A stretch of DNA of 64,000 nt, taken from an uncultured Candidatus Saccharibacteria bacterium (lineage in GTDB: Bacteria; Patescibacteriota; Saccharimonadia; Saccharimonadales; JAGQNJ01). The notes beneath the pieces were generated by a model, which had not been told where the DNA came from, searched no databases, and saw nothing but the letters and a program-made list of their open reading frames with translations. Of this stretch, positions 1 through 64,000 are shown one piece after another. The stretch covers positions 70,751 to 134,750 of the forward strand of contig CAYRSA010000003.1 in NCBI GenBank assembly GCA_964426845.1. Reading direction: 5' to 3'. The position numbers and the translations under genes are program-made. How positions within the stretch are numbered: the stretch's first letter is position 1; each line of letters starts with the position of its first letter.

Positions 1-1
1 T

Positions 2-661
2 GACTCACCTAAAGATAAAACCAAGCAAGAAATTTTGCTTACCAGCGTAACCAACGAATTTATTGAGAAACAACTCGATATGTTGGAGTCAATTGGCCTC
101 AATGTTATTGCCTTCGAGCCGGATAACCTGGCCCTAGTGCGTGCCATGATAGCTCCAGAGTCGACCACGCCTCAAGTAGTGCTGGATATCGGCTATAAGA
201 CTACCGACTTAGTCATCACCATGAACGGAGCTCCACGCCTGACCCGTTCCATTCCAACCGGAACAGAGGCGATCTTACGGGCGGCAACCCAGAACCTGGC
301 TATCGACCAAAAACAGGCCGAGCAATTCGTCTTCAAATTTGGACTTAACGAGGCCAAGTTGGAAGGTCAAATTCATAAAGCCATCATCGGTACCATAGAC
401 ATTATCGTCAATGAGATTGAGAAGTCTCTGAAATTCTTCCGGACTCGCTATGTCGGCGTGACCCTGGACCGCATTGTCGTGACCGGCAGTGCCGCTACTT
501 TGCCAGAATTCCCGCTGTATATTGCTAACAAAACCGGCCTAAAAGTAGAGATCGGCAATGCTTGGCGCAATATTACCTATTCTAAGGATAAACAAAACGA
601 ACTACTAGGAGCCAGCAGTAGCTTTGGTGTGGCCGCAGGTTTGGCGGAGAGGGTAGAATAA
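2..661 (+). CDS. pilM: Type IV pilus assembly protein PilM (5' end outside window)
   Basis: The frame is open from nt 2, so the gene starts upstream of the window and the Met at 35 is internal. It shows the actin/FtsA-like C-terminal half (DIGYKTTDL, VVTGSAATLPEF). pilN/O-like genes and pilB, pilT, pilC, pilD follow directly. Confidence 0.75.
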   Translation, partial: DSPKDKTKQEILLTSVTNEFIEKQLDMLESIGLNVIAFEPDNLALVRAMIAPESTTPQVVLDIGYKTTDLVITMNGAPRLTRSIPTGTEAILRAATQNLAIDQKQAEQFVFKFGLNEAKLEGQIHKAIIGTIDIIVNEIEKSLKFFRTRYVGVTLDRIVVTGSAATLPEFPLYIANKTGLKVEIGNAWRNITYSKDKQNELLGASSSFGVAAGLAERVE

Positions 662-1353
662 TGGTTCAGTTCAACCTATTACCATCAGTTAAACAGGAAT
701 ATATCAAAGCCGTACGCACCAAGCGCTTGGTAACCACAGTGTCGATCATTGCCTCGCTAGCGGCTCTAGCCGTCATGGTTTTGTTGTACGTGAACGTGAA
801 CTTTGTTCAGAAACGTCACATTGCCAATCTAACTACCGACATCGACCAGAAGGTAACCGAGCTAGAGGCGATTGAGGATATTGATAAGGTCTTGACCGTT
901 CAAAACCAACTAGGGGCCTTAACGGCGTTGCATGAGCAAAAGCCGGCTACCGAACGGGTTCTGCCTCTACTCAGCAAAGTCACGCCGCAGTCAGCTAGCA
1001 TTGCCCAGACGACGGTTAGCTTTACCGACAGCACCATGAGCATTAATGGTACGGCCGACTCATTAGTTACTGTTAATAAGTTTGTTGATACCTTGAAGTT
1101 CACCAAATACAAAGTTGCCCAGGAAGGTGATGAGTTACCAGCTTTTTCGGCCGTAGTGTTGAGTTCATTTAGTGTCACCAACAACGAGGCTACTTACCAA
1201 ATCGACTTCAAGTTTGATCCAAAAATCTTTGACAACACGCAACAGATAGAATTTATCATTCCCAGTATTATTTCCACTCGCTCACAAACCGAAAAACCAT
1301 CTGACTTATTTAAGCCCAAACCGACGCCACCTAACCCAACAGAGGGGCAATAA
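661..1353 (+). CDS. PilN-like pilus alignment protein
   Basis: 230 aa with a single N-terminal TM helix (VTTVSIIASLAALAVMVLLYV). TAATG overlap with the pilM stop. The call rests on position and size; the sequence itself is weakly diagnostic. Confidence 0.55.
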   Translation: MVQFNLLPSVKQEYIKAVRTKRLVTTVSIIASLAALAVMVLLYVNVNFVQKRHIANLTTDIDQKVTELEAIEDIDKVLTVQNQLGALTALHEQKPATERVLPLLSKVTPQSASIAQTTVSFTDSTMSINGTADSLVTVNKFVDTLKFTKYKVAQEGDELPAFSAVVLSSFSVTNNEATYQIDFKFDPKIFDNTQQIEFIIPSIISTRSQTEKPSDLFKPKPTPPNPTEGQ

Positions 1354-1364
1354 AGGACAAGATT

Positions 1365-2033
1365 ATGGCAAAAACTCGACAATCCCAAAAACGTAGTCAG
1401 CTCGACAAAGCCAATGCGCGCATGGTAATTACCGTGGCAGTAGCGGCTTTCGTGGTAGTCTTCTCGCTAGTAGCGTCTCGAGCCTTGTGGGTGCGCATGT
1501 CTCATCAGGCCGAAGTCATCAACCAGAAAGAGATAGCCCGTGACCAACTGGAAACCAACTTAGAAACTATTGATGAATTGCAGACGTCTTACAACACCTT
1601 TGTCGAGACTAATCAAAACGTCATCGGTGGCAATCCAGCCGGTTCGGGCGATAAAGATGGCAACAACGCTAAGATTGTCCTGGACGCCCTGCCTAGCAAA
1701 TACGATTTCCCAGGCTTAGCCACTAGTCTAGAAAAGGTCATCAAGGCTAACGGCAGTAACATCAACAGCATTAGTGGTATTGATGATGAAGTCGCTCAAT
1801 CGGGCGATCAGCAATCAAGTGGACCGATCGAGGTGCCCTTCGAGATGTCAGCGGCTGGCAACTACCAGTCTACTCAGGACCTGCTCACCTTATTGCAACG
1901 CTCGATTCGCCCAATCCAAGTCCAGACCTTAGAAGTCTCGGGCAGCAACAGCGAATTAGTATTAAACCTGACCGCTTTGACTTACTATCAGCCCGAGCGC
2001 GCGCTTAGAGTCCAAACAAAGGTGGTCGAGTAA
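1365..2033 (+). CDS. PilO-like pilus alignment protein
   Basis: 222 aa with an N-terminal TM helix, a coiled-coil-like segment and a C-terminal domain. It occupies the third position of a pilMNO-type block. Confidence 0.45.
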   Translation: MAKTRQSQKRSQLDKANARMVITVAVAAFVVVFSLVASRALWVRMSHQAEVINQKEIARDQLETNLETIDELQTSYNTFVETNQNVIGGNPAGSGDKDGNNAKIVLDALPSKYDFPGLATSLEKVIKANGSNINSISGIDDEVAQSGDQQSSGPIEVPFEMSAAGNYQSTQDLLTLLQRSIRPIQVQTLEVSGSNSELVLNLTALTYYQPERALRVQTKVVE

Positions 2034-2281
2034 TGAAACAAAAAGATATAGCTATCATTATCGTTGTAGTCTTCGTTAGCGGCTTGCTGTCTTACTTCAT
2101 TTCTAATGCTTTGTTTGCTTCGCCCGATAATTTGACGACTGAAGTGGAAGTGGTTGAGCCAATCACTGCCGATTTCCCAGAGCCCGATACTCGATACTTC
2201 AACACGAACTCAATTAACCCCACCCAAACCATTACAATCGGCGATGGGCAAAATCAACAGCCATTCCAGACAGATAATTAG
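2033..2281 (+). CDS. Small membrane-anchored protein of the pilus operon (function unknown)
   Basis: 82 aa with an N-terminal TM helix (IAIIIVVVFVSGLLSYFISNALF). Start overlaps the previous stop (TAATG). Confidence 0.4.
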   Translation: MKQKDIAIIIVVVFVSGLLSYFISNALFASPDNLTTEVEVVEPITADFPEPDTRYFNTNSINPTQTITIGDGQNQQPFQTDN

Positions 2282-2293
2282 GGGGCACCAGGC

Positions 2294-4090
2294 GTGAGTG
2301 TCTTATCCGAAGAGGTCCAAAATAAGGTAGAAGCAGCTTTAGTTGACCGCAAGTTATTGAAACCAGACGACGCCAAACGGCTACGCCAAAAATCTAAGGA
2401 CCAGAGTACGCCCTTCTTGCAACTGCTGGTGTCAGAAGGTGGTATTTCAAACGAGGTTTTGACTAAAACCATCGCTAATGTTACCAACGTGCCTTATGTA
2501 AATCTCAGCAATGCCAAAGTTGACTCAGATATACTGGCGCTTTTGCCCCAAGAAACCGCCGAACTATATATGGCCGTACCCTTAGGGGAGATGCAGCATC
2601 GCCTGGTGGTGGCTATGCTGGATGCTGATAACATTCAGGCTGTAGATTTCTTGTCAAACAAAATTGGGCGGCCCCTTAAAGTTTATGCCGCCTCAGAAGA
2701 GGGAATCCGCCGAGTTCTTAGTCAATACAACGCTAAAATCGATCAGTCTGTGGCTCAGGCTTTTACAGAAGGTGAAGTTGATGAAATTACTCCCACAGCA
2801 AAAGAAGCCGATAATTTGCAGGCCCAGAACAAGATCGAGACCGTGGTCGCCGACTCGCCAATTAGTAAAGCTCTATCAGCCATCTTGGAATACGCCGCCA
2901 ACAACCGAGCCAGTGATGTGCACATCGAACCTATGGAAAAAGAACTTAAAATCCGGGCACGTATCGACGGGGTTCTACGAGAAATCATGCGTTTGCCAAA
3001 GAGTACCGAGGCTCCGCTGGTGTCGCGAATAAAGATTTTGTCCAACCTGAAAATTGACGAGCATCGCATTCCACAAGACGGCCAATTTACCGTTCGGGTA
3101 GCTCGCCGGGACATTGATTTACGAATCGCTATAGCGCCGGTGGTATGGGGCGAGCAGGTGGTTATTCGTCTACTGGATAAATCTGGCACCAGTCTAAAAC
3201 TGGAGGAGATGGGCTATACAGGCCGGGCATTAAAGAGCATCCGAGCGGCTCTAAAGTTCTCTAACGGCATGGTGCTGACCTCGGGTCCAACTGGCTCAGG
3301 AAAATCGACTTCCATGTACGCCTTGCTACAAGAAGTGAAGAGTGATGAAGTCAACATTGTCACCCTGGAAGATCCGGTCGAGTACAAGATGCCCGGCATT
3401 AATCAAATCCAGGTTAACAATGATGTTGGACTGACTTTTGCCAGTGGCCTGCGGTCTGTCCTGCGCCAAGACCCCAATATTGTCATGGTTGGTGAGATTC
3501 GTGATAAAGAAACTGCTCAGCTGGGCGTTCAGGCGGCCCTAACCGGACACCTCGTGTTCTCGACTTTGCACACCAATTCAGCCGCCGGTATCTTGCCACG
3601 TTTGCTTGATATGGGTATTGAACCTTTCTTGATTGCCAGTACTGTGCGGGCCGTAATCGGCCAGCGTTTGGTTCGCCGAATCGGTGAAGACAAGGAAGAG
3701 TACAAGTCCGATGCGGCCGAAACCGCTGCCATTCAAGCCACTATTGGCCATCTACTACCAGAGAAAGACGAAGATGTGGCCAAAGTGGCGGCCGAACTTG
3801 GCTATAAAAGCTTGCCTCTAAAGGGGCAAAGCGCTTATACTTTATTCAAGGGCAAGGATAGCCCCGATGCGCCCGGTGGGTACAAGGGACGAATGGGCTT
3901 GTATGAAGTCTTCAGTATAAGTGATGACATACAAAATCTGATTCTTAAAAGAGCCACCAGCGCCGAGATACAAAAAGCGGCTGTTGCCAAAGGCATGGTC
4001 ACAATGCGCCAAGATGGCTATCTAAAAGCCTTAGCTGGACAGACCACTTTGGCTGAAGTAAACCGGGTGGCCGGCACAGAAAGCGCATAA
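2294..4090 (+). CDS. pilB: Type IV pilus extension ATPase PilB (GspE family)
   Basis: 598 aa, GTG start. Walker A is SGPTGSGKSTS and the His box is TGHLVFSTLHTNSA. An N-terminal GspE-N-like domain is present. Confidence 0.9.
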   Translation: MSVLSEEVQNKVEAALVDRKLLKPDDAKRLRQKSKDQSTPFLQLLVSEGGISNEVLTKTIANVTNVPYVNLSNAKVDSDILALLPQETAELYMAVPLGEMQHRLVVAMLDADNIQAVDFLSNKIGRPLKVYAASEEGIRRVLSQYNAKIDQSVAQAFTEGEVDEITPTAKEADNLQAQNKIETVVADSPISKALSAILEYAANNRASDVHIEPMEKELKIRARIDGVLREIMRLPKSTEAPLVSRIKILSNLKIDEHRIPQDGQFTVRVARRDIDLRIAIAPVVWGEQVVIRLLDKSGTSLKLEEMGYTGRALKSIRAALKFSNGMVLTSGPTGSGKSTSMYALLQEVKSDEVNIVTLEDPVEYKMPGINQIQVNNDVGLTFASGLRSVLRQDPNIVMVGEIRDKETAQLGVQAALTGHLVFSTLHTNSAAGILPRLLDMGIEPFLIASTVRAVIGQRLVRRIGEDKEEYKSDAAETAAIQATIGHLLPEKDEDVAKVAAELGYKSLPLKGQSAYTLFKGKDSPDAPGGYKGRMGLYEVFSISDDIQNLILKRATSAEIQKAAVAKGMVTMRQDGYLKALAGQTTLAEVNRVAGTESA

Positions 4091-4112
4091 AGGGGAAAGA
4101 ACAGAGGAAAAT

Positions 4113-5198
4113 ATGGCAGACGCACCAGCACCAACCCAGGGCATTCGTATAGAACCCCTGCTGGATGAAGTTATCAAGAAAAAAGGTTCGGACTTACACC
4201 TTCAAGTAGGCCTACCACCGATTATTCGTGTCGACGGAAAGCTAGGCCCAGTTTCCGGTGCCGATGCTTTGACCGAAGAGAGCATCGAATCACTGATTTT
4301 TGCAATATTAGACGATGATCAAAAGCAGATTTTGCTTAAAGATAAAGAATTCGACTTTAGCTTTGCTTACGGCGACCTGGGAAGATTTCGGGTAAACGCC
4401 TTTCATGAGAGAGGTAACCTGGCAGCGGCCCTGCGTTTGATCCCTAACGAAGTATTAAGCGTCGAACAACTGGGACTGCCACAAATTGTTAATAAGTTCG
4501 CCGATTATCCGCGTGGTTTGGTGTTAGTGACTGGACCGACTGGCTCTGGTAAGTCAACAACTCTAGCCGCTCTTGTCGATCGTATCAACAACGAGCGGGC
4601 CGACCATATCGTGACTATCGAAGACCCGATCGAATTTACCCATAAATCCAAGAAATCAGTAGTCGTCCAACGTGAAGTCCACTACGATACCTACTCATTC
4701 TCGGCAGCTCTGCGTAGTTCACTACGTCAAGACCCGGACGTGGTGTTGATTGGTGAAATGCGCGATTTGGAAACTATCGCTGCGGCTATTACTATCGCCG
4801 AAACTGGACACTTGGTGTTTGCTACGCTGCATACCAACTCGGCGGCACAGTCGATTGATCGTATGATTGATGTTTTTCCACCACATCAACAGCCACAGAT
4901 TCGTTCACAATTGGCTAATATTCTGATGGCTATTTGTTCACAGCGCTTGGTACCGGCCATTGGCGGTGGACGCCAGGCCGCGGCTGAAATTTTGATTGCC
5001 ACCCCGGCCGTACGCAACATTATCCGCGAGGGCAAAAGCCACCAGTTGGAAGCTGTTATCCAAACCGGTGCCGAATTCGGTATGCAGTCTATGGATAAGA
5101 CTTTGGTCGGTATGGTTCAAAAGGGTTCTATCACTTACGACGAAGCCCGAACCTTTGCTGTTGATATTGATGAGCTAGATCGAATGATGAGGAGCTAA
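4113..5198 (+). CDS. pilT: Twitching-motility retraction ATPase PilT
   Basis: 361 aa. Walker A is TGPTGSGKSTT; TGHLVFATLHTNSA is present. Length and motifs are typical of PilT. Confidence 0.9.
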   Translation: MADAPAPTQGIRIEPLLDEVIKKKGSDLHLQVGLPPIIRVDGKLGPVSGADALTEESIESLIFAILDDDQKQILLKDKEFDFSFAYGDLGRFRVNAFHERGNLAAALRLIPNEVLSVEQLGLPQIVNKFADYPRGLVLVTGPTGSGKSTTLAALVDRINNERADHIVTIEDPIEFTHKSKKSVVVQREVHYDTYSFSAALRSSLRQDPDVVLIGEMRDLETIAAAITIAETGHLVFATLHTNSAAQSIDRMIDVFPPHQQPQIRSQLANILMAICSQRLVPAIGGGRQAAAEILIATPAVRNIIREGKSHQLEAVIQTGAEFGMQSMDKTLVGMVQKGSITYDEARTFAVDIDELDRMMRS

Positions 5199-5200
5199 GC

Positions 5201-6421
5201 GTGCTCGCCTTTAAATACACCGCTCGTGACCCAGTAACCGGCAAGAAGGTGACTGCTGAAGTGTCGGCTGAAAATGAGCAGGCGGCCACTAAGCTTATTA
5301 AAGCCCAGGGCTTATCACCAATTGAGCTGAGTGTAAAATCTGGTGACCAAGGTGTCGTCGGGCGCTTTAGGCACCGCATCAAGGCTAAAGATAAAGTTCT
5401 TTTCGCTCGGCAGTTGTCAACTTTGATTAATGCTGGCTTACCGCTAGTCCAGAGCCTCAGGAATGTCTCGGCTCAAACCCAGAACAAATATTTGCAGGTT
5501 GTTATTAACGACGTAATAACTAGCGTTGAATCGGGTATGGCTTTCTCGGCCGCCTTGGCTAAGCACCCGCAAGTCTTCGACGAGGTGTTTGTTAACTTGG
5601 TAGCCGCTGGGGAAGCCTCGGGAACGCTTGATAAAACCCTCGAGCGTATTGCCAATCAGAAGGAAAAAGACGCTGAAATTCTTAGTAAAGTCCGAGGCGC
5701 CATGGTCTATCCAATAATCGTTTTGGTGGTCATGTTGGGCGTGGTAACTTTCATGATTGTACAGGTGCTTCCGGCAGTCGAAGAGGTCTACACCGGTATC
5801 CCTGGGGCAACTCTGCCACTAGTAACTAGGATATTGCTGGCCATTGCACACTTCACCATCAAGTTTTGGTGGTTAGAACTGATTATTATCGCTCTGCTAA
5901 TAGTTGGTACTAGTCGCTGGGCTAGAACTCTTGGGGGCAAACGGGTGATTGATAAGATGAAAATGCGTGCATGGCCAATTGGTCGGCTGTTCATGAAGGT
6001 CTACATGGCTCGTTTTACCCGCGTCGGCGCCACATTGGTAGCCAGTGGCGTTCCATTGATTCAAATGCTGGATATTACCGGTCGCTCTATTAACAATATC
6101 CATATCAAAGAGTCAATTGATAGAGCTGCCGAGAAAGTTAAGGGCGGCAAGGCCTTGTCGGACTCTTTGAAGGGGGACCCCAACTTCCTAGAACTGGTTC
6201 CCGACATGTTGCACATCGGCGAGCAGTCTGGCTCGGTCGAGCAAATGCTATCTAAAACCGCTGATTACTACGAACGAGAAGTCGATAACGAGATTCGAGC
6301 TATCTCGACAACTATCGAACCTGTCTTGATGATTCTTATGGGTGCCATGGCTATATTCATAGTTGTGGCCATATTACTGCCGGTTTACAGCCTGGTTGGT
6401 AGTGATATCCTAAGCGTATGA
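5201..6421 (+). CDS. pilC: Type IV pilus platform protein PilC (GspF family)
   Basis: 406 aa, GTG start. Two GspF-type repeats and polytopic TM segments. Confidence 0.9.
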   Translation: MLAFKYTARDPVTGKKVTAEVSAENEQAATKLIKAQGLSPIELSVKSGDQGVVGRFRHRIKAKDKVLFARQLSTLINAGLPLVQSLRNVSAQTQNKYLQVVINDVITSVESGMAFSAALAKHPQVFDEVFVNLVAAGEASGTLDKTLERIANQKEKDAEILSKVRGAMVYPIIVLVVMLGVVTFMIVQVLPAVEEVYTGIPGATLPLVTRILLAIAHFTIKFWWLELIIIALLIVGTSRWARTLGGKRVIDKMKMRAWPIGRLFMKVYMARFTRVGATLVASGVPLIQMLDITGRSINNIHIKESIDRAAEKVKGGKALSDSLKGDPNFLELVPDMLHIGEQSGSVEQMLSKTADYYEREVDNEIRAISTTIEPVLMILMGAMAIFIVVAILLPVYSLVGSDILSV

Positions 6422-7233
6422 TTTTTGTTGTCCTTGGTGTGCTGGGACTGTGTATGGGCAGTTTTGTTAACGCTTTGGTTTGGCGCCTACACCACCAAGA
6501 GACTTCAAAAAGACAATCAAAAAAATTTTCAATCGCTCATGGTCGTTCAATGTGCCCACATTGCCAACATGAGCTAGCAGTCAAAGATTTAATACCAGTG
6601 TTGAGCTGGTTATGGCTAGGTGGGAAGTGTCGTTACTGTCGTCGGCCAATCGGCTGGCAGTATCCACTGGTTGAATTATCAACCCTAGGCTTGTATCTCA
6701 TCAGTTATGTTTACTGGCCATACGGCTTTGACGCCTTCGGCATAGCCCTGTTGGTTATATGGTTAATCTTGTTGATTGGCCTGGTAGCCTTGTTGGTCTA
6801 TGATTTGCGCTGGATGATTTTGCCCAATCGCCTGGTCTACCCGCTGTATAGCCTGGCACTTGCCCAAATTGTGGTACTCATAGTCCAAGCCGGTTCGCTT
6901 AAGCCCTTGCTTGGCGCTGCAGGCGGCATTTTGGTAACCAGCGGGGTGTTTTACGCCCTGTTTCAGATATCCAAAGGCCAGTGGATTGGTGGTGGTGACG
7001 TCAAGCTGGCAGTCATCCTAGGGGTTTTTGCGGGAGGTTTTATAGAGGGAGTTATACTAATCTTTATGGCTTCACTGCTAGGGACGATTGTCTCGTTGCC
7101 GCTATTTATTATGGGCAAGGGCCGAGGTAAGCAAATACCATTTGGGCCATTTTTGATAATTGCTACCATTATTGTCTACCTATTTGGAGCCAGTATTATA
7201 GCCGAATATAAACAGCGGTTTCTTCTCATATAA
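6418..7233 (+). CDS. pilD: Prepilin peptidase PilD (A24 family)
   Basis: 271 aa. Cys pairs CPHC...CRYC, a polytopic membrane topology and the second catalytic Asp motif GGGDVKL. 4-nt overlap with pilC. Confidence 0.88.
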   Translation: MIFVVLGVLGLCMGSFVNALVWRLHHQETSKRQSKKFSIAHGRSMCPHCQHELAVKDLIPVLSWLWLGGKCRYCRRPIGWQYPLVELSTLGLYLISYVYWPYGFDAFGIALLVIWLILLIGLVALLVYDLRWMILPNRLVYPLYSLALAQIVVLIVQAGSLKPLLGAAGGILVTSGVFYALFQISKGQWIGGGDVKLAVILGVFAGGFIEGVILIFMASLLGTIVSLPLFIMGKGRGKQIPFGPFLIIATIIVYLFGASIIAEYKQRFLLI

Positions 7234-7246
7234 AAGACAAAGCTTA

Positions 7247-7255
7247 TGCTATACT
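7247..7255 (+). promoter_or_regulatory. Extended -10 box TGcTATACT, 7 nt before ATG 7263 (leaderless-type start)
   Basis: tgctatact at 7247-7255. The same 9-mer recurs upstream of other genes in the window. Confidence 0.45.
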
Positions 7256-7262
7256 TATAGCT

Positions 7263-8111
7263 ATGAAAGAGGGCAGGTCCGGCAGGCTTACTGGCGGGTT
7301 CACGATTTTAGAGGTGATGATTTTTTTAATCATCACTGGCGTGTTGCTCGTCGCCGCCATGTCTCTATTGAGCGGTCAGCATAATAGAACGGCCTTTAGG
7401 CAATCAATCCGCGAGAACGAATCACAGTTTAAGACTACTATCAACGAGGTGGCCAGTGGTTTTTATCCCAACAACGGCAATTTTAGTTGCACAGTCAGCC
7501 CGGGCGGCATACCGACTTTTACCAGCGCTACAGCAACCGAACAAGGCCAAAACGAAGACTGTCTTTTCCTGGGCAAAGTAGTCAGGGTTAATCCTGGAGG
7601 CACGAGTTATAGTATTTATACCATCGCCGGACGCCGACTAGTCAGTGGTACAGAGGTGACGCAACTACAAGACGCTAATCCCAGGCCAGTGGCCCGGTTT
7701 AGTGGTGATCCGGTAAATACACCGGATGTAACTCAGACGGTAAATCTGCCATCCGACATCCAGATAACTAAGGTAGTCAGCATAAGTACGGCCGGCGTGC
7801 AAACAACAATTGACGCTTTTGGGTTTATGATGTCGGTCGGCAAGACCTCTGGTGGTGACTTGGTTTCCGGGGCTCAGGCTATCAGTCTGGTGCCACTGCC
7901 TAATCCAGCTCCTAACGATAATGACTTCAAAACCGGTATAAGCGGGATGCAGCAAGTTCACGTTGGCAGTGCTAAAACGATCGTCTTATGCGTAAGACAA
8001 GGTGGGACCGGCGGTGCCCAAGGAGCAATTGTATTTGGGTCGCAAGGCCGACAACTTAGTACGGAAGTAATAATAGGAGCTCCGCCCAGCGGATATACGT
8101 GCCCAGCATGA
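7263..8111 (+). CDS. Prepilin-like protein (minor pilin candidate), copy 1
   Basis: Class III signal RLTGG/FTILEVMIFLIITGVLLVAAMSLL with Gly-1, Phe+1 and Glu+5. 282 aa. Confidence 0.7.
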   Translation: MKEGRSGRLTGGFTILEVMIFLIITGVLLVAAMSLLSGQHNRTAFRQSIRENESQFKTTINEVASGFYPNNGNFSCTVSPGGIPTFTSATATEQGQNEDCLFLGKVVRVNPGGTSYSIYTIAGRRLVSGTEVTQLQDANPRPVARFSGDPVNTPDVTQTVNLPSDIQITKVVSISTAGVQTTIDAFGFMMSVGKTSGGDLVSGAQAISLVPLPNPAPNDNDFKTGISGMQQVHVGSAKTIVLCVRQGGTGGAQGAIVFGSQGRQLSTEVIIGAPPSGYTCPA

Positions 8112-8611
8112 AACAACTAGATAGAAACCACCACATCAACAATCAACGAGGCGATACCATCGTCGAAGTTCTAATATGCCTGATGATTATCGGGCTGGCT
8201 ATAGGCATTGGCTACGGCATCGCCTCGCGTAGTCTAAAAGCCGCTCGCCAAGCTCAAGAGCGCACCGAGGCAGTTAAAATCGCTGAAGGCCAAGTCGAGA
8301 GGATTAAAGGTGTGTTGGCTGGAGTTAACACGGCTGAAAAGGATAAGATTACAGACCAGTCCACCAACGTTTTTTGTATGAATAGCTCTGGCGCAGTCGT
8401 CACCTTTCCTGGTGCCTACGGCACCACCATCAAGAATTTAGACAGCGACGATCTTACCAACTATCCAGCTGACTGTACTCAAGGGCTTTACAAGGTAATT
8501 ATTGACCAGGACACGGCAACCCCTAACCAGTTTGCTGTTGTGGTGCGCTGGGAAAGCCTTGGTGCCGGCAAACGTGAGGAAGTAAAAATTAAGTACAAGG
8601 TTTATCAATAG
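8099..8611 (+). CDS. Prepilin-like protein (minor pilin candidate), copy 1
   Basis: N-terminus NQRG/DTIVEVLICLMIIGLAIGIGYG with Glu+5. 170 aa. Overlaps the previous gene by 13 nt. Confidence 0.65.
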   Translation: MPSMKQLDRNHHINNQRGDTIVEVLICLMIIGLAIGIGYGIASRSLKAARQAQERTEAVKIAEGQVERIKGVLAGVNTAEKDKITDQSTNVFCMNSSGAVVTFPGAYGTTIKNLDSDDLTNYPADCTQGLYKVIIDQDTATPNQFAVVVRWESLGAGKREEVKIKYKVYQ

Positions 8612-9241
8612 ATGAAAAAGAACCAGGCCGGTTTTACTCTAGTTGAGCTACTAATCGCTACGTCCATCTTTGCCGTAATATTATTAGCGGCTACAGCCAC
8701 CTTGATTCAGGTTGGACGCATGTACTACAAGGGTGTGATTGCTTCCAGGACCCAGGATACAGCTCGAACTCTTACCGATGACATCAGCCGAAGTTTACAA
8801 TTTAGCGGCGGTACCGTACCAACTCTAAACCTGGGTGGCAGCCCTCCCGTATCAGCAATTTGCTTTGCTGACACCCGGCTTACCTTTGTCGTGAATGTCC
8901 AGGCCCCGGAAAATATTGCCCATGCCTTGTGGCAGGATACTATCGCTGGACCGGGCAGCTGTGCGGCTAGCCCAATCAGCCTGACGGCGCCGAATCCAGG
9001 CGGGCTTGACGGCAAGGATTTGCTCGACCCGCATATGCGTCTGACTAAGCTGTCGGTGACTCCGTCGGCAGGTAGCCCAGACGTTTACGACGTAGAAGTA
9101 GGCGTGGCCTACGGTGACACCGACCTTTTCAACCTTGATGGTATGGGCAAGCCAGTTTCTTGTAAGGGCTCGGTTCTTGGCGGTCAATGGTGCGCGATAT
9201 CGGAAATTAAAACGCAAGTGTTTAGAAGGGTAGAGGATTAA
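8612..9241 (+). CDS. Prepilin-like protein (PilW-type minor pilin candidate), copy 1
   Basis: Canonical N-methylation motif KKNQAG/FTLVELLIATSIFAVILLAA. 209 aa. Confidence 0.7.
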   Translation: MKKNQAGFTLVELLIATSIFAVILLAATATLIQVGRMYYKGVIASRTQDTARTLTDDISRSLQFSGGTVPTLNLGGSPPVSAICFADTRLTFVVNVQAPENIAHALWQDTIAGPGSCAASPISLTAPNPGGLDGKDLLDPHMRLTKLSVTPSAGSPDVYDVEVGVAYGDTDLFNLDGMGKPVSCKGSVLGGQWCAISEIKTQVFRRVED

Positions 9242-9242
9242 T

Positions 9243-10484
9243 ATGAGCAAGCAATCAACCAATAAACTCAGGGCTAATCAAAGCGGTCTAGTGTCAATCC
9301 TGGTCTCTATGGTATTCATTATCATACTGACCTTGATAACCACTAGCTTTGCTTTGCTTATGCGACGTGAACAACGCCAAGCTCTGGACCGTCAACTCAG
9401 CGCCCAAGCCTTCTATGCCGCCGAGAGCGGAATCAATGATGCCATCGAGAACATTAGTGCTGGCACGGCCGTAAGTCAGGACTGCAGCAACACGACTTCT
9501 GTAATAGGCGGATCAACCGACCTTGGTGACGGTTTATCAATCAGTTGTGTGCTGATTGATAAGACCCCGAGCTCACTTGAGTATTCTGTCCCTAAAAACG
9601 AATCTAGAGTCGTACCAGTCTTGACGTCAGAACCTATAAGTAAGATTAGAATTAGCTGGCAGGCGGAAAGCGGTCAAACGGCCTTTGCCGCCACTAGTTC
9701 TACTTTCAATTTTCCCCAGGGAGCATATGGCTCTAATGTCAACGTTGGCGATGTTGGAGTACTTCGGGTTTCGGCCATGCCAATTACTAGCGATGTCAGT
9801 CGGTCCACTCTAACCAATAACACTCAGACAATGTTTTTATACCCGCAAACCGGAAGCGGCTCACCAAACACGCGTAACTATAATGCTAGCCCCGCTGCGC
9901 AGGGAGACATCATCAACGGTAAGTGTAATTCTGCCAATACCCCATACTGCTCGGCGGAGATCACCAACCTGCCGGGTACAAACAACTACTACCTTCGAGT
10001 TAAGTCAATCTACAAAGATAGCAATGTATCTATCAAGGCTTACAATGCTGGTGGGACGGAGCTGCCATTACTGGGGACCCAGGCCAAAATTGACTCTACC
10101 GGCAAAGCCAACGATGTTTTACGCCGTATACAGGTTAGGGTACCGATTAACAACCAGTTTATGTATCCAGAATTTGCGGTGGAAACCGCTGACGACATCT
10201 GTAAGTTGCTGCTAGCCATTCCTCCCGATACCGTCCAGGACGGCGAATGCTATACCGATTCCGATACCCCACCACCACCGCCACCACCAGCAGCCGTAGA
10301 CGTCTGCTCAAACATTGCCGGAATTCAGACAACTGTGCCCGCAGGCTATGTCTCTAACGGTAGTGGTGAATGTACGGTACCACCACCGCCACCACCAGTT
10401 TTACCCCCTTGTGAACCCGCACCTGCTTGGTGGTTGCCAGCCTATGGTACGTGGCCGCAATATCCAAGTCCTTGCACTCCATGA
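9243..10484 (+). CDS. PilX/GspK-like minor pilin candidate with poly-Pro C-terminus, copy 1
   Basis: Pilin-like hydrophobic N-terminus NQSG/LVSILVSMVFIIILTL without Glu+5, followed by AQAFYAAESG. The C-terminal PPPPPPP tracts flank a Cys-bracketed 23-aa loop. Confidence 0.55.
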   Translation: MSKQSTNKLRANQSGLVSILVSMVFIIILTLITTSFALLMRREQRQALDRQLSAQAFYAAESGINDAIENISAGTAVSQDCSNTTSVIGGSTDLGDGLSISCVLIDKTPSSLEYSVPKNESRVVPVLTSEPISKIRISWQAESGQTAFAATSSTFNFPQGAYGSNVNVGDVGVLRVSAMPITSDVSRSTLTNNTQTMFLYPQTGSGSPNTRNYNASPAAQGDIINGKCNSANTPYCSAEITNLPGTNNYYLRVKSIYKDSNVSIKAYNAGGTELPLLGTQAKIDSTGKANDVLRRIQVRVPINNQFMYPEFAVETADDICKLLLAIPPDTVQDGECYTDSDTPPPPPPPAAVDVCSNIAGIQTTVPAGYVSNGSGECTVPPPPPPVLPPCEPAPAWWLPAYGTWPQYPSPCTP

Positions 10485-10578
10485 TAAGGCGGGTTAGGAG
10501 ATTGAAGAATATGACTGTAGAAGATGATAACATTAAGGTATAATCAAAGCATAAGAAGTTACGGGGCTAACAAGAAAA

Positions 10579-11169
10579 ATGGTTAAGAAGTTACCAGACC
10601 TGGAAAAACATAAACACTCTCGGCTGAGTCAGGTGTTTGGTTCAAAGCGCAATCGGATGCTAGTGATCGTTGGCGTACTTGTCTTGGCTATAGTTGTAGC
10701 GGCCGCCATAATTATCAGTCAGCCTTCTCAAGACGAGCAAGACATAGCTGATATGAATGCCCTCAGTGAACAATCGGCTGCTTTGGTGGCGGACTATAAG
10801 TATGGTCAAGCTATAGCCCTGTGGCAGGCATTCTTAAAGAAACCACTCAGCCCAGACGTAAAGTGTGAGGCTAATTTGCGCTATGGCATAACCCTTTTAG
10901 ATAGCTTTAAGTACAATGATGCCTACGATAACCTCGTCGGCCTGCAGGAATCATGCAAAAATGTCGATCAGTACACTTTGACCTTAGGCTTAGCTAAGAG
11001 CGCCGATGGCGGGGCCCGAATTGTTCCAGCTATCGACAATTACAAAAAGGTCATTGACCAATTGAAACAAAGGCAAGAAAATCCACCCAAAGATTTCAAC
11101 GCTGAAGAGAATCAAAAGATGATTGCCGATTACCAAGAGACAATAAAGATTTTGGAGAGCAACTTATGA
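10579..11169 (+). CDS. Membrane-anchored helical-repeat (TPR-like) protein, copy 1
   Basis: 196 aa with an N-terminal TM anchor and then alpha-helical repeats (YKYGQAIALWQAFLKK). A TATAAT box lies at 10539-10544. 4-nt overlap with the next gene. Confidence 0.5.
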   Translation: MVKKLPDLEKHKHSRLSQVFGSKRNRMLVIVGVLVLAIVVAAAIIISQPSQDEQDIADMNALSEQSAALVADYKYGQAIALWQAFLKKPLSPDVKCEANLRYGITLLDSFKYNDAYDNLVGLQESCKNVDQYTLTLGLAKSADGGARIVPAIDNYKKVIDQLKQRQENPPKDFNAEENQKMIADYQETIKILESNL

Positions 11170-13496
11170 TCGCCCGAAAGCTAAAACGCCTAGTTCTGCT
11201 TGCTGCGGTGAGTTTATTATTTTTGACAGGTGTGGCTGGCTCGCTGCTGTTCCAGGCTAGCAAGGCTTTTGCCCAGGCGCCAGGCCTTAGGTTCCAGGTA
11301 CTGAAGAACGGTTCTTGTACTACTTCGGTAAATTCCGGAGACTTTGTAAATGTCAAAATATTTCGTGACGCCACCAGCGGTACTATAAGTAGCCTACAAG
11401 TTAAAGTTAATGGTGCCAATGTGACTACAAATCCCAGCTCAATTACCGGTTCGGCTAGCAACTTAGAAATTGCTGCGCCGACGCTGTCACAAAACCCCAG
11501 CACTATAACCGTCACCGGTTGGAATAACAACCAAAGCCAATCTGTAACATTTACCGCCTATTGCCAAGCTTCTGGTGTCAATTATGGCACTAACGGCTGG
11601 GGAGTGACAGTTAACACCAATACCAGTGGCGGCAGTAGCGGAACCGTCAATACAACTGCCTGCACGCCAACAGCCTGGTTTCAGCAGGGTAATTCTAGCT
11701 CGGCCAGCAGAATGTCCTATCTAGACTTGTCCCAGTCGAGTGCGACAGTTGTGAATAGCGGAGCCGCCTATACAGCCCAATTAAACGGCTCTGGTTATAA
11801 TAAGACCGACCAATACTTCTATGGCTTTACGCCTAGTTCTGGTTACGGTACGCCCGGTACTTTGTACCAATTCGATAGTCAAGGTGGCTCTAGAAGTCTG
11901 GGAATAGTCCTGCCTTCAGCAACCTACGGTGATGGTTGGTTTGCCGGTGATGTTCGAGGAGCTGGCATTCCTGGCCAAGATAACTACCTGTACGTAGTTC
12001 AATTAAACAGCAACAAGATCTACAAGATTAATCTGGGAACTGTAAGCGGCGCAGCCACCAACAGAATAGCTGCAACCGTTACTACTAGCAGAACTACCAG
12101 GCTTAACGATGTCGCCTTTAGTCCCCAGGACGGCAAGCTTTACGGATTTGATCAGAACCAAGGGGTTTTTGTAAGAGTTGACCCAAGTAGCGGCACAGTA
12201 ACTAATATTAGCCAGCCCTATACAGCCAATCCTCACGGTGTAGCCTGGTTCTACCAAACTAGCAGTGGCACCGCTTTTTACTCCTATGACAACACAGGAC
12301 AAATATACAGGTTTCTAGGTATCGAAAACTACGGTCCTGGCAATCTTTTGCCAGTCCAGCCACCTTGGAAATCGGCTACCTCAACCCAACAAAACGATGG
12401 TTCAGTCTGTGCCACTACTGGAGACCCGTTCTGTACGGCTCCTGATGGCTCCACCTGGCCCATTGGCCACGCCAATTGTAATCCTCCACCACCGGACGTT
12501 TGCCCTAACATAGCCGGCAGCCAGACGGCTGTGCCAACTGGCTACGTCAAGAACTCCGCTGGAGACTGTGTCATACCAGCTACGCCTTATCTAAGAGCCT
12601 ACGGCAACGATTTGGCGGTGGGTAGTGCTTTTGGGGCTAGTTGTGACGTTCGTGATAATGATGCTACATTCCGAGCTCGCGCTAGGTCAGTAACTAGTAA
12701 TACTTGGTCTGGGGCCTCCGGCCAATTTGCGCTCTTGGCTTTGGGCCAAATTGACGGCTTCTATAGCTCGAACCTGCGCAATCCGCCCACAGGTCCTCCT
12801 AATCCGCGAGTCGGTTTAACTTTCGGTAACTTCAACGGCTCGGCCCAGGTTACTGACTACGGGGGCTCAGGTGCTCAAAGCCGCTGTTTACCAGATTTCA
12901 TGAACAAGGCTTTTGCTGGTCAGTTAGAGACGGGCAATCGTACAATCAACACCACATCAGTCCCCGAATGCACAACTGCTACAGCAGCAACCTGTAGACA
13001 GGCTAGATTCATCCGCGGCGACGTCTATATCAATGGCAATATCACCTTTGATAACGCGGGTGGCTGGTCATCACCGAATAAGATCCCTAGTTACTACTTG
13101 GTCGTGGAGGGAAATATCTACATAGCTCCGGGAGTTACTCAATTAGACGGCGTGTTCATAGCCCAACCTAAGTTCACCGGTGGGGTAATGGACGCCAACA
13201 CCGGACAGATCCGCACCTGCGCCAGCTCGACGGGTGGAAACTTCACAACCATAAGCGCCTGTAACAATACATTGACAGTTAATGGAGCATTTATTGCTCA
13301 CCGCGTACTTTTCCAGCGCACAAAAGGTGACTCTAACGCCGCCAGCGCCACTGAAGGAGTCAATGATACTGGCAATGTGGCTGAGGTATTCAAGTTTAGC
13401 CCCGAGACTTATCTGGCGACACCGCCAGCAAATTTCCAAACCGGTCAGTCTCTCAAGAAGTACGATTTCATCACCAGTCTGCCGCCAGTCCTGTAA
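11166..13496 (+). CDS. Large secreted protein, putative pilus-tip adhesin (PilY1-position), copy 1
   Basis: 776 aa with a signal peptide ending AFAQA. It has a beta-rich Thr/Ser/Gly composition and propeller-like repeats (DVAFSPQDGKLYGFDQNQGVFVRVDPSSG). The functional call rests on its position after the minor pilins only. Confidence 0.5.
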   Translation: MIARKLKRLVLLAAVSLLFLTGVAGSLLFQASKAFAQAPGLRFQVLKNGSCTTSVNSGDFVNVKIFRDATSGTISSLQVKVNGANVTTNPSSITGSASNLEIAAPTLSQNPSTITVTGWNNNQSQSVTFTAYCQASGVNYGTNGWGVTVNTNTSGGSSGTVNTTACTPTAWFQQGNSSSASRMSYLDLSQSSATVVNSGAAYTAQLNGSGYNKTDQYFYGFTPSSGYGTPGTLYQFDSQGGSRSLGIVLPSATYGDGWFAGDVRGAGIPGQDNYLYVVQLNSNKIYKINLGTVSGAATNRIAATVTTSRTTRLNDVAFSPQDGKLYGFDQNQGVFVRVDPSSGTVTNISQPYTANPHGVAWFYQTSSGTAFYSYDNTGQIYRFLGIENYGPGNLLPVQPPWKSATSTQQNDGSVCATTGDPFCTAPDGSTWPIGHANCNPPPPDVCPNIAGSQTAVPTGYVKNSAGDCVIPATPYLRAYGNDLAVGSAFGASCDVRDNDATFRARARSVTSNTWSGASGQFALLALGQIDGFYSSNLRNPPTGPPNPRVGLTFGNFNGSAQVTDYGGSGAQSRCLPDFMNKAFAGQLETGNRTINTTSVPECTTATAATCRQARFIRGDVYINGNITFDNAGGWSSPNKIPSYYLVVEGNIYIAPGVTQLDGVFIAQPKFTGGVMDANTGQIRTCASSTGGNFTTISACNNTLTVNGAFIAHRVLFQRTKGDSNAASATEGVNDTGNVAEVFKFSPETYLATPPANFQTGQSLKKYDFITSLPPVL

Positions 13497-13613
13497 GTAT
13501 TTTTCCACAACGGGGTAAACGGACCTTAAAAGAGCCTTGCAATTCAAAGTGTTTATGGTTACCATACAAGTATCAATCTATAAACGGGCATCGAATAAAG
13601 GGGTAAAATAACA

Positions 13614-14093
13614 ATGAAAAAACTACAAAAAGAGCAAAAAGGCTTCACAATCATCGAAGTTATGATCGTCTTGGTCATCGCTGCGGTGATCATCCTGATC
13701 GTTTTCTTGGCGGTTCCAGCCTTGCAACGTAACGCTCGAAACAACCAACGTAAGAGCGACGCCGCTCGTATTAGCGCAGCTGTTAGTGAGTATACCAACA
13801 ATACTAACGGTAGCCTGCCAACTACTTGGGGTAACATCAAGCCTTACCTAGGTAACATGGCTTTCTATACCACCCTGCCAGCAGACGGTGACGCAATTGG
13901 TAACGCGACAGCCAACCAAACAGTTGCTACCGCTGACACCGCTCCAGCTGTGGCCAAAAGGGCAACCTGCAACACTACGGCCGGCGACGTTAACATCGGT
14001 AAAGCCGTAACCAGTACTCAAGATAGACAATTTGTCGTTCTCTACAAAACTGAAGGTGGATCAACCGAACCTTCTCAGTGTATTGCTGGCTAA
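13614..14093 (+). CDS. pilA: Major type IV pilin, copy 1
   Basis: KEQKG/FTIIEVMIVLVIAAVIILIVFLAV with Glu+5. 159 aa with a C-terminal Cys pair. It has its own upstream spacer and RBS and is followed by a strong terminator. Confidence 0.8.
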   Translation: MKKLQKEQKGFTIIEVMIVLVIAAVIILIVFLAVPALQRNARNNQRKSDAARISAAVSEYTNNTNGSLPTTWGNIKPYLGNMAFYTTLPADGDAIGNATANQTVATADTAPAVAKRATCNTTAGDVNIGKAVTSTQDRQFVVLYKTEGGSTEPSQCIAG

Positions 14094-14112
14094 TAGCTAA
14101 CAACTAGTACTT

Positions 14113-14136
14113 AAACAGCCCTTCGGGGCTGTTTTT
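14113..14136. terminator. Bidirectional intrinsic terminator between pilA and xer, copy 1
   Basis: aaacagccc-ttcg-gggctgttttt: a 9-bp stem and UUCG loop, with an A-tract on one side and a T-tract on the other. Confidence 0.7.
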
Positions 14137-14144
14137 GATTGGCT

Positions 14145-15059
14145 TTATTCAGCTTTGCGGTGATATTGGTCGTGAACTTTTTTGAGGTGGGGGTCAGTGA
14201 CATGAGTGTATATCTGGGTAGTAGCCACGTTGCTGTGGCCCAGCATGGCCTGGACGGACCGCAGATCGGCTCCATTCATAAGCAAGTCAGTGGCGAAAGA
14301 GTGGCGCAGGGTGTGCGGGGAGACGTGTTTGGTGATGCCGGCTAGCTTGGCGTAGCGGGCCACCATCCGCTGGATGCTGCGGGCAGTTAGGCGTTTATAG
14401 TTGCCGCTATTATCAGCAGTTGAGCGGCCACCATAGCTAATAAACAGGGGTGGCAGACTATCCTCACGTCGGTTTAAATAGCCCTGAACCCAATCAGCCG
14501 CGGTAGGGCTTATGAAAATCGGCCGGTCCTTCTGGCCCTTGCCTCGGACCATGAACTCCCGGCGTTGCATGTTTACATGGTCGCGGTTGAGATTGACCAG
14601 TTCCGAGACCCGCAAGCCACTGGAGAATAGCAATTCCAAGATGGCTCGGTCGCGCAGTCCGCTGATTTCTTGGATCTTGGGTTGGGCGAACAGGCGTTCT
14701 AGCTCTTCAGGGTTAAGGAAGGTTACTTGCTTTCGTCGAGTGCGGGCTAGTTCAATTTTGTCAGCTGACAGGGCAGGGATGCTCCGCCGAGCACAGAATT
14801 TCAGAAATGAACGGAGGGCAATTAGATGATAGTTTTGGGTAGTTTTGTCCAACTCATCAGAGGTGTTGGTGCCCAGGCGGTTCAGCCACAGGCGCCATTT
14901 TTGGATAAGTTCAGGAGTGATATCCGAAACGTTGATATCGCCGGCATAGTCTTCTAGACGGGTGAGGTAGTGGTCGTAGTTATGAATGGTTTTTCCGGAG
15001 CGGTTTTGCTCGATCTCTAAGTATTCTAGAAAATCGGTCTTGGCTTTGGAAAAACGCAT
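14145..15059 (-). CDS. Xer-type site-specific tyrosine recombinase, copy 1
   Basis: 305 aa from ATG 15059 (MRFSKAKTDF). Catalytic signature GLRVSEL, HTLRHSFAT, LGHSNVATTQIYTHV. The listed 407-aa ORF is an artefactual upstream extension. Confidence 0.85.
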   Translation of the reverse strand: MRFSKAKTDFLEYLEIEQNRSGKTIHNYDHYLTRLEDYAGDINVSDITPELIQKWRLWLNRLGTNTSDELDKTTQNYHLIALRSFLKFCARRSIPALSADKIELARTRRKQVTFLNPEELERLFAQPKIQEISGLRDRAILELLFSSGLRVSELVNLNRDHVNMQRREFMVRGKGQKDRPIFISPTAADWVQGYLNRREDSLPPLFISYGGRSTADNSGNYKRLTARSIQRMVARYAKLAGITKHVSPHTLRHSFATDLLMNGADLRSVQAMLGHSNVATTQIYTHVTDPHLKKVHDQYHRKAE

Positions 15060-15161
15060 ACTCTTATTGTAATACACTAATGCTTCCAACCGGCATTCTA
15101 ATCTGTTATACTGCCCATAAGAATACAAAATGTATACAATAATCAGCAAAAGGAGACAGCC

Positions 15162-15182
15162 TTGGAACGAACTCTCATTATT
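15162..15182 (+). other. Duplicated ndk 5' end (TTG start + 6 codons) at the duplication joint
   Basis: Matches 23361-23381 except one base at 15179. The ndk frame stops after 11 codons (MERTLIIDWWW*). Confidence 0.85.
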
Positions 15183-15432
15183 GATTGGTGGTGGTGACGT
15201 CAAGCTGGCAGTCATCCTAGGGGTTTTTGCAGGAGGTTTTATAGAGGGAGTTATACTAATCTTTATTGCTTCACTGCTGGGGACGATTGTCTCGTTACCG
15301 CTAGTTATTATGGGCAAGGGCCGAGGTAAGCAAATACCATTTGGCCCCTTTTTGATAATTGCCACCATTATCGTTTACCTATTTGGAGCCAGTATTATAG
15401 CCGAGTATAAACAGCGGTTCCTTCTCATATAA
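15183..15432 (+). pseudogene. pilD: pilD 3' fragment (codons ~189-271) created by the duplication
   Basis: Aligns to 6984-7233 with 12 substitutions. It lacks the N-terminal two thirds of pilD. Confidence 0.85.
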
Positions 15433-15461
15433 AAAACAAAGCTTATGCTATACTTATAGCT

Positions 15462-16310
15462 ATGAAAGAGGGCAGGTCCGGCAGGCTTACTGGCGGGTTC
15501 ACGATTTTAGAGGTGATGATTTTTTTAATCATCACTGGCGTGTTGCTCGTCGCCGCCATGTCTCTATTGAGCGGTCAGCATAATAGAACGGCCTTTAGGC
15601 AATCAATCCGCGAGAACGAATCACAGTTTAAGACTACTATCAACGAGGTGGCCAGTGGTTTTTATCCCAACAACGGCAATTTTAGTTGCACAGTCAGCCC
15701 GGGCGGCATACCGACTTTTACCAGCGCTACAGCAACCGAACAAGGCCAAAACGAAGACTGTCTTTTCCTGGGCAAAGTAGTCAGGGTTAATCCTGGAGGC
15801 ACGAGTTATAGTATTTATACCATCGCCGGACGCCGACTAGTCAGTGGTACAGAGGTGACGCAACTACAAGACGCTAATCCCAGGCCAGTGGCCCGGTTTA
15901 GTGGTGATCCGGTAAATACACCGGATGTAACTCAGACGGTAAATCTGCCATCCGACATCCAGATAACTAAGGTAGTCAGCATAAGTACGGCCGGCGTGCA
16001 AACAACAATTGACGCTTTTGGGTTTATGATGTCGGTCGGCAAGACCTCTGGTGGTGACTTGGTTTCCGGGGCTCAGGCTATCAGTCTGGTGCCACTGCCT
16101 AATCCAGCTCCTAACGATAATGACTTCAAAACCGGTATAAGCGGGATGCAGCAAGTTCACGTTGGCAGTGCTAAAACGATCGTCTTATGCGTAAGACAAG
16201 GTGGGACCGGCGGTGCCCAAGGAGCAATTGTATTTGGGTCGCAAGGCCGACAACTTAGTACGGAAGTAATAATAGGAGCTCCGCCCAGCGGATATACGTG
16301 CCCAGCATGA
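15462..16310 (+). CDS. Prepilin-like protein (minor pilin candidate), copy 2
   Basis: Translation identical to 7263-8111 (offset +8199). Confidence 0.7.
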   Translation: MKEGRSGRLTGGFTILEVMIFLIITGVLLVAAMSLLSGQHNRTAFRQSIRENESQFKTTINEVASGFYPNNGNFSCTVSPGGIPTFTSATATEQGQNEDCLFLGKVVRVNPGGTSYSIYTIAGRRLVSGTEVTQLQDANPRPVARFSGDPVNTPDVTQTVNLPSDIQITKVVSISTAGVQTTIDAFGFMMSVGKTSGGDLVSGAQAISLVPLPNPAPNDNDFKTGISGMQQVHVGSAKTIVLCVRQGGTGGAQGAIVFGSQGRQLSTEVIIGAPPSGYTCPA

Positions 16311-16810
16311 AACAACTAGATAGAAACCACCACATCAACAATCAACGAGGCGATACCATCGTCGAAGTTCTAATATGCCTGATGATTATCGGGCTGGCTA
16401 TAGGCATTGGCTACGGCATCGCCTCGCGTAGTCTAAAAGCCGCTCGCCAAGCTCAAGAGCGCACCGAGGCAGTTAAAATCGCTGAAGGCCAAGTCGAGAG
16501 GATTAAAGGTGTGTTGGCTGGAGTTAACACGGCTGAAAAGGATAAGATTACAGACCAGTCCACCAACGTTTTTTGTATGAATAGCTCTGGCGCAGTCGTC
16601 ACCTTTCCTGGTGCCTACGGCACCACCATCAAGAATTTAGACAGCGACGATCTTACCAACTATCCAGCTGACTGTACTCAAGGGCTTTACAAGGTAATTA
16701 TTGACCAGGACACGGCAACCCCTAACCAGTTTGCTGTTGTGGTGCGCTGGGAAAGCCTTGGTGCCGGCAAACGTGAGGAAGTAAAAATTAAGTACAAGGT
16801 TTATCAATAG
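16298..16810 (+). CDS. Prepilin-like protein (minor pilin candidate), copy 2
   Basis: Translation identical to 8099-8611 (offset +8199). Confidence 0.65.
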   Translation: MPSMKQLDRNHHINNQRGDTIVEVLICLMIIGLAIGIGYGIASRSLKAARQAQERTEAVKIAEGQVERIKGVLAGVNTAEKDKITDQSTNVFCMNSSGAVVTFPGAYGTTIKNLDSDDLTNYPADCTQGLYKVIIDQDTATPNQFAVVVRWESLGAGKREEVKIKYKVYQ

Positions 16811-17440
16811 ATGAAAAAGAACCAGGCCGGTTTTACTCTAGTTGAGCTACTAATCGCTACGTCCATCTTTGCCGTAATATTATTAGCGGCTACAGCCACC
16901 TTGATTCAGGTTGGACGCATGTACTACAAGGGTGTGATTGCTTCCAGGACCCAGGATACAGCTCGAACTCTTACCGATGACATCAGCCGAAGTTTACAAT
17001 TTAGCGGCGGTACCGTACCAACTCTAAACCTGGGTGGCAGCCCTCCCGTATCAGCAATTTGCTTTGCTGACACCCGGCTTACCTTTGTCGTGAATGTCCA
17101 GGCCCCGGAAAATATTGCCCATGCCTTGTGGCAGGATACTATCGCTGGACCGGGCAGCTGTGCGGCTAGCCCAATCAGCCTGACGGCGCCGAATCCAGGC
17201 GGGCTTGACGGCAAGGATTTGCTCGACCCGCATATGCGTCTGACTAAGCTGTCGGTGACTCCGTCGGCAGGTAGCCCAGACGTTTACGACGTAGAAGTAG
17301 GCGTGGCCTACGGTGACACCGACCTTTTCAACCTTGATGGTATGGGCAAGCCAGTTTCTTGTAAGGGCTCGGTTCTTGGCGGTCAATGGTGCGCGATATC
17401 GGAAATTAAAACGCAAGTGTTTAGAAGGGTAGAGGATTAA
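16811..17440 (+). CDS. Prepilin-like protein (PilW-type candidate), copy 2
   Basis: Translation identical to 8612-9241 (offset +8199). Confidence 0.7.
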   Translation: MKKNQAGFTLVELLIATSIFAVILLAATATLIQVGRMYYKGVIASRTQDTARTLTDDISRSLQFSGGTVPTLNLGGSPPVSAICFADTRLTFVVNVQAPENIAHALWQDTIAGPGSCAASPISLTAPNPGGLDGKDLLDPHMRLTKLSVTPSAGSPDVYDVEVGVAYGDTDLFNLDGMGKPVSCKGSVLGGQWCAISEIKTQVFRRVED

Positions 17441-17441
17441 T

Positions 17442-18683
17442 ATGAGCAAGCAATCAACCAATAAACTCAGGGCTAATCAAAGCGGTCTAGTGTCAATCCT
17501 GGTCTCTATGGTATTCATTATCATACTGACCTTGATAACCACTAGCTTTGCTTTGCTTATGCGACGTGAACAACGCCAAGCTCTGGACCGTCAACTCAGC
17601 GCCCAAGCCTTCTATGCCGCCGAGAGCGGAATCAATGATGCCATCGAGAACATTAGTGCTGGCACGGCCGTAAGTCAGGACTGCAGCAACACGACTTCTG
17701 TAATAGGCGGATCAACCGACCTTGGTGACGGTTTATCAATCAGTTGTGTGCTGATTGATAAGACCCCGAGCTCACTTGAGTATTCTGTCCCTAAAAACGA
17801 ATCTAGAGTCGTACCAGTCTTGACGTCAGAACCTATAAGTAAGATTAGAATTAGCTGGCAGGCGGAAAGCGGTCAAACGGCCTTTGCCGCCACTAGTTCT
17901 ACTTTCAATTTTCCCCAGGGAGCATATGGCTCTAATGTCAACGTTGGCGATGTTGGAGTACTTCGGGTTTCGGCCATGCCAATTACTAGCGATGTCAGTC
18001 GGTCCACTCTAACCAATAACACTCAGACAATGTTTTTATACCCGCAAACCGGAAGCGGCTCACCAAACACGCGTAACTATAATGCTAGCCCCGCTGCGCA
18101 GGGAGACATCATCAACGGTAAGTGTAATTCTGCCAATACCCCATACTGCTCGGCGGAGATCACCAACCTGCCGGGTACAAACAACTACTACCTTCGAGTT
18201 AAGTCAATCTACAAAGATAGCAATGTATCTATCAAGGCTTACAATGCTGGTGGGACGGAGCTGCCATTACTGGGGACCCAGGCCAAAATTGACTCTACCG
18301 GCAAAGCCAACGATGTTTTACGCCGTATACAGGTTAGGGTACCGATTAACAACCAGTTTATGTATCCAGAATTTGCGGTGGAAACCGCTGACGACATCTG
18401 TAAGTTGCTGCTAGCCATTCCTCCCGATACCGTCCAGGACGGCGAATGCTATACCGATTCCGATACCCCACCACCACCGCCACCACCAGCAGCCGTAGAC
18501 GTCTGCTCAAACATTGCCGGAATTCAGACAACTGTGCCCGCAGGCTATGTCTCTAACGGTAGTGGTGAATGTACGGTACCACCACCGCCACCACCAGTTT
18601 TACCCCCTTGTGAACCCGCACCTGCTTGGTGGTTGCCAGCCTATGGTACGTGGCCGCAATATCCAAGTCCTTGCACTCCATGA
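17442..18683 (+). CDS. PilX/GspK-like minor pilin candidate, copy 2
   Basis: Translation identical to 9243-10484 (offset +8199). Confidence 0.55.
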   Translation: MSKQSTNKLRANQSGLVSILVSMVFIIILTLITTSFALLMRREQRQALDRQLSAQAFYAAESGINDAIENISAGTAVSQDCSNTTSVIGGSTDLGDGLSISCVLIDKTPSSLEYSVPKNESRVVPVLTSEPISKIRISWQAESGQTAFAATSSTFNFPQGAYGSNVNVGDVGVLRVSAMPITSDVSRSTLTNNTQTMFLYPQTGSGSPNTRNYNASPAAQGDIINGKCNSANTPYCSAEITNLPGTNNYYLRVKSIYKDSNVSIKAYNAGGTELPLLGTQAKIDSTGKANDVLRRIQVRVPINNQFMYPEFAVETADDICKLLLAIPPDTVQDGECYTDSDTPPPPPPPAAVDVCSNIAGIQTTVPAGYVSNGSGECTVPPPPPPVLPPCEPAPAWWLPAYGTWPQYPSPCTP

Positions 18684-18777
18684 TAAGGCGGGTTAGGAGA
18701 TTGAAGAATATGACTGTAGAAGATGATAACATTAAGGTATAATCAAAGCATAAGAAGTTACGGGGCTAACAAGAAAA

Positions 18778-19368
18778 ATGGTTAAGAAGTTACCAGACCT
18801 GGAAAAACATAAACACTCTCGGCTGAGTCAGGTGTTTGGTTCAAAGCGCAATCGGATGCTAGTGATCGTTGGCGTACTTGTCTTGGCTATAGTTGTAGCG
18901 GCCGCCATAATTATCAGTCAGCCTTCTCAAGACGAGCAAGACATAGCTGATATGAATGCCCTCAGTGAACAATCGGCTGCTTTGGTGGCGGACTATAAGT
19001 ATGGTCAAGCTATAGCCCTGTGGCAGGCATTCTTAAAGAAACCACTCAGCCCAGACGTAAAGTGTGAGGCTAATTTGCGCTATGGCATAACCCTTTTAGA
19101 TAGCTTTAAGTACAATGATGCCTACGATAACCTCGTCGGCCTGCAGGAATCATGCAAAAATGTCGATCAGTACACTTTGACCTTAGGCTTAGCTAAGAGC
19201 GCCGATGGCGGGGCCCGAATTGTTCCAGCTATCGACAATTACAAAAAGGTCATTGACCAATTGAAACAAAGGCAAGAAAATCCACCCAAAGATTTCAACG
19301 CTGAAGAGAATCAAAAGATGATTGCCGATTACCAAGAGACAATAAAGATTTTGGAGAGCAACTTATGA
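18778..19368 (+). CDS. Membrane-anchored helical-repeat protein, copy 2
   Basis: Translation identical to 10579-11169 (offset +8199). Confidence 0.5.
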   Translation: MVKKLPDLEKHKHSRLSQVFGSKRNRMLVIVGVLVLAIVVAAAIIISQPSQDEQDIADMNALSEQSAALVADYKYGQAIALWQAFLKKPLSPDVKCEANLRYGITLLDSFKYNDAYDNLVGLQESCKNVDQYTLTLGLAKSADGGARIVPAIDNYKKVIDQLKQRQENPPKDFNAEENQKMIADYQETIKILESNL

Positions 19369-21695
19369 TCGCCCGAAAGCTAAAACGCCTAGTTCTGCTT
19401 GCTGCGGTGAGTTTATTATTTTTGACAGGTGTGGCTGGCTCGCTGCTGTTCCAGGCTAGCAAGGCTTTTGCCCAGGCGCCAGGCCTTAGGTTCCAGGTAC
19501 TGAAGAACGGTTCTTGTACTACTTCGGTAAATTCCGGAGACTTTGTAAATGTCAAAATATTTCGTGACGCCACCAGCGGTACTATAAGTAGCCTACAAGT
19601 TAAAGTTAATGGTGCCAATGTGACTACAAATCCCAGCTCAATTACCGGTTCGGCTAGCAACTTAGAAATTGCTGCGCCGACGCTGTCACAAAACCCCAGC
19701 ACTATAACCGTCACCGGTTGGAATAACAACCAAAGCCAATCTGTAACATTTACCGCCTATTGCCAAGCTTCTGGTGTCAATTATGGCACTAACGGCTGGG
19801 GAGTGACAGTTAACACCAATACCAGTGGCGGCAGTAGCGGAACCGTCAATACAACTGCCTGCACGCCAACAGCCTGGTTTCAGCAGGGTAATTCTAGCTC
19901 GGCCAGCAGAATGTCCTATCTAGACTTGTCCCAGTCGAGTGCGACAGTTGTGAATAGCGGAGCCGCCTATACAGCCCAATTAAACGGCTCTGGTTATAAT
20001 AAGACCGACCAATACTTCTATGGCTTTACGCCTAGTTCTGGTTACGGTACGCCCGGTACTTTGTACCAATTCGATAGTCAAGGTGGCTCTAGAAGTCTGG
20101 GAATAGTCCTGCCTTCAGCAACCTACGGTGATGGTTGGTTTGCCGGTGATGTTCGAGGAGCTGGCATTCCTGGCCAAGATAACTACCTGTACGTAGTTCA
20201 ATTAAACAGCAACAAGATCTACAAGATTAATCTGGGAACTGTAAGCGGCGCAGCCACCAACAGAATAGCTGCAACCGTTACTACTAGCAGAACTACCAGG
20301 CTTAACGATGTCGCCTTTAGTCCCCAGGACGGCAAGCTTTACGGATTTGATCAGAACCAAGGGGTTTTTGTAAGAGTTGACCCAAGTAGCGGCACAGTAA
20401 CTAATATTAGCCAGCCCTATACAGCCAATCCTCACGGTGTAGCCTGGTTCTACCAAACTAGCAGTGGCACCGCTTTTTACTCCTATGACAACACAGGACA
20501 AATATACAGGTTTCTAGGTATCGAAAACTACGGTCCTGGCAATCTTTTGCCAGTCCAGCCACCTTGGAAATCGGCTACCTCAACCCAACAAAACGATGGT
20601 TCAGTCTGTGCCACTACTGGAGACCCGTTCTGTACGGCTCCTGATGGCTCCACCTGGCCCATTGGCCACGCCAATTGTAATCCTCCACCACCGGACGTTT
20701 GCCCTAACATAGCCGGCAGCCAGACGGCTGTGCCAACTGGCTACGTCAAGAACTCCGCTGGAGACTGTGTCATACCAGCTACGCCTTATCTAAGAGCCTA
20801 CGGCAACGATTTGGCGGTGGGTAGTGCTTTTGGGGCTAGTTGTGACGTTCGTGATAATGATGCTACATTCCGAGCTCGCGCTAGGTCAGTAACTAGTAAT
20901 ACTTGGTCTGGGGCCTCCGGCCAATTTGCGCTCTTGGCTTTGGGCCAAATTGACGGCTTCTATAGCTCGAACCTGCGCAATCCGCCCACAGGTCCTCCTA
21001 ATCCGCGAGTCGGTTTAACTTTCGGTAACTTCAACGGCTCGGCCCAGGTTACTGACTACGGGGGCTCAGGTGCTCAAAGCCGCTGTTTACCAGATTTCAT
21101 GAACAAGGCTTTTGCTGGTCAGTTAGAGACGGGCAATCGTACAATCAACACCACATCAGTCCCCGAATGCACAACTGCTACAGCAGCAACCTGTAGACAG
21201 GCTAGATTCATCCGCGGCGACGTCTATATCAATGGCAATATCACCTTTGATAACGCGGGTGGCTGGTCATCACCGAATAAGATCCCTAGTTACTACTTGG
21301 TCGTGGAGGGAAATATCTACATAGCTCCGGGAGTTACTCAATTAGACGGCGTGTTCATAGCCCAACCTAAGTTCACCGGTGGGGTAATGGACGCCAACAC
21401 CGGACAGATCCGCACCTGCGCCAGCTCGACGGGTGGAAACTTCACAACCATAAGCGCCTGTAACAATACATTGACAGTTAATGGAGCATTTATTGCTCAC
21501 CGCGTACTTTTCCAGCGCACAAAAGGTGACTCTAACGCCGCCAGCGCCACTGAAGGAGTCAATGATACTGGCAATGTGGCTGAGGTATTCAAGTTTAGCC
21601 CCGAGACTTATCTGGCGACACCGCCAGCAAATTTCCAAACCGGTCAGTCTCTCAAGAAGTACGATTTCATCACCAGTCTGCCGCCAGTCCTGTAA
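19365..21695 (+). CDS. Large secreted putative tip adhesin, copy 2
   Basis: Translation identical to 11166-13496 (offset +8199). Confidence 0.5.
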   Translation: MIARKLKRLVLLAAVSLLFLTGVAGSLLFQASKAFAQAPGLRFQVLKNGSCTTSVNSGDFVNVKIFRDATSGTISSLQVKVNGANVTTNPSSITGSASNLEIAAPTLSQNPSTITVTGWNNNQSQSVTFTAYCQASGVNYGTNGWGVTVNTNTSGGSSGTVNTTACTPTAWFQQGNSSSASRMSYLDLSQSSATVVNSGAAYTAQLNGSGYNKTDQYFYGFTPSSGYGTPGTLYQFDSQGGSRSLGIVLPSATYGDGWFAGDVRGAGIPGQDNYLYVVQLNSNKIYKINLGTVSGAATNRIAATVTTSRTTRLNDVAFSPQDGKLYGFDQNQGVFVRVDPSSGTVTNISQPYTANPHGVAWFYQTSSGTAFYSYDNTGQIYRFLGIENYGPGNLLPVQPPWKSATSTQQNDGSVCATTGDPFCTAPDGSTWPIGHANCNPPPPDVCPNIAGSQTAVPTGYVKNSAGDCVIPATPYLRAYGNDLAVGSAFGASCDVRDNDATFRARARSVTSNTWSGASGQFALLALGQIDGFYSSNLRNPPTGPPNPRVGLTFGNFNGSAQVTDYGGSGAQSRCLPDFMNKAFAGQLETGNRTINTTSVPECTTATAATCRQARFIRGDVYINGNITFDNAGGWSSPNKIPSYYLVVEGNIYIAPGVTQLDGVFIAQPKFTGGVMDANTGQIRTCASSTGGNFTTISACNNTLTVNGAFIAHRVLFQRTKGDSNAASATEGVNDTGNVAEVFKFSPETYLATPPANFQTGQSLKKYDFITSLPPVL

Positions 21696-21812
21696 GTATT
21701 TTTCCACAACGGGGTAAACGGACCTTAAAAGAGCCTTGCAATTCAAAGTGTTTATGGTTACCATACAAGTATCAATCTATAAACGGGCATCGAATAAAGG
21801 GGTAAAATAACA

Positions 21813-22292
21813 ATGAAAAAACTACAAAAAGAGCAAAAAGGCTTCACAATCATCGAAGTTATGATCGTCTTGGTCATCGCTGCGGTGATCATCCTGATCG
21901 TTTTCTTGGCGGTTCCAGCCTTGCAACGTAACGCTCGAAACAACCAACGTAAGAGCGACGCCGCTCGTATTAGCGCAGCTGTTAGTGAGTATACCAACAA
22001 TACTAACGGTAGCCTGCCAACTACTTGGGGTAACATCAAGCCTTACCTAGGTAACATGGCTTTCTATACCACCCTGCCAGCAGACGGTGACGCAATTGGT
22101 AACGCGACAGCCAACCAAACAGTTGCTACCGCTGACACCGCTCCAGCTGTGGCCAAAAGGGCAACCTGCAACACTACGGCCGGCGACGTTAACATCGGTA
22201 AAGCCGTAACCAGTACTCAAGATAGACAATTTGTCGTTCTCTACAAAACTGAAGGTGGATCAACCGAACCTTCTCAGTGTATTGCTGGCTAA
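21813..22292 (+). CDS. pilA: Major type IV pilin, copy 2
   Basis: Translation identical to 13614-14093 (offset +8199). Confidence 0.8.
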   Translation: MKKLQKEQKGFTIIEVMIVLVIAAVIILIVFLAVPALQRNARNNQRKSDAARISAAVSEYTNNTNGSLPTTWGNIKPYLGNMAFYTTLPADGDAIGNATANQTVATADTAPAVAKRATCNTTAGDVNIGKAVTSTQDRQFVVLYKTEGGSTEPSQCIAG

Positions 22293-22311
22293 TAGCTAAC
22301 AACTAGTACTT

Positions 22312-22335
22312 AAACAGCCCTTCGGGGCTGTTTTT
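22312..22335. terminator. Bidirectional intrinsic terminator, copy 2
   Basis: Same hairpin as 14113-14136. Confidence 0.7.
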
Positions 22336-22343
22336 GATTGGCT

Positions 22344-23258
22344 TTATTCAGCTTTGCGGTGATATTGGTCGTGAACTTTTTTGAGGTGGGGGTCAGTGAC
22401 ATGAGTGTATATCTGGGTAGTAGCCACGTTGCTGTGGCCCAGCATGGCCTGGACGGACCGCAGATCGGCTCCATTCATAAGCAAGTCAGTGGCGAAAGAG
22501 TGGCGCAGGGTGTGCGGGGAGACGTGTTTGGTGATGCCGGCTAGCTTGGCGTAGCGGGCCACCATCCGCTGGATGCTGCGGGCAGTTAGGCGTTTATAGT
22601 TGCCGCTATTATCAGCAGTTGAGCGGCCACCATAGCTAATAAACAGGGGTGGCAGACTATCCTCACGTCGGTTTAAATAGCCCTGAACCCAATCAGCCGC
22701 GGTAGGGCTTATGAAAATCGGCCGGTCCTTCTGGCCCTTGCCTCGGACCATGAACTCCCGGCGTTGCATGTTTACATGGTCGCGGTTGAGATTGACCAGT
22801 TCCGAGACCCGCAAGCCACTGGAGAATAGCAATTCCAAGATGGCTCGGTCGCGCAGTCCGCTGATTTCTTGGATCTTGGGTTGGGCGAACAGGCGTTCTA
22901 GCTCTTCAGGGTTAAGGAAGGTTACTTGCTTTCGTCGAGTGCGGGCTAGTTCAATTTTGTCAGCTGACAGGGCAGGGATGCTCCGCCGAGCACAGAATTT
23001 CAGAAATGAACGGAGGGCAATTAGATGATAGTTTTGGGTAGTTTTGTCCAACTCATCAGAGGTGTTGGTGCCCAGGCGGTTCAGCCACAGGCGCCATTTT
23101 TGGATAAGTTCAGGAGTGATATCCGAAACGTTGATATCGCCGGCATAGTCTTCTAGACGGGTGAGGTAGTGGTCGTAGTTATGAATGGTTTTTCCGGAGC
23201 GGTTTTGCTCGATCTCTAAGTATTCTAGAAAATCGGTCTTGGCTTTGGAAAAACGCAT
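22344..23258 (-). CDS. Xer-type site-specific tyrosine recombinase, copy 2
   Basis: Identical protein from ATG 23258. The listed ORF start at 23327 is an upstream extension. Confidence 0.85.
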   Translation of the reverse strand: MRFSKAKTDFLEYLEIEQNRSGKTIHNYDHYLTRLEDYAGDINVSDITPELIQKWRLWLNRLGTNTSDELDKTTQNYHLIALRSFLKFCARRSIPALSADKIELARTRRKQVTFLNPEELERLFAQPKIQEISGLRDRAILELLFSSGLRVSELVNLNRDHVNMQRREFMVRGKGQKDRPIFISPTAADWVQGYLNRREDSLPPLFISYGGRSTADNSGNYKRLTARSIQRMVARYAKLAGITKHVSPHTLRHSFATDLLMNGADLRSVQAMLGHSNVATTQIYTHVTDPHLKKVHDQYHRKAE

Positions 23259-23360
23259 ACTCTTATTGTAATACACTAATGCTTCCAACTGGCATTCTAA
23301 TCTGTTATACTGCCCACAAGAATACAAAATGTATACAATAATCAGTAAAAGGAGACAGCC

Positions 23361-23873
23361 TTGGAACGAACTCTCATAATTTTAAAACCGGATGCCGTTA
23401 AGCGCGGTATAGTCGGCGAAATCATCAGCCGCTTTGAAAAAGCCGGCCTGAAAATTGTTGGAGCCAAGATGTTACAACCGGATTATGATCATTATCACAC
23501 GCATTACGAGGGTATCAGTAAGATGATTTCTCGCCGAGGGCAGGAGGCTTTCGATGTTACCCTGGAAATGATGCAAGAAGGGCCTGTTATTGCGTTTGTT
23601 CTAGAAGGTGTTAATGCCGCAAGTTTGGTGCGAAAGATGGTAGGTGACACCGAGCCCGAGAAGGCTCTGCCAGGTACGGTTCGTGGCGATTACGCCCACA
23701 TGGGCTTTGCTCACTCCAATAAAGAGAGGATTGGTGTGCCAAATCTGATTCACGCCTCCGGTGATGCTGACGAGGCCAAGGTGGAGATTGCTCATTGGTT
23801 TTCGGAAGCTGAGCTATTTGAATACGAAGCTGTTCACGAAGTTTACACTCAAGCCAGAAGTCGCAAGAAATAA
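23361..23873 (+). CDS. ndk: Nucleoside diphosphate kinase
   Basis: TTG start with AAAGGAG 7 nt upstream. MERTLIILKPDAVKRG and the active-site His motif NLIHASGD are present. 170 aa. Confidence 0.9.
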   Translation: MERTLIILKPDAVKRGIVGEIISRFEKAGLKIVGAKMLQPDYDHYHTHYEGISKMISRRGQEAFDVTLEMMQEGPVIAFVLEGVNAASLVRKMVGDTEPEKALPGTVRGDYAHMGFAHSNKERIGVPNLIHASGDADEAKVEIAHWFSEAELFEYEAVHEVYTQARSRKK

Positions 23874-23876
23874 AGC

Positions 23877-23961
23877 TGGTGCCCCGGGCAGGATAGACGC
23901 CCGTTACCTTCGGTAACGAACGAACCTGCGACTATTGCCTGCTAGCGCAGTCACGTCGCAG
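23877..23961 (-). other. Partial copy of the tRNA-Arg 3' end with a 27-nt hairpin insertion in the T-loop position
   Basis: 23877-23894 and 23922-23932 equal the tRNA-Arg 3' portion (T arm, acceptor 3' strand, CCA). The tc of the T-loop is replaced by agacgcccgttaccttcggtaacgaac (23895-23921). 23955-23961 is complementary to 23926-23932. No 5' tRNA half is present. Confidence 0.5.
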
Positions 23962-23987
23962 AACCGTATCTTACAAGATGACCAACG

Positions 23988-24010
23988 AAAAAACTGGCCT
24001 TTCGACCAGT
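23988..24010 (-). terminator. Intrinsic terminator after tRNA-Arg
   Basis: The minus strand reads ACUGGUC-GAAA-GGCCAGU followed by UUUUUU. Confidence 0.6.
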
Positions 24011-24018
24011 TCTTCCGT

Positions 24019-24095
24019 TGGTGCCCCGGGCAGGATTCGAACCTGCGACGCCCGCCTTAGGACGGCGGCGCTCTAATCCACTGAGCTACCGAGGC
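24019..24095 (-). tRNA. tRNA-Arg (anticodon CCU)
   Basis: Hand-folded cloverleaf, 77 nt. Acceptor GCCUCGG/CCGGGGC, D arm GCUC..GAGC, anticodon arm CCGCC-GUCCUAA-GGCGG, T arm GCAGG-UUCGAAU-CCUGC. CCA is encoded. Confidence 0.9.
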
Positions 24096-24146
24096 GCACC
24101 TCTCTGATGATACCTTAAAATCGCTCGAAAACGCAGTACATAAGGG

Positions 24147-24152
24147 TATAAT
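24147..24152 (+). promoter_or_regulatory. -10 box TATAAT 6 nt before ATG 24159 (leaderless-type)
   Basis: gggtataat-aagctt-ATG. Confidence 0.4.
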
Positions 24153-24158
24153 AAGCTT

Positions 24159-24767
24159 ATGGCAAAGCTGTCAAAAGAAAAACATTCGTCCAAGCATCAA
24201 GAAAAGCCTGAAAAGTTATTCGATGATCAGTTTGACGACGAGGAAGTGCTGTATGTTTTCCGCAAACACCCGGTGGTCATGCGCAAAGGCCTGGTTATTG
24301 CCAGTGTGGCTATATTACTGCCAGTCTTATTTATTGGGGCGCTGACATTCCTAAAGCCTGACAACCCGCCTTCAATACCAGCTTTCTTCAGCAGTTTAGG
24401 ATTTGGTATGGCCTTAGCTTTTATCGTGTTCTTCCCAAGCTGGATAGCTTGGTACTACAGTATTTTCATCGTCACCGACAAACGGCTCATCCAAATTGCT
24501 AGGAAGGGGCTCTTTCACAAGACAGTGGTAGATATGAATCTGAACCAGATCCAGTCTATGAATTACCAAGTCAGCGGAATTCAAGAAACACTGCTTAAGT
24601 TTGGTACAATAATGATACAAACCTACATGGGTGATTTAGTGATTCATGAAGTTCACCACCCGGAAAAGGTCCAAAAAACCATCGCCAACATCCTGCGCGA
24701 TCAAGGGATTAGCACAGCAGCTCTGAGCCCCGAACAGATGGAGCAGATGGCCAATTCAGGAGAATAA
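24159..24767 (+). CDS. Membrane protein with bacterial PH-like domain (YdbS/YdbT-like)
   Basis: 202 aa with two TM helices and then a beta-rich region. The resemblance to DUF304-type proteins is judged by eye only. Confidence 0.45.
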   Translation: MAKLSKEKHSSKHQEKPEKLFDDQFDDEEVLYVFRKHPVVMRKGLVIASVAILLPVLFIGALTFLKPDNPPSIPAFFSSLGFGMALAFIVFFPSWIAWYYSIFIVTDKRLIQIARKGLFHKTVVDMNLNQIQSMNYQVSGIQETLLKFGTIMIQTYMGDLVIHEVHHPEKVQKTIANILRDQGISTAALSPEQMEQMANSGE

Positions 24768-25876
24768 TGAAAAGAGTTTTCAGAAAAGCTAAAAAAACTG
24801 CCGCTGGTGTTAAAGCCAAGGGCGAAGAGTATGTTGAAGCTAAGCGGGTGGAAAATGAACCACCTAAAAAGGTTCCTAACATCACCAATACAGCCATACC
24901 AGAGCACCGCGAAGAGGTGCTATCGTCGGCTCGGAAGTTTATCTATCCTCTGCAGCACTCCAAGCACAAGATTGTTCTAATATCGATCAGCTTAGTCGTT
25001 ATAGCTCTGATTGCCTTCTTCTCTTACGCCACAATTTCCTTGTATCGACTGGGTTCAAGTACTAACTTTATGTACAAAGTCACCCAAATCGTACCATTCC
25101 CGATTGCCCGGGTTGGCCGGGACTTTGTAGCCTATGAAAACTACCTATTTGAACTTCGTCGCTATAAGCATTACTACGAAACCCAGCAAAAACTTGATTT
25201 TGACAGTGAATCTGGCCAACAGCAACTAGAGGAATTCGAACGCCGAGCTCTTGACCGCGTGGTGACCTTGGCCTACGTTAAAAAGCTTGCCAAAGAGAAG
25301 GGGATTACAGTCAGCGACCAAGAGGTTGAAGAGCAAATAACCCTGTTAAAAGACCAAAACCGCCTGGGTAATGGCGACCAGGTTTTCGAAGATGTTCTTC
25401 AGGACTACTTTGGTTGGTCCAGGGCCGACTTCAAACGATATCTGAGTCAAGAGATCCTGATTCAAAAGGTAGTGGCCGCCATGGACACTGAAACGGTGGA
25501 TCGGGCCAATGCCGCTTACGCCGAGTTGCAAGCTGGTGCATCCTTCGAAGACGTGGCTAATAAGTATACTGACGACCAGTCGGGTAAGGGTACGGGCGGT
25601 GCTTACGGCTTTGATATTACTAAGACTAGTCGCGACGTTACCCCTCAGGCTACCAATACACTGTTTAGCCTTCAGCCAGGGCAGTATTCAGCTGTGGTTA
25701 ACACCGGTTACAGCCTAGAAATCTTCAAGCTCATCGAGAAGAAGGGCGAGACCGTTAAGGGTGCTCATATCTTGTTTAACTTCAAAGATCCTAGTAGTTT
25801 TACCAATGACATGAAGGAAAAACAACCTTCACGTGTCTATATTCCGACCACACCGGCTCCAGCGCCAGCTCCATAG
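24767..25876 (+). CDS. Membrane-anchored parvulin-type peptidyl-prolyl isomerase (PrsA/SurA-like)
   Basis: 369 aa with an N-terminal TM anchor, a helical chaperone-like region and a parvulin-like segment (FEDVANKYTDDQSGKGTGGAYGF). Confidence 0.6.
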   Translation: MKRVFRKAKKTAAGVKAKGEEYVEAKRVENEPPKKVPNITNTAIPEHREEVLSSARKFIYPLQHSKHKIVLISISLVVIALIAFFSYATISLYRLGSSTNFMYKVTQIVPFPIARVGRDFVAYENYLFELRRYKHYYETQQKLDFDSESGQQQLEEFERRALDRVVTLAYVKKLAKEKGITVSDQEVEEQITLLKDQNRLGNGDQVFEDVLQDYFGWSRADFKRYLSQEILIQKVVAAMDTETVDRANAAYAELQAGASFEDVANKYTDDQSGKGTGGAYGFDITKTSRDVTPQATNTLFSLQPGQYSAVVNTGYSLEIFKLIEKKGETVKGAHILFNFKDPSSFTNDMKEKQPSRVYIPTTPAPAPAP

Positions 25877-25991
25877 CTTTACTTTACAGAGGCGAAGTGG
25901 TACTATTCGTGCAACAGGTTTTTTACTAGTCACTGTGTGCGATGTAGAAGGGTCGACCTGGAAAGATAAGATAAGAAAAGGTAAGTAAACA

Positions 25992-26261
25992 ATGGCTAGT
26001 AAACTATATGTCGGCGGACTTCCTTATAGCATGGGTGATGACGAACTTTCTGACGCTTTCAAAGAGCACGGAACAGTAGTCTCAGCAACTGTTATTAAGG
26101 ATCGCGATACTGGACAATCCAAAGGTTTTGGATTTGTCGAGATGAGCTCCGACGAAGAAGCACAAGCAGCGATCAAGGCTCTTGATAATCAAGAACTAAG
26201 TGGTCGTCGCATCCGTGTCAACGAAGCGCGCCCTAAAGAAGAGCGCCCACGAAACTACTAA
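25992..26261 (+). CDS. RRM-type RNA-binding protein
   Basis: RNP-2 motif LYVGGL and RNP-1 motif KGFGFVEM. 89 aa. Confidence 0.85.
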   Translation: MASKLYVGGLPYSMGDDELSDAFKEHGTVVSATVIKDRDTGQSKGFGFVEMSSDEEAQAAIKALDNQELSGRRIRVNEARPKEERPRNY

Positions 26262-26276
26262 GAGTACTTCCGTGAA

Positions 26277-26306
26277 CAAAAAGCCCCAGGTTTTCCTGGG
26301 GCTTTT
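26277..26306 (+). terminator. Intrinsic terminator
   Basis: aaaaagccccagg-tttt-cctggggcttttt. Confidence 0.75.
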
Positions 26307-26329
26307 TATATGAGCTATACTATAAGCAT

Positions 26330-27067
26330 ATGCGGAGTAAGTTAAAGGGACTGGTTGCGGCCTTGTTGTGCCTAGTGGTGTTTATGCCAGTGGTGCAAGC
26401 CCAGTCATCGCAATCGCCCAATTATCAGATTGATGAGAGCTTTATAGGACCAGGCGGAACCTTGGAGAGTGGTTCGACAAACTTCCAAACTGCGCCGGGC
26501 GGACAATCGATTGGCAACACCGGTGGAGCAGGCGATAGTGGCTCTACCAACTACCAGGCTCAGTCCGGGGCCACTACTACCAGCGATCCATCGCTGGCTT
26601 GTATCACCAATACTTCGTCTGTTAACTTCGGAGCCTTATCTACCTCTGTAGCTGCCACGGCTACAGCTACTTTCAGTGTACTGAATTACACCTCTTTTGG
26701 CTATGTTGTCCAGACGATTGGCACGGCACCCTCTAACGGTAGCCATACTTTGAATAGTCTGTCATCGAATGCTGGCTCTGTTCCGGGAACCGAGCAATTC
26801 GGCATCAATTTAGTAGACAATACAACGCCGAACATAGGTGCAGATCCTCAACAGGTGCCCAACCCCACTTTTTCCTACGGGGAAGCGGGGGCTAACTATG
26901 ATACAGCCGATAGCTTCCGGTACGTTCAGGGCGAAACCATTGCCCTGGCGCCTAAAACCTCTGGCCAGACCGATTACACCATCTCCTATATAACCAACAT
27001 ATCCAACACCACACCAGGTGGATCGTACACTGGTTCTCAGGTATTAGTTTGCACCGGTACTTATTAG
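26330..27067 (+). CDS. Secreted Thr/Ser/Gly-rich protein, paralog family member 1 (C-terminal module only)
   Basis: Signal peptide ending VQAQ. Three S-x-N-[YF]-Q repeats. The ~150-aa C-terminal module is shared with the next two genes (EQFGINL..YDTAD..GSYTGSQVLVCTGTY). A TATACT box at 26316-26321 lies 8 nt before the ATG. Confidence 0.65.
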   Translation: MRSKLKGLVAALLCLVVFMPVVQAQSSQSPNYQIDESFIGPGGTLESGSTNFQTAPGGQSIGNTGGAGDSGSTNYQAQSGATTTSDPSLACITNTSSVNFGALSTSVAATATATFSVLNYTSFGYVVQTIGTAPSNGSHTLNSLSSNAGSVPGTEQFGINLVDNTTPNIGADPQQVPNPTFSYGEAGANYDTADSFRYVQGETIALAPKTSGQTDYTISYITNISNTTPGGSYTGSQVLVCTGTY

Positions 27068-27148
27068 GGGAAATTGTGGTTGATATATTGTTCTTATGCT
27101 ATACTAAAACGGAATATTACACTTTAATAAGGTAATCAAAAAGTAAAA

Positions 27149-28279
27149 ATGAGAACAACCAAGCAGAGAGGCCTCCGTTTAAGATCTGTATACGCGCTGT
27201 TACAGTCAGCGGTATTTACACTTGTGATCCTAGCAAGTGCTATTTGGATGTTTATTCCTCAAAACGCTAACGCAGCGGCACTTACTCCACGCAAACTGAC
27301 TCTGTCTAACTCGGCTTCGAACGCTAGGAACGTGCATACTTTTAACTTCACGACAGCCTCAACCGCCAACATTGGTTCGATTAGCTTCGAGTATTGCACC
27401 ACGGCCTCTGGAGCTTGTTCGGCACCATCTGGTTTTGACAGTGAAGAGGGGACTCTAGCCATAGGTACGCAAGTTGGAGCTACTGGTTTCACGGTTCATG
27501 CCAACACTACCACCAATAACATCCTTATTACCCGATCGGCCACCAGCTTACCAGCCTCAACGGCTGTGACTATTCCGTTTGGTACGGGCGCAGGAACATC
27601 GAACGGACCGGAGAACCCAACCGCTAACAACACCACGTTCTTTACCCGCATAACTACCTATACAAGCACTGACGGAACTACAGGCGCCACTGACACCGGT
27701 GTTACTGCTGCCTCAACTGCCCAAGCCATTTCACTTACCGGTGTTGTAGCTGAAACTTTGACCTTCTGCACAGGAACTTCGATAACTGGTACCAATTGCG
27801 GCTCAGTAGCTGGCTCTACTATTGATTTCGGAAGCTTTTCATCAAGTACTGCTAGCACAGGAACATCTGTTATGGCGGCATCGACCAACGGCGACAGTGG
27901 TTATGGAATAACTGTCAACGGGGCGACCTTGACCTCGGGTGGGGACACGATTACAGCCCTGACGTCTCCAACCGCTTCTTCGGCAGGAAGCGAACAGTTT
28001 GGTCTTAACTTGATGGACAATACCACTCCCAACGTGGGCGCAGATGTCAACCCGACGCCAAACGGTACGACTTTGAGAGGCCAGCCATCAACTGATTACG
28101 ATACTGCCGATGTCTTTAAATTTGTCACTGGCAACCAAGTTGCGGCCAGCGATAACGGCGGGGCGGGGAGTACCAACGCTCAGACATTTACAGTTAGTTA
28201 TCTTGTTAACATCGGTGGTGCTACGGAGGCTGGAACCTATACGGCCACAATGACTTATATATGCACAGCAACCTTCTAA
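27149..28279 (+). CDS. Secreted Thr/Ser/Gly-rich protein, paralog family member 2
   Basis: 376 aa with a signal peptide ending NANA. Its N-terminal module (LTPRKLTLSNSA.., FEYCTTASGAC) and C-terminal module (LTFCTGTS..C.., EQFGLNL, ..TYICTATF) are both shared with 28296-29360. TGcTATACT lies at 27097-27105. Confidence 0.65.
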   Translation: MRTTKQRGLRLRSVYALLQSAVFTLVILASAIWMFIPQNANAAALTPRKLTLSNSASNARNVHTFNFTTASTANIGSISFEYCTTASGACSAPSGFDSEEGTLAIGTQVGATGFTVHANTTTNNILITRSATSLPASTAVTIPFGTGAGTSNGPENPTANNTTFFTRITTYTSTDGTTGATDTGVTAASTAQAISLTGVVAETLTFCTGTSITGTNCGSVAGSTIDFGSFSSSTASTGTSVMAASTNGDSGYGITVNGATLTSGGDTITALTSPTASSAGSEQFGLNLMDNTTPNVGADVNPTPNGTTLRGQPSTDYDTADVFKFVTGNQVAASDNGGAGSTNAQTFTVSYLVNIGGATEAGTYTATMTYICTATF

Positions 28280-28295
28280 TTGAAATGGCATCAAG

Positions 28296-29360
28296 ATGAT
28301 AAATAACATGCTATTACTTCAAAAAAGACTGACAAGTCTAGCTCTCGTTTTAGCTCTGTTAATGAGTATGCTTATACTACTCGTGCCACACAATGTATCA
28401 GCCGGTCAGCTAACAAGCCGTAAGATTGATCTTAGCACTTCAGCAGGTAACACCTCAGCAACCTGGACCTTCACCTTTACTCCCGATGTAACTACGGCCT
28501 TGAACGGCATTACCTTCCAACCCTGTACTACAGCCTCTGGAGCTTGCACTATACCAACCAGTTGGACTAACGCCGGGTCGGCTTTTAGTACTTTGACCTA
28601 CAATGGTTCTAATCAGACCGGCTGGACTTTAGACAACTCAGCAGGATATCTCAGAGCCAAGAATAACAGCTCGGCAGCCACTGCAACCGGCCCCATTGTG
28701 GCAACTTTTAACACCGTTACAAATCCCAACACTACTAACGAGACTTTCTTCGTTCGGATTCTAACTTACACAGGCGACGACTTCACCGGCCAATTAGACA
28801 GCGGAGTAGTCGCAGCTAGCACAGCCCAGCAAATAACAGTGACTGCCTCTGTTGATGAGACTTTGACATTTTGTAGCGGTACATCGGGAATTACCACCTC
28901 TAGTTGTTCTGGCGCAACCGGTTCGACGGCCGCCTTAGGCACGCTGACCTCAAGTACAACTGGTGCAGCCACTTCTCAGCTAGGAGTGGGAACCAATGCT
29001 GGTAGCGGCTATTCTATTACTATGAATGGTACCACCCTAACTTCTGGTGGTAACACAGTCACAGCCCTGGGTACACCGACAGCTTCATCGCAAGGTAGCG
29101 AACAATTTGGTATTAACTTGCGGGCTAACACTGTACCAGTCATCGGTTCCAACCCCGACGGCTCTGGTACAGGCGCACCGACAACTGATTACAACACTGT
29201 CGACAACTTCAAATTTGTTACTGGTAATAGTATAGCCAGTAACGGTGGAGCAGATCTCTTTCGGCGATTCACTGTCAGCTATATAGCTAACATCACTACC
29301 GCCACCGAACCGGGCAGTTACTCTACAGTTCTGACATATATTTGTACAGCGACTTTCTAG
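28296..29360 (+). CDS. Secreted Thr/Ser/Gly-rich protein, paralog family member 3
   Basis: 354 aa with a signal peptide ending VSAG. It is collinear with the 376-aa paralog (LTSRKIDLSTSA.., FQPCTTASGAC, LTFCSGTS..C, EQFGINL, ..TYICTATF). Confidence 0.65.
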   Translation: MINNMLLLQKRLTSLALVLALLMSMLILLVPHNVSAGQLTSRKIDLSTSAGNTSATWTFTFTPDVTTALNGITFQPCTTASGACTIPTSWTNAGSAFSTLTYNGSNQTGWTLDNSAGYLRAKNNSSAATATGPIVATFNTVTNPNTTNETFFVRILTYTGDDFTGQLDSGVVAASTAQQITVTASVDETLTFCSGTSGITTSSCSGATGSTAALGTLTSSTTGAATSQLGVGTNAGSGYSITMNGTTLTSGGNTVTALGTPTASSQGSEQFGINLRANTVPVIGSNPDGSGTGAPTTDYNTVDNFKFVTGNSIASNGGADLFRRFTVSYIANITTATEPGSYSTVLTYICTATF

Positions 29361-29393
29361 ATTTCTTTGCTATACTAGAGCAAATGGGGATGT

Positions 29394-30344
29394 ATGTTTA
29401 AGAGAATAAGCACTATTGTTCTAGTACTTGCGGTCTTGGCAATTACGCCTATTATTCATGCTCAACAAGCTAGTCAGGGGCAGGGTCTAGAGATCTCGCC
29501 ACCACTAGCCGAACTTAAAGCTGACCCGGGCCAAGTTATTCAAACTACGCTTAAAATCCGTAATGTGACCCAGCAGACACTGGTAGTTAGCTCGGAAGTA
29601 AATGATTTCACAGCTGACGGCGAGGATGGTCAGCCCAAACTGTTGTTAGAAGAAGGCGAGTCTAGCCCTTACTCGGTCAAAGAGTGGATTAGCACGATTC
29701 CAGAAGTGACCTTAAATTCTGGCGAGCAAAAGCCAGTAACCATCACGCTGTCAGTTCCAGGTGATGCTAGCCCGGGTGGACACTATGGTGTAGTTAGATT
29801 TACTGGAACGCCACCAGGACTTGAAGGTACCGGAGTATCACTGTCGGCTAGCATCGGCCAATTAATCTTGGTTAATGTTTCTGGCGACGTGACTGAGAGT
29901 GCCAAGATTGCCGAAATCTTTGCGTCGCAAAATAACGAACGTAGCGGCTGGTTTGAGTATGGGCCGATTACAATAGTTGAACGGATTGAAAACACTGGCA
30001 ACGTACACATCAAACCCTCTGGCACAGTTCGAGTAACTAATATGTTCGGGCAAGAAACCGCCAGCTTTTCTTTAAATGAAAAGGGCGGGAACGTCCTGCC
30101 AAGTAGTATTCGCAAGTTTGAACAGCAACTTGATAAGAAACTGCTGTTTGGGCGGTATACCATTCAAGTTGACGCAGTTTATGGATCAGACAGCAAAATC
30201 ACCACAGGCTCATCTACGTTCTGGGTGATTCCTTACAAATTGATACTAATGGCGACTGCAGCCATTGTGCTGATAATATTCCTGATAAAACGCTACAACC
30301 GCCATATTGTTAAGAAGGCCAGCAAAAAATCCGGCAAGAAGTAG
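29394..30344 (+). CDS. Signal peptide + two beta-sandwich-like domains + C-terminal TM/Lys-rich anchor (DUF916/DUF3324-like by eye)
   Basis: 316 aa. Its pattern resembles the WxL-interacting DUF916/DUF3324 proteins of Firmicutes: PGQVIQTTLKIRNVTQQTLVV..FTADGEDG..WIS..VTLNSGEQKPVTITLSVPGDASPGGHYGVVRF, then ENTGNVHIKPSGTVRVTN...GRYTIQVDAVYG, then a TM helix and KKASKKSGKK. TGcTATACT lies at 29368-29376. Confidence 0.6.
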   Translation: MFKRISTIVLVLAVLAITPIIHAQQASQGQGLEISPPLAELKADPGQVIQTTLKIRNVTQQTLVVSSEVNDFTADGEDGQPKLLLEEGESSPYSVKEWISTIPEVTLNSGEQKPVTITLSVPGDASPGGHYGVVRFTGTPPGLEGTGVSLSASIGQLILVNVSGDVTESAKIAEIFASQNNERSGWFEYGPITIVERIENTGNVHIKPSGTVRVTNMFGQETASFSLNEKGGNVLPSSIRKFEQQLDKKLLFGRYTIQVDAVYGSDSKITTGSSTFWVIPYKLILMATAAIVLIIFLIKRYNRHIVKKASKKSGKK

Positions 30345-30347
30345 GCG

Positions 30348-31448
30348 ATGATACATCGTGACTCACAAAAGAGGGTTCAGCGGCGACAGGCCCGTGCTAC
30401 TAAAATAGTAGTCGCTGTCGAAACATCCAAACAACATCAGCAGCCAAACAGAGCGCATATTAAGCTAAGCCATCGTCGTCATACTGGTCGGAAGCTGCCA
30501 ATTCACAGCACCTCTTATGCAGTCTTATTTTTTCTACTAGTTCTAACAGGGGTATTCCTGTTTGCTATTGGTCAACAGGCAGTTATAGCGGGCCCCCCGA
30601 TAGTTGATCAAGGCAACATAAATATTAGTGGCCTGGTACCCGGGTCGCCGCCAGCCAATCCGGCAGTTATTCTTGTGCCAGCCAACGAGACTCATTTTAC
30701 CAATAGTATTATCACAGTCTCTGGTACCTGTGAAAGTGGATTATTAGTCGAAATAATGCGTAATGGCGCATTTGCTGGTTCTCAGACTTGTGGGGTCGGC
30801 GGTACTTTTTCTTTGGAAATTACCATTATCCCTGGTATAAACACCCTAGTTGCCAGAGTTAGTGACTCACTTGGTCAGTATGGACCAGATTCTGCCCCTG
30901 TTAAGGTCTATTTGGGCTCGGTGACTCCAACAACTCCACCGAGTCCTTCATCTGGCGGGGGTTCGACAGTGGCCGCGTTACCTTTCTTGATTTACACTCA
31001 GCCTGTTCAAAGGGGAGTTTACCCTAAGCAACTCATGTCTCTGGCCTATACAATCGATGGCGGAGTGTCGCCCTATGCCGTATCCATAGATTGGGGGGAC
31101 GGTAGTCAACCAGACATAATTGCCCTGACAAAGAGCGGTATATTTGATAAGACCCATATTTATGATAGCTCCGGACAATTTGTTGTTTCCTTAAGTGGCA
31201 CCGACAGCAGGCAAAACAAAGCTACTATCCAAACTATTGTAGTCGTCAACGGCACAGTCACGCGGACAGTCAACAGTACTTTTGGACCAATAGTTTGTGA
31301 AGAAGGCGAGACCATTATCTGTACAATTATCAGCAGCACCAATATGCTTTGGCCAATCCTAATGCTGGCCACGGCATTGACCATAAGCTTCTGGATGGGC
31401 GAGAGATTAGTGCTTCATAAGTACAAGAATATTATCAAAAGTGCCTGA
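30348..31448 (+). CDS. Bitopic membrane protein with Ig-like and PKD-like domains
   Basis: 366 aa. Basic N-terminal tail plus a TM helix, then an Ig-like region (ITVSGTCESG..), a PKD-like region (YTIDGGVSPYAVSIDWGDGS...) and a C-terminal TM helix. 3-nt gap to the previous gene. Confidence 0.6.
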   Translation: MIHRDSQKRVQRRQARATKIVVAVETSKQHQQPNRAHIKLSHRRHTGRKLPIHSTSYAVLFFLLVLTGVFLFAIGQQAVIAGPPIVDQGNINISGLVPGSPPANPAVILVPANETHFTNSIITVSGTCESGLLVEIMRNGAFAGSQTCGVGGTFSLEITIIPGINTLVARVSDSLGQYGPDSAPVKVYLGSVTPTTPPSPSSGGGSTVAALPFLIYTQPVQRGVYPKQLMSLAYTIDGGVSPYAVSIDWGDGSQPDIIALTKSGIFDKTHIYDSSGQFVVSLSGTDSRQNKATIQTIVVVNGTVTRTVNSTFGPIVCEEGETIICTIISSTNMLWPILMLATALTISFWMGERLVLHKYKNIIKSA

Positions 31449-31673
31449 CATCTGTGGATAAGTAAAAGACTTAAGAATAACCGTTGTATCAAATACAACT
31501 TATAGGTTTTGCATCGTGCTTATGTTTTGTAGTAGCCGAATTTTGGTCCCAGCGGTCAAAAACAAATCGTTGTGTTTACAGCAACGATATTTTGATTGTT
31601 TTAGGATAATGTAAGAGTGGTTATTGGGGCAAAACCCCAAGCAGAGTTTTTGATTAAAAAATGTGTTTGTTGA

Positions 31674-31702
31674 TTGTCTTTTCATCTGTTAGAGCCTATA
31701 AT
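31674..31702 (+). promoter_or_regulatory. Candidate sigma-70 promoter of the giant gene (TTGTCT-17-TATAAT)
   Basis: -35-like box at 31674-31679 and -10 TATAAT at 31697-31702, about 38 nt upstream of the GTG at 31740. Confidence 0.4.
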
Positions 31703-31739
31703 TTAGGTACTAAACAACAAATAAAAACTGAACAAAAAA

Positions 31740-34700
31740 GTGCACATACCTAAACACAAACGAACACCGATATTAAAACTGCTTATTGCAGCGGTTTTGG
31801 TTGGTTTGTTGGGCATAGGCCTTAAGTCTCAGTCGTCAGTCCAGGCCGCCACAGGCATCAACGAGCAGATCAACTACCAGGGAAGACTGCTGACAAGTAC
31901 AGGGGCGGTGGTTCCAGACGGAACCTACAACATGGAGTTCGAGATTATCCAGGACGGCGATGGATGTAATCCGACTTCTGGTACACCTCCTTGCGGAGGA
32001 ACGGTGGAATGGACCGAAACTAGGACAGGAGCTGACAAGGTTACCGTTAAAAACGGTTATTTTTCGGTTTATCTGGGGTCGGTGACGCCGTTTAGTAGCA
32101 GTGTTGATTGGAATCAAGACACTCTGTGGCTGTCAGTAAACATCGGTGGTACTGGTTCGCCCAGCTGGGACGGTGAAATGGAGCCCTTTAATCGCCTAAG
32201 CTCCAGCCCCTATGCCCTAAACTCCAAAGCCTTGGGCGGTTTAACGGCCAACGACTTCGTAAAACTAGCCCAAGGATCGCAAACCGATGCATCACTGGTT
32301 TCCAGTATATTTATCAACAAAACAGGGGCCAGCGGTAATATTCTAGAGCTAGAAAATAACGGTTCCGATGTCTTGTTACTGAACAATACAGGGGCGGTGA
32401 CTTTCCAGAATACGGTTGATTCGACAACCGGCTTCCAGGTTCTTGATGCAGATGGTGGTACATCTATTCTTACAATAGACACAACGAATGAATTTGTAGG
32501 TATAGGCGGGACCCCGACTCAAATATTTGACGTTAATAGTCCGACTTCAAATACCATTAGGCTTAGGGTCGGAACAGCTCTGACTGCTAACCCTTATAAC
32601 TTAGGTACTAACAGCGGAAGTCAAATCGTCCTATCATCAGAGACGGGAACTTATCGTCAGGCTCTGGTTTTCGCAGACACACCCGGTAGTTCTGAAACAG
32701 TTTTCGGTATTGCTAGTAGCAGTAACTCCGGTTCAAACTGGACTCCACTGTTTAAAATTGCTCACAGTGGGCTAACTACGTTCCAAAATGCTACAGATAG
32801 CACGGGTGGCTTTGTTATTAACGATGCCGATGGTGGTACTCCGATACTCAATATAGATACCACTAACGAGAGGGTAGGTATAGGCACAGCCAGTCCGAGC
32901 AACACCCTGAGCGTGAATGGCACGGCTGATTTTCAGGGCCACGTCGCTGTTGGCTCCGGCGCAACTGTAAATGGCGCCTTAACAGTGGTAGATTCATTAA
33001 TAGGTGTATCAAGTCACAGTACAATACTGAGTGTTTACGAAACAACCACTACCACCGGGTCTGCTTCGGTGGGGTATGATGGCCTTTTGGTTAATAACAT
33101 CCTAAATCCATCTGGGACGGCAAGCTATGGTCAGGTTAACGGCCTCAACGGCTTCCTAACAGTGGCCTCGGGAAACGCCCAGAATATTTCAACCGGTGGT
33201 GGCACCAACGGGTTTAATGGAGGTGTTATTCACGCAGGTAGTGGGACAATTAGCGGTAACACATCTGGAGTGAATGGCGCTGTAGTTAATTCCGGCGGTG
33301 GCACACTAGATATAACCAACGGAGTGAATGCTACTATCGTACAAACAAGCGGCACAATTAATGCCGCACGTGGCATCAATATTGCTACTCCGATAAACTT
33401 CGGAACGATTACCGATAATTATGGCCTATACATCAATGACCAGTCTGGCGTTGGTGCTAGTGACAGCTACAACATTTACTCTGCTGGGGCATCCTCGCAG
33501 AATTACTTTGAAGGAGCTATTATTGCCGGCTCCGCCGACACAGTTCTAACCCTGTCTACTGGAAAGATTGACGGTGATGCTCTGACTCTCATTGCTGCCG
33601 CAGACGGCGGAGCCGGTACTTCCTCTGGTTCTGGTCTAACGATCCGCAGTGATGGAGTTGGGCTACTGCAGGGCTGCTCAGATGCCCAAGTCCTAGCCTG
33701 GGTAGAAAGCACGGATACCTGGGACTGCTCCACACCATCTGGTGGTGGTGCAAACACAGCTTTGTCTAACATAGCCAGCACCAATTTAAGCGCTGCCCTA
33801 AACGTCACTTCAGGCAATCTTAACCTAACTACTACAACCAGTGGAAACATCGTACTTAACTCGGCTGGAACCATAGAGCTTCAGGACAACACTACTATAA
33901 CCGGTACGCTGTCTGTTCAGGGAACAACTGCCTCTATCGGGGTTAATGATACAACAGGCGGATTCTTGGACATTTTTGGTAATGGAACAGGTACCGCAGA
34001 GGGCGGAGAAGCTAGACTATACCTGGCGGCAGACTATGACACATCATTTAGTTCATTAGTATTTGACGCGTACGAAGATGACTTAAGGATTCATAACGGA
34101 AGTAGCGTTTTGTTAACACTACAAGGTGATTCTGGTAACGCTGACTTCCTGGGTACGCTAACCGCCGGCTCCGCCGACACAGTTCTAACCCTGTCTACTG
34201 GAAAGATTGACGGCGACGCTTTGACACTAATTGCTGCTGCAGATGGCGGAGCTGGTACTTCCTCTGGTTCTGGTCTAACTATCCGAAGCGACGGGGTAGG
34301 ACTACTACAGGGCTGTAGTGACGGCCAAGTTCTTGCTTGGGTAGAGTCCACCGATACCTGGGACTGTACAACCGGCGGTGGCGGCGGAGCCAACACTGCT
34401 CTATCTAACCTATCTGCAGTAGCCATAAATACATCACTACTACCAGCCTCAGACGATGCTATCGACCTAGGTGACAACACCCATAGATGGCGAGACCTAT
34501 ACTTGGGCGGTGACACTCTACATATCGGTACCAGTACCTCAGACGAGGGAACGCTTTCTTACAACACCACAACCAACGTCCTGCACTTTGGCACTGATTC
34601 AACAACTAACGGCGACATAGCCTTCTTTACCGACGATTTATACCTAGACAAATCAACGGGGTTTGTCGGCGTAGGAGATGCTACACCAAATGCTCGACTT

Positions 34701-37700
34701 GAGATTAACAACGTTGGCTCTGATACTAATCCGCTTGTTGTTAATACAAATGGTTCAGCAGGTAATTACACCCCTACTAATTCCGGTATTTTTATAAAGG
34801 ATGCCTCTGGCAATGAGCTGTTACGCATTTTTGCCTCCGATCCAGACCCCACCTTTGCTAATTACAATACTTGGAATCTATACATTGGGCATGAAGCCGG
34901 CCTTAGTAACCCAACTGCCAACGCTCCGGGCTCCGGGTATGCGAATACTGGTTTAGGGTACGATGCGCTTCGAGCAAATACATACGGATCCTACAACGTG
35001 GCTGTCGGCATAAAGGCGCTAACCCTCAACACAGTAGGCGACGGTGTCACTGCAGTGGGAGCATACGCTCTAGCGGCTAACACATTGGGCGACAGCAATT
35101 CAGCTTTCGGATATGCGGCCCTTGAGGAGAATACAACGGGTGAATACAATACAGCGGTTGGCTACGACGCACTCAATGCTAATATAACTGGCGACAACAA
35201 TGTCGCAACCGGTTATTACGCACTTGCCTATAATGAAACTGGCGACAATAACGCAGCATTTGGTTACGACGCATTGGGTAATACTGGTAAACGGGTTACA
35301 GCTGGTTCGTTCGTGACAGGAGTAAGTTATACTATCCAATCGATTGGTACTACAGACTTTACGCTGATAGGTGCAGCCAGCAACACGGTTGGGCTTGTCT
35401 TTACTGCATCAGGTGCTGGTACGGGTACTGGAACTGCATCTAGTAATAATGGTAACAACGTGGCCTTTGGTTACTATGGACTGGGCGATTTGCTAACAGG
35501 TAGCAACAACACTTCCATCGGCCATAATACCGGGCTAGGCATAACCACTGGTAGCAACAATACGATTCTAGGTGCTAACGTTACAGGTCTTAGCTCGAGT
35601 CTGTCTAATAACATCATCATTGCCGATGGTTCGGGTAACCAAAGAATCAATGTAGATAATAATGGGAACGTAGGTATCGGCGATCAAACACCAGATGCGT
35701 TGTTCAATGTTGATCTGGCGGCAGGAAAACAAGTATTATTCGAGGCCACGGCTGCGCCCACGGTGGATATGGTGGCCATTACCAATAGTGGACAGGGAAC
35801 TACAACAAATGGTGTTGATGGATTATCTATCACATTTGTTAGCGGGGATGACGGCGGGTCTGATACTAACTTTGGCCTTATGGTGAATGCCACATCTGGT
35901 ACAGAAGGGGATAGCTTCGGGGCCGCACAGTTCATGCTGAATAATCAATCTACTGGCGGTGCTCAGGCGGCAGTTACTGTTACGAATGCTGATCATGCAG
36001 CAAATTCAAACACAGGGGCACTTTTATGGCTAAATAACCTAGAAACTACGGCCGATAAAGTGGGGAATTACTTGTTTATAACTACAAGTTCTACTGATAC
36101 TGCTGGTGATGCTATCGATGTGTCTGATAGTGGCCTTTATAACGCCCTCAACGTTGGAGATAACAATATAATCGGTACAACGGCTGTAGTTGATTTTAGT
36201 AACTTCGATGTCTCTTCTGCCGGCAACATCACTGTTGCTGTGGATGAAGGGCTCGATACTAACGCGACAGGCGCTCTGGAGATAGGAAAGGCCAACGCTA
36301 CTTCGCTTGACATCTGTAACTCCTCAGCCTGTGACACTGTAAATATTGGCAACTTAGCAACTGATGACGCTGACACAATAAACATTGGAGGAGATTTGGA
36401 CACTGTCGACATAGTTAGTCACGAATTCACTCGTGCCAGCGGACTCTTGAGTATAAAGAGTACAAACAGCAACGCCGGCTTGTTACTGCAAAGTGATGGC
36501 CTAACCACCGGACTGACTGGTGGTGGATTGCAACTAAGTGGTGGTGGCTACGATGATTCTGCTGACCGCGCATGCATAACTGCCGGGGCCACGAGTGATT
36601 GCGGCACTTTCACTGCCCGTTCTACAGAAGCTTCAGGAATTGCCTTCACAGACGGAAGAATTACATTTAATACAAGAGGAAGCCTAACGATCGGAAATAC
36701 TTTTAGTTTCACTGAACGAATGAGGATCGACAACAATGGAAATGTCGGGATTGGGGACGACACCACCCCCGACGACTACCTGGACGTACAATTTTCGGAA
36801 AATGCCTCGAGGGGAGTCAGAATAGAAAACAATAATGCAGGTAATGCCGCATCAGCAGATCTCCAGGCTATTAACAACTCTGGGTATGGTGCTTCATTTG
36901 CAAAGATGTCTTCAGGACACGCAGGATATAAAACATTTGCTGCAAATGACGCATTAGTATGGAACGATAACAATGCTGGCAACATTGTCATACATAATGA
37001 TTATGCCTCTGGTAACATATTGTTCTCCGCCGGTGGTTCATCAACGGCTCAGATGATCCTAACGTCCGCTGGCAACGTTGGTATAGGTGATAGCACCCCC
37101 GACGGAAAGTTTGAAGTGGAAGATACAGCTGGCTCTCTTATAACCGTCAGCCAAGCCAGCGCCGACAGTTTCGACAGAGCCAGAGTTCAAATAGGTAACG
37201 CCGGCAACGGTTTGGACCAACTGTATGTCAACGGACGATTCAATACAGCTTATCAGATGTTCTTCCAAGATTTCTTGGGTAATATAGCTACCCTTGCGGC
37301 CGACGGCAACTGGGGCAACAGCTCTTTCGATGAAATTGTGGGTACCGGTGGTACATCGCCTTCAGGCTCCATCCAGATCGTAAACACCACAGGTGTTTCT
37401 GGCGCGGCCCGACTTACCTTTACTGGTACGCTTGGCACCGGACCATGGGGAAGCAACTGGGGTACAGCCGGGATACTATTCACCGAGAGATCCCTAAACC
37501 CAGTAATGGAAGCTAGAGTAATAGCTAGCTCCAACACCGACCAGCGGGCTGTAGTAGGCTTTACCGATGTGGCAGCTAATACGACTGTGTCTGCGGACAC
37601 TAACCTATCAGCCAATGAGGCTTTCTTCCGAAAAACTGCTGCCGGTACTCAATGGGAGGCAGTGAGTAGAGCTGGGTCCGGAACGGAACAAGTTACTACT

Positions 37701-38597
37701 AGTGTTGGTAGTACCAGTAGCTACCAACTACTGCGCGTCGAACTGGATGAAGTTAATGATGCGGTTAAATTTTACGTAAATAATTCGATTGTGGCTACAC
37801 ATAGCACCGCCGTACCCGCTACTTCAACACGTCTTGGCTGGAATGTCATGAACACCCCGACGACTACGACATACTCTGGTCGTGTTGTGGATATCGATTA
37901 TGTCCGTGTATGGTCTGATGATCCGCCTAAGTCGCAGAGCAATTCGGGATTGGATTACGAGTTACCAGAAGAACCAGAATCGCCTGACCAAGACGCAGAA
38001 TCATTAGAACTAGATATTGCCGATGACGAGATTCCAGATGCTGAAGATCTGATATCTGACCTTAGCGAACAAGACCCGGTCGCTGACGAAGTTGAAGCCA
38101 CTGGCGAGGAGAGCGGTGTCTTGGGAGTCAGCGATGACCAATCTGGCAATCTAGGGTCGGTTACTATAGACTCGGCAACTATAACCCTAGACCTAAATGT
38201 CACAGGTATGCTATTCGCTAACGGTGGTCTAAAGGTGGCTGGGCCATCAGAATTCATGGGTGATGCCATATTTAACAGCCTAGTCAGCTTTATCGGGCCA
38301 TCGGATTTCACTGGTGATGCTAACTTTGCAGGAAGAGCTACCTTCAACAAAGATAGTGGCGGTTTCGCAGTCATCCAGACCGGCAAACAAGAAGTCAAGA
38401 TTGTCTTCGATCGGCCATACGCTGATGTGCCAGTAGTCACTCTGACCAATAAGAATGGCCAGTTCATAGACTATGCCTACAAGGATCTGACCAAAGACGG
38501 CTTTACTATCATTCTCAAGGATCCAGCTGTTGCTGATGTAGAGATGTCCTGGACGGCTCTGTCGGTCAAGCAGGCCAAGGTTACAGTTTCTCCTTAA
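31740..38597 (+). CDS. Giant (2,285 aa) secreted fibre/adhesin-like protein
   Basis: GTG start with a signal peptide ending VQAA. Five tail-fibre-like N-[VI]-G-[IV]-G motifs and a YadA-head-like repeat block (NVAVGIKAL..NSAFGYAAL..NTAVGYDAL..NVATGYYAL..NAAFGYDAL). A LamG/jelly-roll-like region (LLRVELDEVNDAVKFYVNN...IDYVRVW), an acidic linker and a C-terminal beta domain follow. Confidence 0.8.
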   Translation: MHIPKHKRTPILKLLIAAVLVGLLGIGLKSQSSVQAATGINEQINYQGRLLTSTGAVVPDGTYNMEFEIIQDGDGCNPTSGTPPCGGTVEWTETRTGADKVTVKNGYFSVYLGSVTPFSSSVDWNQDTLWLSVNIGGTGSPSWDGEMEPFNRLSSSPYALNSKALGGLTANDFVKLAQGSQTDASLVSSIFINKTGASGNILELENNGSDVLLLNNTGAVTFQNTVDSTTGFQVLDADGGTSILTIDTTNEFVGIGGTPTQIFDVNSPTSNTIRLRVGTALTANPYNLGTNSGSQIVLSSETGTYRQALVFADTPGSSETVFGIASSSNSGSNWTPLFKIAHSGLTTFQNATDSTGGFVINDADGGTPILNIDTTNERVGIGTASPSNTLSVNGTADFQGHVAVGSGATVNGALTVVDSLIGVSSHSTILSVYETTTTTGSASVGYDGLLVNNILNPSGTASYGQVNGLNGFLTVASGNAQNISTGGGTNGFNGGVIHAGSGTISGNTSGVNGAVVNSGGGTLDITNGVNATIVQTSGTINAARGINIATPINFGTITDNYGLYINDQSGVGASDSYNIYSAGASSQNYFEGAIIAGSADTVLTLSTGKIDGDALTLIAAADGGAGTSSGSGLTIRSDGVGLLQGCSDAQVLAWVESTDTWDCSTPSGGGANTALSNIASTNLSAALNVTSGNLNLTTTTSGNIVLNSAGTIELQDNTTITGTLSVQGTTASIGVNDTTGGFLDIFGNGTGTAEGGEARLYLAADYDTSFSSLVFDAYEDDLRIHNGSSVLLTLQGDSGNADFLGTLTAGSADTVLTLSTGKIDGDALTLIAAADGGAGTSSGSGLTIRSDGVGLLQGCSDGQVLAWVESTDTWDCTTGGGGGANTALSNLSAVAINTSLLPASDDAIDLGDNTHRWRDLYLGGDTLHIGTSTSDEGTLSYNTTTNVLHFGTDSTTNGDIAFFTDDLYLDKSTGFVGVGDATPNARLEINNVGSDTNPLVVNTNGSAGNYTPTNSGIFIKDASGNELLRIFASDPDPTFANYNTWNLYIGHEAGLSNPTANAPGSGYANTGLGYDALRANTYGSYNVAVGIKALTLNTVGDGVTAVGAYALAANTLGDSNSAFGYAALEENTTGEYNTAVGYDALNANITGDNNVATGYYALAYNETGDNNAAFGYDALGNTGKRVTAGSFVTGVSYTIQSIGTTDFTLIGAASNTVGLVFTASGAGTGTGTASSNNGNNVAFGYYGLGDLLTGSNNTSIGHNTGLGITTGSNNTILGANVTGLSSSLSNNIIIADGSGNQRINVDNNGNVGIGDQTPDALFNVDLAAGKQVLFEATAAPTVDMVAITNSGQGTTTNGVDGLSITFVSGDDGGSDTNFGLMVNATSGTEGDSFGAAQFMLNNQSTGGAQAAVTVTNADHAANSNTGALLWLNNLETTADKVGNYLFITTSSTDTAGDAIDVSDSGLYNALNVGDNNIIGTTAVVDFSNFDVSSAGNITVAVDEGLDTNATGALEIGKANATSLDICNSSACDTVNIGNLATDDADTINIGGDLDTVDIVSHEFTRASGLLSIKSTNSNAGLLLQSDGLTTGLTGGGLQLSGGGYDDSADRACITAGATSDCGTFTARSTEASGIAFTDGRITFNTRGSLTIGNTFSFTERMRIDNNGNVGIGDDTTPDDYLDVQFSENASRGVRIENNNAGNAASADLQAINNSGYGASFAKMSSGHAGYKTFAANDALVWNDNNAGNIVIHNDYASGNILFSAGGSSTAQMILTSAGNVGIGDSTPDGKFEVEDTAGSLITVSQASADSFDRARVQIGNAGNGLDQLYVNGRFNTAYQMFFQDFLGNIATLAADGNWGNSSFDEIVGTGGTSPSGSIQIVNTTGVSGAARLTFTGTLGTGPWGSNWGTAGILFTERSLNPVMEARVIASSNTDQRAVVGFTDVAANTTVSADTNLSANEAFFRKTAAGTQWEAVSRAGSGTEQVTTSVGSTSSYQLLRVELDEVNDAVKFYVNNSIVATHSTAVPATSTRLGWNVMNTPTTTTYSGRVVDIDYVRVWSDDPPKSQSNSGLDYELPEEPESPDQDAESLELDIADDEIPDAEDLISDLSEQDPVADEVEATGEESGVLGVSDDQSGNLGSVTIDSATITLDLNVTGMLFANGGLKVAGPSEFMGDAIFNSLVSFIGPSDFTGDANFAGRATFNKDSGGFAVIQTGKQEVKIVFDRPYADVPVVTLTNKNGQFIDYAYKDLTKDGFTIILKDPAVADVEMSWTALSVKQAKVTVSP
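33525..33770 (+). repeat. Internal 246-nt module of the giant gene, copy A
   Basis: Aligns without gaps to 34164-34409 (offset 639). Confidence 0.85.
34164..34409 (+). repeat. Internal 246-nt module of the giant gene, copy B
   Basis: See 33525-33770. Confidence 0.85.
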
Positions 38598-38666
38598 TAA
38601 TCCTTGAACCACTGGGCGTAAATTGCTAGTATACTAAACATAAGTTAGTTAAGAGAGGGGAAATCC

Positions 38667-39125
38667 GTGCACGAAGATCAAATGGGTCAGACAGAGCCTA
38701 AGAAAACCAAGAAACCAGTAGTATCAGCAAAAAATACCAAAATGTTAGTAATCCTGCTGGTAGTTTTGGCCGTCGTAGGTGTTGGCGCCTACTTTGCCTA
38801 TGACTATGTCCAGGACCAGAACGCTAAGATCGAACGATTGTCGGATCCTCAGCAAGCCGCCAAGGACGAAGCTACACGAGTTAAGGACTTAGTAGCCGAA
38901 CTGGCCGATATTCCCGCCGACGAGACTCCAACCATCGCCACTGTTAACGACGCCTCAAAGTTGCAAGGTCAAGCCTTCTTCATTAACGCTCAAAACGGCG
39001 ACAAGGTGCTGATTTTCACCAAGGCTAAAAAGGCCTACTTGTACCGGCCATCAACCAACAAGATTATCGAAGTCGCGCCTATTAATATTGGTGAAGGCGA
39101 GAACGCTGACAAGCCCGTTCAGTAG
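38667..39125 (+). CDS. Membrane-anchored hypothetical protein
   Basis: 152 aa. GTG start with RBS agagagggg. N-terminal TM helix (MLVILLVVLAVVGVGAYFAY). Confidence 0.5.
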   Translation: MHEDQMGQTEPKKTKKPVVSAKNTKMLVILLVVLAVVGVGAYFAYDYVQDQNAKIERLSDPQQAAKDEATRVKDLVAELADIPADETPTIATVNDASKLQGQAFFINAQNGDKVLIFTKAKKAYLYRPSTNKIIEVAPINIGEGENADKPVQ

Positions 39126-39139
39126 TCGCAGATAGCATT

Positions 39140-39167
39140 AAAAAAGACCTCCACTCGGGGGTCTTTT
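39140..39167. terminator. Bidirectional intrinsic terminator
   Basis: aaaaa-gacctcc-actc-gggggtc-tttt. Confidence 0.7.
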
Positions 39168-39259
39168 CATTTATCCTGGCGGGCCCGACCGGATAGACGC
39201 CCGTTGACTTCGTCAACGAACGAATCGGCGATCTGGCTCGCATTCGCTCGCTGATCGCC
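39166..39259 (-). other. Partial copy of the tRNA-Asp 3' end (plus 11-nt trailer) with a 27-nt hairpin insertion in the T-loop position
   Basis: 39166-39194 is identical to 39314-39342. The tc of the T-loop is replaced by agacgcccgttgacttcgtcaacgaac (39195-39221). 39253-39259 is complementary to 39227-39233. No 5' tRNA half is present. Confidence 0.5.
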
Positions 39260-39324
39260 TCGCTTGACTCGATAGGACAGCAGTACAAATAAAAAACCAC
39301 CTATCGGCGGCATTTCATTTATCC

Positions 39325-39402
39325 TGGCGGGCCCGACCGGATTCGAACCGGCGATCTCCTCCGTGACAGGGAGGCGTGTTAGGCCAGCTACACCACGAGC
39401 CC
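39325..39402 (-). tRNA. tRNA-Asp (anticodon GUC)
   Basis: Hand-folded, 78 nt. Acceptor GGGCUCG/CGGGCCC, anticodon arm CCUCC-CUGUCAC-GGAGG, T loop UUCGAAU. CCA is encoded. Confidence 0.9.
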
Positions 39403-39505
39403 ATGACCTAAATCTAACCAAGCAATCTTAGCAGTTTTCTCTGTTGTCGGCAAGATAGGCATAATTAATGATTAGTTAATCAGCATTTGGTAGCCTGGTT
39501 GAATA

Positions 39506-39910
39506 ATGAGTCCCAAACGAAATGCTGGAGAAGTTATCATCCCTCAAGGAGTTACAGTTTGGCATCATGAACTACGAACAGCGAACGCCTTAGCTAGTGT
39601 GGGTTTTGTCGTGAAGTTTTTGGCGACTAGCGACACACGATACGAGAAGTCTCCGGACATTTCGATTAACGGCATTAAGTGGGAGCTGAAATCGCCCAAA
39701 ACAGATAAATTGACAGCTATTGAGCGTAATCTTAAAAGGGCCAGCAAGCAGTCGGGCAATATTATCATTGACTCTCAGCGCATGGTTAAAATACACGACT
39801 CAACCATTCAAAACTTACTTGTACATAAGTATAGGCAGCAAAGAAACATAAGGCGACTGTGGTTCGTCAACCGCAAACGACAAGTTATTGACGTCGGCGA
39901 AATCCCTTGA
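39506..39910 (+). CDS. Small PD-(D/E)xK-like nuclease-fold protein (toxin-domain-like), function unknown
   Basis: 134 aa. Motif spacing is E(22)...SPD(61)ISINGIKWE(70)LK(72)...Q(92). Flanked by tRNA-Asp and tRNA-Thr and followed by a hairpin plus T-tract near 39925-39967. Confidence 0.4.
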   Translation: MSPKRNAGEVIIPQGVTVWHHELRTANALASVGFVVKFLATSDTRYEKSPDISINGIKWELKSPKTDKLTAIERNLKRASKQSGNIIIDSQRMVKIHDSTIQNLLVHKYRQQRNIRRLWFVNRKRQVIDVGEIP

Positions 39911-39983
39911 TAAAATTAATGTGAAGTCACCGCACGGAGCAGTATGTTCCTACCGCGGCGACTTTTTGATTGGACAACTTTGC

Positions 39984-40059
39984 TGGAGCCACCTAGCAGG
40001 ATCGAACTGCTGACCTTATCGTTACGAATGATACGCTCTACCAACTGAGCTAAGGTGGC
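39984..40059 (-). tRNA. tRNA-Thr (anticodon CGU)
   Basis: Hand-folded, 76 nt. Acceptor GCCACCU/AGGUGGC, anticodon loop UUCGUAA, discriminator U. CCA is encoded. Confidence 0.9.
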
Positions 40060-40113
40060 CCGGATAATTTTCGGATAGACTAGCAAAAGCCAAAACCGTA
40101 TACTATTGTACAG

Positions 40114-40473
40114 ATGATGAATGTCCCCGAGAAGTATTTTCACGACCGCCTAATTTTGCTGATTCTCAGCGTAAATACCTTTGTAGTCCTGCTTAATACA
40201 GTGCTGATTTTATTGCGCCTGGACAGCAGTCGTACCGACAGCTATATCGTTCAATACCGGGCGAATCTGGGACTCAGTGGCTTTGAAGTCGGCGGTAGTG
40301 CTACTTTCTGGTCGTTTATCTTGTTCTCAGTTATGGTGCTTGTCGGCAACGCTCTGCTTAGCATGCGGATTTACCCTAGCCACCGCCGTTATGCCGTCAC
40401 TATTTTGGCTCTATCGACACTAGTTATCGTCCTGTCTTTGATCGTGACTAACGCTCTGCTTGTGCTGAGATGA
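40114..40473 (+). CDS. Small polytopic membrane protein
   Basis: 119 aa with 3-4 TM helices. 4-nt overlap with the downstream glycosyltransferase. Confidence 0.5.
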   Translation: MMNVPEKYFHDRLILLILSVNTFVVLLNTVLILLRLDSSRTDSYIVQYRANLGLSGFEVGGSATFWSFILFSVMVLVGNALLSMRIYPSHRRYAVTILALSTLVIVLSLIVTNALLVLR

Positions 40474-42062
40474 CCAATAACAAAATCGAAATACCGCTGA
40501 AATCAGAGAAGTCTCGGCGATACCGGGCTTATGAGATCCTGCCCGGGGCATTGAGCTGGACAATCCTGCTGGCACCGGTGTTGCTGAGCCTGATTAACGC
40601 CAGCATTACGGCTGTGATCATCATTGCCTATTTCCTGCTGTGGTTTGTTCGGGCTATTGGCCTGAACGTGCGGGTTTTACAGGGGTATAAGACTCGACAG
40701 AAACACCAAAAGTTTGATTGGAATAGGATGATCGATGAGCTAGAACGGCTGGACGACTCCTCGCACATCAAGTCCATACCCAAGTGGCACTACGAGATTA
40801 TAGAGCGGTTGAGAGCCAATCCCACTCCGATAAAGCCTAGCCAAGTTATCCATGCCTCGATTATTGCCAACTGGAATGAGGGGCCGGAAATTCTGGAGCC
40901 GACCCTGCAATCGTTGATTGACTCCAGCTATGACTCTAAGAAGATGATCGTCTACATTGCTTACGAAGAGCGGGGCGGACCGAAGATGGTAACCCAAAAT
41001 GAAGCCCTTGTTAAGAAGTATCAGAAGTACTTCCGCTATATGACGGCCACCCAGCACGTTGATCAGGTTAACGAGGTTATTGGTAAGGGCGGAAATATAA
41101 CCCATGCCGCCCGTCAGCTGGAAAAGTATCTGAAACAAGAAGGGATTGACCCCTATAACGTCATAGTTACGACCCTGGACGCCGATAATCGGCCGCACAA
41201 ACATTACTACTCGGCACTAACCTATACGGTGGCTGCCTCTGTTGACCCTTTGCGAGTGTCATATCAGCCCAATATCAGCTATACCAACAACATCTGGGAC
41301 GCTCCAGCGCCGATGCGGGTTATTGCTACTGGTAACACCTTCTGGAACTTGGTGTTGTCTCTGCGACCCCATATGCTCCGCAACTTCTCATCGCACTCCC
41401 AGAGCATGCAAGCCCTAATCGACATGGACTACTGGTCGGTACGTAGCATCGTCGAGGATGGCCATCAGTTCTGGCGCAGTTACTTCAAATTCGACGGCGA
41501 CTACGAAGTCTACCCCATATATGTGCCAATTTATCAGGATGCCGTGCTGTCTGATACTTACGCCAAAACCTTCAAAGCCCAGTTTATCCAACTGAGGCGT
41601 TGGGCTTACGGGGCTTCGGATATTGCTTACGTTGCTGAGAAAGCTTTCTACACCCCTAATAAAGTGCCGCGGATGGATCGCTTTTTCAAGTTCATGAGGT
41701 TATTAGAGGGGCACGTTTCCTGGGCTACTTCGCCGTTAATCTTGGCTTTTGCAGCCTTTGTACCGGTGTTCTTTAACTCCGAGAGCTACACCGCCAACCA
41801 ACTGCCGATCATCGCCAGCCGCATCCAGACCATCGCTCTGGCCGGTATTTTTATCACCTTCTTCCTAAGTTTTAAGACTCTGCCTCCCAAGCCAGCTCGT
41901 TATAAGAGGCATCGGTCGTTTTTCATGATCATTCAGTGGGTATTATTACCGGTGACCACTATCTTGTATAACGCCTTGGCGGCCCTGACATCGCAAACCC
42001 GTTTGATGTTCGGGCGATATCTGGAGAAGTTTGATCTGACCGAGAAGGGCACCCGCAAATAG
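40470..42062 (+). CDS. Processive family-2 glycosyltransferase (membrane-embedded synthase type)
   Basis: 530 aa with TM helices at both ends. Contains TLDADNRP and the QLRRW (QxxRW) motif. Confidence 0.7.
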   Translation: MTNNKIEIPLKSEKSRRYRAYEILPGALSWTILLAPVLLSLINASITAVIIIAYFLLWFVRAIGLNVRVLQGYKTRQKHQKFDWNRMIDELERLDDSSHIKSIPKWHYEIIERLRANPTPIKPSQVIHASIIANWNEGPEILEPTLQSLIDSSYDSKKMIVYIAYEERGGPKMVTQNEALVKKYQKYFRYMTATQHVDQVNEVIGKGGNITHAARQLEKYLKQEGIDPYNVIVTTLDADNRPHKHYYSALTYTVAASVDPLRVSYQPNISYTNNIWDAPAPMRVIATGNTFWNLVLSLRPHMLRNFSSHSQSMQALIDMDYWSVRSIVEDGHQFWRSYFKFDGDYEVYPIYVPIYQDAVLSDTYAKTFKAQFIQLRRWAYGASDIAYVAEKAFYTPNKVPRMDRFFKFMRLLEGHVSWATSPLILAFAAFVPVFFNSESYTANQLPIIASRIQTIALAGIFITFFLSFKTLPPKPARYKRHRSFFMIIQWVLLPVTTILYNALAALTSQTRLMFGRYLEKFDLTEKGTRK

Positions 42063-42467
42063 CTATAAGGGGTGGTAGGCCAGGTATTGGATAGCAGCTG
42101 CTCTGTCAAAGCGCTCTAACACCCCTGTAGTAACAGTGACCACGTGGTGCCTGCGGACAGTTGCCGAGTGTTTAGCACCCACCAACTGCCTAACAACGGT
42201 GTCTGAGAGGTGCCTAGCGTCCTCTGTGGCCGTCTTTCGGTGTCGACAGGCCTCGTAGACGCTTATGTATAACTTATCGCGCGAGAAGGGCTCTGTGTGC
42301 TTTCCAGACCCCTGAAACATCAGAGTGGAGGTCGGATCTATCGATTCGACTGAGGTAAAGATGGCTTTGCAAGATGGGCAGTTGCGCCGACGCCAGACCG
42401 AGTTAGACCGCTTCTGGGGGCGGGAGTTACTAACAGCAAGTTTTGAGCCACAATATATACAAACCAT
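42063..42467 (-). CDS. nrdR: NrdR-like transcriptional repressor
   Basis: 134 aa. Zn-ribbon CIYCGS..CPSCKA followed by an ATP-cone-like region (FSRDKLYISV). Confidence 0.75.
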   Translation of the reverse strand: MVCIYCGSKLAVSNSRPQKRSNSVWRRRNCPSCKAIFTSVESIDPTSTLMFQGSGKHTEPFSRDKLYISVYEACRHRKTATEDARHLSDTVVRQLVGAKHSATVRRHHVVTVTTGVLERFDRAAAIQYLAYHPL

Positions 42468-42594
42468 GACTACATGTTGACATATGGCTGATCAAAAAGC
42501 TAGTGGATAAACTGGCGGGGATCTGCGGGTAAGTTTCCAGGGCAAAATAAAAACTCCTGCTTATTAGGGCAGGAGCTCTATTAAACCACCTCTG

Positions 42595-42726
42595 TTACTT
42601 AACGGCAGTCACTGAACTACGTGGGCGACGTATTCGGTTAGCACGGCGAATGCCGGTAACGAACACGAGCTCCTCATAGAACAGCTGAAAATCTTCTAAA
42701 GAAGACTTACGTCTGTTGTTACTCAC
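42595..42726 (-). CDS. Candidate small basic protein (43 aa), not in the ORF track
   Basis: GTG start with GAGG 7 nt upstream. It translates to VSNNRRKSSLEDFQLFYEELVFVTGIRRANRIRRPRSSVTAVK. A minus-strand hairpin plus U-tract follows (ctcctgc..gcaggag, about 42555-42578). Confidence 0.25.
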   Translation of the reverse strand: MSNNRRKSSLEDFQLFYEELVFVTGIRRANRIRRPRSSVTAVK

Positions 42727-42765
42727 ACATGAGCCTCGTTTAACCTAACAACATTATCAAAGTGG

Positions 42766-43911
42766 GTGATTCATGTCAATAGTCAGTGGGGCGGATGGTA
42801 TACTTATTTGGTGAAACAACCCACAATATCTACCCCTGTTTTTAAGCTATCTGATACCACTAATGGTATAAGGACTGGAGTTTTATCCACACGGGCTGGC
42901 AAAGTCCTGACCCCGACCTTCATGCCCGACGGGACGCGGGGTGCTGTTAAGGGGTTAACACCGGCCCAGGTCACTGAAACAGGCGTTCAAGTGGTGCTAG
43001 CCAATACTTATCACCTGCACCTGAGCCCCGGAGAGAAGGTCGTAAAATCTCTGGGCGGCTTGCATGAGTTTGCTCGACGCTCTGGGCCCATCTTGACTGA
43101 TTCGGGTGGCTTCCAGGTGTTTTCGCTAGCTCATGTTAACAAGATTACCGAGGAAGGGGTGGTCTTTCGCGACCCTTCGAATGGAGATATCGTCACGTTG
43201 ACCCCTGAGAAGTCCATGCAGATCCAGTTGGACCTAGGCGCCGACATGATGGTGGCTTTTGATGATGTGACAGCCCTGGACGCCAAGGGCCGCGGCCGGA
43301 CTCTGGAGGCCTTCGAGCGGACACATCGCTGGCTGGACCGATCGATTGCTGAGTTTCAGCGCCTGACAGCTAAAATACCCGCCCAAGAGCGCCCTCTGCT
43401 GTTTGGAGTAGTCCAAGGCGGCCTAGATAAAGAACTCCGCCGTAAGAGCCTAGAAATGGTCCAGACTTCCGGCGTGGACGGCATTGCCATCGGCGGCCTG
43501 TCTGTGGGCGAGAGTCGCCAGGATTTATATAGCATGCTGAAGTTCCTGGCGCCCTTGTACGACCCCAAGCTAGTCCATTTTCTACTAGGGGTAGGCGACC
43601 CCAAGGATCTGAGACTGGGGATAGCTAATGGAATTGATATGTTTGACTGCGTCTTGCCGACCCGCAATGCTCGGCATGGTTCGGCCTGGATAACTGGTGA
43701 CAAAAAGATTCAGCTGACCAATGCCCAGTTCACTAAAGACACCTCCGTAATTGATCCCGGGTGTGACTGTTATACCTGCCGGGAAGGCTATTCGCGGGGC
43801 TTCCTGCGCCATCAATTCAAGGTCGGCGAGCCGCTGGCTGGCTCGTTAGTATCGATCCACAACCTTCGTTACCTAGAGAGGTTGTGTGAGGAGTATCGGA
43901 AAAACAAATAA
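42766..43911 (+). CDS. tgt: Queuine tRNA-ribosyltransferase
   Basis: TPTFMPDGTRGAVKG, LANTYHL, DSGGFQV and the Zn site CDCYTC are present. The start is uncertain: GTG 42766, or the in-frame GTG 42811. Confidence 0.9.
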   Translation: MIHVNSQWGGWYTYLVKQPTISTPVFKLSDTTNGIRTGVLSTRAGKVLTPTFMPDGTRGAVKGLTPAQVTETGVQVVLANTYHLHLSPGEKVVKSLGGLHEFARRSGPILTDSGGFQVFSLAHVNKITEEGVVFRDPSNGDIVTLTPEKSMQIQLDLGADMMVAFDDVTALDAKGRGRTLEAFERTHRWLDRSIAEFQRLTAKIPAQERPLLFGVVQGGLDKELRRKSLEMVQTSGVDGIAIGGLSVGESRQDLYSMLKFLAPLYDPKLVHFLLGVGDPKDLRLGIANGIDMFDCVLPTRNARHGSAWITGDKKIQLTNAQFTKDTSVIDPGCDCYTCREGYSRGFLRHQFKVGEPLAGSLVSIHNLRYLERLCEEYRKNK

Positions 43912-43912
43912 T

Positions 43913-43990
43913 TGGTGGGCACGGAGGGACTCGAACCCCCGACCTCTTCCACGTCAAGGAAGCGCTACTAGCCAACTGAGCTACGTGCCC
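43913..43990 (-). tRNA. tRNA-Val (anticodon GAC)
   Basis: Hand-folded, 78 nt. Acceptor GGGCACG/CGUGCCC, anticodon arm CUUCC-UUGACGU-GGAAG. CCA is encoded. Confidence 0.9.
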
Positions 43991-44679
43991 GAATCAAGTT
44001 CGGCAACTTTGTCACAGAACAGATTATAAAGGTATATCAATTTTCTTTGAATAGCAATATTACCGCAGGCTATCAGACACACGCCTTTGTAATGGCTATA
44101 GGTTGGCTTACCCTCTGTTCTATGGTCATAAGCGACGTACTTAAATTGCTTCAATGGAACTTTGAGCTCTTTCGACCAATAAGACTTTAACTCCTCTCCA
44201 TTTTGATCCATTCTAAGGTGTAAGTCGCAACGTAACATAGCTGGAGTAACCCCGTAGTTGCGTCGTAGCACAGCAAGCATAAATCGCAACATCTTAGGAT
44301 CCGAGCTACCCAAGGATGTTACGTCTTTTTTTGCACCCTCACCAAAGTAGAGCATGGCAAATGCCAGGTCCAGGACATCGTCATTTAGCTCAATACGGCT
44401 TAAAACTTCGGTTGCTGCTGACTTTGCTTCCAGAAGGCGTAGTGCCTTTTGGGCACGATGAGCCTCCGCCGACTTGATTCGAGCTTTCTGCCATCCATCT
44501 CGACTATTCTGTATTAATCTAGTGCGCTGTGCCTCTGTTAACTGAATGGCTTTAAACCAACCCGAAAGGGTGGATCGGGGGATGCCCAGCTGCCGTTCAA
44601 TAACCGTCATTGACACGCCTGTTTGACGCATAGTCATTGCCTGATTTTTATACTCGAACCACCTGGATTTCATGATCAC
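43981..44679 (-). CDS. HTH + LAGLIDADG-like endonuclease-domain protein
   Basis: 232 aa. N-terminal HTH (MTVIERQLGIPRSTLSGWF) and a LAGLIDADG-like segment (LDLAFAMLYFGEGAK). The stop overlaps the tRNA-Val 5' end by 10 nt. Confidence 0.45.
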   Translation of the reverse strand: MIMKSRWFEYKNQAMTMRQTGVSMTVIERQLGIPRSTLSGWFKAIQLTEAQRTRLIQNSRDGWQKARIKSAEAHRAQKALRLLEAKSAATEVLSRIELNDDVLDLAFAMLYFGEGAKKDVTSLGSSDPKMLRFMLAVLRRNYGVTPAMLRCDLHLRMDQNGEELKSYWSKELKVPLKQFKYVAYDHRTEGKPTYSHYKGVCLIACGNIAIQRKLIYLYNLFCDKVAELDSGT

Positions 44680-44914
44680 TTTAATGGTATCAAGACAAAA
44701 TTAAATCAAGGTTAACTCTGTGAGAAAAACTATCCACACCGATGTGGATAAACTAACACGAAAGTACTAGCATTATAGTACTAGCCTCCGTATACTCTCT
44801 TATTACAGGTGAAGTTTCCAGAGGTGTTAACTTCAGTGGTAACTTCCGAGAAGCCGATGAAAGAATCCGTGTCACATGCGAGATGACAGGGGTTCTTTTA
44901 TTTTGAGGCAGGTT

Positions 44915-44923
44915 TGATATACT
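44915..44923 (+). promoter_or_regulatory. Extended -10 box TGaTATACT for the thrS leader
   Basis: tgatatact at 44915-44923. The predicted transcription start is near 44930. Confidence 0.4.
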
Positions 44924-44929
44924 GTTACT

Positions 44930-45098
44930 AGGCATTGAGGCGGACTCACCACCCGTGGAGCCTCGTGAACAGTCCTGGATCTCACGTTAACAGAGCTAGT
45001 AAGAGTGAAAGATTTCGGTGGAACAGCCTGGAAACGGGCCCGGAACGCGCTACAACTTACATGTATTTGCGAGAATATGTAAGTGGCGCGTTCTTTTT
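44930..45098 (+). promoter_or_regulatory. T-box-like tRNA-Thr-sensing leader with terminator/antiterminator alternative
   Basis: The terminator is GAACGCGC...GCGCGUUC + UUUUU (45043-45098). The alternative antiterminator pairs UUUCG (45013-17) with CGGAA (45041-45) and GCC (45026-28) with GGC (45037-39), leaving a bulge GUGGAACA. UGGA (45019-22) can pair with the UCCA 3' end of a tRNA-Thr with discriminator U. ACC codons sit in the loop of the first hairpin (44948-44953). Confidence 0.5.
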
Positions 45099-45120
45099 AT
45101 TAACTCATTAGGAGACTTTT

Positions 45121-46959
45121 ATGGCCGAAGCCCCAGACAACTTACAAGCAATGCGACACTCACTGGCTCACATTATGGCTACGGCCCTGCAACACCTGTG
45201 GCCGGAGGTCAAACTAGGGGTTGGCCCAGCTATTAATGATGGCTTTTACTACGATATTGACCTTGGTGACGTCACTTTGTCTGAGGAAGATTTCCCGAAA
45301 ATTGAAAAAGCCATGCAAGAGGTGATTGCTGCTGATCAAAAGTTTGAGCAGTTCTATCTGACAATAGAGGAAGCCCTAGCTTGGTCTAAAGAGATGGATC
45401 AGCCCTTCAAGCACGAGTTGCTCAACGACCTAAAAAGGGCCGGCACCACTGTTGCCAAGGACCTAAACGAAGAAGAATTAGGTACAATTACTGACGGCGA
45501 TAGCAAAGTCGACCAAGTCTCTTTTTATAAAAACGGCCCTTTCAGTGATCTATGCCGGGGACCACATGTCGCCAGCACCGGCAAAGTTGGCGCTTTCAAG
45601 TTGATGAGAGTTTCTGGGGCCTACTGGCGCGGCAAAGAAGATAACGCCCAGATGCAGCGCATATATGGGGTGGCGTTTGCTAATGATAAAGAGCTTCGCC
45701 AACATCTGGCTATGCTGGAAGAAGCTAAGAAGCGAGATCATCGCAAGCTCGGGCAGGAACTCGATCTTTTCTTCATGCATCCAACGGCACCGGGCATGCC
45801 TTATTGGCTACCGAAAGGTACGATTCTATATAACGAACTGATTAGATTCTGGCGGGAAGAGCACGCCAAAAGAGACTACCAAGAGACAATTTCACCTCTG
45901 ATAAATAAGAAGGAGCTGTATCAGACCTCTGGACACTTCGACCACTATTGGGAAGAGATGTTTGTGGCCAAGACCGGCGAGGGCGAGGAGTACGGCCTGA
46001 AGGCTATGAATTGCCCAAATGCTATGCTGATTTTCAAGCACAAAAGCCATTCTTACCGCGACCTGCCTCTCCGTTATAGTGATACCGACACTCTGCATCG
46101 TAATGAGCTGTCAGGTACCCTGAATGGGCTTTTGCGAGTACGTGAATTTCGACAAGACGATGCCCATATTTTTGTTACCGAAGACCAGATCAAGGAGGAG
46201 TACAAGAATATTCTCGAGATAACCGAGCTGTTCTATTCGATTTTTGACATGAGCTACTCTTTACGCCTGGGAACCCGACCAGATAAGTTCATGGGAGACC
46301 CTAAATTATGGGACAGAGCCGAGCAGACATTGAAGGAAATCCTGGACGAGAGCGGCAAGGAATACACTATTCTCGAGGGCGATGGCGCTTTTTATGGGCC
46401 CAAGATTGATATCCTGATGACTGATGTACTGGGTCGACCTTGGCAGATGGGCACCATCCAGCTAGACTTCCAACAGCCCCTGAGGTTTGAGCTTAGTTAC
46501 GTCGACTCTGACGGTAGCGAGAAGACCCCAATCGCCATCCATCGAGTAATTTATGGATCGATGGAGCGCTTTATCGGAATATTAATCGAGCATTTTGCCG
46601 GCAAATTCCCAGTTTGGTTAGCCCCAGAACAGATTAGAATAGCCTCAGTTAACCAAGAGGATATCACCGTAAAGTGCGCCGAAGACATCTTGTCCAAAGC
46701 TAAAGAGATGGGTCTGCGGGCCACAGTCGATAACGGCAACGAGTCAGTCGGCAAGAAAATTCGCGATGCCGAAGTCCAGAAAGTGCCCTATACCCTGGTA
46801 ATAGGTGAGAAAGAAGTTGAATCTGGCAATGTCGTGCCGCGGGTTCGCAAAGATCTCTCAGTTCAAGAGGGCAGCCAAGCTATCAGCGTCGATGAGTTCC
46901 TAAAAACAGTGGCCCACGAAGCCAAAGCTCGGGTAACCCACACTTCACTCCATGGCTAA
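45121..46959 (+). CDS. thrS: Threonyl-tRNA synthetase
   Basis: 612 aa with class II core motifs (FRQDDAHIF, GTIQLDF) and a C-terminal anticodon-binding domain. Confidence 0.95.
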   Translation: MAEAPDNLQAMRHSLAHIMATALQHLWPEVKLGVGPAINDGFYYDIDLGDVTLSEEDFPKIEKAMQEVIAADQKFEQFYLTIEEALAWSKEMDQPFKHELLNDLKRAGTTVAKDLNEEELGTITDGDSKVDQVSFYKNGPFSDLCRGPHVASTGKVGAFKLMRVSGAYWRGKEDNAQMQRIYGVAFANDKELRQHLAMLEEAKKRDHRKLGQELDLFFMHPTAPGMPYWLPKGTILYNELIRFWREEHAKRDYQETISPLINKKELYQTSGHFDHYWEEMFVAKTGEGEEYGLKAMNCPNAMLIFKHKSHSYRDLPLRYSDTDTLHRNELSGTLNGLLRVREFRQDDAHIFVTEDQIKEEYKNILEITELFYSIFDMSYSLRLGTRPDKFMGDPKLWDRAEQTLKEILDESGKEYTILEGDGAFYGPKIDILMTDVLGRPWQMGTIQLDFQQPLRFELSYVDSDGSEKTPIAIHRVIYGSMERFIGILIEHFAGKFPVWLAPEQIRIASVNQEDITVKCAEDILSKAKEMGLRATVDNGNESVGKKIRDAEVQKVPYTLVIGEKEVESGNVVPRVRKDLSVQEGSQAISVDEFLKTVAHEAKARVTHTSLHG

Positions 46960-47551
46960 GCCAACCATTGCTATCGATATCGACGAAGTCCTATCACCTC
47001 TGCACGACCTGCTGTTTGCTCATCATAACCAGGTCTACGGTACAGATTACCCCTTAAGAGATCCGGCTGGGAGCTATTTCTTGCACGATTACACCGACGA
47101 GCCCAAAGATAAAGTGCTTGCCAAGATAAAAGACTTTGTCGAGAGCGAAGTTTTTAAGAATGTTTTACCCCTCGAATATGCGGTTGAAGTCTTGGCTAGG
47201 CTACAAAAGCGATTCCGGTTGGTTATCATCACCTCTAGACAGGACTTCTTTGAGGAGGTAACCCACGCCTGGCTGGCTCAGCACTTTCCCTCGGTGTTCG
47301 ATGAAGTTCAGTTCACAGAGTATATCCAGGGCGAGGGTTCTAAAGTGCCCAAGTCTAAGATTTGTCAGAGGGTAGGAGCACAGTACATGATTGAGGACAA
47401 TCTAGAGACGGCTACCGACTGTGCTAAGGCCGGGGTTAAGACCTTATTATTCGGCGACTACCCCTGGAATAAGGCCAAAGTTTTGCCCAAGAATATGGTT
47501 CGAGTTGAGGATTGGCCGGCTGTTGAGGAATACTTTCATGGAATCCGGTAG
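46952..47551 (+). CDS. HAD-superfamily nucleotidase-like hydrolase
   Basis: 199 aa. DxDxV motif (IAIDIDEVL), NT5C-like by eye. 8-nt overlap with thrS. Confidence 0.5.
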   Translation: MAKPTIAIDIDEVLSPLHDLLFAHHNQVYGTDYPLRDPAGSYFLHDYTDEPKDKVLAKIKDFVESEVFKNVLPLEYAVEVLARLQKRFRLVIITSRQDFFEEVTHAWLAQHFPSVFDEVQFTEYIQGEGSKVPKSKICQRVGAQYMIEDNLETATDCAKAGVKTLLFGDYPWNKAKVLPKNMVRVEDWPAVEEYFHGIR

Positions 47552-47843
47552 CTTTAAGGCCCAAATCTACGAGCTGGTTTCCCAGATTCCCAGAGGTAAA
47601 GTCATGACCTACGGCCAGATTGCTTATCTTTGTGGGCGGCCGAGGGCGGCTCGGATTGTTGGTGGAGTGGCTCACTTTGGCGACCCGGATTTGCCCTGGC
47701 AGAGGGTTGTCAAGAAGGATGGCGGCCTGGCCGAGGGTTATCCGGGTGGCACAGAGGGTCACAGGCAGGTTCTAGAGGGTGAAGGTGTCGACATCGACAC
47801 GAATTATCGCGTTGATATGGAGAAGCACCTGTGGCGACCGTAA
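47538..47843 (+). CDS. Alkyltransferase-like (ATL) protein, MGMT fold without the active-site Cys
   Basis: Start at ATG 47538 (MESGSFKAQIY). YGQIAYLCGRPRAARIVG is present, and PWQRV replaces the PCHRV active site. Confidence 0.7.
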   Translation: MESGSFKAQIYELVSQIPRGKVMTYGQIAYLCGRPRAARIVGGVAHFGDPDLPWQRVVKKDGGLAEGYPGGTEGHRQVLEGEGVDIDTNYRVDMEKHLWRP

Positions 47844-48610
47844 ATCCCTTGATTGTCATAGTTGGCGAGACGGCCTCCGGCAAGACGGCTCTGGGCATTC
47901 AGCTGGCTCAGAAATTCGACGGCGAGATTATCTGCGCTGACAGTCGGACTGTTTACCGGGGTATGGACATCGGCACTGCCAAACCAAGTAAGGAAGAGCA
48001 GGCTTTGGTGCCTCACCACCTGTTAGATATCCGCGATCCCGATGAGAACTACAATGTCGCCGAGTTTCAACACGATGCCAAGCAGCTAATAAAAGACATT
48101 GCTAACAGGGGGAAGTTACCCATTATGGTCGGCGGTAGCGGTCTTTATATCGATTCGGTCATTTATGACTATACATTCTCGCCAGAGAAGGCCAGGGATA
48201 CTATCAACCCTCGCCACACCGCTACCGGACTGGCTCCCGAGAACAAAACGCTACGTGCCAAAACCTTGATAGTTGGCGTCCAGCGCGACAAAGAGGATCT
48301 AGAACAACGCATTCGTCAGCGAGTTCAAAACATGCTCGACGCCGGACTCATCAAGGAAGTTCAGGCTCTAGTTCGTAAGTATGGGCAGGACAAGCAGGTG
48401 TTAAGCGGGGTGTGCTATCCATATTTTGCCGACTACCTAGCAGGACGCCTGAGTCTGGAGGAGGCTACCGAAAAATTCGTTCATGGCGATATGTTACTCG
48501 CCAAGAAACAGCGGACCTGGTTCAAGCGCAACAAAAGTATTCAATGGCTGAACGACCCCAGTAAAGTCGTAGCAATTACAACAACGTTTTTGAACAATTT
48601 GTCTAAGTAG
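47831..48610 (+). CDS. miaA: tRNA dimethylallyltransferase
   Basis: GTG start. P-loop GETASGKT and ADSRTVYRGMDIGTAKP are present. 259 aa. Confidence 0.85.
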   Translation: MATVNPLIVIVGETASGKTALGIQLAQKFDGEIICADSRTVYRGMDIGTAKPSKEEQALVPHHLLDIRDPDENYNVAEFQHDAKQLIKDIANRGKLPIMVGGSGLYIDSVIYDYTFSPEKARDTINPRHTATGLAPENKTLRAKTLIVGVQRDKEDLEQRIRQRVQNMLDAGLIKEVQALVRKYGQDKQVLSGVCYPYFADYLAGRLSLEEATEKFVHGDMLLAKKQRTWFKRNKSIQWLNDPSKVVAITTTFLNNLSK

Positions 48611-48612
48611 TC

Positions 48613-48621
48613 TGCTATACT
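48613..48621 (+). promoter_or_regulatory. Extended -10 box TGcTATACT 6 nt before ATG 48628 (leaderless-type)
   Basis: tgctatact-ataggc-ATG. Confidence 0.45.
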
Positions 48622-48627
48622 ATAGGC

Positions 48628-49215
48628 ATGATTGAACAACTGTTTGGGTCCAAAACTCGCGTCAAATTGCTACAGCTTTTTTACACAAACCCTAACCGAT
48701 CTTTCTATGTTCGGGAGATAACCCGCAAGATCGACGAACAAATTAACTCTGTACGGCGCGAGCTAGCTAACTTGCTTAGCATTGGCATAATCTCTTCTGA
48801 GGACAACGCCAACCGCCTGTACTACGAAGTTAATCAGGACTACGACTACTACGAGGCCTTGTCAGCTATATTCGGCGGCAAGAAAGTTTCTCCAGCCAAG
48901 ACAGTTAAGCCTAAAATGGACGACAGCTCGGATATCACCAGTATCGGAAACGTCGAGCTAGCCATCTATACTGGTCAATTTACCAGGGACGAAAGCGCAG
49001 GCATCGATATCCTGATAGTTGGTGACGTCAACCAGACCAAGACCCAGAAGTTCATAGACGAATTAGAAGTCACCGAAGGCAAGGAACTGCGTTTTACCAC
49101 TATGTCACGTAAGGAATTTGAATATCGACGACAGGTAAAGGATCGGTTCATCAATGGTGTCCTGGGCGCCAAAAGCCAAGTCTTAATCGACAAACATAAA
49201 CTGTTAGAAAAATAA
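48628..49215 (+). CDS. Winged-helix DNA-binding protein
   Basis: 195 aa with an N-terminal wHTH-like region (FYVREITRKIDEQINSVRRELANLLSIGII). Confidence 0.45.
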   Translation: MIEQLFGSKTRVKLLQLFYTNPNRSFYVREITRKIDEQINSVRRELANLLSIGIISSEDNANRLYYEVNQDYDYYEALSAIFGGKKVSPAKTVKPKMDDSSDITSIGNVELAIYTGQFTRDESAGIDILIVGDVNQTKTQKFIDELEVTEGKELRFTTMSRKEFEYRRQVKDRFINGVLGAKSQVLIDKHKLLEK

Positions 49216-49228
49216 GAGAGGGAAATAG

Positions 49229-49855
49229 ATGGAATTACAGTACTACGGTGGCAACTGCATCAGAATCAACACTAAAGAGGCTAGTATCGTTATCGACGAC
49301 AACCTGGAGGTTTTGGGACTGAAGTCAATTACTAAGAGTGACGACATTGTTCTGCGCACCACGTATCAAGACAAGCAAGACAAACAAGAGGTTCTGACTA
49401 TTGCTCAGCCAGGTGAATACGAGGTGTCCAAAGTGGCCATCCAAGGAATTCCAGCTCGAGCCCACATGGACGAGGAAGGCAAGCAGACAGCCACTATTTT
49501 CAAACTGACTACCCCTGAAATGCGTATTGCCGTGGTTGGCCACATCCATCCCGACCTAGGCGAAGCCGAGCTAGAGGCTATTGGTACAGTTGACCTACTA
49601 GTTATCCCAGTCGGTGGCGGTGGCTACACCCTGGACGCTACAGGAGCCTTGCAAGTAATAAAGAAGATTGAGCCGAAGGTCATCGTGCCGGTCCACTACG
49701 CCGACGCCAAGATCAAATACGAGGTACCTCAGGCTGAACTAGCCGATGTCCTCAAGAATCTCAGTATGGAAGTCCACGAGACTGTGCCCAAGCTAAAGCT
49801 CAAAGCCAGCGACTTGACCGAGGCAACTCAGCTGATTGTTGTCGAGCGACAATAA
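49229..49855 (+). CDS. MBL-fold hydrolase-like protein
   Basis: 208 aa, UPF0173/UlaG-like by eye (MELQYYGGNCIRI.., VVGHIHPD). Confidence 0.45.
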   Translation: MELQYYGGNCIRINTKEASIVIDDNLEVLGLKSITKSDDIVLRTTYQDKQDKQEVLTIAQPGEYEVSKVAIQGIPARAHMDEEGKQTATIFKLTTPEMRIAVVGHIHPDLGEAELEAIGTVDLLVIPVGGGGYTLDATGALQVIKKIEPKVIVPVHYADAKIKYEVPQAELADVLKNLSMEVHETVPKLKLKASDLTEATQLIVVERQ

Positions 49856-49856
49856 G

Positions 49857-50087
49857 TTATTTTTCTACAGGGTTGAGGTTGGCAACGTTACTGCCGGGTA
49901 CGATAACGCCCTTTTTCTTAAGGGTACGGATAGCTTGGGTGCTAAGCTTCATCTTAACTTTTCGGCCGTCGATAACTAGAGTCTTGGTCTGAAGGTTAGG
50001 CTTCCAGACTTTCTTAGTGCGACGCAAAGAAAAGCTCACATTGTGGCCGTATTGCTTGCCTTTGCCGGTTAGATCACACTTTTGCAT
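49857..50087 (-). CDS. rpmB: 50S ribosomal protein L28
   Basis: MQKCDLTGKGKQYGHNVSFSLRRTKKVWKPNLQ. ATG at 50087 is preferred over the listed start at 50099. Confidence 0.85.
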   Translation of the reverse strand: MQKCDLTGKGKQYGHNVSFSLRRTKKVWKPNLQTKTLVIDGRKVKMKLSTQAIRTLKKKGVIVPGSNVANLNPVEK

Positions 50088-50154
50088 AACGAGAATCAAT
50101 TGTATCTGTTTTTACCTCTAGAGTCAACTCCTATCCGTTGGGCAGATACTTCGC

Positions 50155-50160
50155 TATAAT
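50155..50160 (+). promoter_or_regulatory. -10 box TATAAT 6 nt before ATG 50167 (leaderless-type)
   Basis: gctataat-aggcta-ATG. Confidence 0.4.
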
Positions 50161-50166
50161 AGGCTA

Positions 50167-50796
50167 ATGCTTGAGAGTATAAACTTGTTTCAAATCGCGG
50201 TACTACTAATAAGTTTGTTACTCGCGGTCAGTTTGCACGAAGCCATGCACGGATATGCCGCATATTGGTTAGGGGACACAACTGCTCACCAGGCCGGCAG
50301 ATTGACGCTTAACCCCTTAAAACATATAGACATTTTGACAACAGTTTTACTCCCTTTGGGTCTAATCCTGCTAGGACTACCACCATTCTTCATTGCCAAA
50401 CCGGTGCCCTTCAATCCCTGGAATGTCCGTTATGCTGAGTACGGAGTGGCTATTATTGGCTTGGCCGGTCCTGCCACTAACTTGGTTTTGGCGACTGTGA
50501 CGGCCATTGTCGTTCAATTGTCTGGCATTGCTGTGGGCACAGATGTATTCTTTGCCTTATCTACTTTCATTCAGATCAACATTGCCTTGTTCGTCTTCAA
50601 CCTGATTCCGTTCCCACCGCTAGACGGCTCAAGGGTATTGTATGCTTTCGCCCCCGAGCCAGTCCAAAAGGTGATGCAACAGATTGAAAGCCTAGGCTTG
50701 ACGGCTATCGTCGTTTTCATGTTCCTGCTATTCCCGTTACTCGGGCCGCTTGTGATAAATATCAATGAGTTTTTCTACACTCTACTTTTAGGATAG
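50167..50796 (+). CDS. Site-2 protease family (M50) membrane metalloprotease
   Basis: HEAMH (HExxH) lies in a TM helix, and the second motif is NLIPFPPLDG. 209 aa. Confidence 0.7.
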   Translation: MLESINLFQIAVLLISLLLAVSLHEAMHGYAAYWLGDTTAHQAGRLTLNPLKHIDILTTVLLPLGLILLGLPPFFIAKPVPFNPWNVRYAEYGVAIIGLAGPATNLVLATVTAIVVQLSGIAVGTDVFFALSTFIQINIALFVFNLIPFPPLDGSRVLYAFAPEPVQKVMQQIESLGLTAIVVFMFLLFPLLGPLVININEFFYTLLLG

Positions 50797-50811
50797 GTGT
50801 ATAATTGGGGT

Positions 50812-50958
50812 AGCTGAGTATTAAGCAGCGAGCCAACAATGATTATCTAACACTATCATTGAGGAATCTCAATATCAGATCTTGCCTTAGGCGGGTGAAT
50901 GCGAGGATCCACCTGGGTTAACCAGATTTTCATACGGCTTGCCCACGCTCAGCTTTTT
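50812..50958 (+). ncRNA. Candidate structured small RNA (unknown class)
   Basis: Extended -10 TGTATAAT at 50798-50805. A closing helix pairs AGCUGAG..GCGAGCC near 50813-50835 with GGCUUGC..CUCAGCU near 50936-50954, followed by UUUUU. Internal hairpins are CAAUGAU..AUCAUUG and CUGG..CCAG. No ORF. Confidence 0.35.
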
Positions 50959-51009
50959 ATTCGCTACGCGGAGTTGATATAAGCTATCTAAGATGTTATA
51001 ATACTACAT

Positions 51010-51288
51010 ATGAGTGAGCAACTATCGGCATACGATCACCTACAGCTATGGGCCGGACGAAGGATGTTGCGCGAAAACAACAGGGGGCAGATGCTACGCT
51101 CCGCAACAATTCTTACGGGGATGGTGTTGATGATAACTATAGACACAACAAACACAGACGTTGATATGTGTGCTTACACTATTGAAGGCTCCAGAGATTC
51201 TCTGGTAGAGGCAATCGGTTCGTTTGAGCCAAGCCTAGAAGGCACCAAAGACCTTATGCAACTTGAGTGTACGCCGTCAATTGGCTGA
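51010..51288 (+). CDS. Hypothetical protein
   Basis: 92 aa. TGtTATAAT at 50994-51002 lies 7 nt before the ATG. I recognise no motif. Confidence 0.35.
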   Translation: MSEQLSAYDHLQLWAGRRMLRENNRGQMLRSATILTGMVLMITIDTTNTDVDMCAYTIEGSRDSLVEAIGSFEPSLEGTKDLMQLECTPSIG

Positions 51289-51294
51289 TAACTC

Positions 51295-51370
51295 TGGTCG
51301 GGGTGACAGGACTTGAACCTGCGGTCTCGCGACCCCCAGCCGCGCGCTTTACCAACTAAGCTACACCCCG
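51295..51370 (-). tRNA. tRNA-Pro (anticodon GGG)
   Basis: Hand-folded, 76 nt. Acceptor CGGGGUG/CACCCCG, anticodon loop CUGGGGG. CCA is encoded. Confidence 0.9.
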
Positions 51371-51409
51371 AACCCGTCTACTGTAACAGAGAACATTGCT
51401 GAAGAGAAG

Positions 51410-51652
51410 TTGACAAAAGAAGGTGCTAATGCTAATATACTAGCCATGATTTCAAACATGGAAAGTGCCAATCCTGCCCATACCAGTCAGGTCAGACGTG
51501 TTGCCGCGGGGCTGGCACTTACAGTGGCGACGGCTATATCCGGGCCAGTCTACGATGCTCTGCCAGACCCAAGTCCCTCAGTTGACGATGTCGTCAAAGG
51601 GCTGAGTGACCTTATCTCCCGAGCACCAGATATAGATGAATCGGCTGGCTAA
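51410..51652 (+). CDS. Hypothetical protein
   Basis: 80 aa, TTG start. No recognisable motif. Confidence 0.3.
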   Translation: MTKEGANANILAMISNMESANPAHTSQVRRVAAGLALTVATAISGPVYDALPDPSPSVDDVVKGLSDLISRAPDIDESAG

Positions 51653-51686
51653 ACAATAACCACCGTAGCCGTGATACCATTAAGTA

Positions 51687-52334
51687 ATGGCAATCCAAAA
51701 AGAGATACACAAATCATACGAATTCCAAGATTTTGCCGAGGCCATGCGCTTTGTGGGTAAAGTGGCGGATTTGGCTCAGAAGGTAGATCACCACCCGAGG
51801 ATTCAGATTGATTACAACAAGGTTGAGCTGTGGTTCACGACTCATTCAGCTGGCAAGGTGACCGTCAAAGACAAGAATCTGGCTGAACAAGTAGACGGCC
51901 TAGTCCAAGATCGGGCTCCGACCGGTGATTTGCCAACAGAGGTAAAGTTCTTCGGCGACGGTGGCTCTCGGGGTAATCCTGGCCCGGCCGCCGCCGGCTT
52001 TGTGTTAATGGATATGGACGACCACGTCCTAGAAGAAGGCGGCGAGTTCATGGGTATCACTACCAACAACCAGGCCGAGTATCACTCTCTGGAAATGGGG
52101 CTGGAGCGGGCTCTGGAGGCCGGCGTTAAGAAGATTCACGTCCATATGGACAGTCAGCTGGCCATTAGGCAAATCAGCGGTCAATACAAGGTTAGAAGCC
52201 CTGACTTACTACCCAGGTATAAGAATGTGAAGAGTCTGCTGTCTAAATTTGAAGAAGCAACTTGCGTGCACGTGCCGCGGGAGCTCAACAAGCTAGCTGA
52301 CGGCGAGGTTAACCGCATACTAGACAGCGTTTAA
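51687..52334 (+). CDS. Fusion protein: pterin-4a-carbinolamine dehydratase-like domain + RNase HI domain
   Basis: The N-terminal domain has the PCD signature DHHPRIQIDYNKVELWFTTHSAGKVTVKD. The C-terminal domain has RNase H motifs DGGSRGNPGPAA, NNQAEY, DSQLAIRQ and NKLAD. Confidence 0.75.
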   Translation: MAIQKEIHKSYEFQDFAEAMRFVGKVADLAQKVDHHPRIQIDYNKVELWFTTHSAGKVTVKDKNLAEQVDGLVQDRAPTGDLPTEVKFFGDGGSRGNPGPAAAGFVLMDMDDHVLEEGGEFMGITTNNQAEYHSLEMGLERALEAGVKKIHVHMDSQLAIRQISGQYKVRSPDLLPRYKNVKSLLSKFEEATCVHVPRELNKLADGEVNRILDSV

Positions 52335-52340
52335 CAGAGG

Positions 52341-52349
52341 TGGTATAAT
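52341..52349 (+). promoter_or_regulatory. Extended -10 box TGgTATAAT for rnpB
   Basis: tggtataat lies 5-7 nt before the GGGCCAGG 5' end of the RNase P RNA. Confidence 0.5.
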
Positions 52350-52353
52350 GCTT

Positions 52354-52699
52354 GGGCCAGGTTATCGACTAGCTACCTCGGTAAAACGAGGAGGAAAGTC
52401 CGGGCAACATAGGGAATGGCAGTTGCTAACAGCAACCAGAGGTAACTCTAGGGAAAGTGCCACAGAAACTATACTTCCTGGTTCGCCAGGTAAAGGTGAA
52501 AAGAGTGAGGTAAGAGCTCACGATGCGTGCTGGTGACAGTGTGCGATGGTAAACCCTGTCTGTTGCAAGGAACATATTCTATGAACTTCGGTTCCAGTCC
52601 CCGCTGAGAATGTGTGATCAACCGCTCGATCTTTACGGCGACGTAAAGGCTAGATAGATGGCTAGTGATAACAGAACCCGGCTTATAGATAGGCTGGCA
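52354..52699 (+). ncRNA. rnpB: RNase P RNA (bacterial type A-like)
   Basis: Universally conserved P4 strands GAGGAAAGUCCGGGC (near 52391) and ACAGAACCCGGCUUA (near 52670). P1 pairs GCCAGG.. with ..CUGGC. The end coordinates are approximate. Confidence 0.85.
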
Positions 52700-52708
52700 T
52701 ATGAAAAA

Positions 52709-52731
52709 CCACCCCTAACGGAGTGGTTTTT
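52709..52731 (+). terminator. Intrinsic terminator after rnpB
   Basis: CCACCCC-UAAC-GGAGUGG followed by UUUUU. Confidence 0.6.
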
Positions 52732-52783
52732 CTCTTCATATACTAATCCATGAAGCTGAACTAATTGCAGAAAAATTGAATTT

Positions 52784-53554
52784 ATGATAATATATATGAT
52801 TATGCCTCAAGATCATTCTTTTGAAGAGATGCCAAGGAGAGAATCTACTGCCACAGAAAGGCGAAGAATGCCTTCCGGGTCAGTAAATACCAGCAAAGGG
52901 CTGGGTAAATATATCAACGATCTAGGGGCATTAGCTGGGATGAGTCAGGAAGATATGGCCAGGGGCTTAGGTACTTCTCAGCAAACAATCTCTAGAACAA
53001 TTCGTGGATTATCTAAACCTCGTACTGACTCACCACTTGCGTTGGCTTTACAGAAGGAGCTTGGCATAAGCGCAGAAGAAGTTTGGCACCTTATTCGAAA
53101 TCAAGGGCCGTGGAGTGGTGAAAAACATCAAAAGCGAAAAGGCCCTCGTGCACGACAACAACAGACAGGTAGTTTACAAATTATACCTGGTGCGACCGCT
53201 GATCTGGATCCAAAAGACACTAAGGAGATGTGGTTTGCCAAGGGTGTAGTAGATTTTGATGAGAATCGAAGACTACTAAGTACAGTCTTACGCTTTGCAG
53301 AGATTGATGAAGATACAGAACGTATGGATGAGTTACAGTCCGTGCTTGCAGAGGTGCAAGACCTAAGAATCACAGGCGATAGAATTATTGAAACCACTAC
53401 TCCAGACGAGTATGCTAGCCCAGTCGAGAGGGTATTATCGCTCGACGAAGTCTTTAGAGCAAACGATCTCATAGAATCGGCAATTACATATGGAGAGTTT
53501 CGCAAAGTCGAAGCCCACCGGCGCTTTGCTGCCTTCATGGTTTCAGCTTCATAA
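52784..53554 (+). CDS. XRE-family HTH protein with uncharacterised C-terminal domain
   Basis: HTH MSQEDMARGLGTSQQTISRTIRG. 256 aa. The start is ambiguous among several early ATGs. Confidence 0.55.
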   Translation: MIIYMIMPQDHSFEEMPRRESTATERRRMPSGSVNTSKGLGKYINDLGALAGMSQEDMARGLGTSQQTISRTIRGLSKPRTDSPLALALQKELGISAEEVWHLIRNQGPWSGEKHQKRKGPRARQQQTGSLQIIPGATADLDPKDTKEMWFAKGVVDFDENRRLLSTVLRFAEIDEDTERMDELQSVLAEVQDLRITGDRIIETTTPDEYASPVERVLSLDEVFRANDLIESAITYGEFRKVEAHRRFAAFMVSAS

Positions 53555-53588
53555 CCTAGTTTTAGCAGAGCTTCAAAAAGCTACACGG

Positions 53589-53933
53589 CTATTTTGAAGC
53601 GGCTCTGACGACTTCAGCGAAGGCTTTGGGTTCGTTGACGGCTAGCTCAGCCAGGACCTTACGGTCTAGAGAGATGTTGGCTTTCTTGAGACCAGCAATC
53701 AGCTGGCTGTAGGTAGTCCCATTCTGACGAGCGGCGGCGTTGATACGGGTGTTCCAGAGCTGGCGGAAGGTTCGCTTGCGGTTCTTACGGTCGCGGGTAG
53801 CGTTCTGTAAAGACCTAACCACGGCCTGTTTGCCACGGCGCACACTCGAGGTGTGAGCCCGAGTCATACCCTTGGTGGCTTTACGGATTTTCTGATGTCG
53901 TCGGTGGGTGGTAACCCCGCGCTTTACTCGCAT
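53589..53933 (-). CDS. rplT: 50S ribosomal protein L20
   Basis: [22 protein letters not shown].. is typical of L20. 114 aa. Confidence 0.95.
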
Positions 53934-53936
53934 GTA

Positions 53937-54131
53937 CTAAACTCCTAGTCGTTTCTTTGTTGTCTTAGCTTGCTTGCCGGTTAGGGTTTCCATGCCCGCA
54001 AAGCGTCGCTTGCGTGATTCGCTCTTTTTCTCGAGGTTGTGGTGGCCAGAGGCGTGCCTGAACATGACCTTACCGGTCTTGGTGATTCGAATGCGGTCTT
54101 TGGTTCCGCTATGCGTTTTTTGCTTTGGCAT
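53937..54131 (-). CDS. rpmI: 50S ribosomal protein L35
   Basis: MPKQKTHSGTKDRIRITKTGK.. ATG at 54131 is preferred over the listed start at 54143. Confidence 0.9.
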   Translation of the reverse strand: MPKQKTHSGTKDRIRITKTGKVMFRHASGHHNLEKKSESRKRRFAGMETLTGKQAKTTKKRLGV

Positions 54132-54645
54132 TACTGCTACCACTACTCCTTATTACGAAAATTATCTGTTTGCCGGTCATCTGCGGCGATTGGTCGACAG
54201 CTATTGTATCACCAAATTGGTTAATAATCTTGTCTGCCAGGGCAAATCCCAGATCTTTGTGAGCCAGTTCGCGGCCCCGGAAGAACAAAGTCATCTTAAC
54301 TTTGTGTCCGCCCTCGAGGAAGCCGGCTACTTTTCTGAGCTTTACCTCTAGGTCGTGCTCGCCAATTTTCAGTCCCATCCGCATTTGCTTTAGATCGTGA
54401 GTCTTGACGGCTTTCTTATTCTTTTGTTGCTGTTTTGTGCGCTGGTAGTTGAATTTACCCCAGTCGACAATCTTAGCAACTGGCGGTTTGGCGTTGGGTG
54501 AAATTTCCACCAGGTCCAAGTCCGCATCTTTAGCAAGTTGTAGAGCTTCAGCCCGTGATACCACGCCAAGCTGTTGGCCCTCATCGCCAATAACTCGAAG
54601 TTCTGGTGCCCGAATTTGTTCGTTCAGGCGAACGTGCTTACTGAT
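54109..54645 (-). CDS. infC: Translation initiation factor IF-3 with non-canonical AUC start
   Basis: The conserved N-terminus ISKHVRLNEQIRAPELRVIGDEGQQLG lies upstream of the listed Met. AAGGAG sits 7 nt before ATC at 54645, and an in-frame stop lies at 54703-54705. The listed M at 54564 is an internal GTG. Confidence 0.8.
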   Translation of the reverse strand: MSKHVRLNEQIRAPELRVIGDEGQQLGVVSRAEALQLAKDADLDLVEISPNAKPPVAKIVDWGKFNYQRTKQQQKNKKAVKTHDLKQMRMGLKIGEHDLEVKLRKVAGFLEGGHKVKMTLFFRGRELAHKDLGFALADKIINQFGDTIAVDQSPQMTGKQIIFVIRSSGSSNAKAKNA

Positions 54646-54721
54646 ATCCTTGCTCCTTAGCTCATCTGTTAAACTTGCTTGAACCCAATTGTAGCAAATC
54701 CGTCAACAGAGGTCAACCAGA

Positions 54722-56218
54722 TTATGGCAATATTGGCCGATATTGCAGAGCTTCGGCAATATGTTGAGCCTTAACGGTGTCCGAGTCGTCGATATCAGCA
54801 ATAGTTCGAGCGACCTTCAGAGTGCGCATGTAGGCCCGAGGTGATAGCTCCAGTTGCTGGGCGCCACTGTCCAGGAGACTGCGAGCCTCGTCTTCTAAGT
54901 GGGCTAACCGCTTGACCTCCTTGTTGGTCATGTCGCTATTGTATTTGGAGTGGCCAAAGCGATTGTGCTGATGGGTAATGGCCCGATTGACCTGGTCCAG
55001 GACCTGCCGGGTAGTGACTGGGCCACTGTTCTTGGCCAAGAGCTGGGCGTGCTCGACATTCTCTACGTCAACATAAACATCGATTCGATCTATAATAGGC
55101 CCGGACAATTTACGACGGTAATTGTTCAGCTTAGCCTGCTGGCAAGTGCAAGCCTTAGGAGTGCCATAGTAGCCGCAGGGGCAGGGGTTGGCCGTAGCTA
55201 CCAAGATGAAGTTGGCCGGCAATTGCAAGCTATCGTGGGCTCGTGACAACGTAATTATCCGATCTTCTAGGGGCTGGCGCAGAGATTCGATAACGTTGCG
55301 CTGAAACTCCGGAAACTCATCCAAGAACAACACGCCGTGATGTGCCAGGCTGATCTCGCCGGGCCGTGGTTTAGAGCCACCACCAATGATCGAAGTCTGG
55401 CTGGCGCTGTGATGTGGCGACCTGAAAGGCCGCCTGGTTACTGTCAACTCATAGTTCTTGCCGTGCAGGCTGTGAAGGTGGGTGGCCTCTAGAATTTCCG
55501 CCCGGTTCATCGGTGGCAGGACGGAAATCAGGGCCTTGGCCAGCATGCTCTTGCCAGTGCCCGGCGGACCACTCAGTAAGATGTTGTGTCGACCAGCCGC
55601 GGCAATGGTTAGAGCCCGCTTGGCTTGTTCTTGGCCGATGACATCGGCAAAGTCGACCGGACTGGCAGTAGTCGATTTAGGCAGGACAGACGCGCCGCTT
55701 AAAGCTACCAGGACTTGCTGGCCGTTAAGGTGTAGAAAGACTTGAGACAGCTTTTGGCAAGGGTAAACGTTCAATCCATCTATTAATCGAGCCTGAGCCA
55801 CATTACTTTCTGGAATAAAAGCTGTAGTTAGCCCATTCTGCCTGGCCGACAGTAGCTTGCCAATAAGGCCACGGACCGGTCGAATCGAGCCGTCTAGGCC
55901 CAGTTCCCCGAAGAAACTGGCCTTTCGTGGCACTGGTGGAATGGCTTGGCTGGCCTCTAGAATAGACACGGCAATAGCCAGGTCAAAGCTGGCCTGCTGT
56001 TTGGGAATGTCGGCCGGAGCCAGGTTAATAGTTATTCGTCGCTTTGGGAAGTCCACCGGCAAGCAAGAGAAGGCACTACGAATTCGTTCCTTGGCCTCGT
56101 CGACTGCTTTGCCAGCAAAGCCAACAATGATAATCGATGGCAGGCCACGGGTGGTCTGACATTCAATCTCGGCAACTATGCCATCAAAGCCGTTCTCAAC
56201 AATTGTCTGGACACTCAT
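54722..56218 (-). CDS. comM: Mg-chelatase-like AAA+ protein ComM/YifB
   Basis: 498 aa with an N-terminal Lon-like domain and Walker A GPPGTGKSM. The C-terminal region is typical of YifB. Confidence 0.85.
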   Translation of the reverse strand: MSVQTIVENGFDGIVAEIECQTTRGLPSIIIVGFAGKAVDEAKERIRSAFSCLPVDFPKRRITINLAPADIPKQQASFDLAIAVSILEASQAIPPVPRKASFFGELGLDGSIRPVRGLIGKLLSARQNGLTTAFIPESNVAQARLIDGLNVYPCQKLSQVFLHLNGQQVLVALSGASVLPKSTTASPVDFADVIGQEQAKRALTIAAAGRHNILLSGPPGTGKSMLAKALISVLPPMNRAEILEATHLHSLHGKNYELTVTRRPFRSPHHSASQTSIIGGGSKPRPGEISLAHHGVLFLDEFPEFQRNVIESLRQPLEDRIITLSRAHDSLQLPANFILVATANPCPCGYYGTPKACTCQQAKLNNYRRKLSGPIIDRIDVYVDVENVEHAQLLAKNSGPVTTRQVLDQVNRAITHQHNRFGHSKYNSDMTNKEVKRLAHLEDEARSLLDSGAQQLELSPRAYMRTLKVARTIADIDDSDTVKAQHIAEALQYRPILP

Positions 56219-57154
56219 ACATCCCAGGCTAGCAGGGCAAAATTAAACCATCCTTAACTTGAGCGGGAAATAAAAATAGACGCAGGTCTTTTATGTACTT
56301 GCGCCTATTTTCTTGTGGGTTTTTTGGTTTTGTCTTTTTGTTTGTTCCGTAAGTGTTTGTTATGGAACAACGGCTTGCGAGAAGCCGTTGTTTTTTGTCT
56401 TTTTGTTTTTGAGCACTTTTTTTATTCAAGTGCTGTCCCTATCTTATAAACTGCTTAATTAACTGTCAATAGACTTATGCTTAGATTTTTCATAAAGCTG
56501 TGCATAACTATCGACCTGAATAAGTCTCAAAGGGTAAAAGACCAGGCCAATTTAGTTGTAAACAAGCTCTTTGGAGTGTTGATGAAAGTGCGGATCGACC
56601 GAGCAAACTTTTTATAGGCCCTGATTGTATAAAAGTGACATAAAATAGCTAACCATTAGCCTAAATGTCAGGCTGAGTGCACGATTAGCAGGCAGTAGGA
56701 AATCAGCAGACACCAGACTAGCCGTATAATGCTAGTGCTTAATCCATATGATTATTTGTCATAATTGGCAGGGAATAAGGCGCTTCCTGACATGCTAATG
56801 CAAAGATCTAAATTTTTACAAGTTTAGTACACCGCCAAATAATTCGTGGGACGATCAAAAAAATGTGTCCAGTTTTGTCCGACTTGCTAAGCAGAATAAA
56901 ACACTAGCTGACTTTAAAAAGTCGAGCTTTTAAAATCTTCAAAGGATCCAAACTACAGCATATTTGGGAAATCTGCATGCCACCACAGGAGCCCCGATTT
57001 GACACGGGCAAACAGGCGATTACCCGTATATAAAGACATATAATAACTGCTAGGGCTATAGTTTATTGTTATCTCAACAACGAAACTTATCACCAGAATT
57101 TACTAAAAATTTAGCACTCATATCTGTTAACTGTTAATTGCACAACGATTTTGA

Positions 57155-57183
57155 TTGACAATACACAAGCGGTGTAGTAGTAT
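57155..57183 (+). promoter_or_regulatory. Near-consensus sigma-70 promoter TTGACA-17-TAGTAT
   Basis: TTGACA at 57155-57160 and TAGTAT at 57178-57183. Confidence 0.5.
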
Positions 57184-57189
57184 CTTGGG

Positions 57190-57335
57190 TAGGAGTATAA
57201 AAAACCAAAAGTGTGAAACTTTATAACGCTCAATGCTTGCGAATAGCGGGCTTGAGCGGTCAGTCATAACCAGGACGGTAAGCGCTACAAAAGTAATAAA
57301 TTGTATGAGCGGATTTACCGTCCGGTTTCTTTTTA
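57190..57335 (+). ncRNA. Candidate small RNA bounded by a promoter and an intrinsic terminator
   Basis: Starts about 7 nt after the -10 box. The terminator stem GGACGGUAA (57272-80) pairs with UUACCGUCC (57315-23) and is followed by GGUUUCUUUUU. There is an internal hairpin GCUCAA..UUGAGC and no ORF. The downstream gene has its own TACAAT box after the terminator. Confidence 0.3.
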
Positions 57336-57350
57336 TGTACAATAGTGGTT

Positions 57351-57716
57351 ATGGCTAAGACAGCGAGCAGGGTAATCAGAAAACACCGAAAACAAGTGAT
57401 AATACTAGGTATATTGTATGTTCTCGGCCTGGTTTTTTTTATGAATACCAGCCCAGATGAATTACCGCTGTTACTACTGGTCCTGCCGTTTATCTACATC
57501 TTCCTAGTTTTATATCTGTCGATCTCTTTGGTCTGCCAGATGCTGGCTGTAAAGAGCGCTTTCTTAATCTCGCTGGTGATTGCCGTCTTCGGCGTATTGT
57601 TGTTCGTGCTAGGCTCTCTCCACCAGCTTACGGTTAGAGATATGATTATTAGCCTGGCGCTGACTTGTTTATTAACATGGTACATAACTCGTATCACTGA
57701 TAAGCGAGTTGGATAG
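57351..57716 (+). CDS. Small polytopic membrane protein
   Basis: ATG at 57351 (MAKTASRV) lies 7 nt after TACAAT (57338-57343); the listed GTG at 57345 is an alternative start. 3-4 TM helices. Confidence 0.5.
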   Translation: MAKTASRVIRKHRKQVIILGILYVLGLVFFMNTSPDELPLLLLVLPFIYIFLVLYLSISLVCQMLAVKSAFLISLVIAVFGVLLFVLGSLHQLTVRDMIISLALTCLLTWYITRITDKRVG

Positions 57717-57757
57717 CTGTCGTCTCTGATAGAATCTGATATACTAAATTACAGAGT

Positions 57758-58120
57758 ATGAATCCTCAAAATAACACACCAAACCCAGCTAGCAATCCGG
57801 ACCAAAGTTCGACTGTAACTCCAGTGGATCCTGACCAAACCCAGGCCCAACCAACCGAGCCAGTTTTGGTTGCTCCGCCGCCAGTTTCTCCTAGTCAAGC
57901 ATCCCCAGCGCCAACAGCTAGCCCAGCCGCTCAGACCACCAGTTCGCCACAGATAGCTGACGATAATGACCTGATAGAGAAAGAGTGGGTGGAGAAGGCT
58001 AAGCAGTTAGTAGATAGCACCAAGGCTGATCCCTACACCCAAAATAAAGAAATCAATAAGTTTAAAGCCAGTTATATAAAGAAACGATATAACAAGGATA
58101 TTCAACTTAGCAAAGAATAA
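57758..58120 (+). CDS. Pro/Ser/Thr-rich protein with conserved-looking C-terminal helix region
   Basis: 120 aa with a low-complexity N-terminal half, then DNDLIEKEWVEKAKQLVDSTKADPYTQNKEINKFKASYIKKRY. Confidence 0.45.
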   Translation: MNPQNNTPNPASNPDQSSTVTPVDPDQTQAQPTEPVLVAPPPVSPSQASPAPTASPAAQTTSSPQIADDNDLIEKEWVEKAKQLVDSTKADPYTQNKEINKFKASYIKKRYNKDIQLSKE

Positions 58121-58123
58121 ATC

Positions 58124-61102
58124 ATGGCCGCACTAATCTTTATAATTTTTTCGTTCTTGGCCACGGCTGTAGTTGTCGGTCCAATCATATATTTCCATGC
58201 TCGCAATGTTCTGAGAGAACAGAAGAATTACGAGCGGGGCCTCAAGATGGTCCCCTTGTTGATTCATTTGCCTCCACCTAGTGACGACAAAGAGGCTGGC
58301 CAACGCGATGACCGGGAAGTTGTCGATGAGAATATCTCTAAAGCTCAGATTGTTTACACCATTATCTACAGCACTCTGCAGAAGGGACTAAAAAGCCAGT
58401 TCTACGGACAACGACATTTCTCTTTTGAAATTGTCGGTACTCAAGGGGCAGTCAAGTTATACGCTGCGGTACCCCTTGTCATGGCCGAGGTTGTTACTCA
58501 GGCCATTATCAGCGCCTATCCGGCCGCTCGGCTAGAGGAAGTGCCAGAACATAACATCTTTAGTCCAGTCGGCCACATCAGCGGTACCTCTGGCGGAGAA
58601 TTCACCCTTAAGGAGAACTTTGCATACCCCATCGCAACCTATCAAGATATCAAACGCGACCCCATGCAGTCGCTCTTGAACGCGCTATCAACCCTTGAGA
58701 AAGAAGATGGCGTAGGTATTCAGATCCTGATGCGACCAGCTAATCCTGATTGGCGGAAGGCTGCCTCAGCTGTGGCTAGTAAGAAACGCAAAGGCGGTAA
58801 AGATAAGAAGCCCGGGCAGGTGGCCAGTGGTTGGTTTAAGGAGCTAGTTTGGGCCTTGTGGCAGCCACCAGAAGACAAAAAGAAAGACGGAGAGTCGTCA
58901 AATAGCGACCTGTCTAATCTTGACCAGAACATCCTAGATGCCATAGACGATAAGACCAGGCATGCCGGTTACGAAACTTTAATCCGGGTGGTAGCTTCCT
59001 CTAATGTCACCCAGAAATCCCAGGCCATCCTACGCAGCATTACTTCGGCTTTTGCTTTGTTCGATGCTCCGGGCAAGAATGGTTTCAAGTTCACTCCAGC
59101 TAAAGACATGGAACAGTTCGTGACAGCCTTCATATTGAGGTTTTTTCCACAACAGAATAACCAAAATATCTTGAATGCTGTTGAGCTAGCCACACTTTTC
59201 CACTTCCCAGACCAGAAAAATATCCCGACTTCGCAGCTACAACGACAGGCCTCAAAACAGGTGGACGCTCCTCGTAACATTCCTCAAGAAGGCTTGTTTA
59301 TGGGTTACAACCTTTTCCGGGGTGTTAAGAAGGCTATCAGGATGTCCTTAATGGACCGCCAACGCCACATGTATGTGGTTGGACAAACTGGTACTGGTAA
59401 GTCGACCTTCCTTGAGAATCTGGCTCTGCAAGATATGCTTAACGGCGATGGCTTTGCCTTTATCGATCCCCACGGTGACACGGCTGAGAACTTGCTATCG
59501 ATGGTGCCTAAAGAGCGAACTGAAGATGTAATCTACTTCTGTCCAGCCGATATGGACTATCCGTTAGGACTGAATATGTTCGAGTTTACCAACCACGATC
59601 AGAAGGACTTTATCATTCAAGAGACTCTTAACATGCTGTACAAATTATACGATCCCCAGCGCCAGGGTATTATCGGCCCCCGCTATGAGCAGATTTTTAG
59701 AATGTGTGCGTTGACGGTTATGGCCGATCCTAACGGTGGTACATTCGTAGACATCCCCAAGCTGTTCACAGACAAGCAGTTCGTGGCCGACCGCTTGAAA
59801 TATGTGACCGACCAAAACGTTATCGACTTCTGGCAAAAGGAAATGCCGGCCTCGGAGCGCTCTAACGACTTTGGTGAGCTTAAGGCTTGGTTCGTCAGTA
59901 AATTCGGTGCTTTCTTGTCTAACGAAATGATGCGCAACATTATCGGGCAGTCTAAGAGTTCTTTCAACCTGAGGGAAATCATGGACAACAAGAAAATCCT
60001 GATTGTTAACTTAAGCAAGGGTAAGACCGGTGACTTGAACTCCAAGTTGCTGGGTATGATCTTCGTTATGAAATTCCAGGCGGCGGCCATGAGTCGGGTA
60101 GATACACCAGAGAAGCAGCGTCAGGACTTCTGTTTGTACGTGGATGAGTTCCAAAACTTCTCAACCGATTCGTTTGCTACTATCATGTCTGAAGCCAGGA
60201 AGTTCCACCTTAACCTGATTGTTGCCAACCAGTTTACTACACAGCTAACAGAGGAAATTCGCGACGCCGTCTTTGGTAACGTCGGTACCGTTGTAGCTTT
60301 CCGTATCGGCCAGAATGATATGGAAGCCTTGTCCAAGTACTTTCAGCCGATGTTCGATGCTGACGACTTGCTGCGGGTACCTAACCACAACACCATTGTC
60401 CGCACATTGGTGAACGGTGTGCCAACTAATCCGTTCAGTATGGCCACAGTACCGCCGCTGGGCAACCCTAATCCTAAATTGGGCGATGCTCTTAAACAAT
60501 TATCCGCTGCTAAGTACGGCAAGCCGCGCACCAAAGTTACCGCTGATATCTTTAGCCGTTTGGCGACCAAGACGCCGCCGGCTGCCGCTGGCCGCCCAGT
60601 TCCCGGAGGTCCGGTAGCGCCTGGTGGACTCCAGGCTGGACCCCGTCCGGCTCCAGCTCAAAGATCTTTCCTAGACGATTGGCTAGCCAAGAAGCAGCAG
60701 CCGGCGGCGCCAGGACCTCGGCCACCAGCGCCTAGGCCGGCTCCAGCCCAGTCACCATCGCCGTTGCCGGCTCCGGCTCAACCTATGCCAATGACTCCTG
60801 CTCCAGCCCCGGCTGCCCCAACGCCACCTACGCCGGCTATGCCTAGTGGCTCTGGCGTGCAATATGGGGCCTCTATGGCCGGATCACAGCCAATAACGGC
60901 TTCTGACCAGCAAAAGGTTAATGCCTTGGCTGAGGGGCTTGCAAAGGCCGATAACGGCCAAGTCAGCGACTCGTTAGATAGTGGACATATCAATCTTCGT
61001 ACACAAACACCCGACCAAGATAGTGCTCAAGATACGATCGCCATTGATCATGAAGGAACTCTGTACCATAAAGACGATCAATCAACCCCTACCAAAGAGT
61101 GA
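58124..61102 (+). CDS. VirD4/TraG-family (type IV coupling protein-like) membrane ATPase with Pro-rich tail
   Basis: 992 aa. N-terminal TM helix, Walker A VVGQTGTGKST, FIDPHGD, and the Walker B/TraG-D_C-like region CLYVDEFQNF...RKFHLNLIVANQFTTQL. The last ~200 aa are Pro/Ala-rich. Confidence 0.65.
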   Translation: MAALIFIIFSFLATAVVVGPIIYFHARNVLREQKNYERGLKMVPLLIHLPPPSDDKEAGQRDDREVVDENISKAQIVYTIIYSTLQKGLKSQFYGQRHFSFEIVGTQGAVKLYAAVPLVMAEVVTQAIISAYPAARLEEVPEHNIFSPVGHISGTSGGEFTLKENFAYPIATYQDIKRDPMQSLLNALSTLEKEDGVGIQILMRPANPDWRKAASAVASKKRKGGKDKKPGQVASGWFKELVWALWQPPEDKKKDGESSNSDLSNLDQNILDAIDDKTRHAGYETLIRVVASSNVTQKSQAILRSITSAFALFDAPGKNGFKFTPAKDMEQFVTAFILRFFPQQNNQNILNAVELATLFHFPDQKNIPTSQLQRQASKQVDAPRNIPQEGLFMGYNLFRGVKKAIRMSLMDRQRHMYVVGQTGTGKSTFLENLALQDMLNGDGFAFIDPHGDTAENLLSMVPKERTEDVIYFCPADMDYPLGLNMFEFTNHDQKDFIIQETLNMLYKLYDPQRQGIIGPRYEQIFRMCALTVMADPNGGTFVDIPKLFTDKQFVADRLKYVTDQNVIDFWQKEMPASERSNDFGELKAWFVSKFGAFLSNEMMRNIIGQSKSSFNLREIMDNKKILIVNLSKGKTGDLNSKLLGMIFVMKFQAAAMSRVDTPEKQRQDFCLYVDEFQNFSTDSFATIMSEARKFHLNLIVANQFTTQLTEEIRDAVFGNVGTVVAFRIGQNDMEALSKYFQPMFDADDLLRVPNHNTIVRTLVNGVPTNPFSMATVPPLGNPNPKLGDALKQLSAAKYGKPRTKVTADIFSRLATKTPPAAAGRPVPGGPVAPGGLQAGPRPAPAQRSFLDDWLAKKQQPAAPGPRPPAPRPAPAQSPSPLPAPAQPMPMTPAPAPAAPTPPTPAMPSGSGVQYGASMAGSQPITASDQQKVNALAEGLAKADNGQVSDSLDSGHINLRTQTPDQDSAQDTIAIDHEGTLYHKDDQSTPTKE

Positions 61103-61107
61103 ACCGG

Positions 61108-61692
61108 CTAGGAGCGAGCTTTAGATACAGCCCGGATAATCATCTCGACGATCAAACCGACGAAGAAACCGCCGACTAGCAACGCCAAAAATACGAAGAA
61201 GTTATAGGTGAAGCCGTAGTGGCGGCTGATAATCACTAGGGCTAAAGTGCCGCCGAAAGCGACCAGTCCGCCCCCCAGCAAGCCTGAAGGCCGGGCTACG
61301 GTCTTGCCGCCAACTTCGCTGACTGCCTCTACTGTTCGGGAGTGAATCACTTTGCTAAATGAGCGCTGTGACTTCGGTAAGTGTGACTGAATGCGGTGCA
61401 GCTCTTTTTTGTAGGCCTTACTCTTAAGGTTGCGGTCGACAATGAAAGGGGCGTCGTCGTTCTTGGACTCTGTCTCTTGCTTGTTCTTTACAGCCGCGGC
61501 TTCATCGGCTTCTTTATCGATGCTGGAGCGGATATGCTCTATGGAATCTTTGGCCTCGTGCTTGGCTTTCTCACCAGCTTCAATCGTCTCTCTTAGTTTC
61601 TCATGTTCTTTAGCTTTATTGTGCTTAGCTTCCTGTGATTCATGGTGCTCATGTCGAGCTGGTGCTTTTTCGGCCATCTTAGTTTCCTCCAC
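61108..61692 (-). CDS. Membrane protein with highly charged N-terminal half
   Basis: 194 aa. A Lys/Glu/His-rich N-terminus is followed by two C-terminal TM helices. Confidence 0.5.
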   Translation of the reverse strand: MEETKMAEKAPARHEHHESQEAKHNKAKEHEKLRETIEAGEKAKHEAKDSIEHIRSSIDKEADEAAAVKNKQETESKNDDAPFIVDRNLKSKAYKKELHRIQSHLPKSQRSFSKVIHSRTVEAVSEVGGKTVARPSGLLGGGLVAFGGTLALVIISRHYGFTYNFFVFLALLVGGFFVGLIVEMIIRAVSKARS

Positions 61693-63376
61693 TTGTTGCG
61701 TAGTCGCTACGGACTATATCTAATTCTTTAGCCATTAGGCGAGAGCGGGCCAGGAAATAGCCGGCAATGGTCGTTACCACAAAAGCCACGGCTAGAACTT
61801 CACCAGGGCCAGTATTTGGAAGGGTGGTCGTGGTGACTTGTTCGACGATTTTCTCCGGTGCACAAGGCAGGTTTAGCTCAACGGTATCGCCATAAACATT
61901 GGTCATTTTGCAGTCAAAGGAGCCGGGGTTAGAAGCCGGTGACGGCGTGGAAGGGATGACGGCTTTAACTTTGACGGTGATCTGTTTCTCAACGGTTTGA
62001 CCATGTTTGATGTCGACGGCTGGCCAGGTAACGGTCTTGTTGTCGTCGATTTTGCCGCCGTGAAGGTTTGATACATCGGCATAATCTAGAATGTCGCCGA
62101 TGTTCTCCTGGATAACAAAATCCTTAACTGTAGCCTTATTTTCACTATTGTTGGTGGCCGACAGGGTGTAAGTTATCTCGTCATTCGGGTTAACAGTTGA
62201 GCCATGAGCTTCGCCACCACCTTGTGATTTGTTTATAGCTTTTTTGTGAGCGGTGATACAGACGTTTTGGTCGTCGTCGTCGATATCTTTACATTCAGGT
62301 TCTTCTGGTGGAGGTGGCGGGGTGCAGTCGGGATCACCAGGCTGGCATGGCGGTGGAGGTGGTGGAGGTGGTGTATCGGTTTTGACAGTTACTCGCTTGA
62401 TACAGTCTCCGGTCTTGTTACCGGTAGCAGCTTTAGTACCGCCGTCGTAGTGAACGGCTAGAGTAAATTCGTAGGTACCAGCTTTTGTAACCTTAAAGGG
62501 TCGCCAACTGGGGTCTTGGGCCAGGGTACCCTCAAAGCCAATGCCTTTACCTTCCTTAGTGTCTAGGACACGTCCAGTGGACTTATCGATAAATTCATAA
62601 CGCATTGTAACCTTTTGATTGGCAGCTAAGTTTCTACCAGTCGCTCTACCCCTAACTTCGATAGTAGTGTTGATAGGCACTGTAGTGCCATTGCGGACGT
62701 TCATTAGTAAGTTAGCGCAAGCAATACCGGTAGCTGGCGGTGGAGGTGGCGGAGGCGGTGGAGGTGGCGGGGTGCCGATAATAACAATGTTGGCGCAGTC
62801 CATTAAAACCCAGAAAGCTGTGCCGTCGGCCCGGGTTCCGCGAATAGCTTGATAAGAGGTTGTACCCCAGGCATCCAGTGGTTTCATGAAGAATTCGGTG
62901 CCACCAATAAAGACCGAGCGTTCGCCGGCAAAGTGCGTAGCCGTGCGTCCCAATGAGTACAACCGTCCGCCATTACTGTTGGAGGCTAGGGTAGTTACAG
63001 TTCCATTGTTTAGACGTCCGCAATCAACCCCGAAGTGTGCCAAAATATTTTTGAAGTTTTGAACATTATCATCGCAGGCTTGGACCATCCGGACCTTGGA
63101 ATTACGGCCCCCGTAAATAATGTCGTTATTCGATGCGGCCAGGGTCGGTTCGCTGGGGATAGCGGCAGCGAAGACCTGGACGCCCAGGGCGAGGACTAAG
63201 AACATTACACCCAGCCGCCTAACAGATGACTCAGCTTTAAGTCGTTTAGAGTAAAAAGCTACCTGATTGATAAGGCTAGGGTTGAACGGTAAGTTGGACA
63301 GTAGTTTTTTAAACATTTGTTGATTTTTTATAATTCCTCTTATGCTATTCAACCATGAATTCATGTGTTCAAGCAA
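61679..63376 (-). CDS. LPXTG-type cell-wall-anchored surface protein with poly-Pro linkers
   Basis: C-terminal LPNTG, a hydrophobic helix and RSR. Two poly-Pro linkers (12 and 8+ residues) separate beta-type domains. The true start is probably ATG 63316 (MFKKLLSNLPF). Confidence 0.65.
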   Translation of the reverse strand: MLEHMNSWLNSIRGIIKNQQMFKKLLSNLPFNPSLINQVAFYSKRLKAESSVRRLGVMFLVLALGVQVFAAAIPSEPTLAASNNDIIYGGRNSKVRMVQACDDNVQNFKNILAHFGVDCGRLNNGTVTTLASNSNGGRLYSLGRTATHFAGERSVFIGGTEFFMKPLDAWGTTSYQAIRGTRADGTAFWVLMDCANIVIIGTPPPPPPPPPPPPATGIACANLLMNVRNGTTVPINTTIEVRGRATGRNLAANQKVTMRYEFIDKSTGRVLDTKEGKGIGFEGTLAQDPSWRPFKVTKAGTYEFTLAVHYDGGTKAATGNKTGDCIKRVTVKTDTPPPPPPPPCQPGDPDCTPPPPPEEPECKDIDDDDQNVCITAHKKAINKSQGGGEAHGSTVNPNDEITYTLSATNNSENKATVKDFVIQENIGDILDYADVSNLHGGKIDDNKTVTWPAVDIKHGQTVEKQITVKVKAVIPSTPSPASNPGSFDCKMTNVYGDTVELNLPCAPEKIVEQVTTTTLPNTGPGEVLAVAFVVTTIAGYFLARSRLMAKELDIVRSDYATSGGN

Positions 63377-63486
63377 GACTTTATTAGTTGTATGGGGATA
63401 ACTTTTTGGTTATAATAAGGGTATACACGGAGATCGGTGAGGTTTACCGTAAACAATACAGATTTTAGAGAGGGTACTAGAGACAA

Positions 63487-64000
63487 GTGAGCAAACAAAA
63501 ACCACAGAATTCCGACTATGGCGCTGAGCAAATTCAGGTCTTGGAGGGACTAGAGCCGGTTCGAAAACGCCCTGGTATGTACATCGGTGGCACGGGCTAT
63601 GATGGCCTGCACCACCTAATTAAAGAAATTGCCGATAACTCGGTGGACGAGGCCATTGCCGGACACGCCACCGAAGTGCACGTGACTATGTTGGCCGATG
63701 GTGGTATCTCTGTCAAAGATAACGGTCGCGGTATACCAGTTGATGTTATGAAAAAGACCGGTAAAAGCGCTCTGGAAACTGTGCTAACCGTTCTTCACGC
63801 TGGCGGTAAATTTGGCGGCGGAGGCTACAAAGTCTCGAGTGGATTACATGGTGTAGGTATCAGTGTAGTAAACGCGTTGTCAAAAAAGCTACATGCTGAG
63901 GTTCGCCAAGGCGGGTTTATCTATACCCAAGATTATGAACGTGGCGTACCGCTTACCAAGATTCAAAAAGGCGACAAAACAGCCGAAACTGGGACAACTA
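63487..64000 (+). CDS. gyrB: DNA gyrase subunit B (5' part; continues beyond window)
   Basis: Not in the ORF track because there is no stop codon inside the window. The GTG at 63487 gives [56 protein letters not shown]. Confidence 0.9.

Follow-up and report, generated by a model that had tools for sequence, protein, structure and literature searches.

A putative miniature mobile cassette of about 120 nt at tRNA T-loops in a Saccharibacteria lineage

The 3' end of the tRNA-Asp gene studied here occurs twice, once as part of the tRNA and again downstream, where a hairpin appears to sit in the T-loop of what looks like the tail of a tRNA. The same hairpin module is present at a tRNA-Arg gene of the same chromosome. 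Which of the two copies belonged to the original gene, what is the segment that separates them, and how did it come to lie at two different tRNAs? A first-pass annotation had pointed out the common module, its identical position in the T-loop, the compensatory changes in its stem and the helices matched to each locus, and all these observations were confirmed.

The window, i.e. the whole stretch of 64,000 nt that was analysed, is an ordinary chromosomal stretch of a member of Saccharibacteria (TM7). The closest homologues of its NDK and of a conserved 152-aa protein come from Saccharibacteria/Saccharimonadales assemblies. It encodes type IV pilus machinery and a secretion ATPase set, NDK, a Xer-like recombinase, ThrRS, TGT, MiaA and RNase P RNA, as well as five tRNAs. 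All coordinates are those of the window, and both tRNA-Asp and tRNA-Arg are on the minus strand. The corresponding Arg and Asp loci of relatives, each labelled L with a number, were retrieved by means of the flanking proteins. The cassette described below was seen in more than 10 independent assemblies, and an assembly artefact is therefore excluded. Carriers, or occupied and empty alleles together, are found for instance in the metagenomes SRR35439986, SRR22000222, SRR14932533 and ERZ27275550.

Duplicated 3' ends at two tRNA genes

The direct repeat at tRNA-Asp (39165-39194 and 39313-39342) is exact, as had been stated before, but its length is 30 nt rather than 29. The terminal 18 nt of tRNA-Asp (39325-39342) make up the tRNA part of the cassette-side copy, and 0.04 matches to this 18-nt part are expected from shuffles. 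The pseudo 3' half reads GAUCGCCGAUUCG-UUCGUUGACGAAGUCAACGGGCGUCU-AUCCGGUCGGGCCCGCCA in RNA sense. Its GAUCGCCGAUUCG-UUCGUUGACGAAGUCAACGGGCGUCU portion, located 5' of the downstream repeat and hence at higher coordinates, consists of a copy of the variable loop and 5' T-stem segment of the tRNA followed by the hairpin module. At the tRNA-Arg locus, positions 23877-23894 are identical to positions 24019-24036. The direct repeats of 18-30 nt restore the Arg and Asp tRNAs, both of which score as normal tRNAs.

Between tRNA and repeat, the two loci have the same succession of elements: a hairpin called H1, a spacer, two further helices called H2 and H3, and then the repeat (Table 1). The Arg and Asp loci agree fully in the sequences flanking the H3 hairpin and differ in its stem by two compensatory pairs. 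Outside this module of ~36 nt, the Arg and Asp cassettes are unrelated in sequence. A covariance model built from H2 and H3 (model R1) detected two copies in the window, those at Arg and Asp only, and no further diverged copy, including at tRNA-Thr, tRNA-Val and tRNA-Pro.

Table 1. Positions of the cassettes, their parts and adjacent features in the window
Feature	Position	Strand	Remarks
tRNA-Arg(CCT), host of the sister cassette	24019..24095	-	
Arg cassette, 124 nt	23895..24018	-	absent in L024, L026, L043
H1 of the Arg cassette	23987-24015	-	
H2 strands of the Arg cassette	23955-23961 and 23926-23932	-	
H3 of the Arg cassette	23898-23922	-	
18-nt right repeat, displaced original 3' end of tRNA-Arg	23877..23894	-	3 nt from NDK stop codon
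Functional tRNA-Asp(GTC)	39325..39402	-	ARAGORN; Rfam tRNA 61.5 bits
Left copy of the 30-nt direct repeat	39313..39342	-	T-loop A59 to CCA plus 12-nt trailer GGATAAATGAAA
Inserted Asp cassette, 119 nt of unique sequence	39195..39313	-	absent from empty tRNA-Asp sites L031-L038
H1 of the Asp cassette, predicted cassette-borne intrinsic terminator for tRNA-Asp	39281..39324	-	terminator scan
Spacer of the Asp cassette	39260..39280	-	no supported structure; duplex with 3' arm not better than shuffles
H2 of the Asp cassette	39227..39259	-	5' strand GGCGATC 39253-39259, 19-nt loop, 3' strand GATCGCC 39227-39233
H3 of the Asp cassette, 11-bp hairpin, GAA loop	39198..39222	-	
Right repeat copy, displaced original 3' end of tRNA-Asp, attR-like	39165..39194	-	'second instance' of the first-pass annotation
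Bidirectional terminator, pre-existing	39140..39166	.	common to the 152-aa gene and, at empty sites, tRNA-Asp

H1 is located near the left end of the cassette. At the Asp locus it comprises a GC hairpin (39296-39311) followed by a U-tract, and the trailer (39313-39324) pairs with 39281-39294, which extends the stem. H2 and H3 come directly behind a terminator. No ORF is present within the cassettes of 119-124 nt, which are too small to encode a protein, and no sigma-70-like promoter was found within the Arg or the Asp cassette. A scan of Rfam 15 with E values up to 10 gave nothing relevant over the cassettes, as only genuine tRNAs and the RNase P RNA passed.

Several identities were considered and dropped. 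The downstream segment is not a decayed second tRNA copy, since its sequence reveals no homology upstream of the variable loop. An archaeal-type intron or a split tRNA does not fit either, given the lack of a 5' half and of a bulge-helix-bulge motif, and the bacterial nature of the host. A link with the neighbouring CdiA_C-like toxin ORF (39506-39910) was abandoned because this ORF has no counterpart at the Arg locus and the link has no structural or family support. The cassettes are not MITEs: their ends are not inverted repeats (ACGGAAG... versus ...GGGCGTCT for Arg, ATGCCGCC... versus ...GGGCGTCT for Asp), and their repeats range in length from 9 to 30 nt. Integron attC sites were also discarded, with no GTTRRRY core visible and no cassette array; the Xer-like protein of the window scores 132 bits against the integron-integrase model, for a cut-off of 265.

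Empty and occupied sites in related genomes

The tRNA-Arg site is empty in L024, L026 and L043, where the tRNA gene joins the end of NDK or its neighbour directly. It is occupied in L023, L025, L001-L005 and the window, with 124 extra nt and a repeat of 18-20 nt, and L027 has a diverged cassette of 122 nt at this site. The tRNA-Asp site is empty in L031-L038; there, a native trailer and then a terminator come straight after the tRNA, and the hairpin of that terminator is the same as the one found at 39140-39166 in the window. The Asp cassette is present in L020, L021, L039, L042, L044 and L045. Synteny is rearranged in L042 and L047, which are not simple orthologous sites.

Because these empty sites are precise, the inserted unit is the whole segment of 119-124 nt between the tRNA and the repeat. 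The earlier description of a hairpin put into the T-loop of a tRNA tail was therefore correct as to the presence of the hairpin but not as to the extent of the insert, and the tail is the displaced original 3' end. From the comparison of sites, the downstream repeat is the 3' end that the tRNA had before the insertion, and the copy now joined to the tRNA arrived with the cassette, along with the trailer and H1.

The trailers bear on how much of the 30-nt repeat is basic to the arrangement. In all four Asp lineages, the cassette-borne trailer conforms to G(G/T)A(T/C/G)AAAT(G/A)AAA, while the native trailer after tRNA-Asp in L031, L039 and L044 is of the (A)GATTGA or TATTGA type. In lineages other than that of the window, the repeat extends no further than CCA (18-20 nt), and in L042 it is limited to 9 nt. 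Since native trailers differ and the right flank in the window carries a trailer of the cassette type, the extra 12 nt of identity are most simply explained by a secondary event in this lineage, for example conversion or a tandem intermediate, rather than being part of the basic repeat.

The distribution of the cassette among relatives suggests recent movement. Thus, the flanks of the occupied Arg site of L025 are 100% identical over 1463 nt to those of the empty sites of L024 and L026. The Arg cassettes of the window and of L023/L025 are the same except for 2 of 124 positions (98.4% identity), whereas the flanks in this pair are 79% identical over the integrase and NDK DNA and 81% identical over the intergenic DNA upstream of the tRNA, which points to horizontal spread. 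The tRNA and the right repeat delimit the tract of high identity. On a single contig (L042/L043), the Asp site is occupied and the Arg site is empty, so that occupancy of the two sites is independent. In L039, another island is present at the same tRNA-Asp, which is thus a hotspot, and the end of that island is devoid of the H2-H3 arm. The cassette therefore appears, from these comparisons, to have been gained or lost very recently. Some of the empty alleles could be explained by loss through recombination between the repeats. Such loss is not sufficient, however, because the cassette is near-identical across diverged genomes.

Paired segments within the cassette

In tRNA sense, the parts of every variant come in the same order: tRNA 3' end, trailer, H1, a spacer of ~25 nt, H2, GGUU, H3, UCU and displaced 3' end. 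We analysed the pairing of H2 and H3 in an alignment of seven variants, after an earlier version with six sequences, using 500 shuffles and slid-partner controls. The covariation first noticed between the two loci was borne out in this larger alignment, in which 96.9% of the cells are paired and nine of the 19 pairs are changed on both sides. None of the 500 shuffles reached the observed values, and with slid partners the paired proportion fell to 18-45%.

H2 is a stem of 7-8 bp with four of eight pairs changed on both sides between the Arg and Asp variants, and its 3' strand is a copy of the variable loop and 5' T-stem segment of the tRNA. The complementarity of 7 nt reported earlier for this helix was found at both loci, as GGCGAUC/GAUCGCC at Asp and CUGCGAC/GUCGCAG at Arg (5' strand/3' strand). 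The corresponding strands are CUGUGAC/GUUACAG in the Arg cassette of L027 and GGUGAUC/GAUCGCC in the Asp cassette of L044. In the L027 tRNA, a G-C pair of the T-stem is replaced by A-U, and the same change is found in its pseudo T-arm, its repeat and the 5' strand of its H2.

H3 folds as 11 bp, CGUUCGUUGAC/GUCAACGGGCG, with five of the 11 pairs changed on both sides. Its base, CGUUCG/CGGGCG, is invariant, including two U.G pairs, and its tip is variable (UUACC/GGUAA, UUGGC/GCCAA, UUGAC/GUCAA or UUUGGC/GCCAAA, and a larger structure of 33 nt in L044). In all variants, the right boundary, where the cassette-specific sequence meets the repeat, is 3 nt past the 11-bp H3, or 7-8 nt past its variable core of 7 bp. 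The two strands of the H1 stem, i.e. the trailer and the U-rich segment, also change together between lineages, as read from the sequences of L039, L042 and L044: GGAUAAAUGAAA with UUUUAUUUGUACUG in the window, GUAGAAAUGAAA with UUUUAUUUCUAUUG in L042, and GUACAAAUAAAA with UUUUAUUUGUAC in L039.

L042 retains H2 and H3, with compensatory changes, next to a tail of only 9 nt, and the tRNA-like tail is therefore not part of the conserved core. We also considered that the spacer might be a degenerate reverse complement of the tRNA 3' arm, forming a long hairpin that mimics a duplex target. This was rejected, because in all five variants the duplex energies do not surpass those of shuffles; the scores of cross-pairings are as good as those of cognate pairings. 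Template switching can likewise produce covariation in DNA palindromes, so that the helices alone do not prove selection.

Origin of the cassette and comparison with known systems

The feature is real, there is solid support for its being an insertion, and the evidence for recent movement and for structural constraint is good. The geometry, with its replacement 3' end, its repeat and the precise empty sites, leads us to propose a miniature, non-coding and non-autonomous integrative cassette of ~120-125 nt that is mobile and site-specific for tRNA T-loops in one lineage of Saccharibacteria. This interpretation is tentative, with a probability that we put at about 0.45.

The insertion point is in the T-loop, at the junction GGTTCGA/ATCC. 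The cassette would bring a copy of the tRNA sequence from T-loop A59 to CCA, a trailer and H1, such that the tRNA stays intact, and the original 3' end would be pushed ~120 nt downstream as a direct repeat. In front of that repeat, a pseudo T-arm would be formed by the copy of the variable loop and 5' T-stem, the H3 module and TCT. The cassette is probably moved by a recombinase provided in trans that acts on the T-arm, in the manner of tyrosine recombinases that integrate into tRNA genes. The pseudo T-arm indeed appears to retain both T-stem half-sites. If H3 were extruded, 2 + 5 nt (TT and TCTAT, or TCCAT in L042) would be left between them, and these 7 nt correspond to the length of a T-loop.

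Searches for the presumed mobilizing enzyme or for an autonomous relative argue against this proposal. No recombinase, transposase or relaxase was found linked to any copy of the cassette, and the scanned proteins of the window contain no HUH domain. The sole tyrosine recombinase in the window is the Xer-like gene (22344-23288), which is syntenic beside NDK in relatives whether or not they carry the cassette. Genome, metagenome, viral, phage and plasmid collections yielded no autonomous relative sharing the H2-H3 arm, with strict patterns for the genome and metagenome collections, in which the lineage is poorly sampled. A blastn search against phages and plasmids gave no relevant match to the cassette. 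In a viral collection, neither the cassette motif nor the Asp tRNA 3' end had a match, and the Arg 3' end matched only phage-borne tRNA-Arg(TCT) genes. The strict motif had one match in a genome contig collection, in a Chloroflexi coding region devoid of hairpin and tRNA, and 13 matches, all by chance, in a metagenome contig collection, the lineage being poorly represented in both. In addition, a double-stranded circle of ~140 bp would be a physically awkward intermediate, and a 26-nt module between two putative half-sites is unlike canonical core sites.

Hairpins with compensatory changes are atypical of the att sites on which tyrosine recombinases act as double strands, and the maintenance of the helices by compensatory change points to a folded single strand. 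The cassette might represent a new class of mobile elements of ~120 nt that find tRNA genes by means of their own folded single strand, DNA or RNA, although we regard this as rather unlikely. The 5' strand of H2 is complementary to tRNA-sense sequence on the left of the T-loop, and the free tail is identical to tRNA-sense sequence on its right, so that in such a scheme the tail would pair with the opposite strand. The two segments might jointly direct a host or helper enzyme to the site of insertion, and a switch of target from Arg to Asp would require that only the H2 5' strand and the tail be rewritten.

Other explanations than a dedicated integrative cassette have to be weighed. It might be a natural knock-in that spreads by transformation and homologous recombination without a dedicated enzyme, the intact tRNA (77 nt) serving as the left arm and the duplicated 3' end of 18-30 nt as the right arm; any related empty tRNA could receive it. 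The high-identity tract in otherwise diverged genomes ends exactly at the tRNA and the right repeat, the absence of a linked recombinase is as expected, and repeat lengths of 9, 18, 20 and 30 nt fit homology-driven rather than fixed-stagger events. Moreover, natural competence has been reported for Saccharibacteria (PMC10633639), and the window harbours the type IV pilus and secretion ATPase genes. We nevertheless find this scenario doubtful, as 18 nt make a very short arm for RecA-dependent exchange, and neither the first origin at two tRNAs, with a common T-loop boundary and a common H3 module, nor the compensatory upkeep of H2 and H3 would be explained. Alternatively, and in line with the folded ssDNA recombination site listed in the first-pass annotation, the hairpins might be the recognition sites of a single-stranded DNA element, processed as a folded strand by an HUH-type nuclease or by a Xer- or integron-like recombinase. 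Candidate HUH models are IS200/IS605 derivatives, REP elements and the nic sites of relaxases, with a cut or exchange just 3' of H3, between GTCT and ATCC. The constant distance of 3 nt from the 11-bp H3 to the boundary, the invariance of the hairpin base and 3' flank next to a free tip, and the G.U (G.T) pairs that work on the tRNA-sense strand only (two invariant pairs of H3 and those in the H2 helices of L027 and L044) speak for a folded strand, and a unit of 120-140 nt would be easily handled as a single-stranded circle. A possible likeness of the cassette to relaxase nic regions was retained as no more than a lead. HUH transposons normally do not duplicate their target, however, and nothing in the cassette is complementary to the right half of the tRNA site. 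With no HUH gene among the window proteins scanned and relaxases rare in Patescibacteria (PMC12102498), we consider movement of this kind unlikely.

The proposal of a small RNA exposing a tRNA-like 3' tail, made in the first-pass annotation, has been weakened. A functional structured RNA of tRNA sense might be produced by read-through of H1, with two hairpins and a free tRNA-like tail, and serve as a decoy, a processing signal or a guide. The fold energies are lower for the tRNA-sense than for the opposite strand, the wobble pairs are strand-specific, H1 acts at the RNA level as a predicted terminator, and the helices are kept where the cassette appears to be vertically inherited. But there is no internal sigma-70-like promoter, a terminator lies directly upstream, no Rfam match was obtained at E values up to 10, and in L042 the tail is lost beyond 9 nt while H2 and H3 covary. 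Such an RNA would also leave the insertion and the repeat unexplained, and we deem it improbable. Another proposal, that of a remnant of tRNA-targeting integrative elements, came closest among those listed, except that the cassette does not look inert, being polymorphic in identical strains and near-identical across diverged genomes. As an inert scar, it would be the attR-side arm of larger tRNA islands whose interior has been deleted, and the covariation would stem from template switching in quasi-palindromes. In line with this, the hairpin tips are replaced wholesale rather than base by base, and tRNA-Asp is also used by the L039 island, a tandem arrangement as in decayed elements (CIME definition, PMC5704250). 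Nevertheless, three independent cases agree in their unique lengths (119, 122 and 124 nt), and the architecture is common to two tRNAs; genomes with 79% identity carry cassettes with 98.4% identity, and the cassette is present or absent between identical strains. The 5' strand of H2 follows a substitution in the tRNA, and the end of the L039 island lacks the H2-H3 arm. There is little likelihood, in our view, that the cassette is a scar of this type.

If the miniature integrative cassette is truly mobile at ~120 nt, it is among the smallest site-specific insertion elements known, in a phylum, the Patescibacteria, whose mobile DNA is poorly understood. It would embody a minimal form of a 'safe landing' design, in which a replacement tRNA 3' end is combined with a terminator and a putative structured recombination module. 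Between the convergent tRNA-Arg and NDK genes, it inserts a terminator, which the empty allele does not have. The cassette also offers a tractable route to an enzyme that recognizes tRNA T-arms in Patescibacteria. In practice, its repeats and pseudo tRNA ends can mislead tRNA annotation, island finders and assembly.

Several families of small or recombinase-less elements resemble the cassette in part. PATEs, which derive from IS200/IS605, and REP/BIME elements with RAYT are non-autonomous elements that HUH enzymes move as single strands; they are similarly non-coding, ~100-150 nt long, with covarying hairpins, a boundary few nt 3' of a conserved hairpin and hints of strand-specific folding. 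In contrast with the cassette, they have no long direct repeat and no tie to tRNAs, and they occur in many copies; the cassette is present twice in 64 kb, each time at a tRNA, and has a repeat of 18-30 nt, with no HUH domain among the window proteins scanned. The IMEX (CTX, VGJ and TLC phages) also have no recombinase of their own, and a Xer-like host recombinase is present here. CTX uses a folded single-stranded site. However, IMEX target dif and are protein-coding elements kilobases long, whereas the cassette targets the tRNA T-loop, and no dif-like sequence was recognized at the cassettes.

CIMEs are decayed ICEs or IMEs that have kept attL and attR without genes for recombination or transfer (PMC5704250). 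The cassette shares with them att-like repeats, the absence of recombination and transfer genes, a possible tandem with an island and a presumed recombinase in trans. Described CIMEs are kilobase-sized decay products related to known ICEs. The cassette differs in being ~10-100 times smaller, uniform in size and structurally conserved, with no parent found in the collections searched. With the islands and prophages that are integrated in tRNA genes by tyrosine integrases of the T-loop class, it has in common the insertion in the T-loop, a replacement 3' end that leaves a functional tRNA, the original 3' end as a direct repeat (attR) and precise empty sites, as well as, in the case of the L039 island, the tRNA itself. 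In contrast with these islands, it has 119-124 nt devoid of integrase or ORF and no autonomous partner was found; furthermore, a hairpin module splits its pseudo T-arm, and a second helix sequesters the copied T-stem strand. The closest systems are thus the tRNA-integrating islands and their att-flanked derivatives (CIMEs), although the integrase that defines them is absent from the cassette. Rather than a member of any named family, the cassette is a variant of the tRNA-integrating kind.

The NDK/tRNA-Arg junction and the duplication upstream of it

In the empty allele, i.e. where the tRNA carries no cassette, the convergent NDK and tRNA-Arg genes lie only 2-3 nt apart (L026:3013-3016, from a relative; compare window positions 23873-23877), and this gap contains no terminator. 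The sole terminator-like hairpin found between the two genes is the one supplied by the cassette. The same junction has also received a SHOCT and DUF6325 gene pair in two lineages, one with the cassette (L027) and one without it (L043); the pair is independent of the cassette.

Upstream of NDK, the window carries a tandem duplication that terminates approximately 20 nt within the NDK start and doubles genes coding for minor-pilin-like proteins (N_methyl, PilX_N, DUF6923) and the Xer-like recombinase. The two copies differ by 17 mismatches in total, all confined to the first ~250 and the last ~90 nt, and their interiors are identical. L001, the sole close strain read that far upstream, has a single minor-pilin/recombinase set beside NDK in the fetched stretch, so the duplication in the window is either a very recent event or an assembly effect.

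Coordinates of the genes and rearrangements discussed (window positions unless a relative's locus is named)
Feature	Location	Strand	Remark
Tandem duplication	6984-15182 and 15183-23381		8,199 bp per copy
SHOCT + DUF6325 gene pair	L027:3018-3689; L043:861-1529		inserted between NDK and tRNA-Arg
bPH + SurA-like rotamase + RRM block	24159-26262		adjoins tRNA-Arg
Counterpart of the bPH/rotamase block	L042:10456-12514; L044:10460-12134		flanked by the 152-aa homologue on one side and the Asp cassette on the other
Giant ORF, 2,285 aa	31740-38597	+	internal repeats
Island	L039:5290-8435		>3.3 kb; one relative
CdiA_C toxin-type ORF, 134 aa	39506-39910	+	E = 6e-11; stand-alone; between tRNA-Asp and tRNA-Thr
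Pterin-4a-carbinolamine dehydratase + RNase H-like (RVT_3/RNase_H) fusion, 215 aa	51687-52334	+
RNase P RNA gene	52357-52701		directly downstream of the fusion gene

Gene order and insertions around tRNA-Asp

The position of the bPH/rotamase block differs between the window and two relatives, L042 and L044, so the stretch between the two tRNAs that carry cassettes appears to be permuted from one lineage to another. Both relatives' blocks comprise the bPH and SurA-like rotamase genes, the third gene being RRM in L042 and NUDIX in L044. At the junction with this block, the right repeat of L042, i.e. the displaced original 3' end of the tRNA, is shortened to 9 nt.

In another relative, L039, an island occupies the expected tRNA-Asp position, immediately upstream of the Asp cassette. 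It codes for a DUF7736 protein with PHROG matches, an SLFN_AlbA_2 protein and a weakly HNH-like ORF. The H2-H3 arm, made up of the two covarying helices of the cassette, is absent from the island, and its junction is marked solely by a degenerate tRNA-end relic, TTATGGACCGCCAG. This looks like tandem accretion by an element other than the cassette.

In the window, the CdiA_C-type ORF is devoid of a large CdiA body and has neither an NCBIfam match nor a PDB relative. The 119-aa ORF located beyond tRNA-Thr, to which no family was assigned, could be its immunity partner.

A giant repetitive ORF and a fusion protein

The giant ORF contains 249-nt repeat units at 33525 and 34164 and 63-nt units at 32445 and 32823. 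Its homologues in relatives vary strongly in length, from 1,087 to 2,662 residues, with no Pfam matches on record. Finally, the fusion protein encoded next to the RNase P RNA gene pairs pterin-4a-carbinolamine dehydratase and RNase H-like domains, which is an unusual domain combination.
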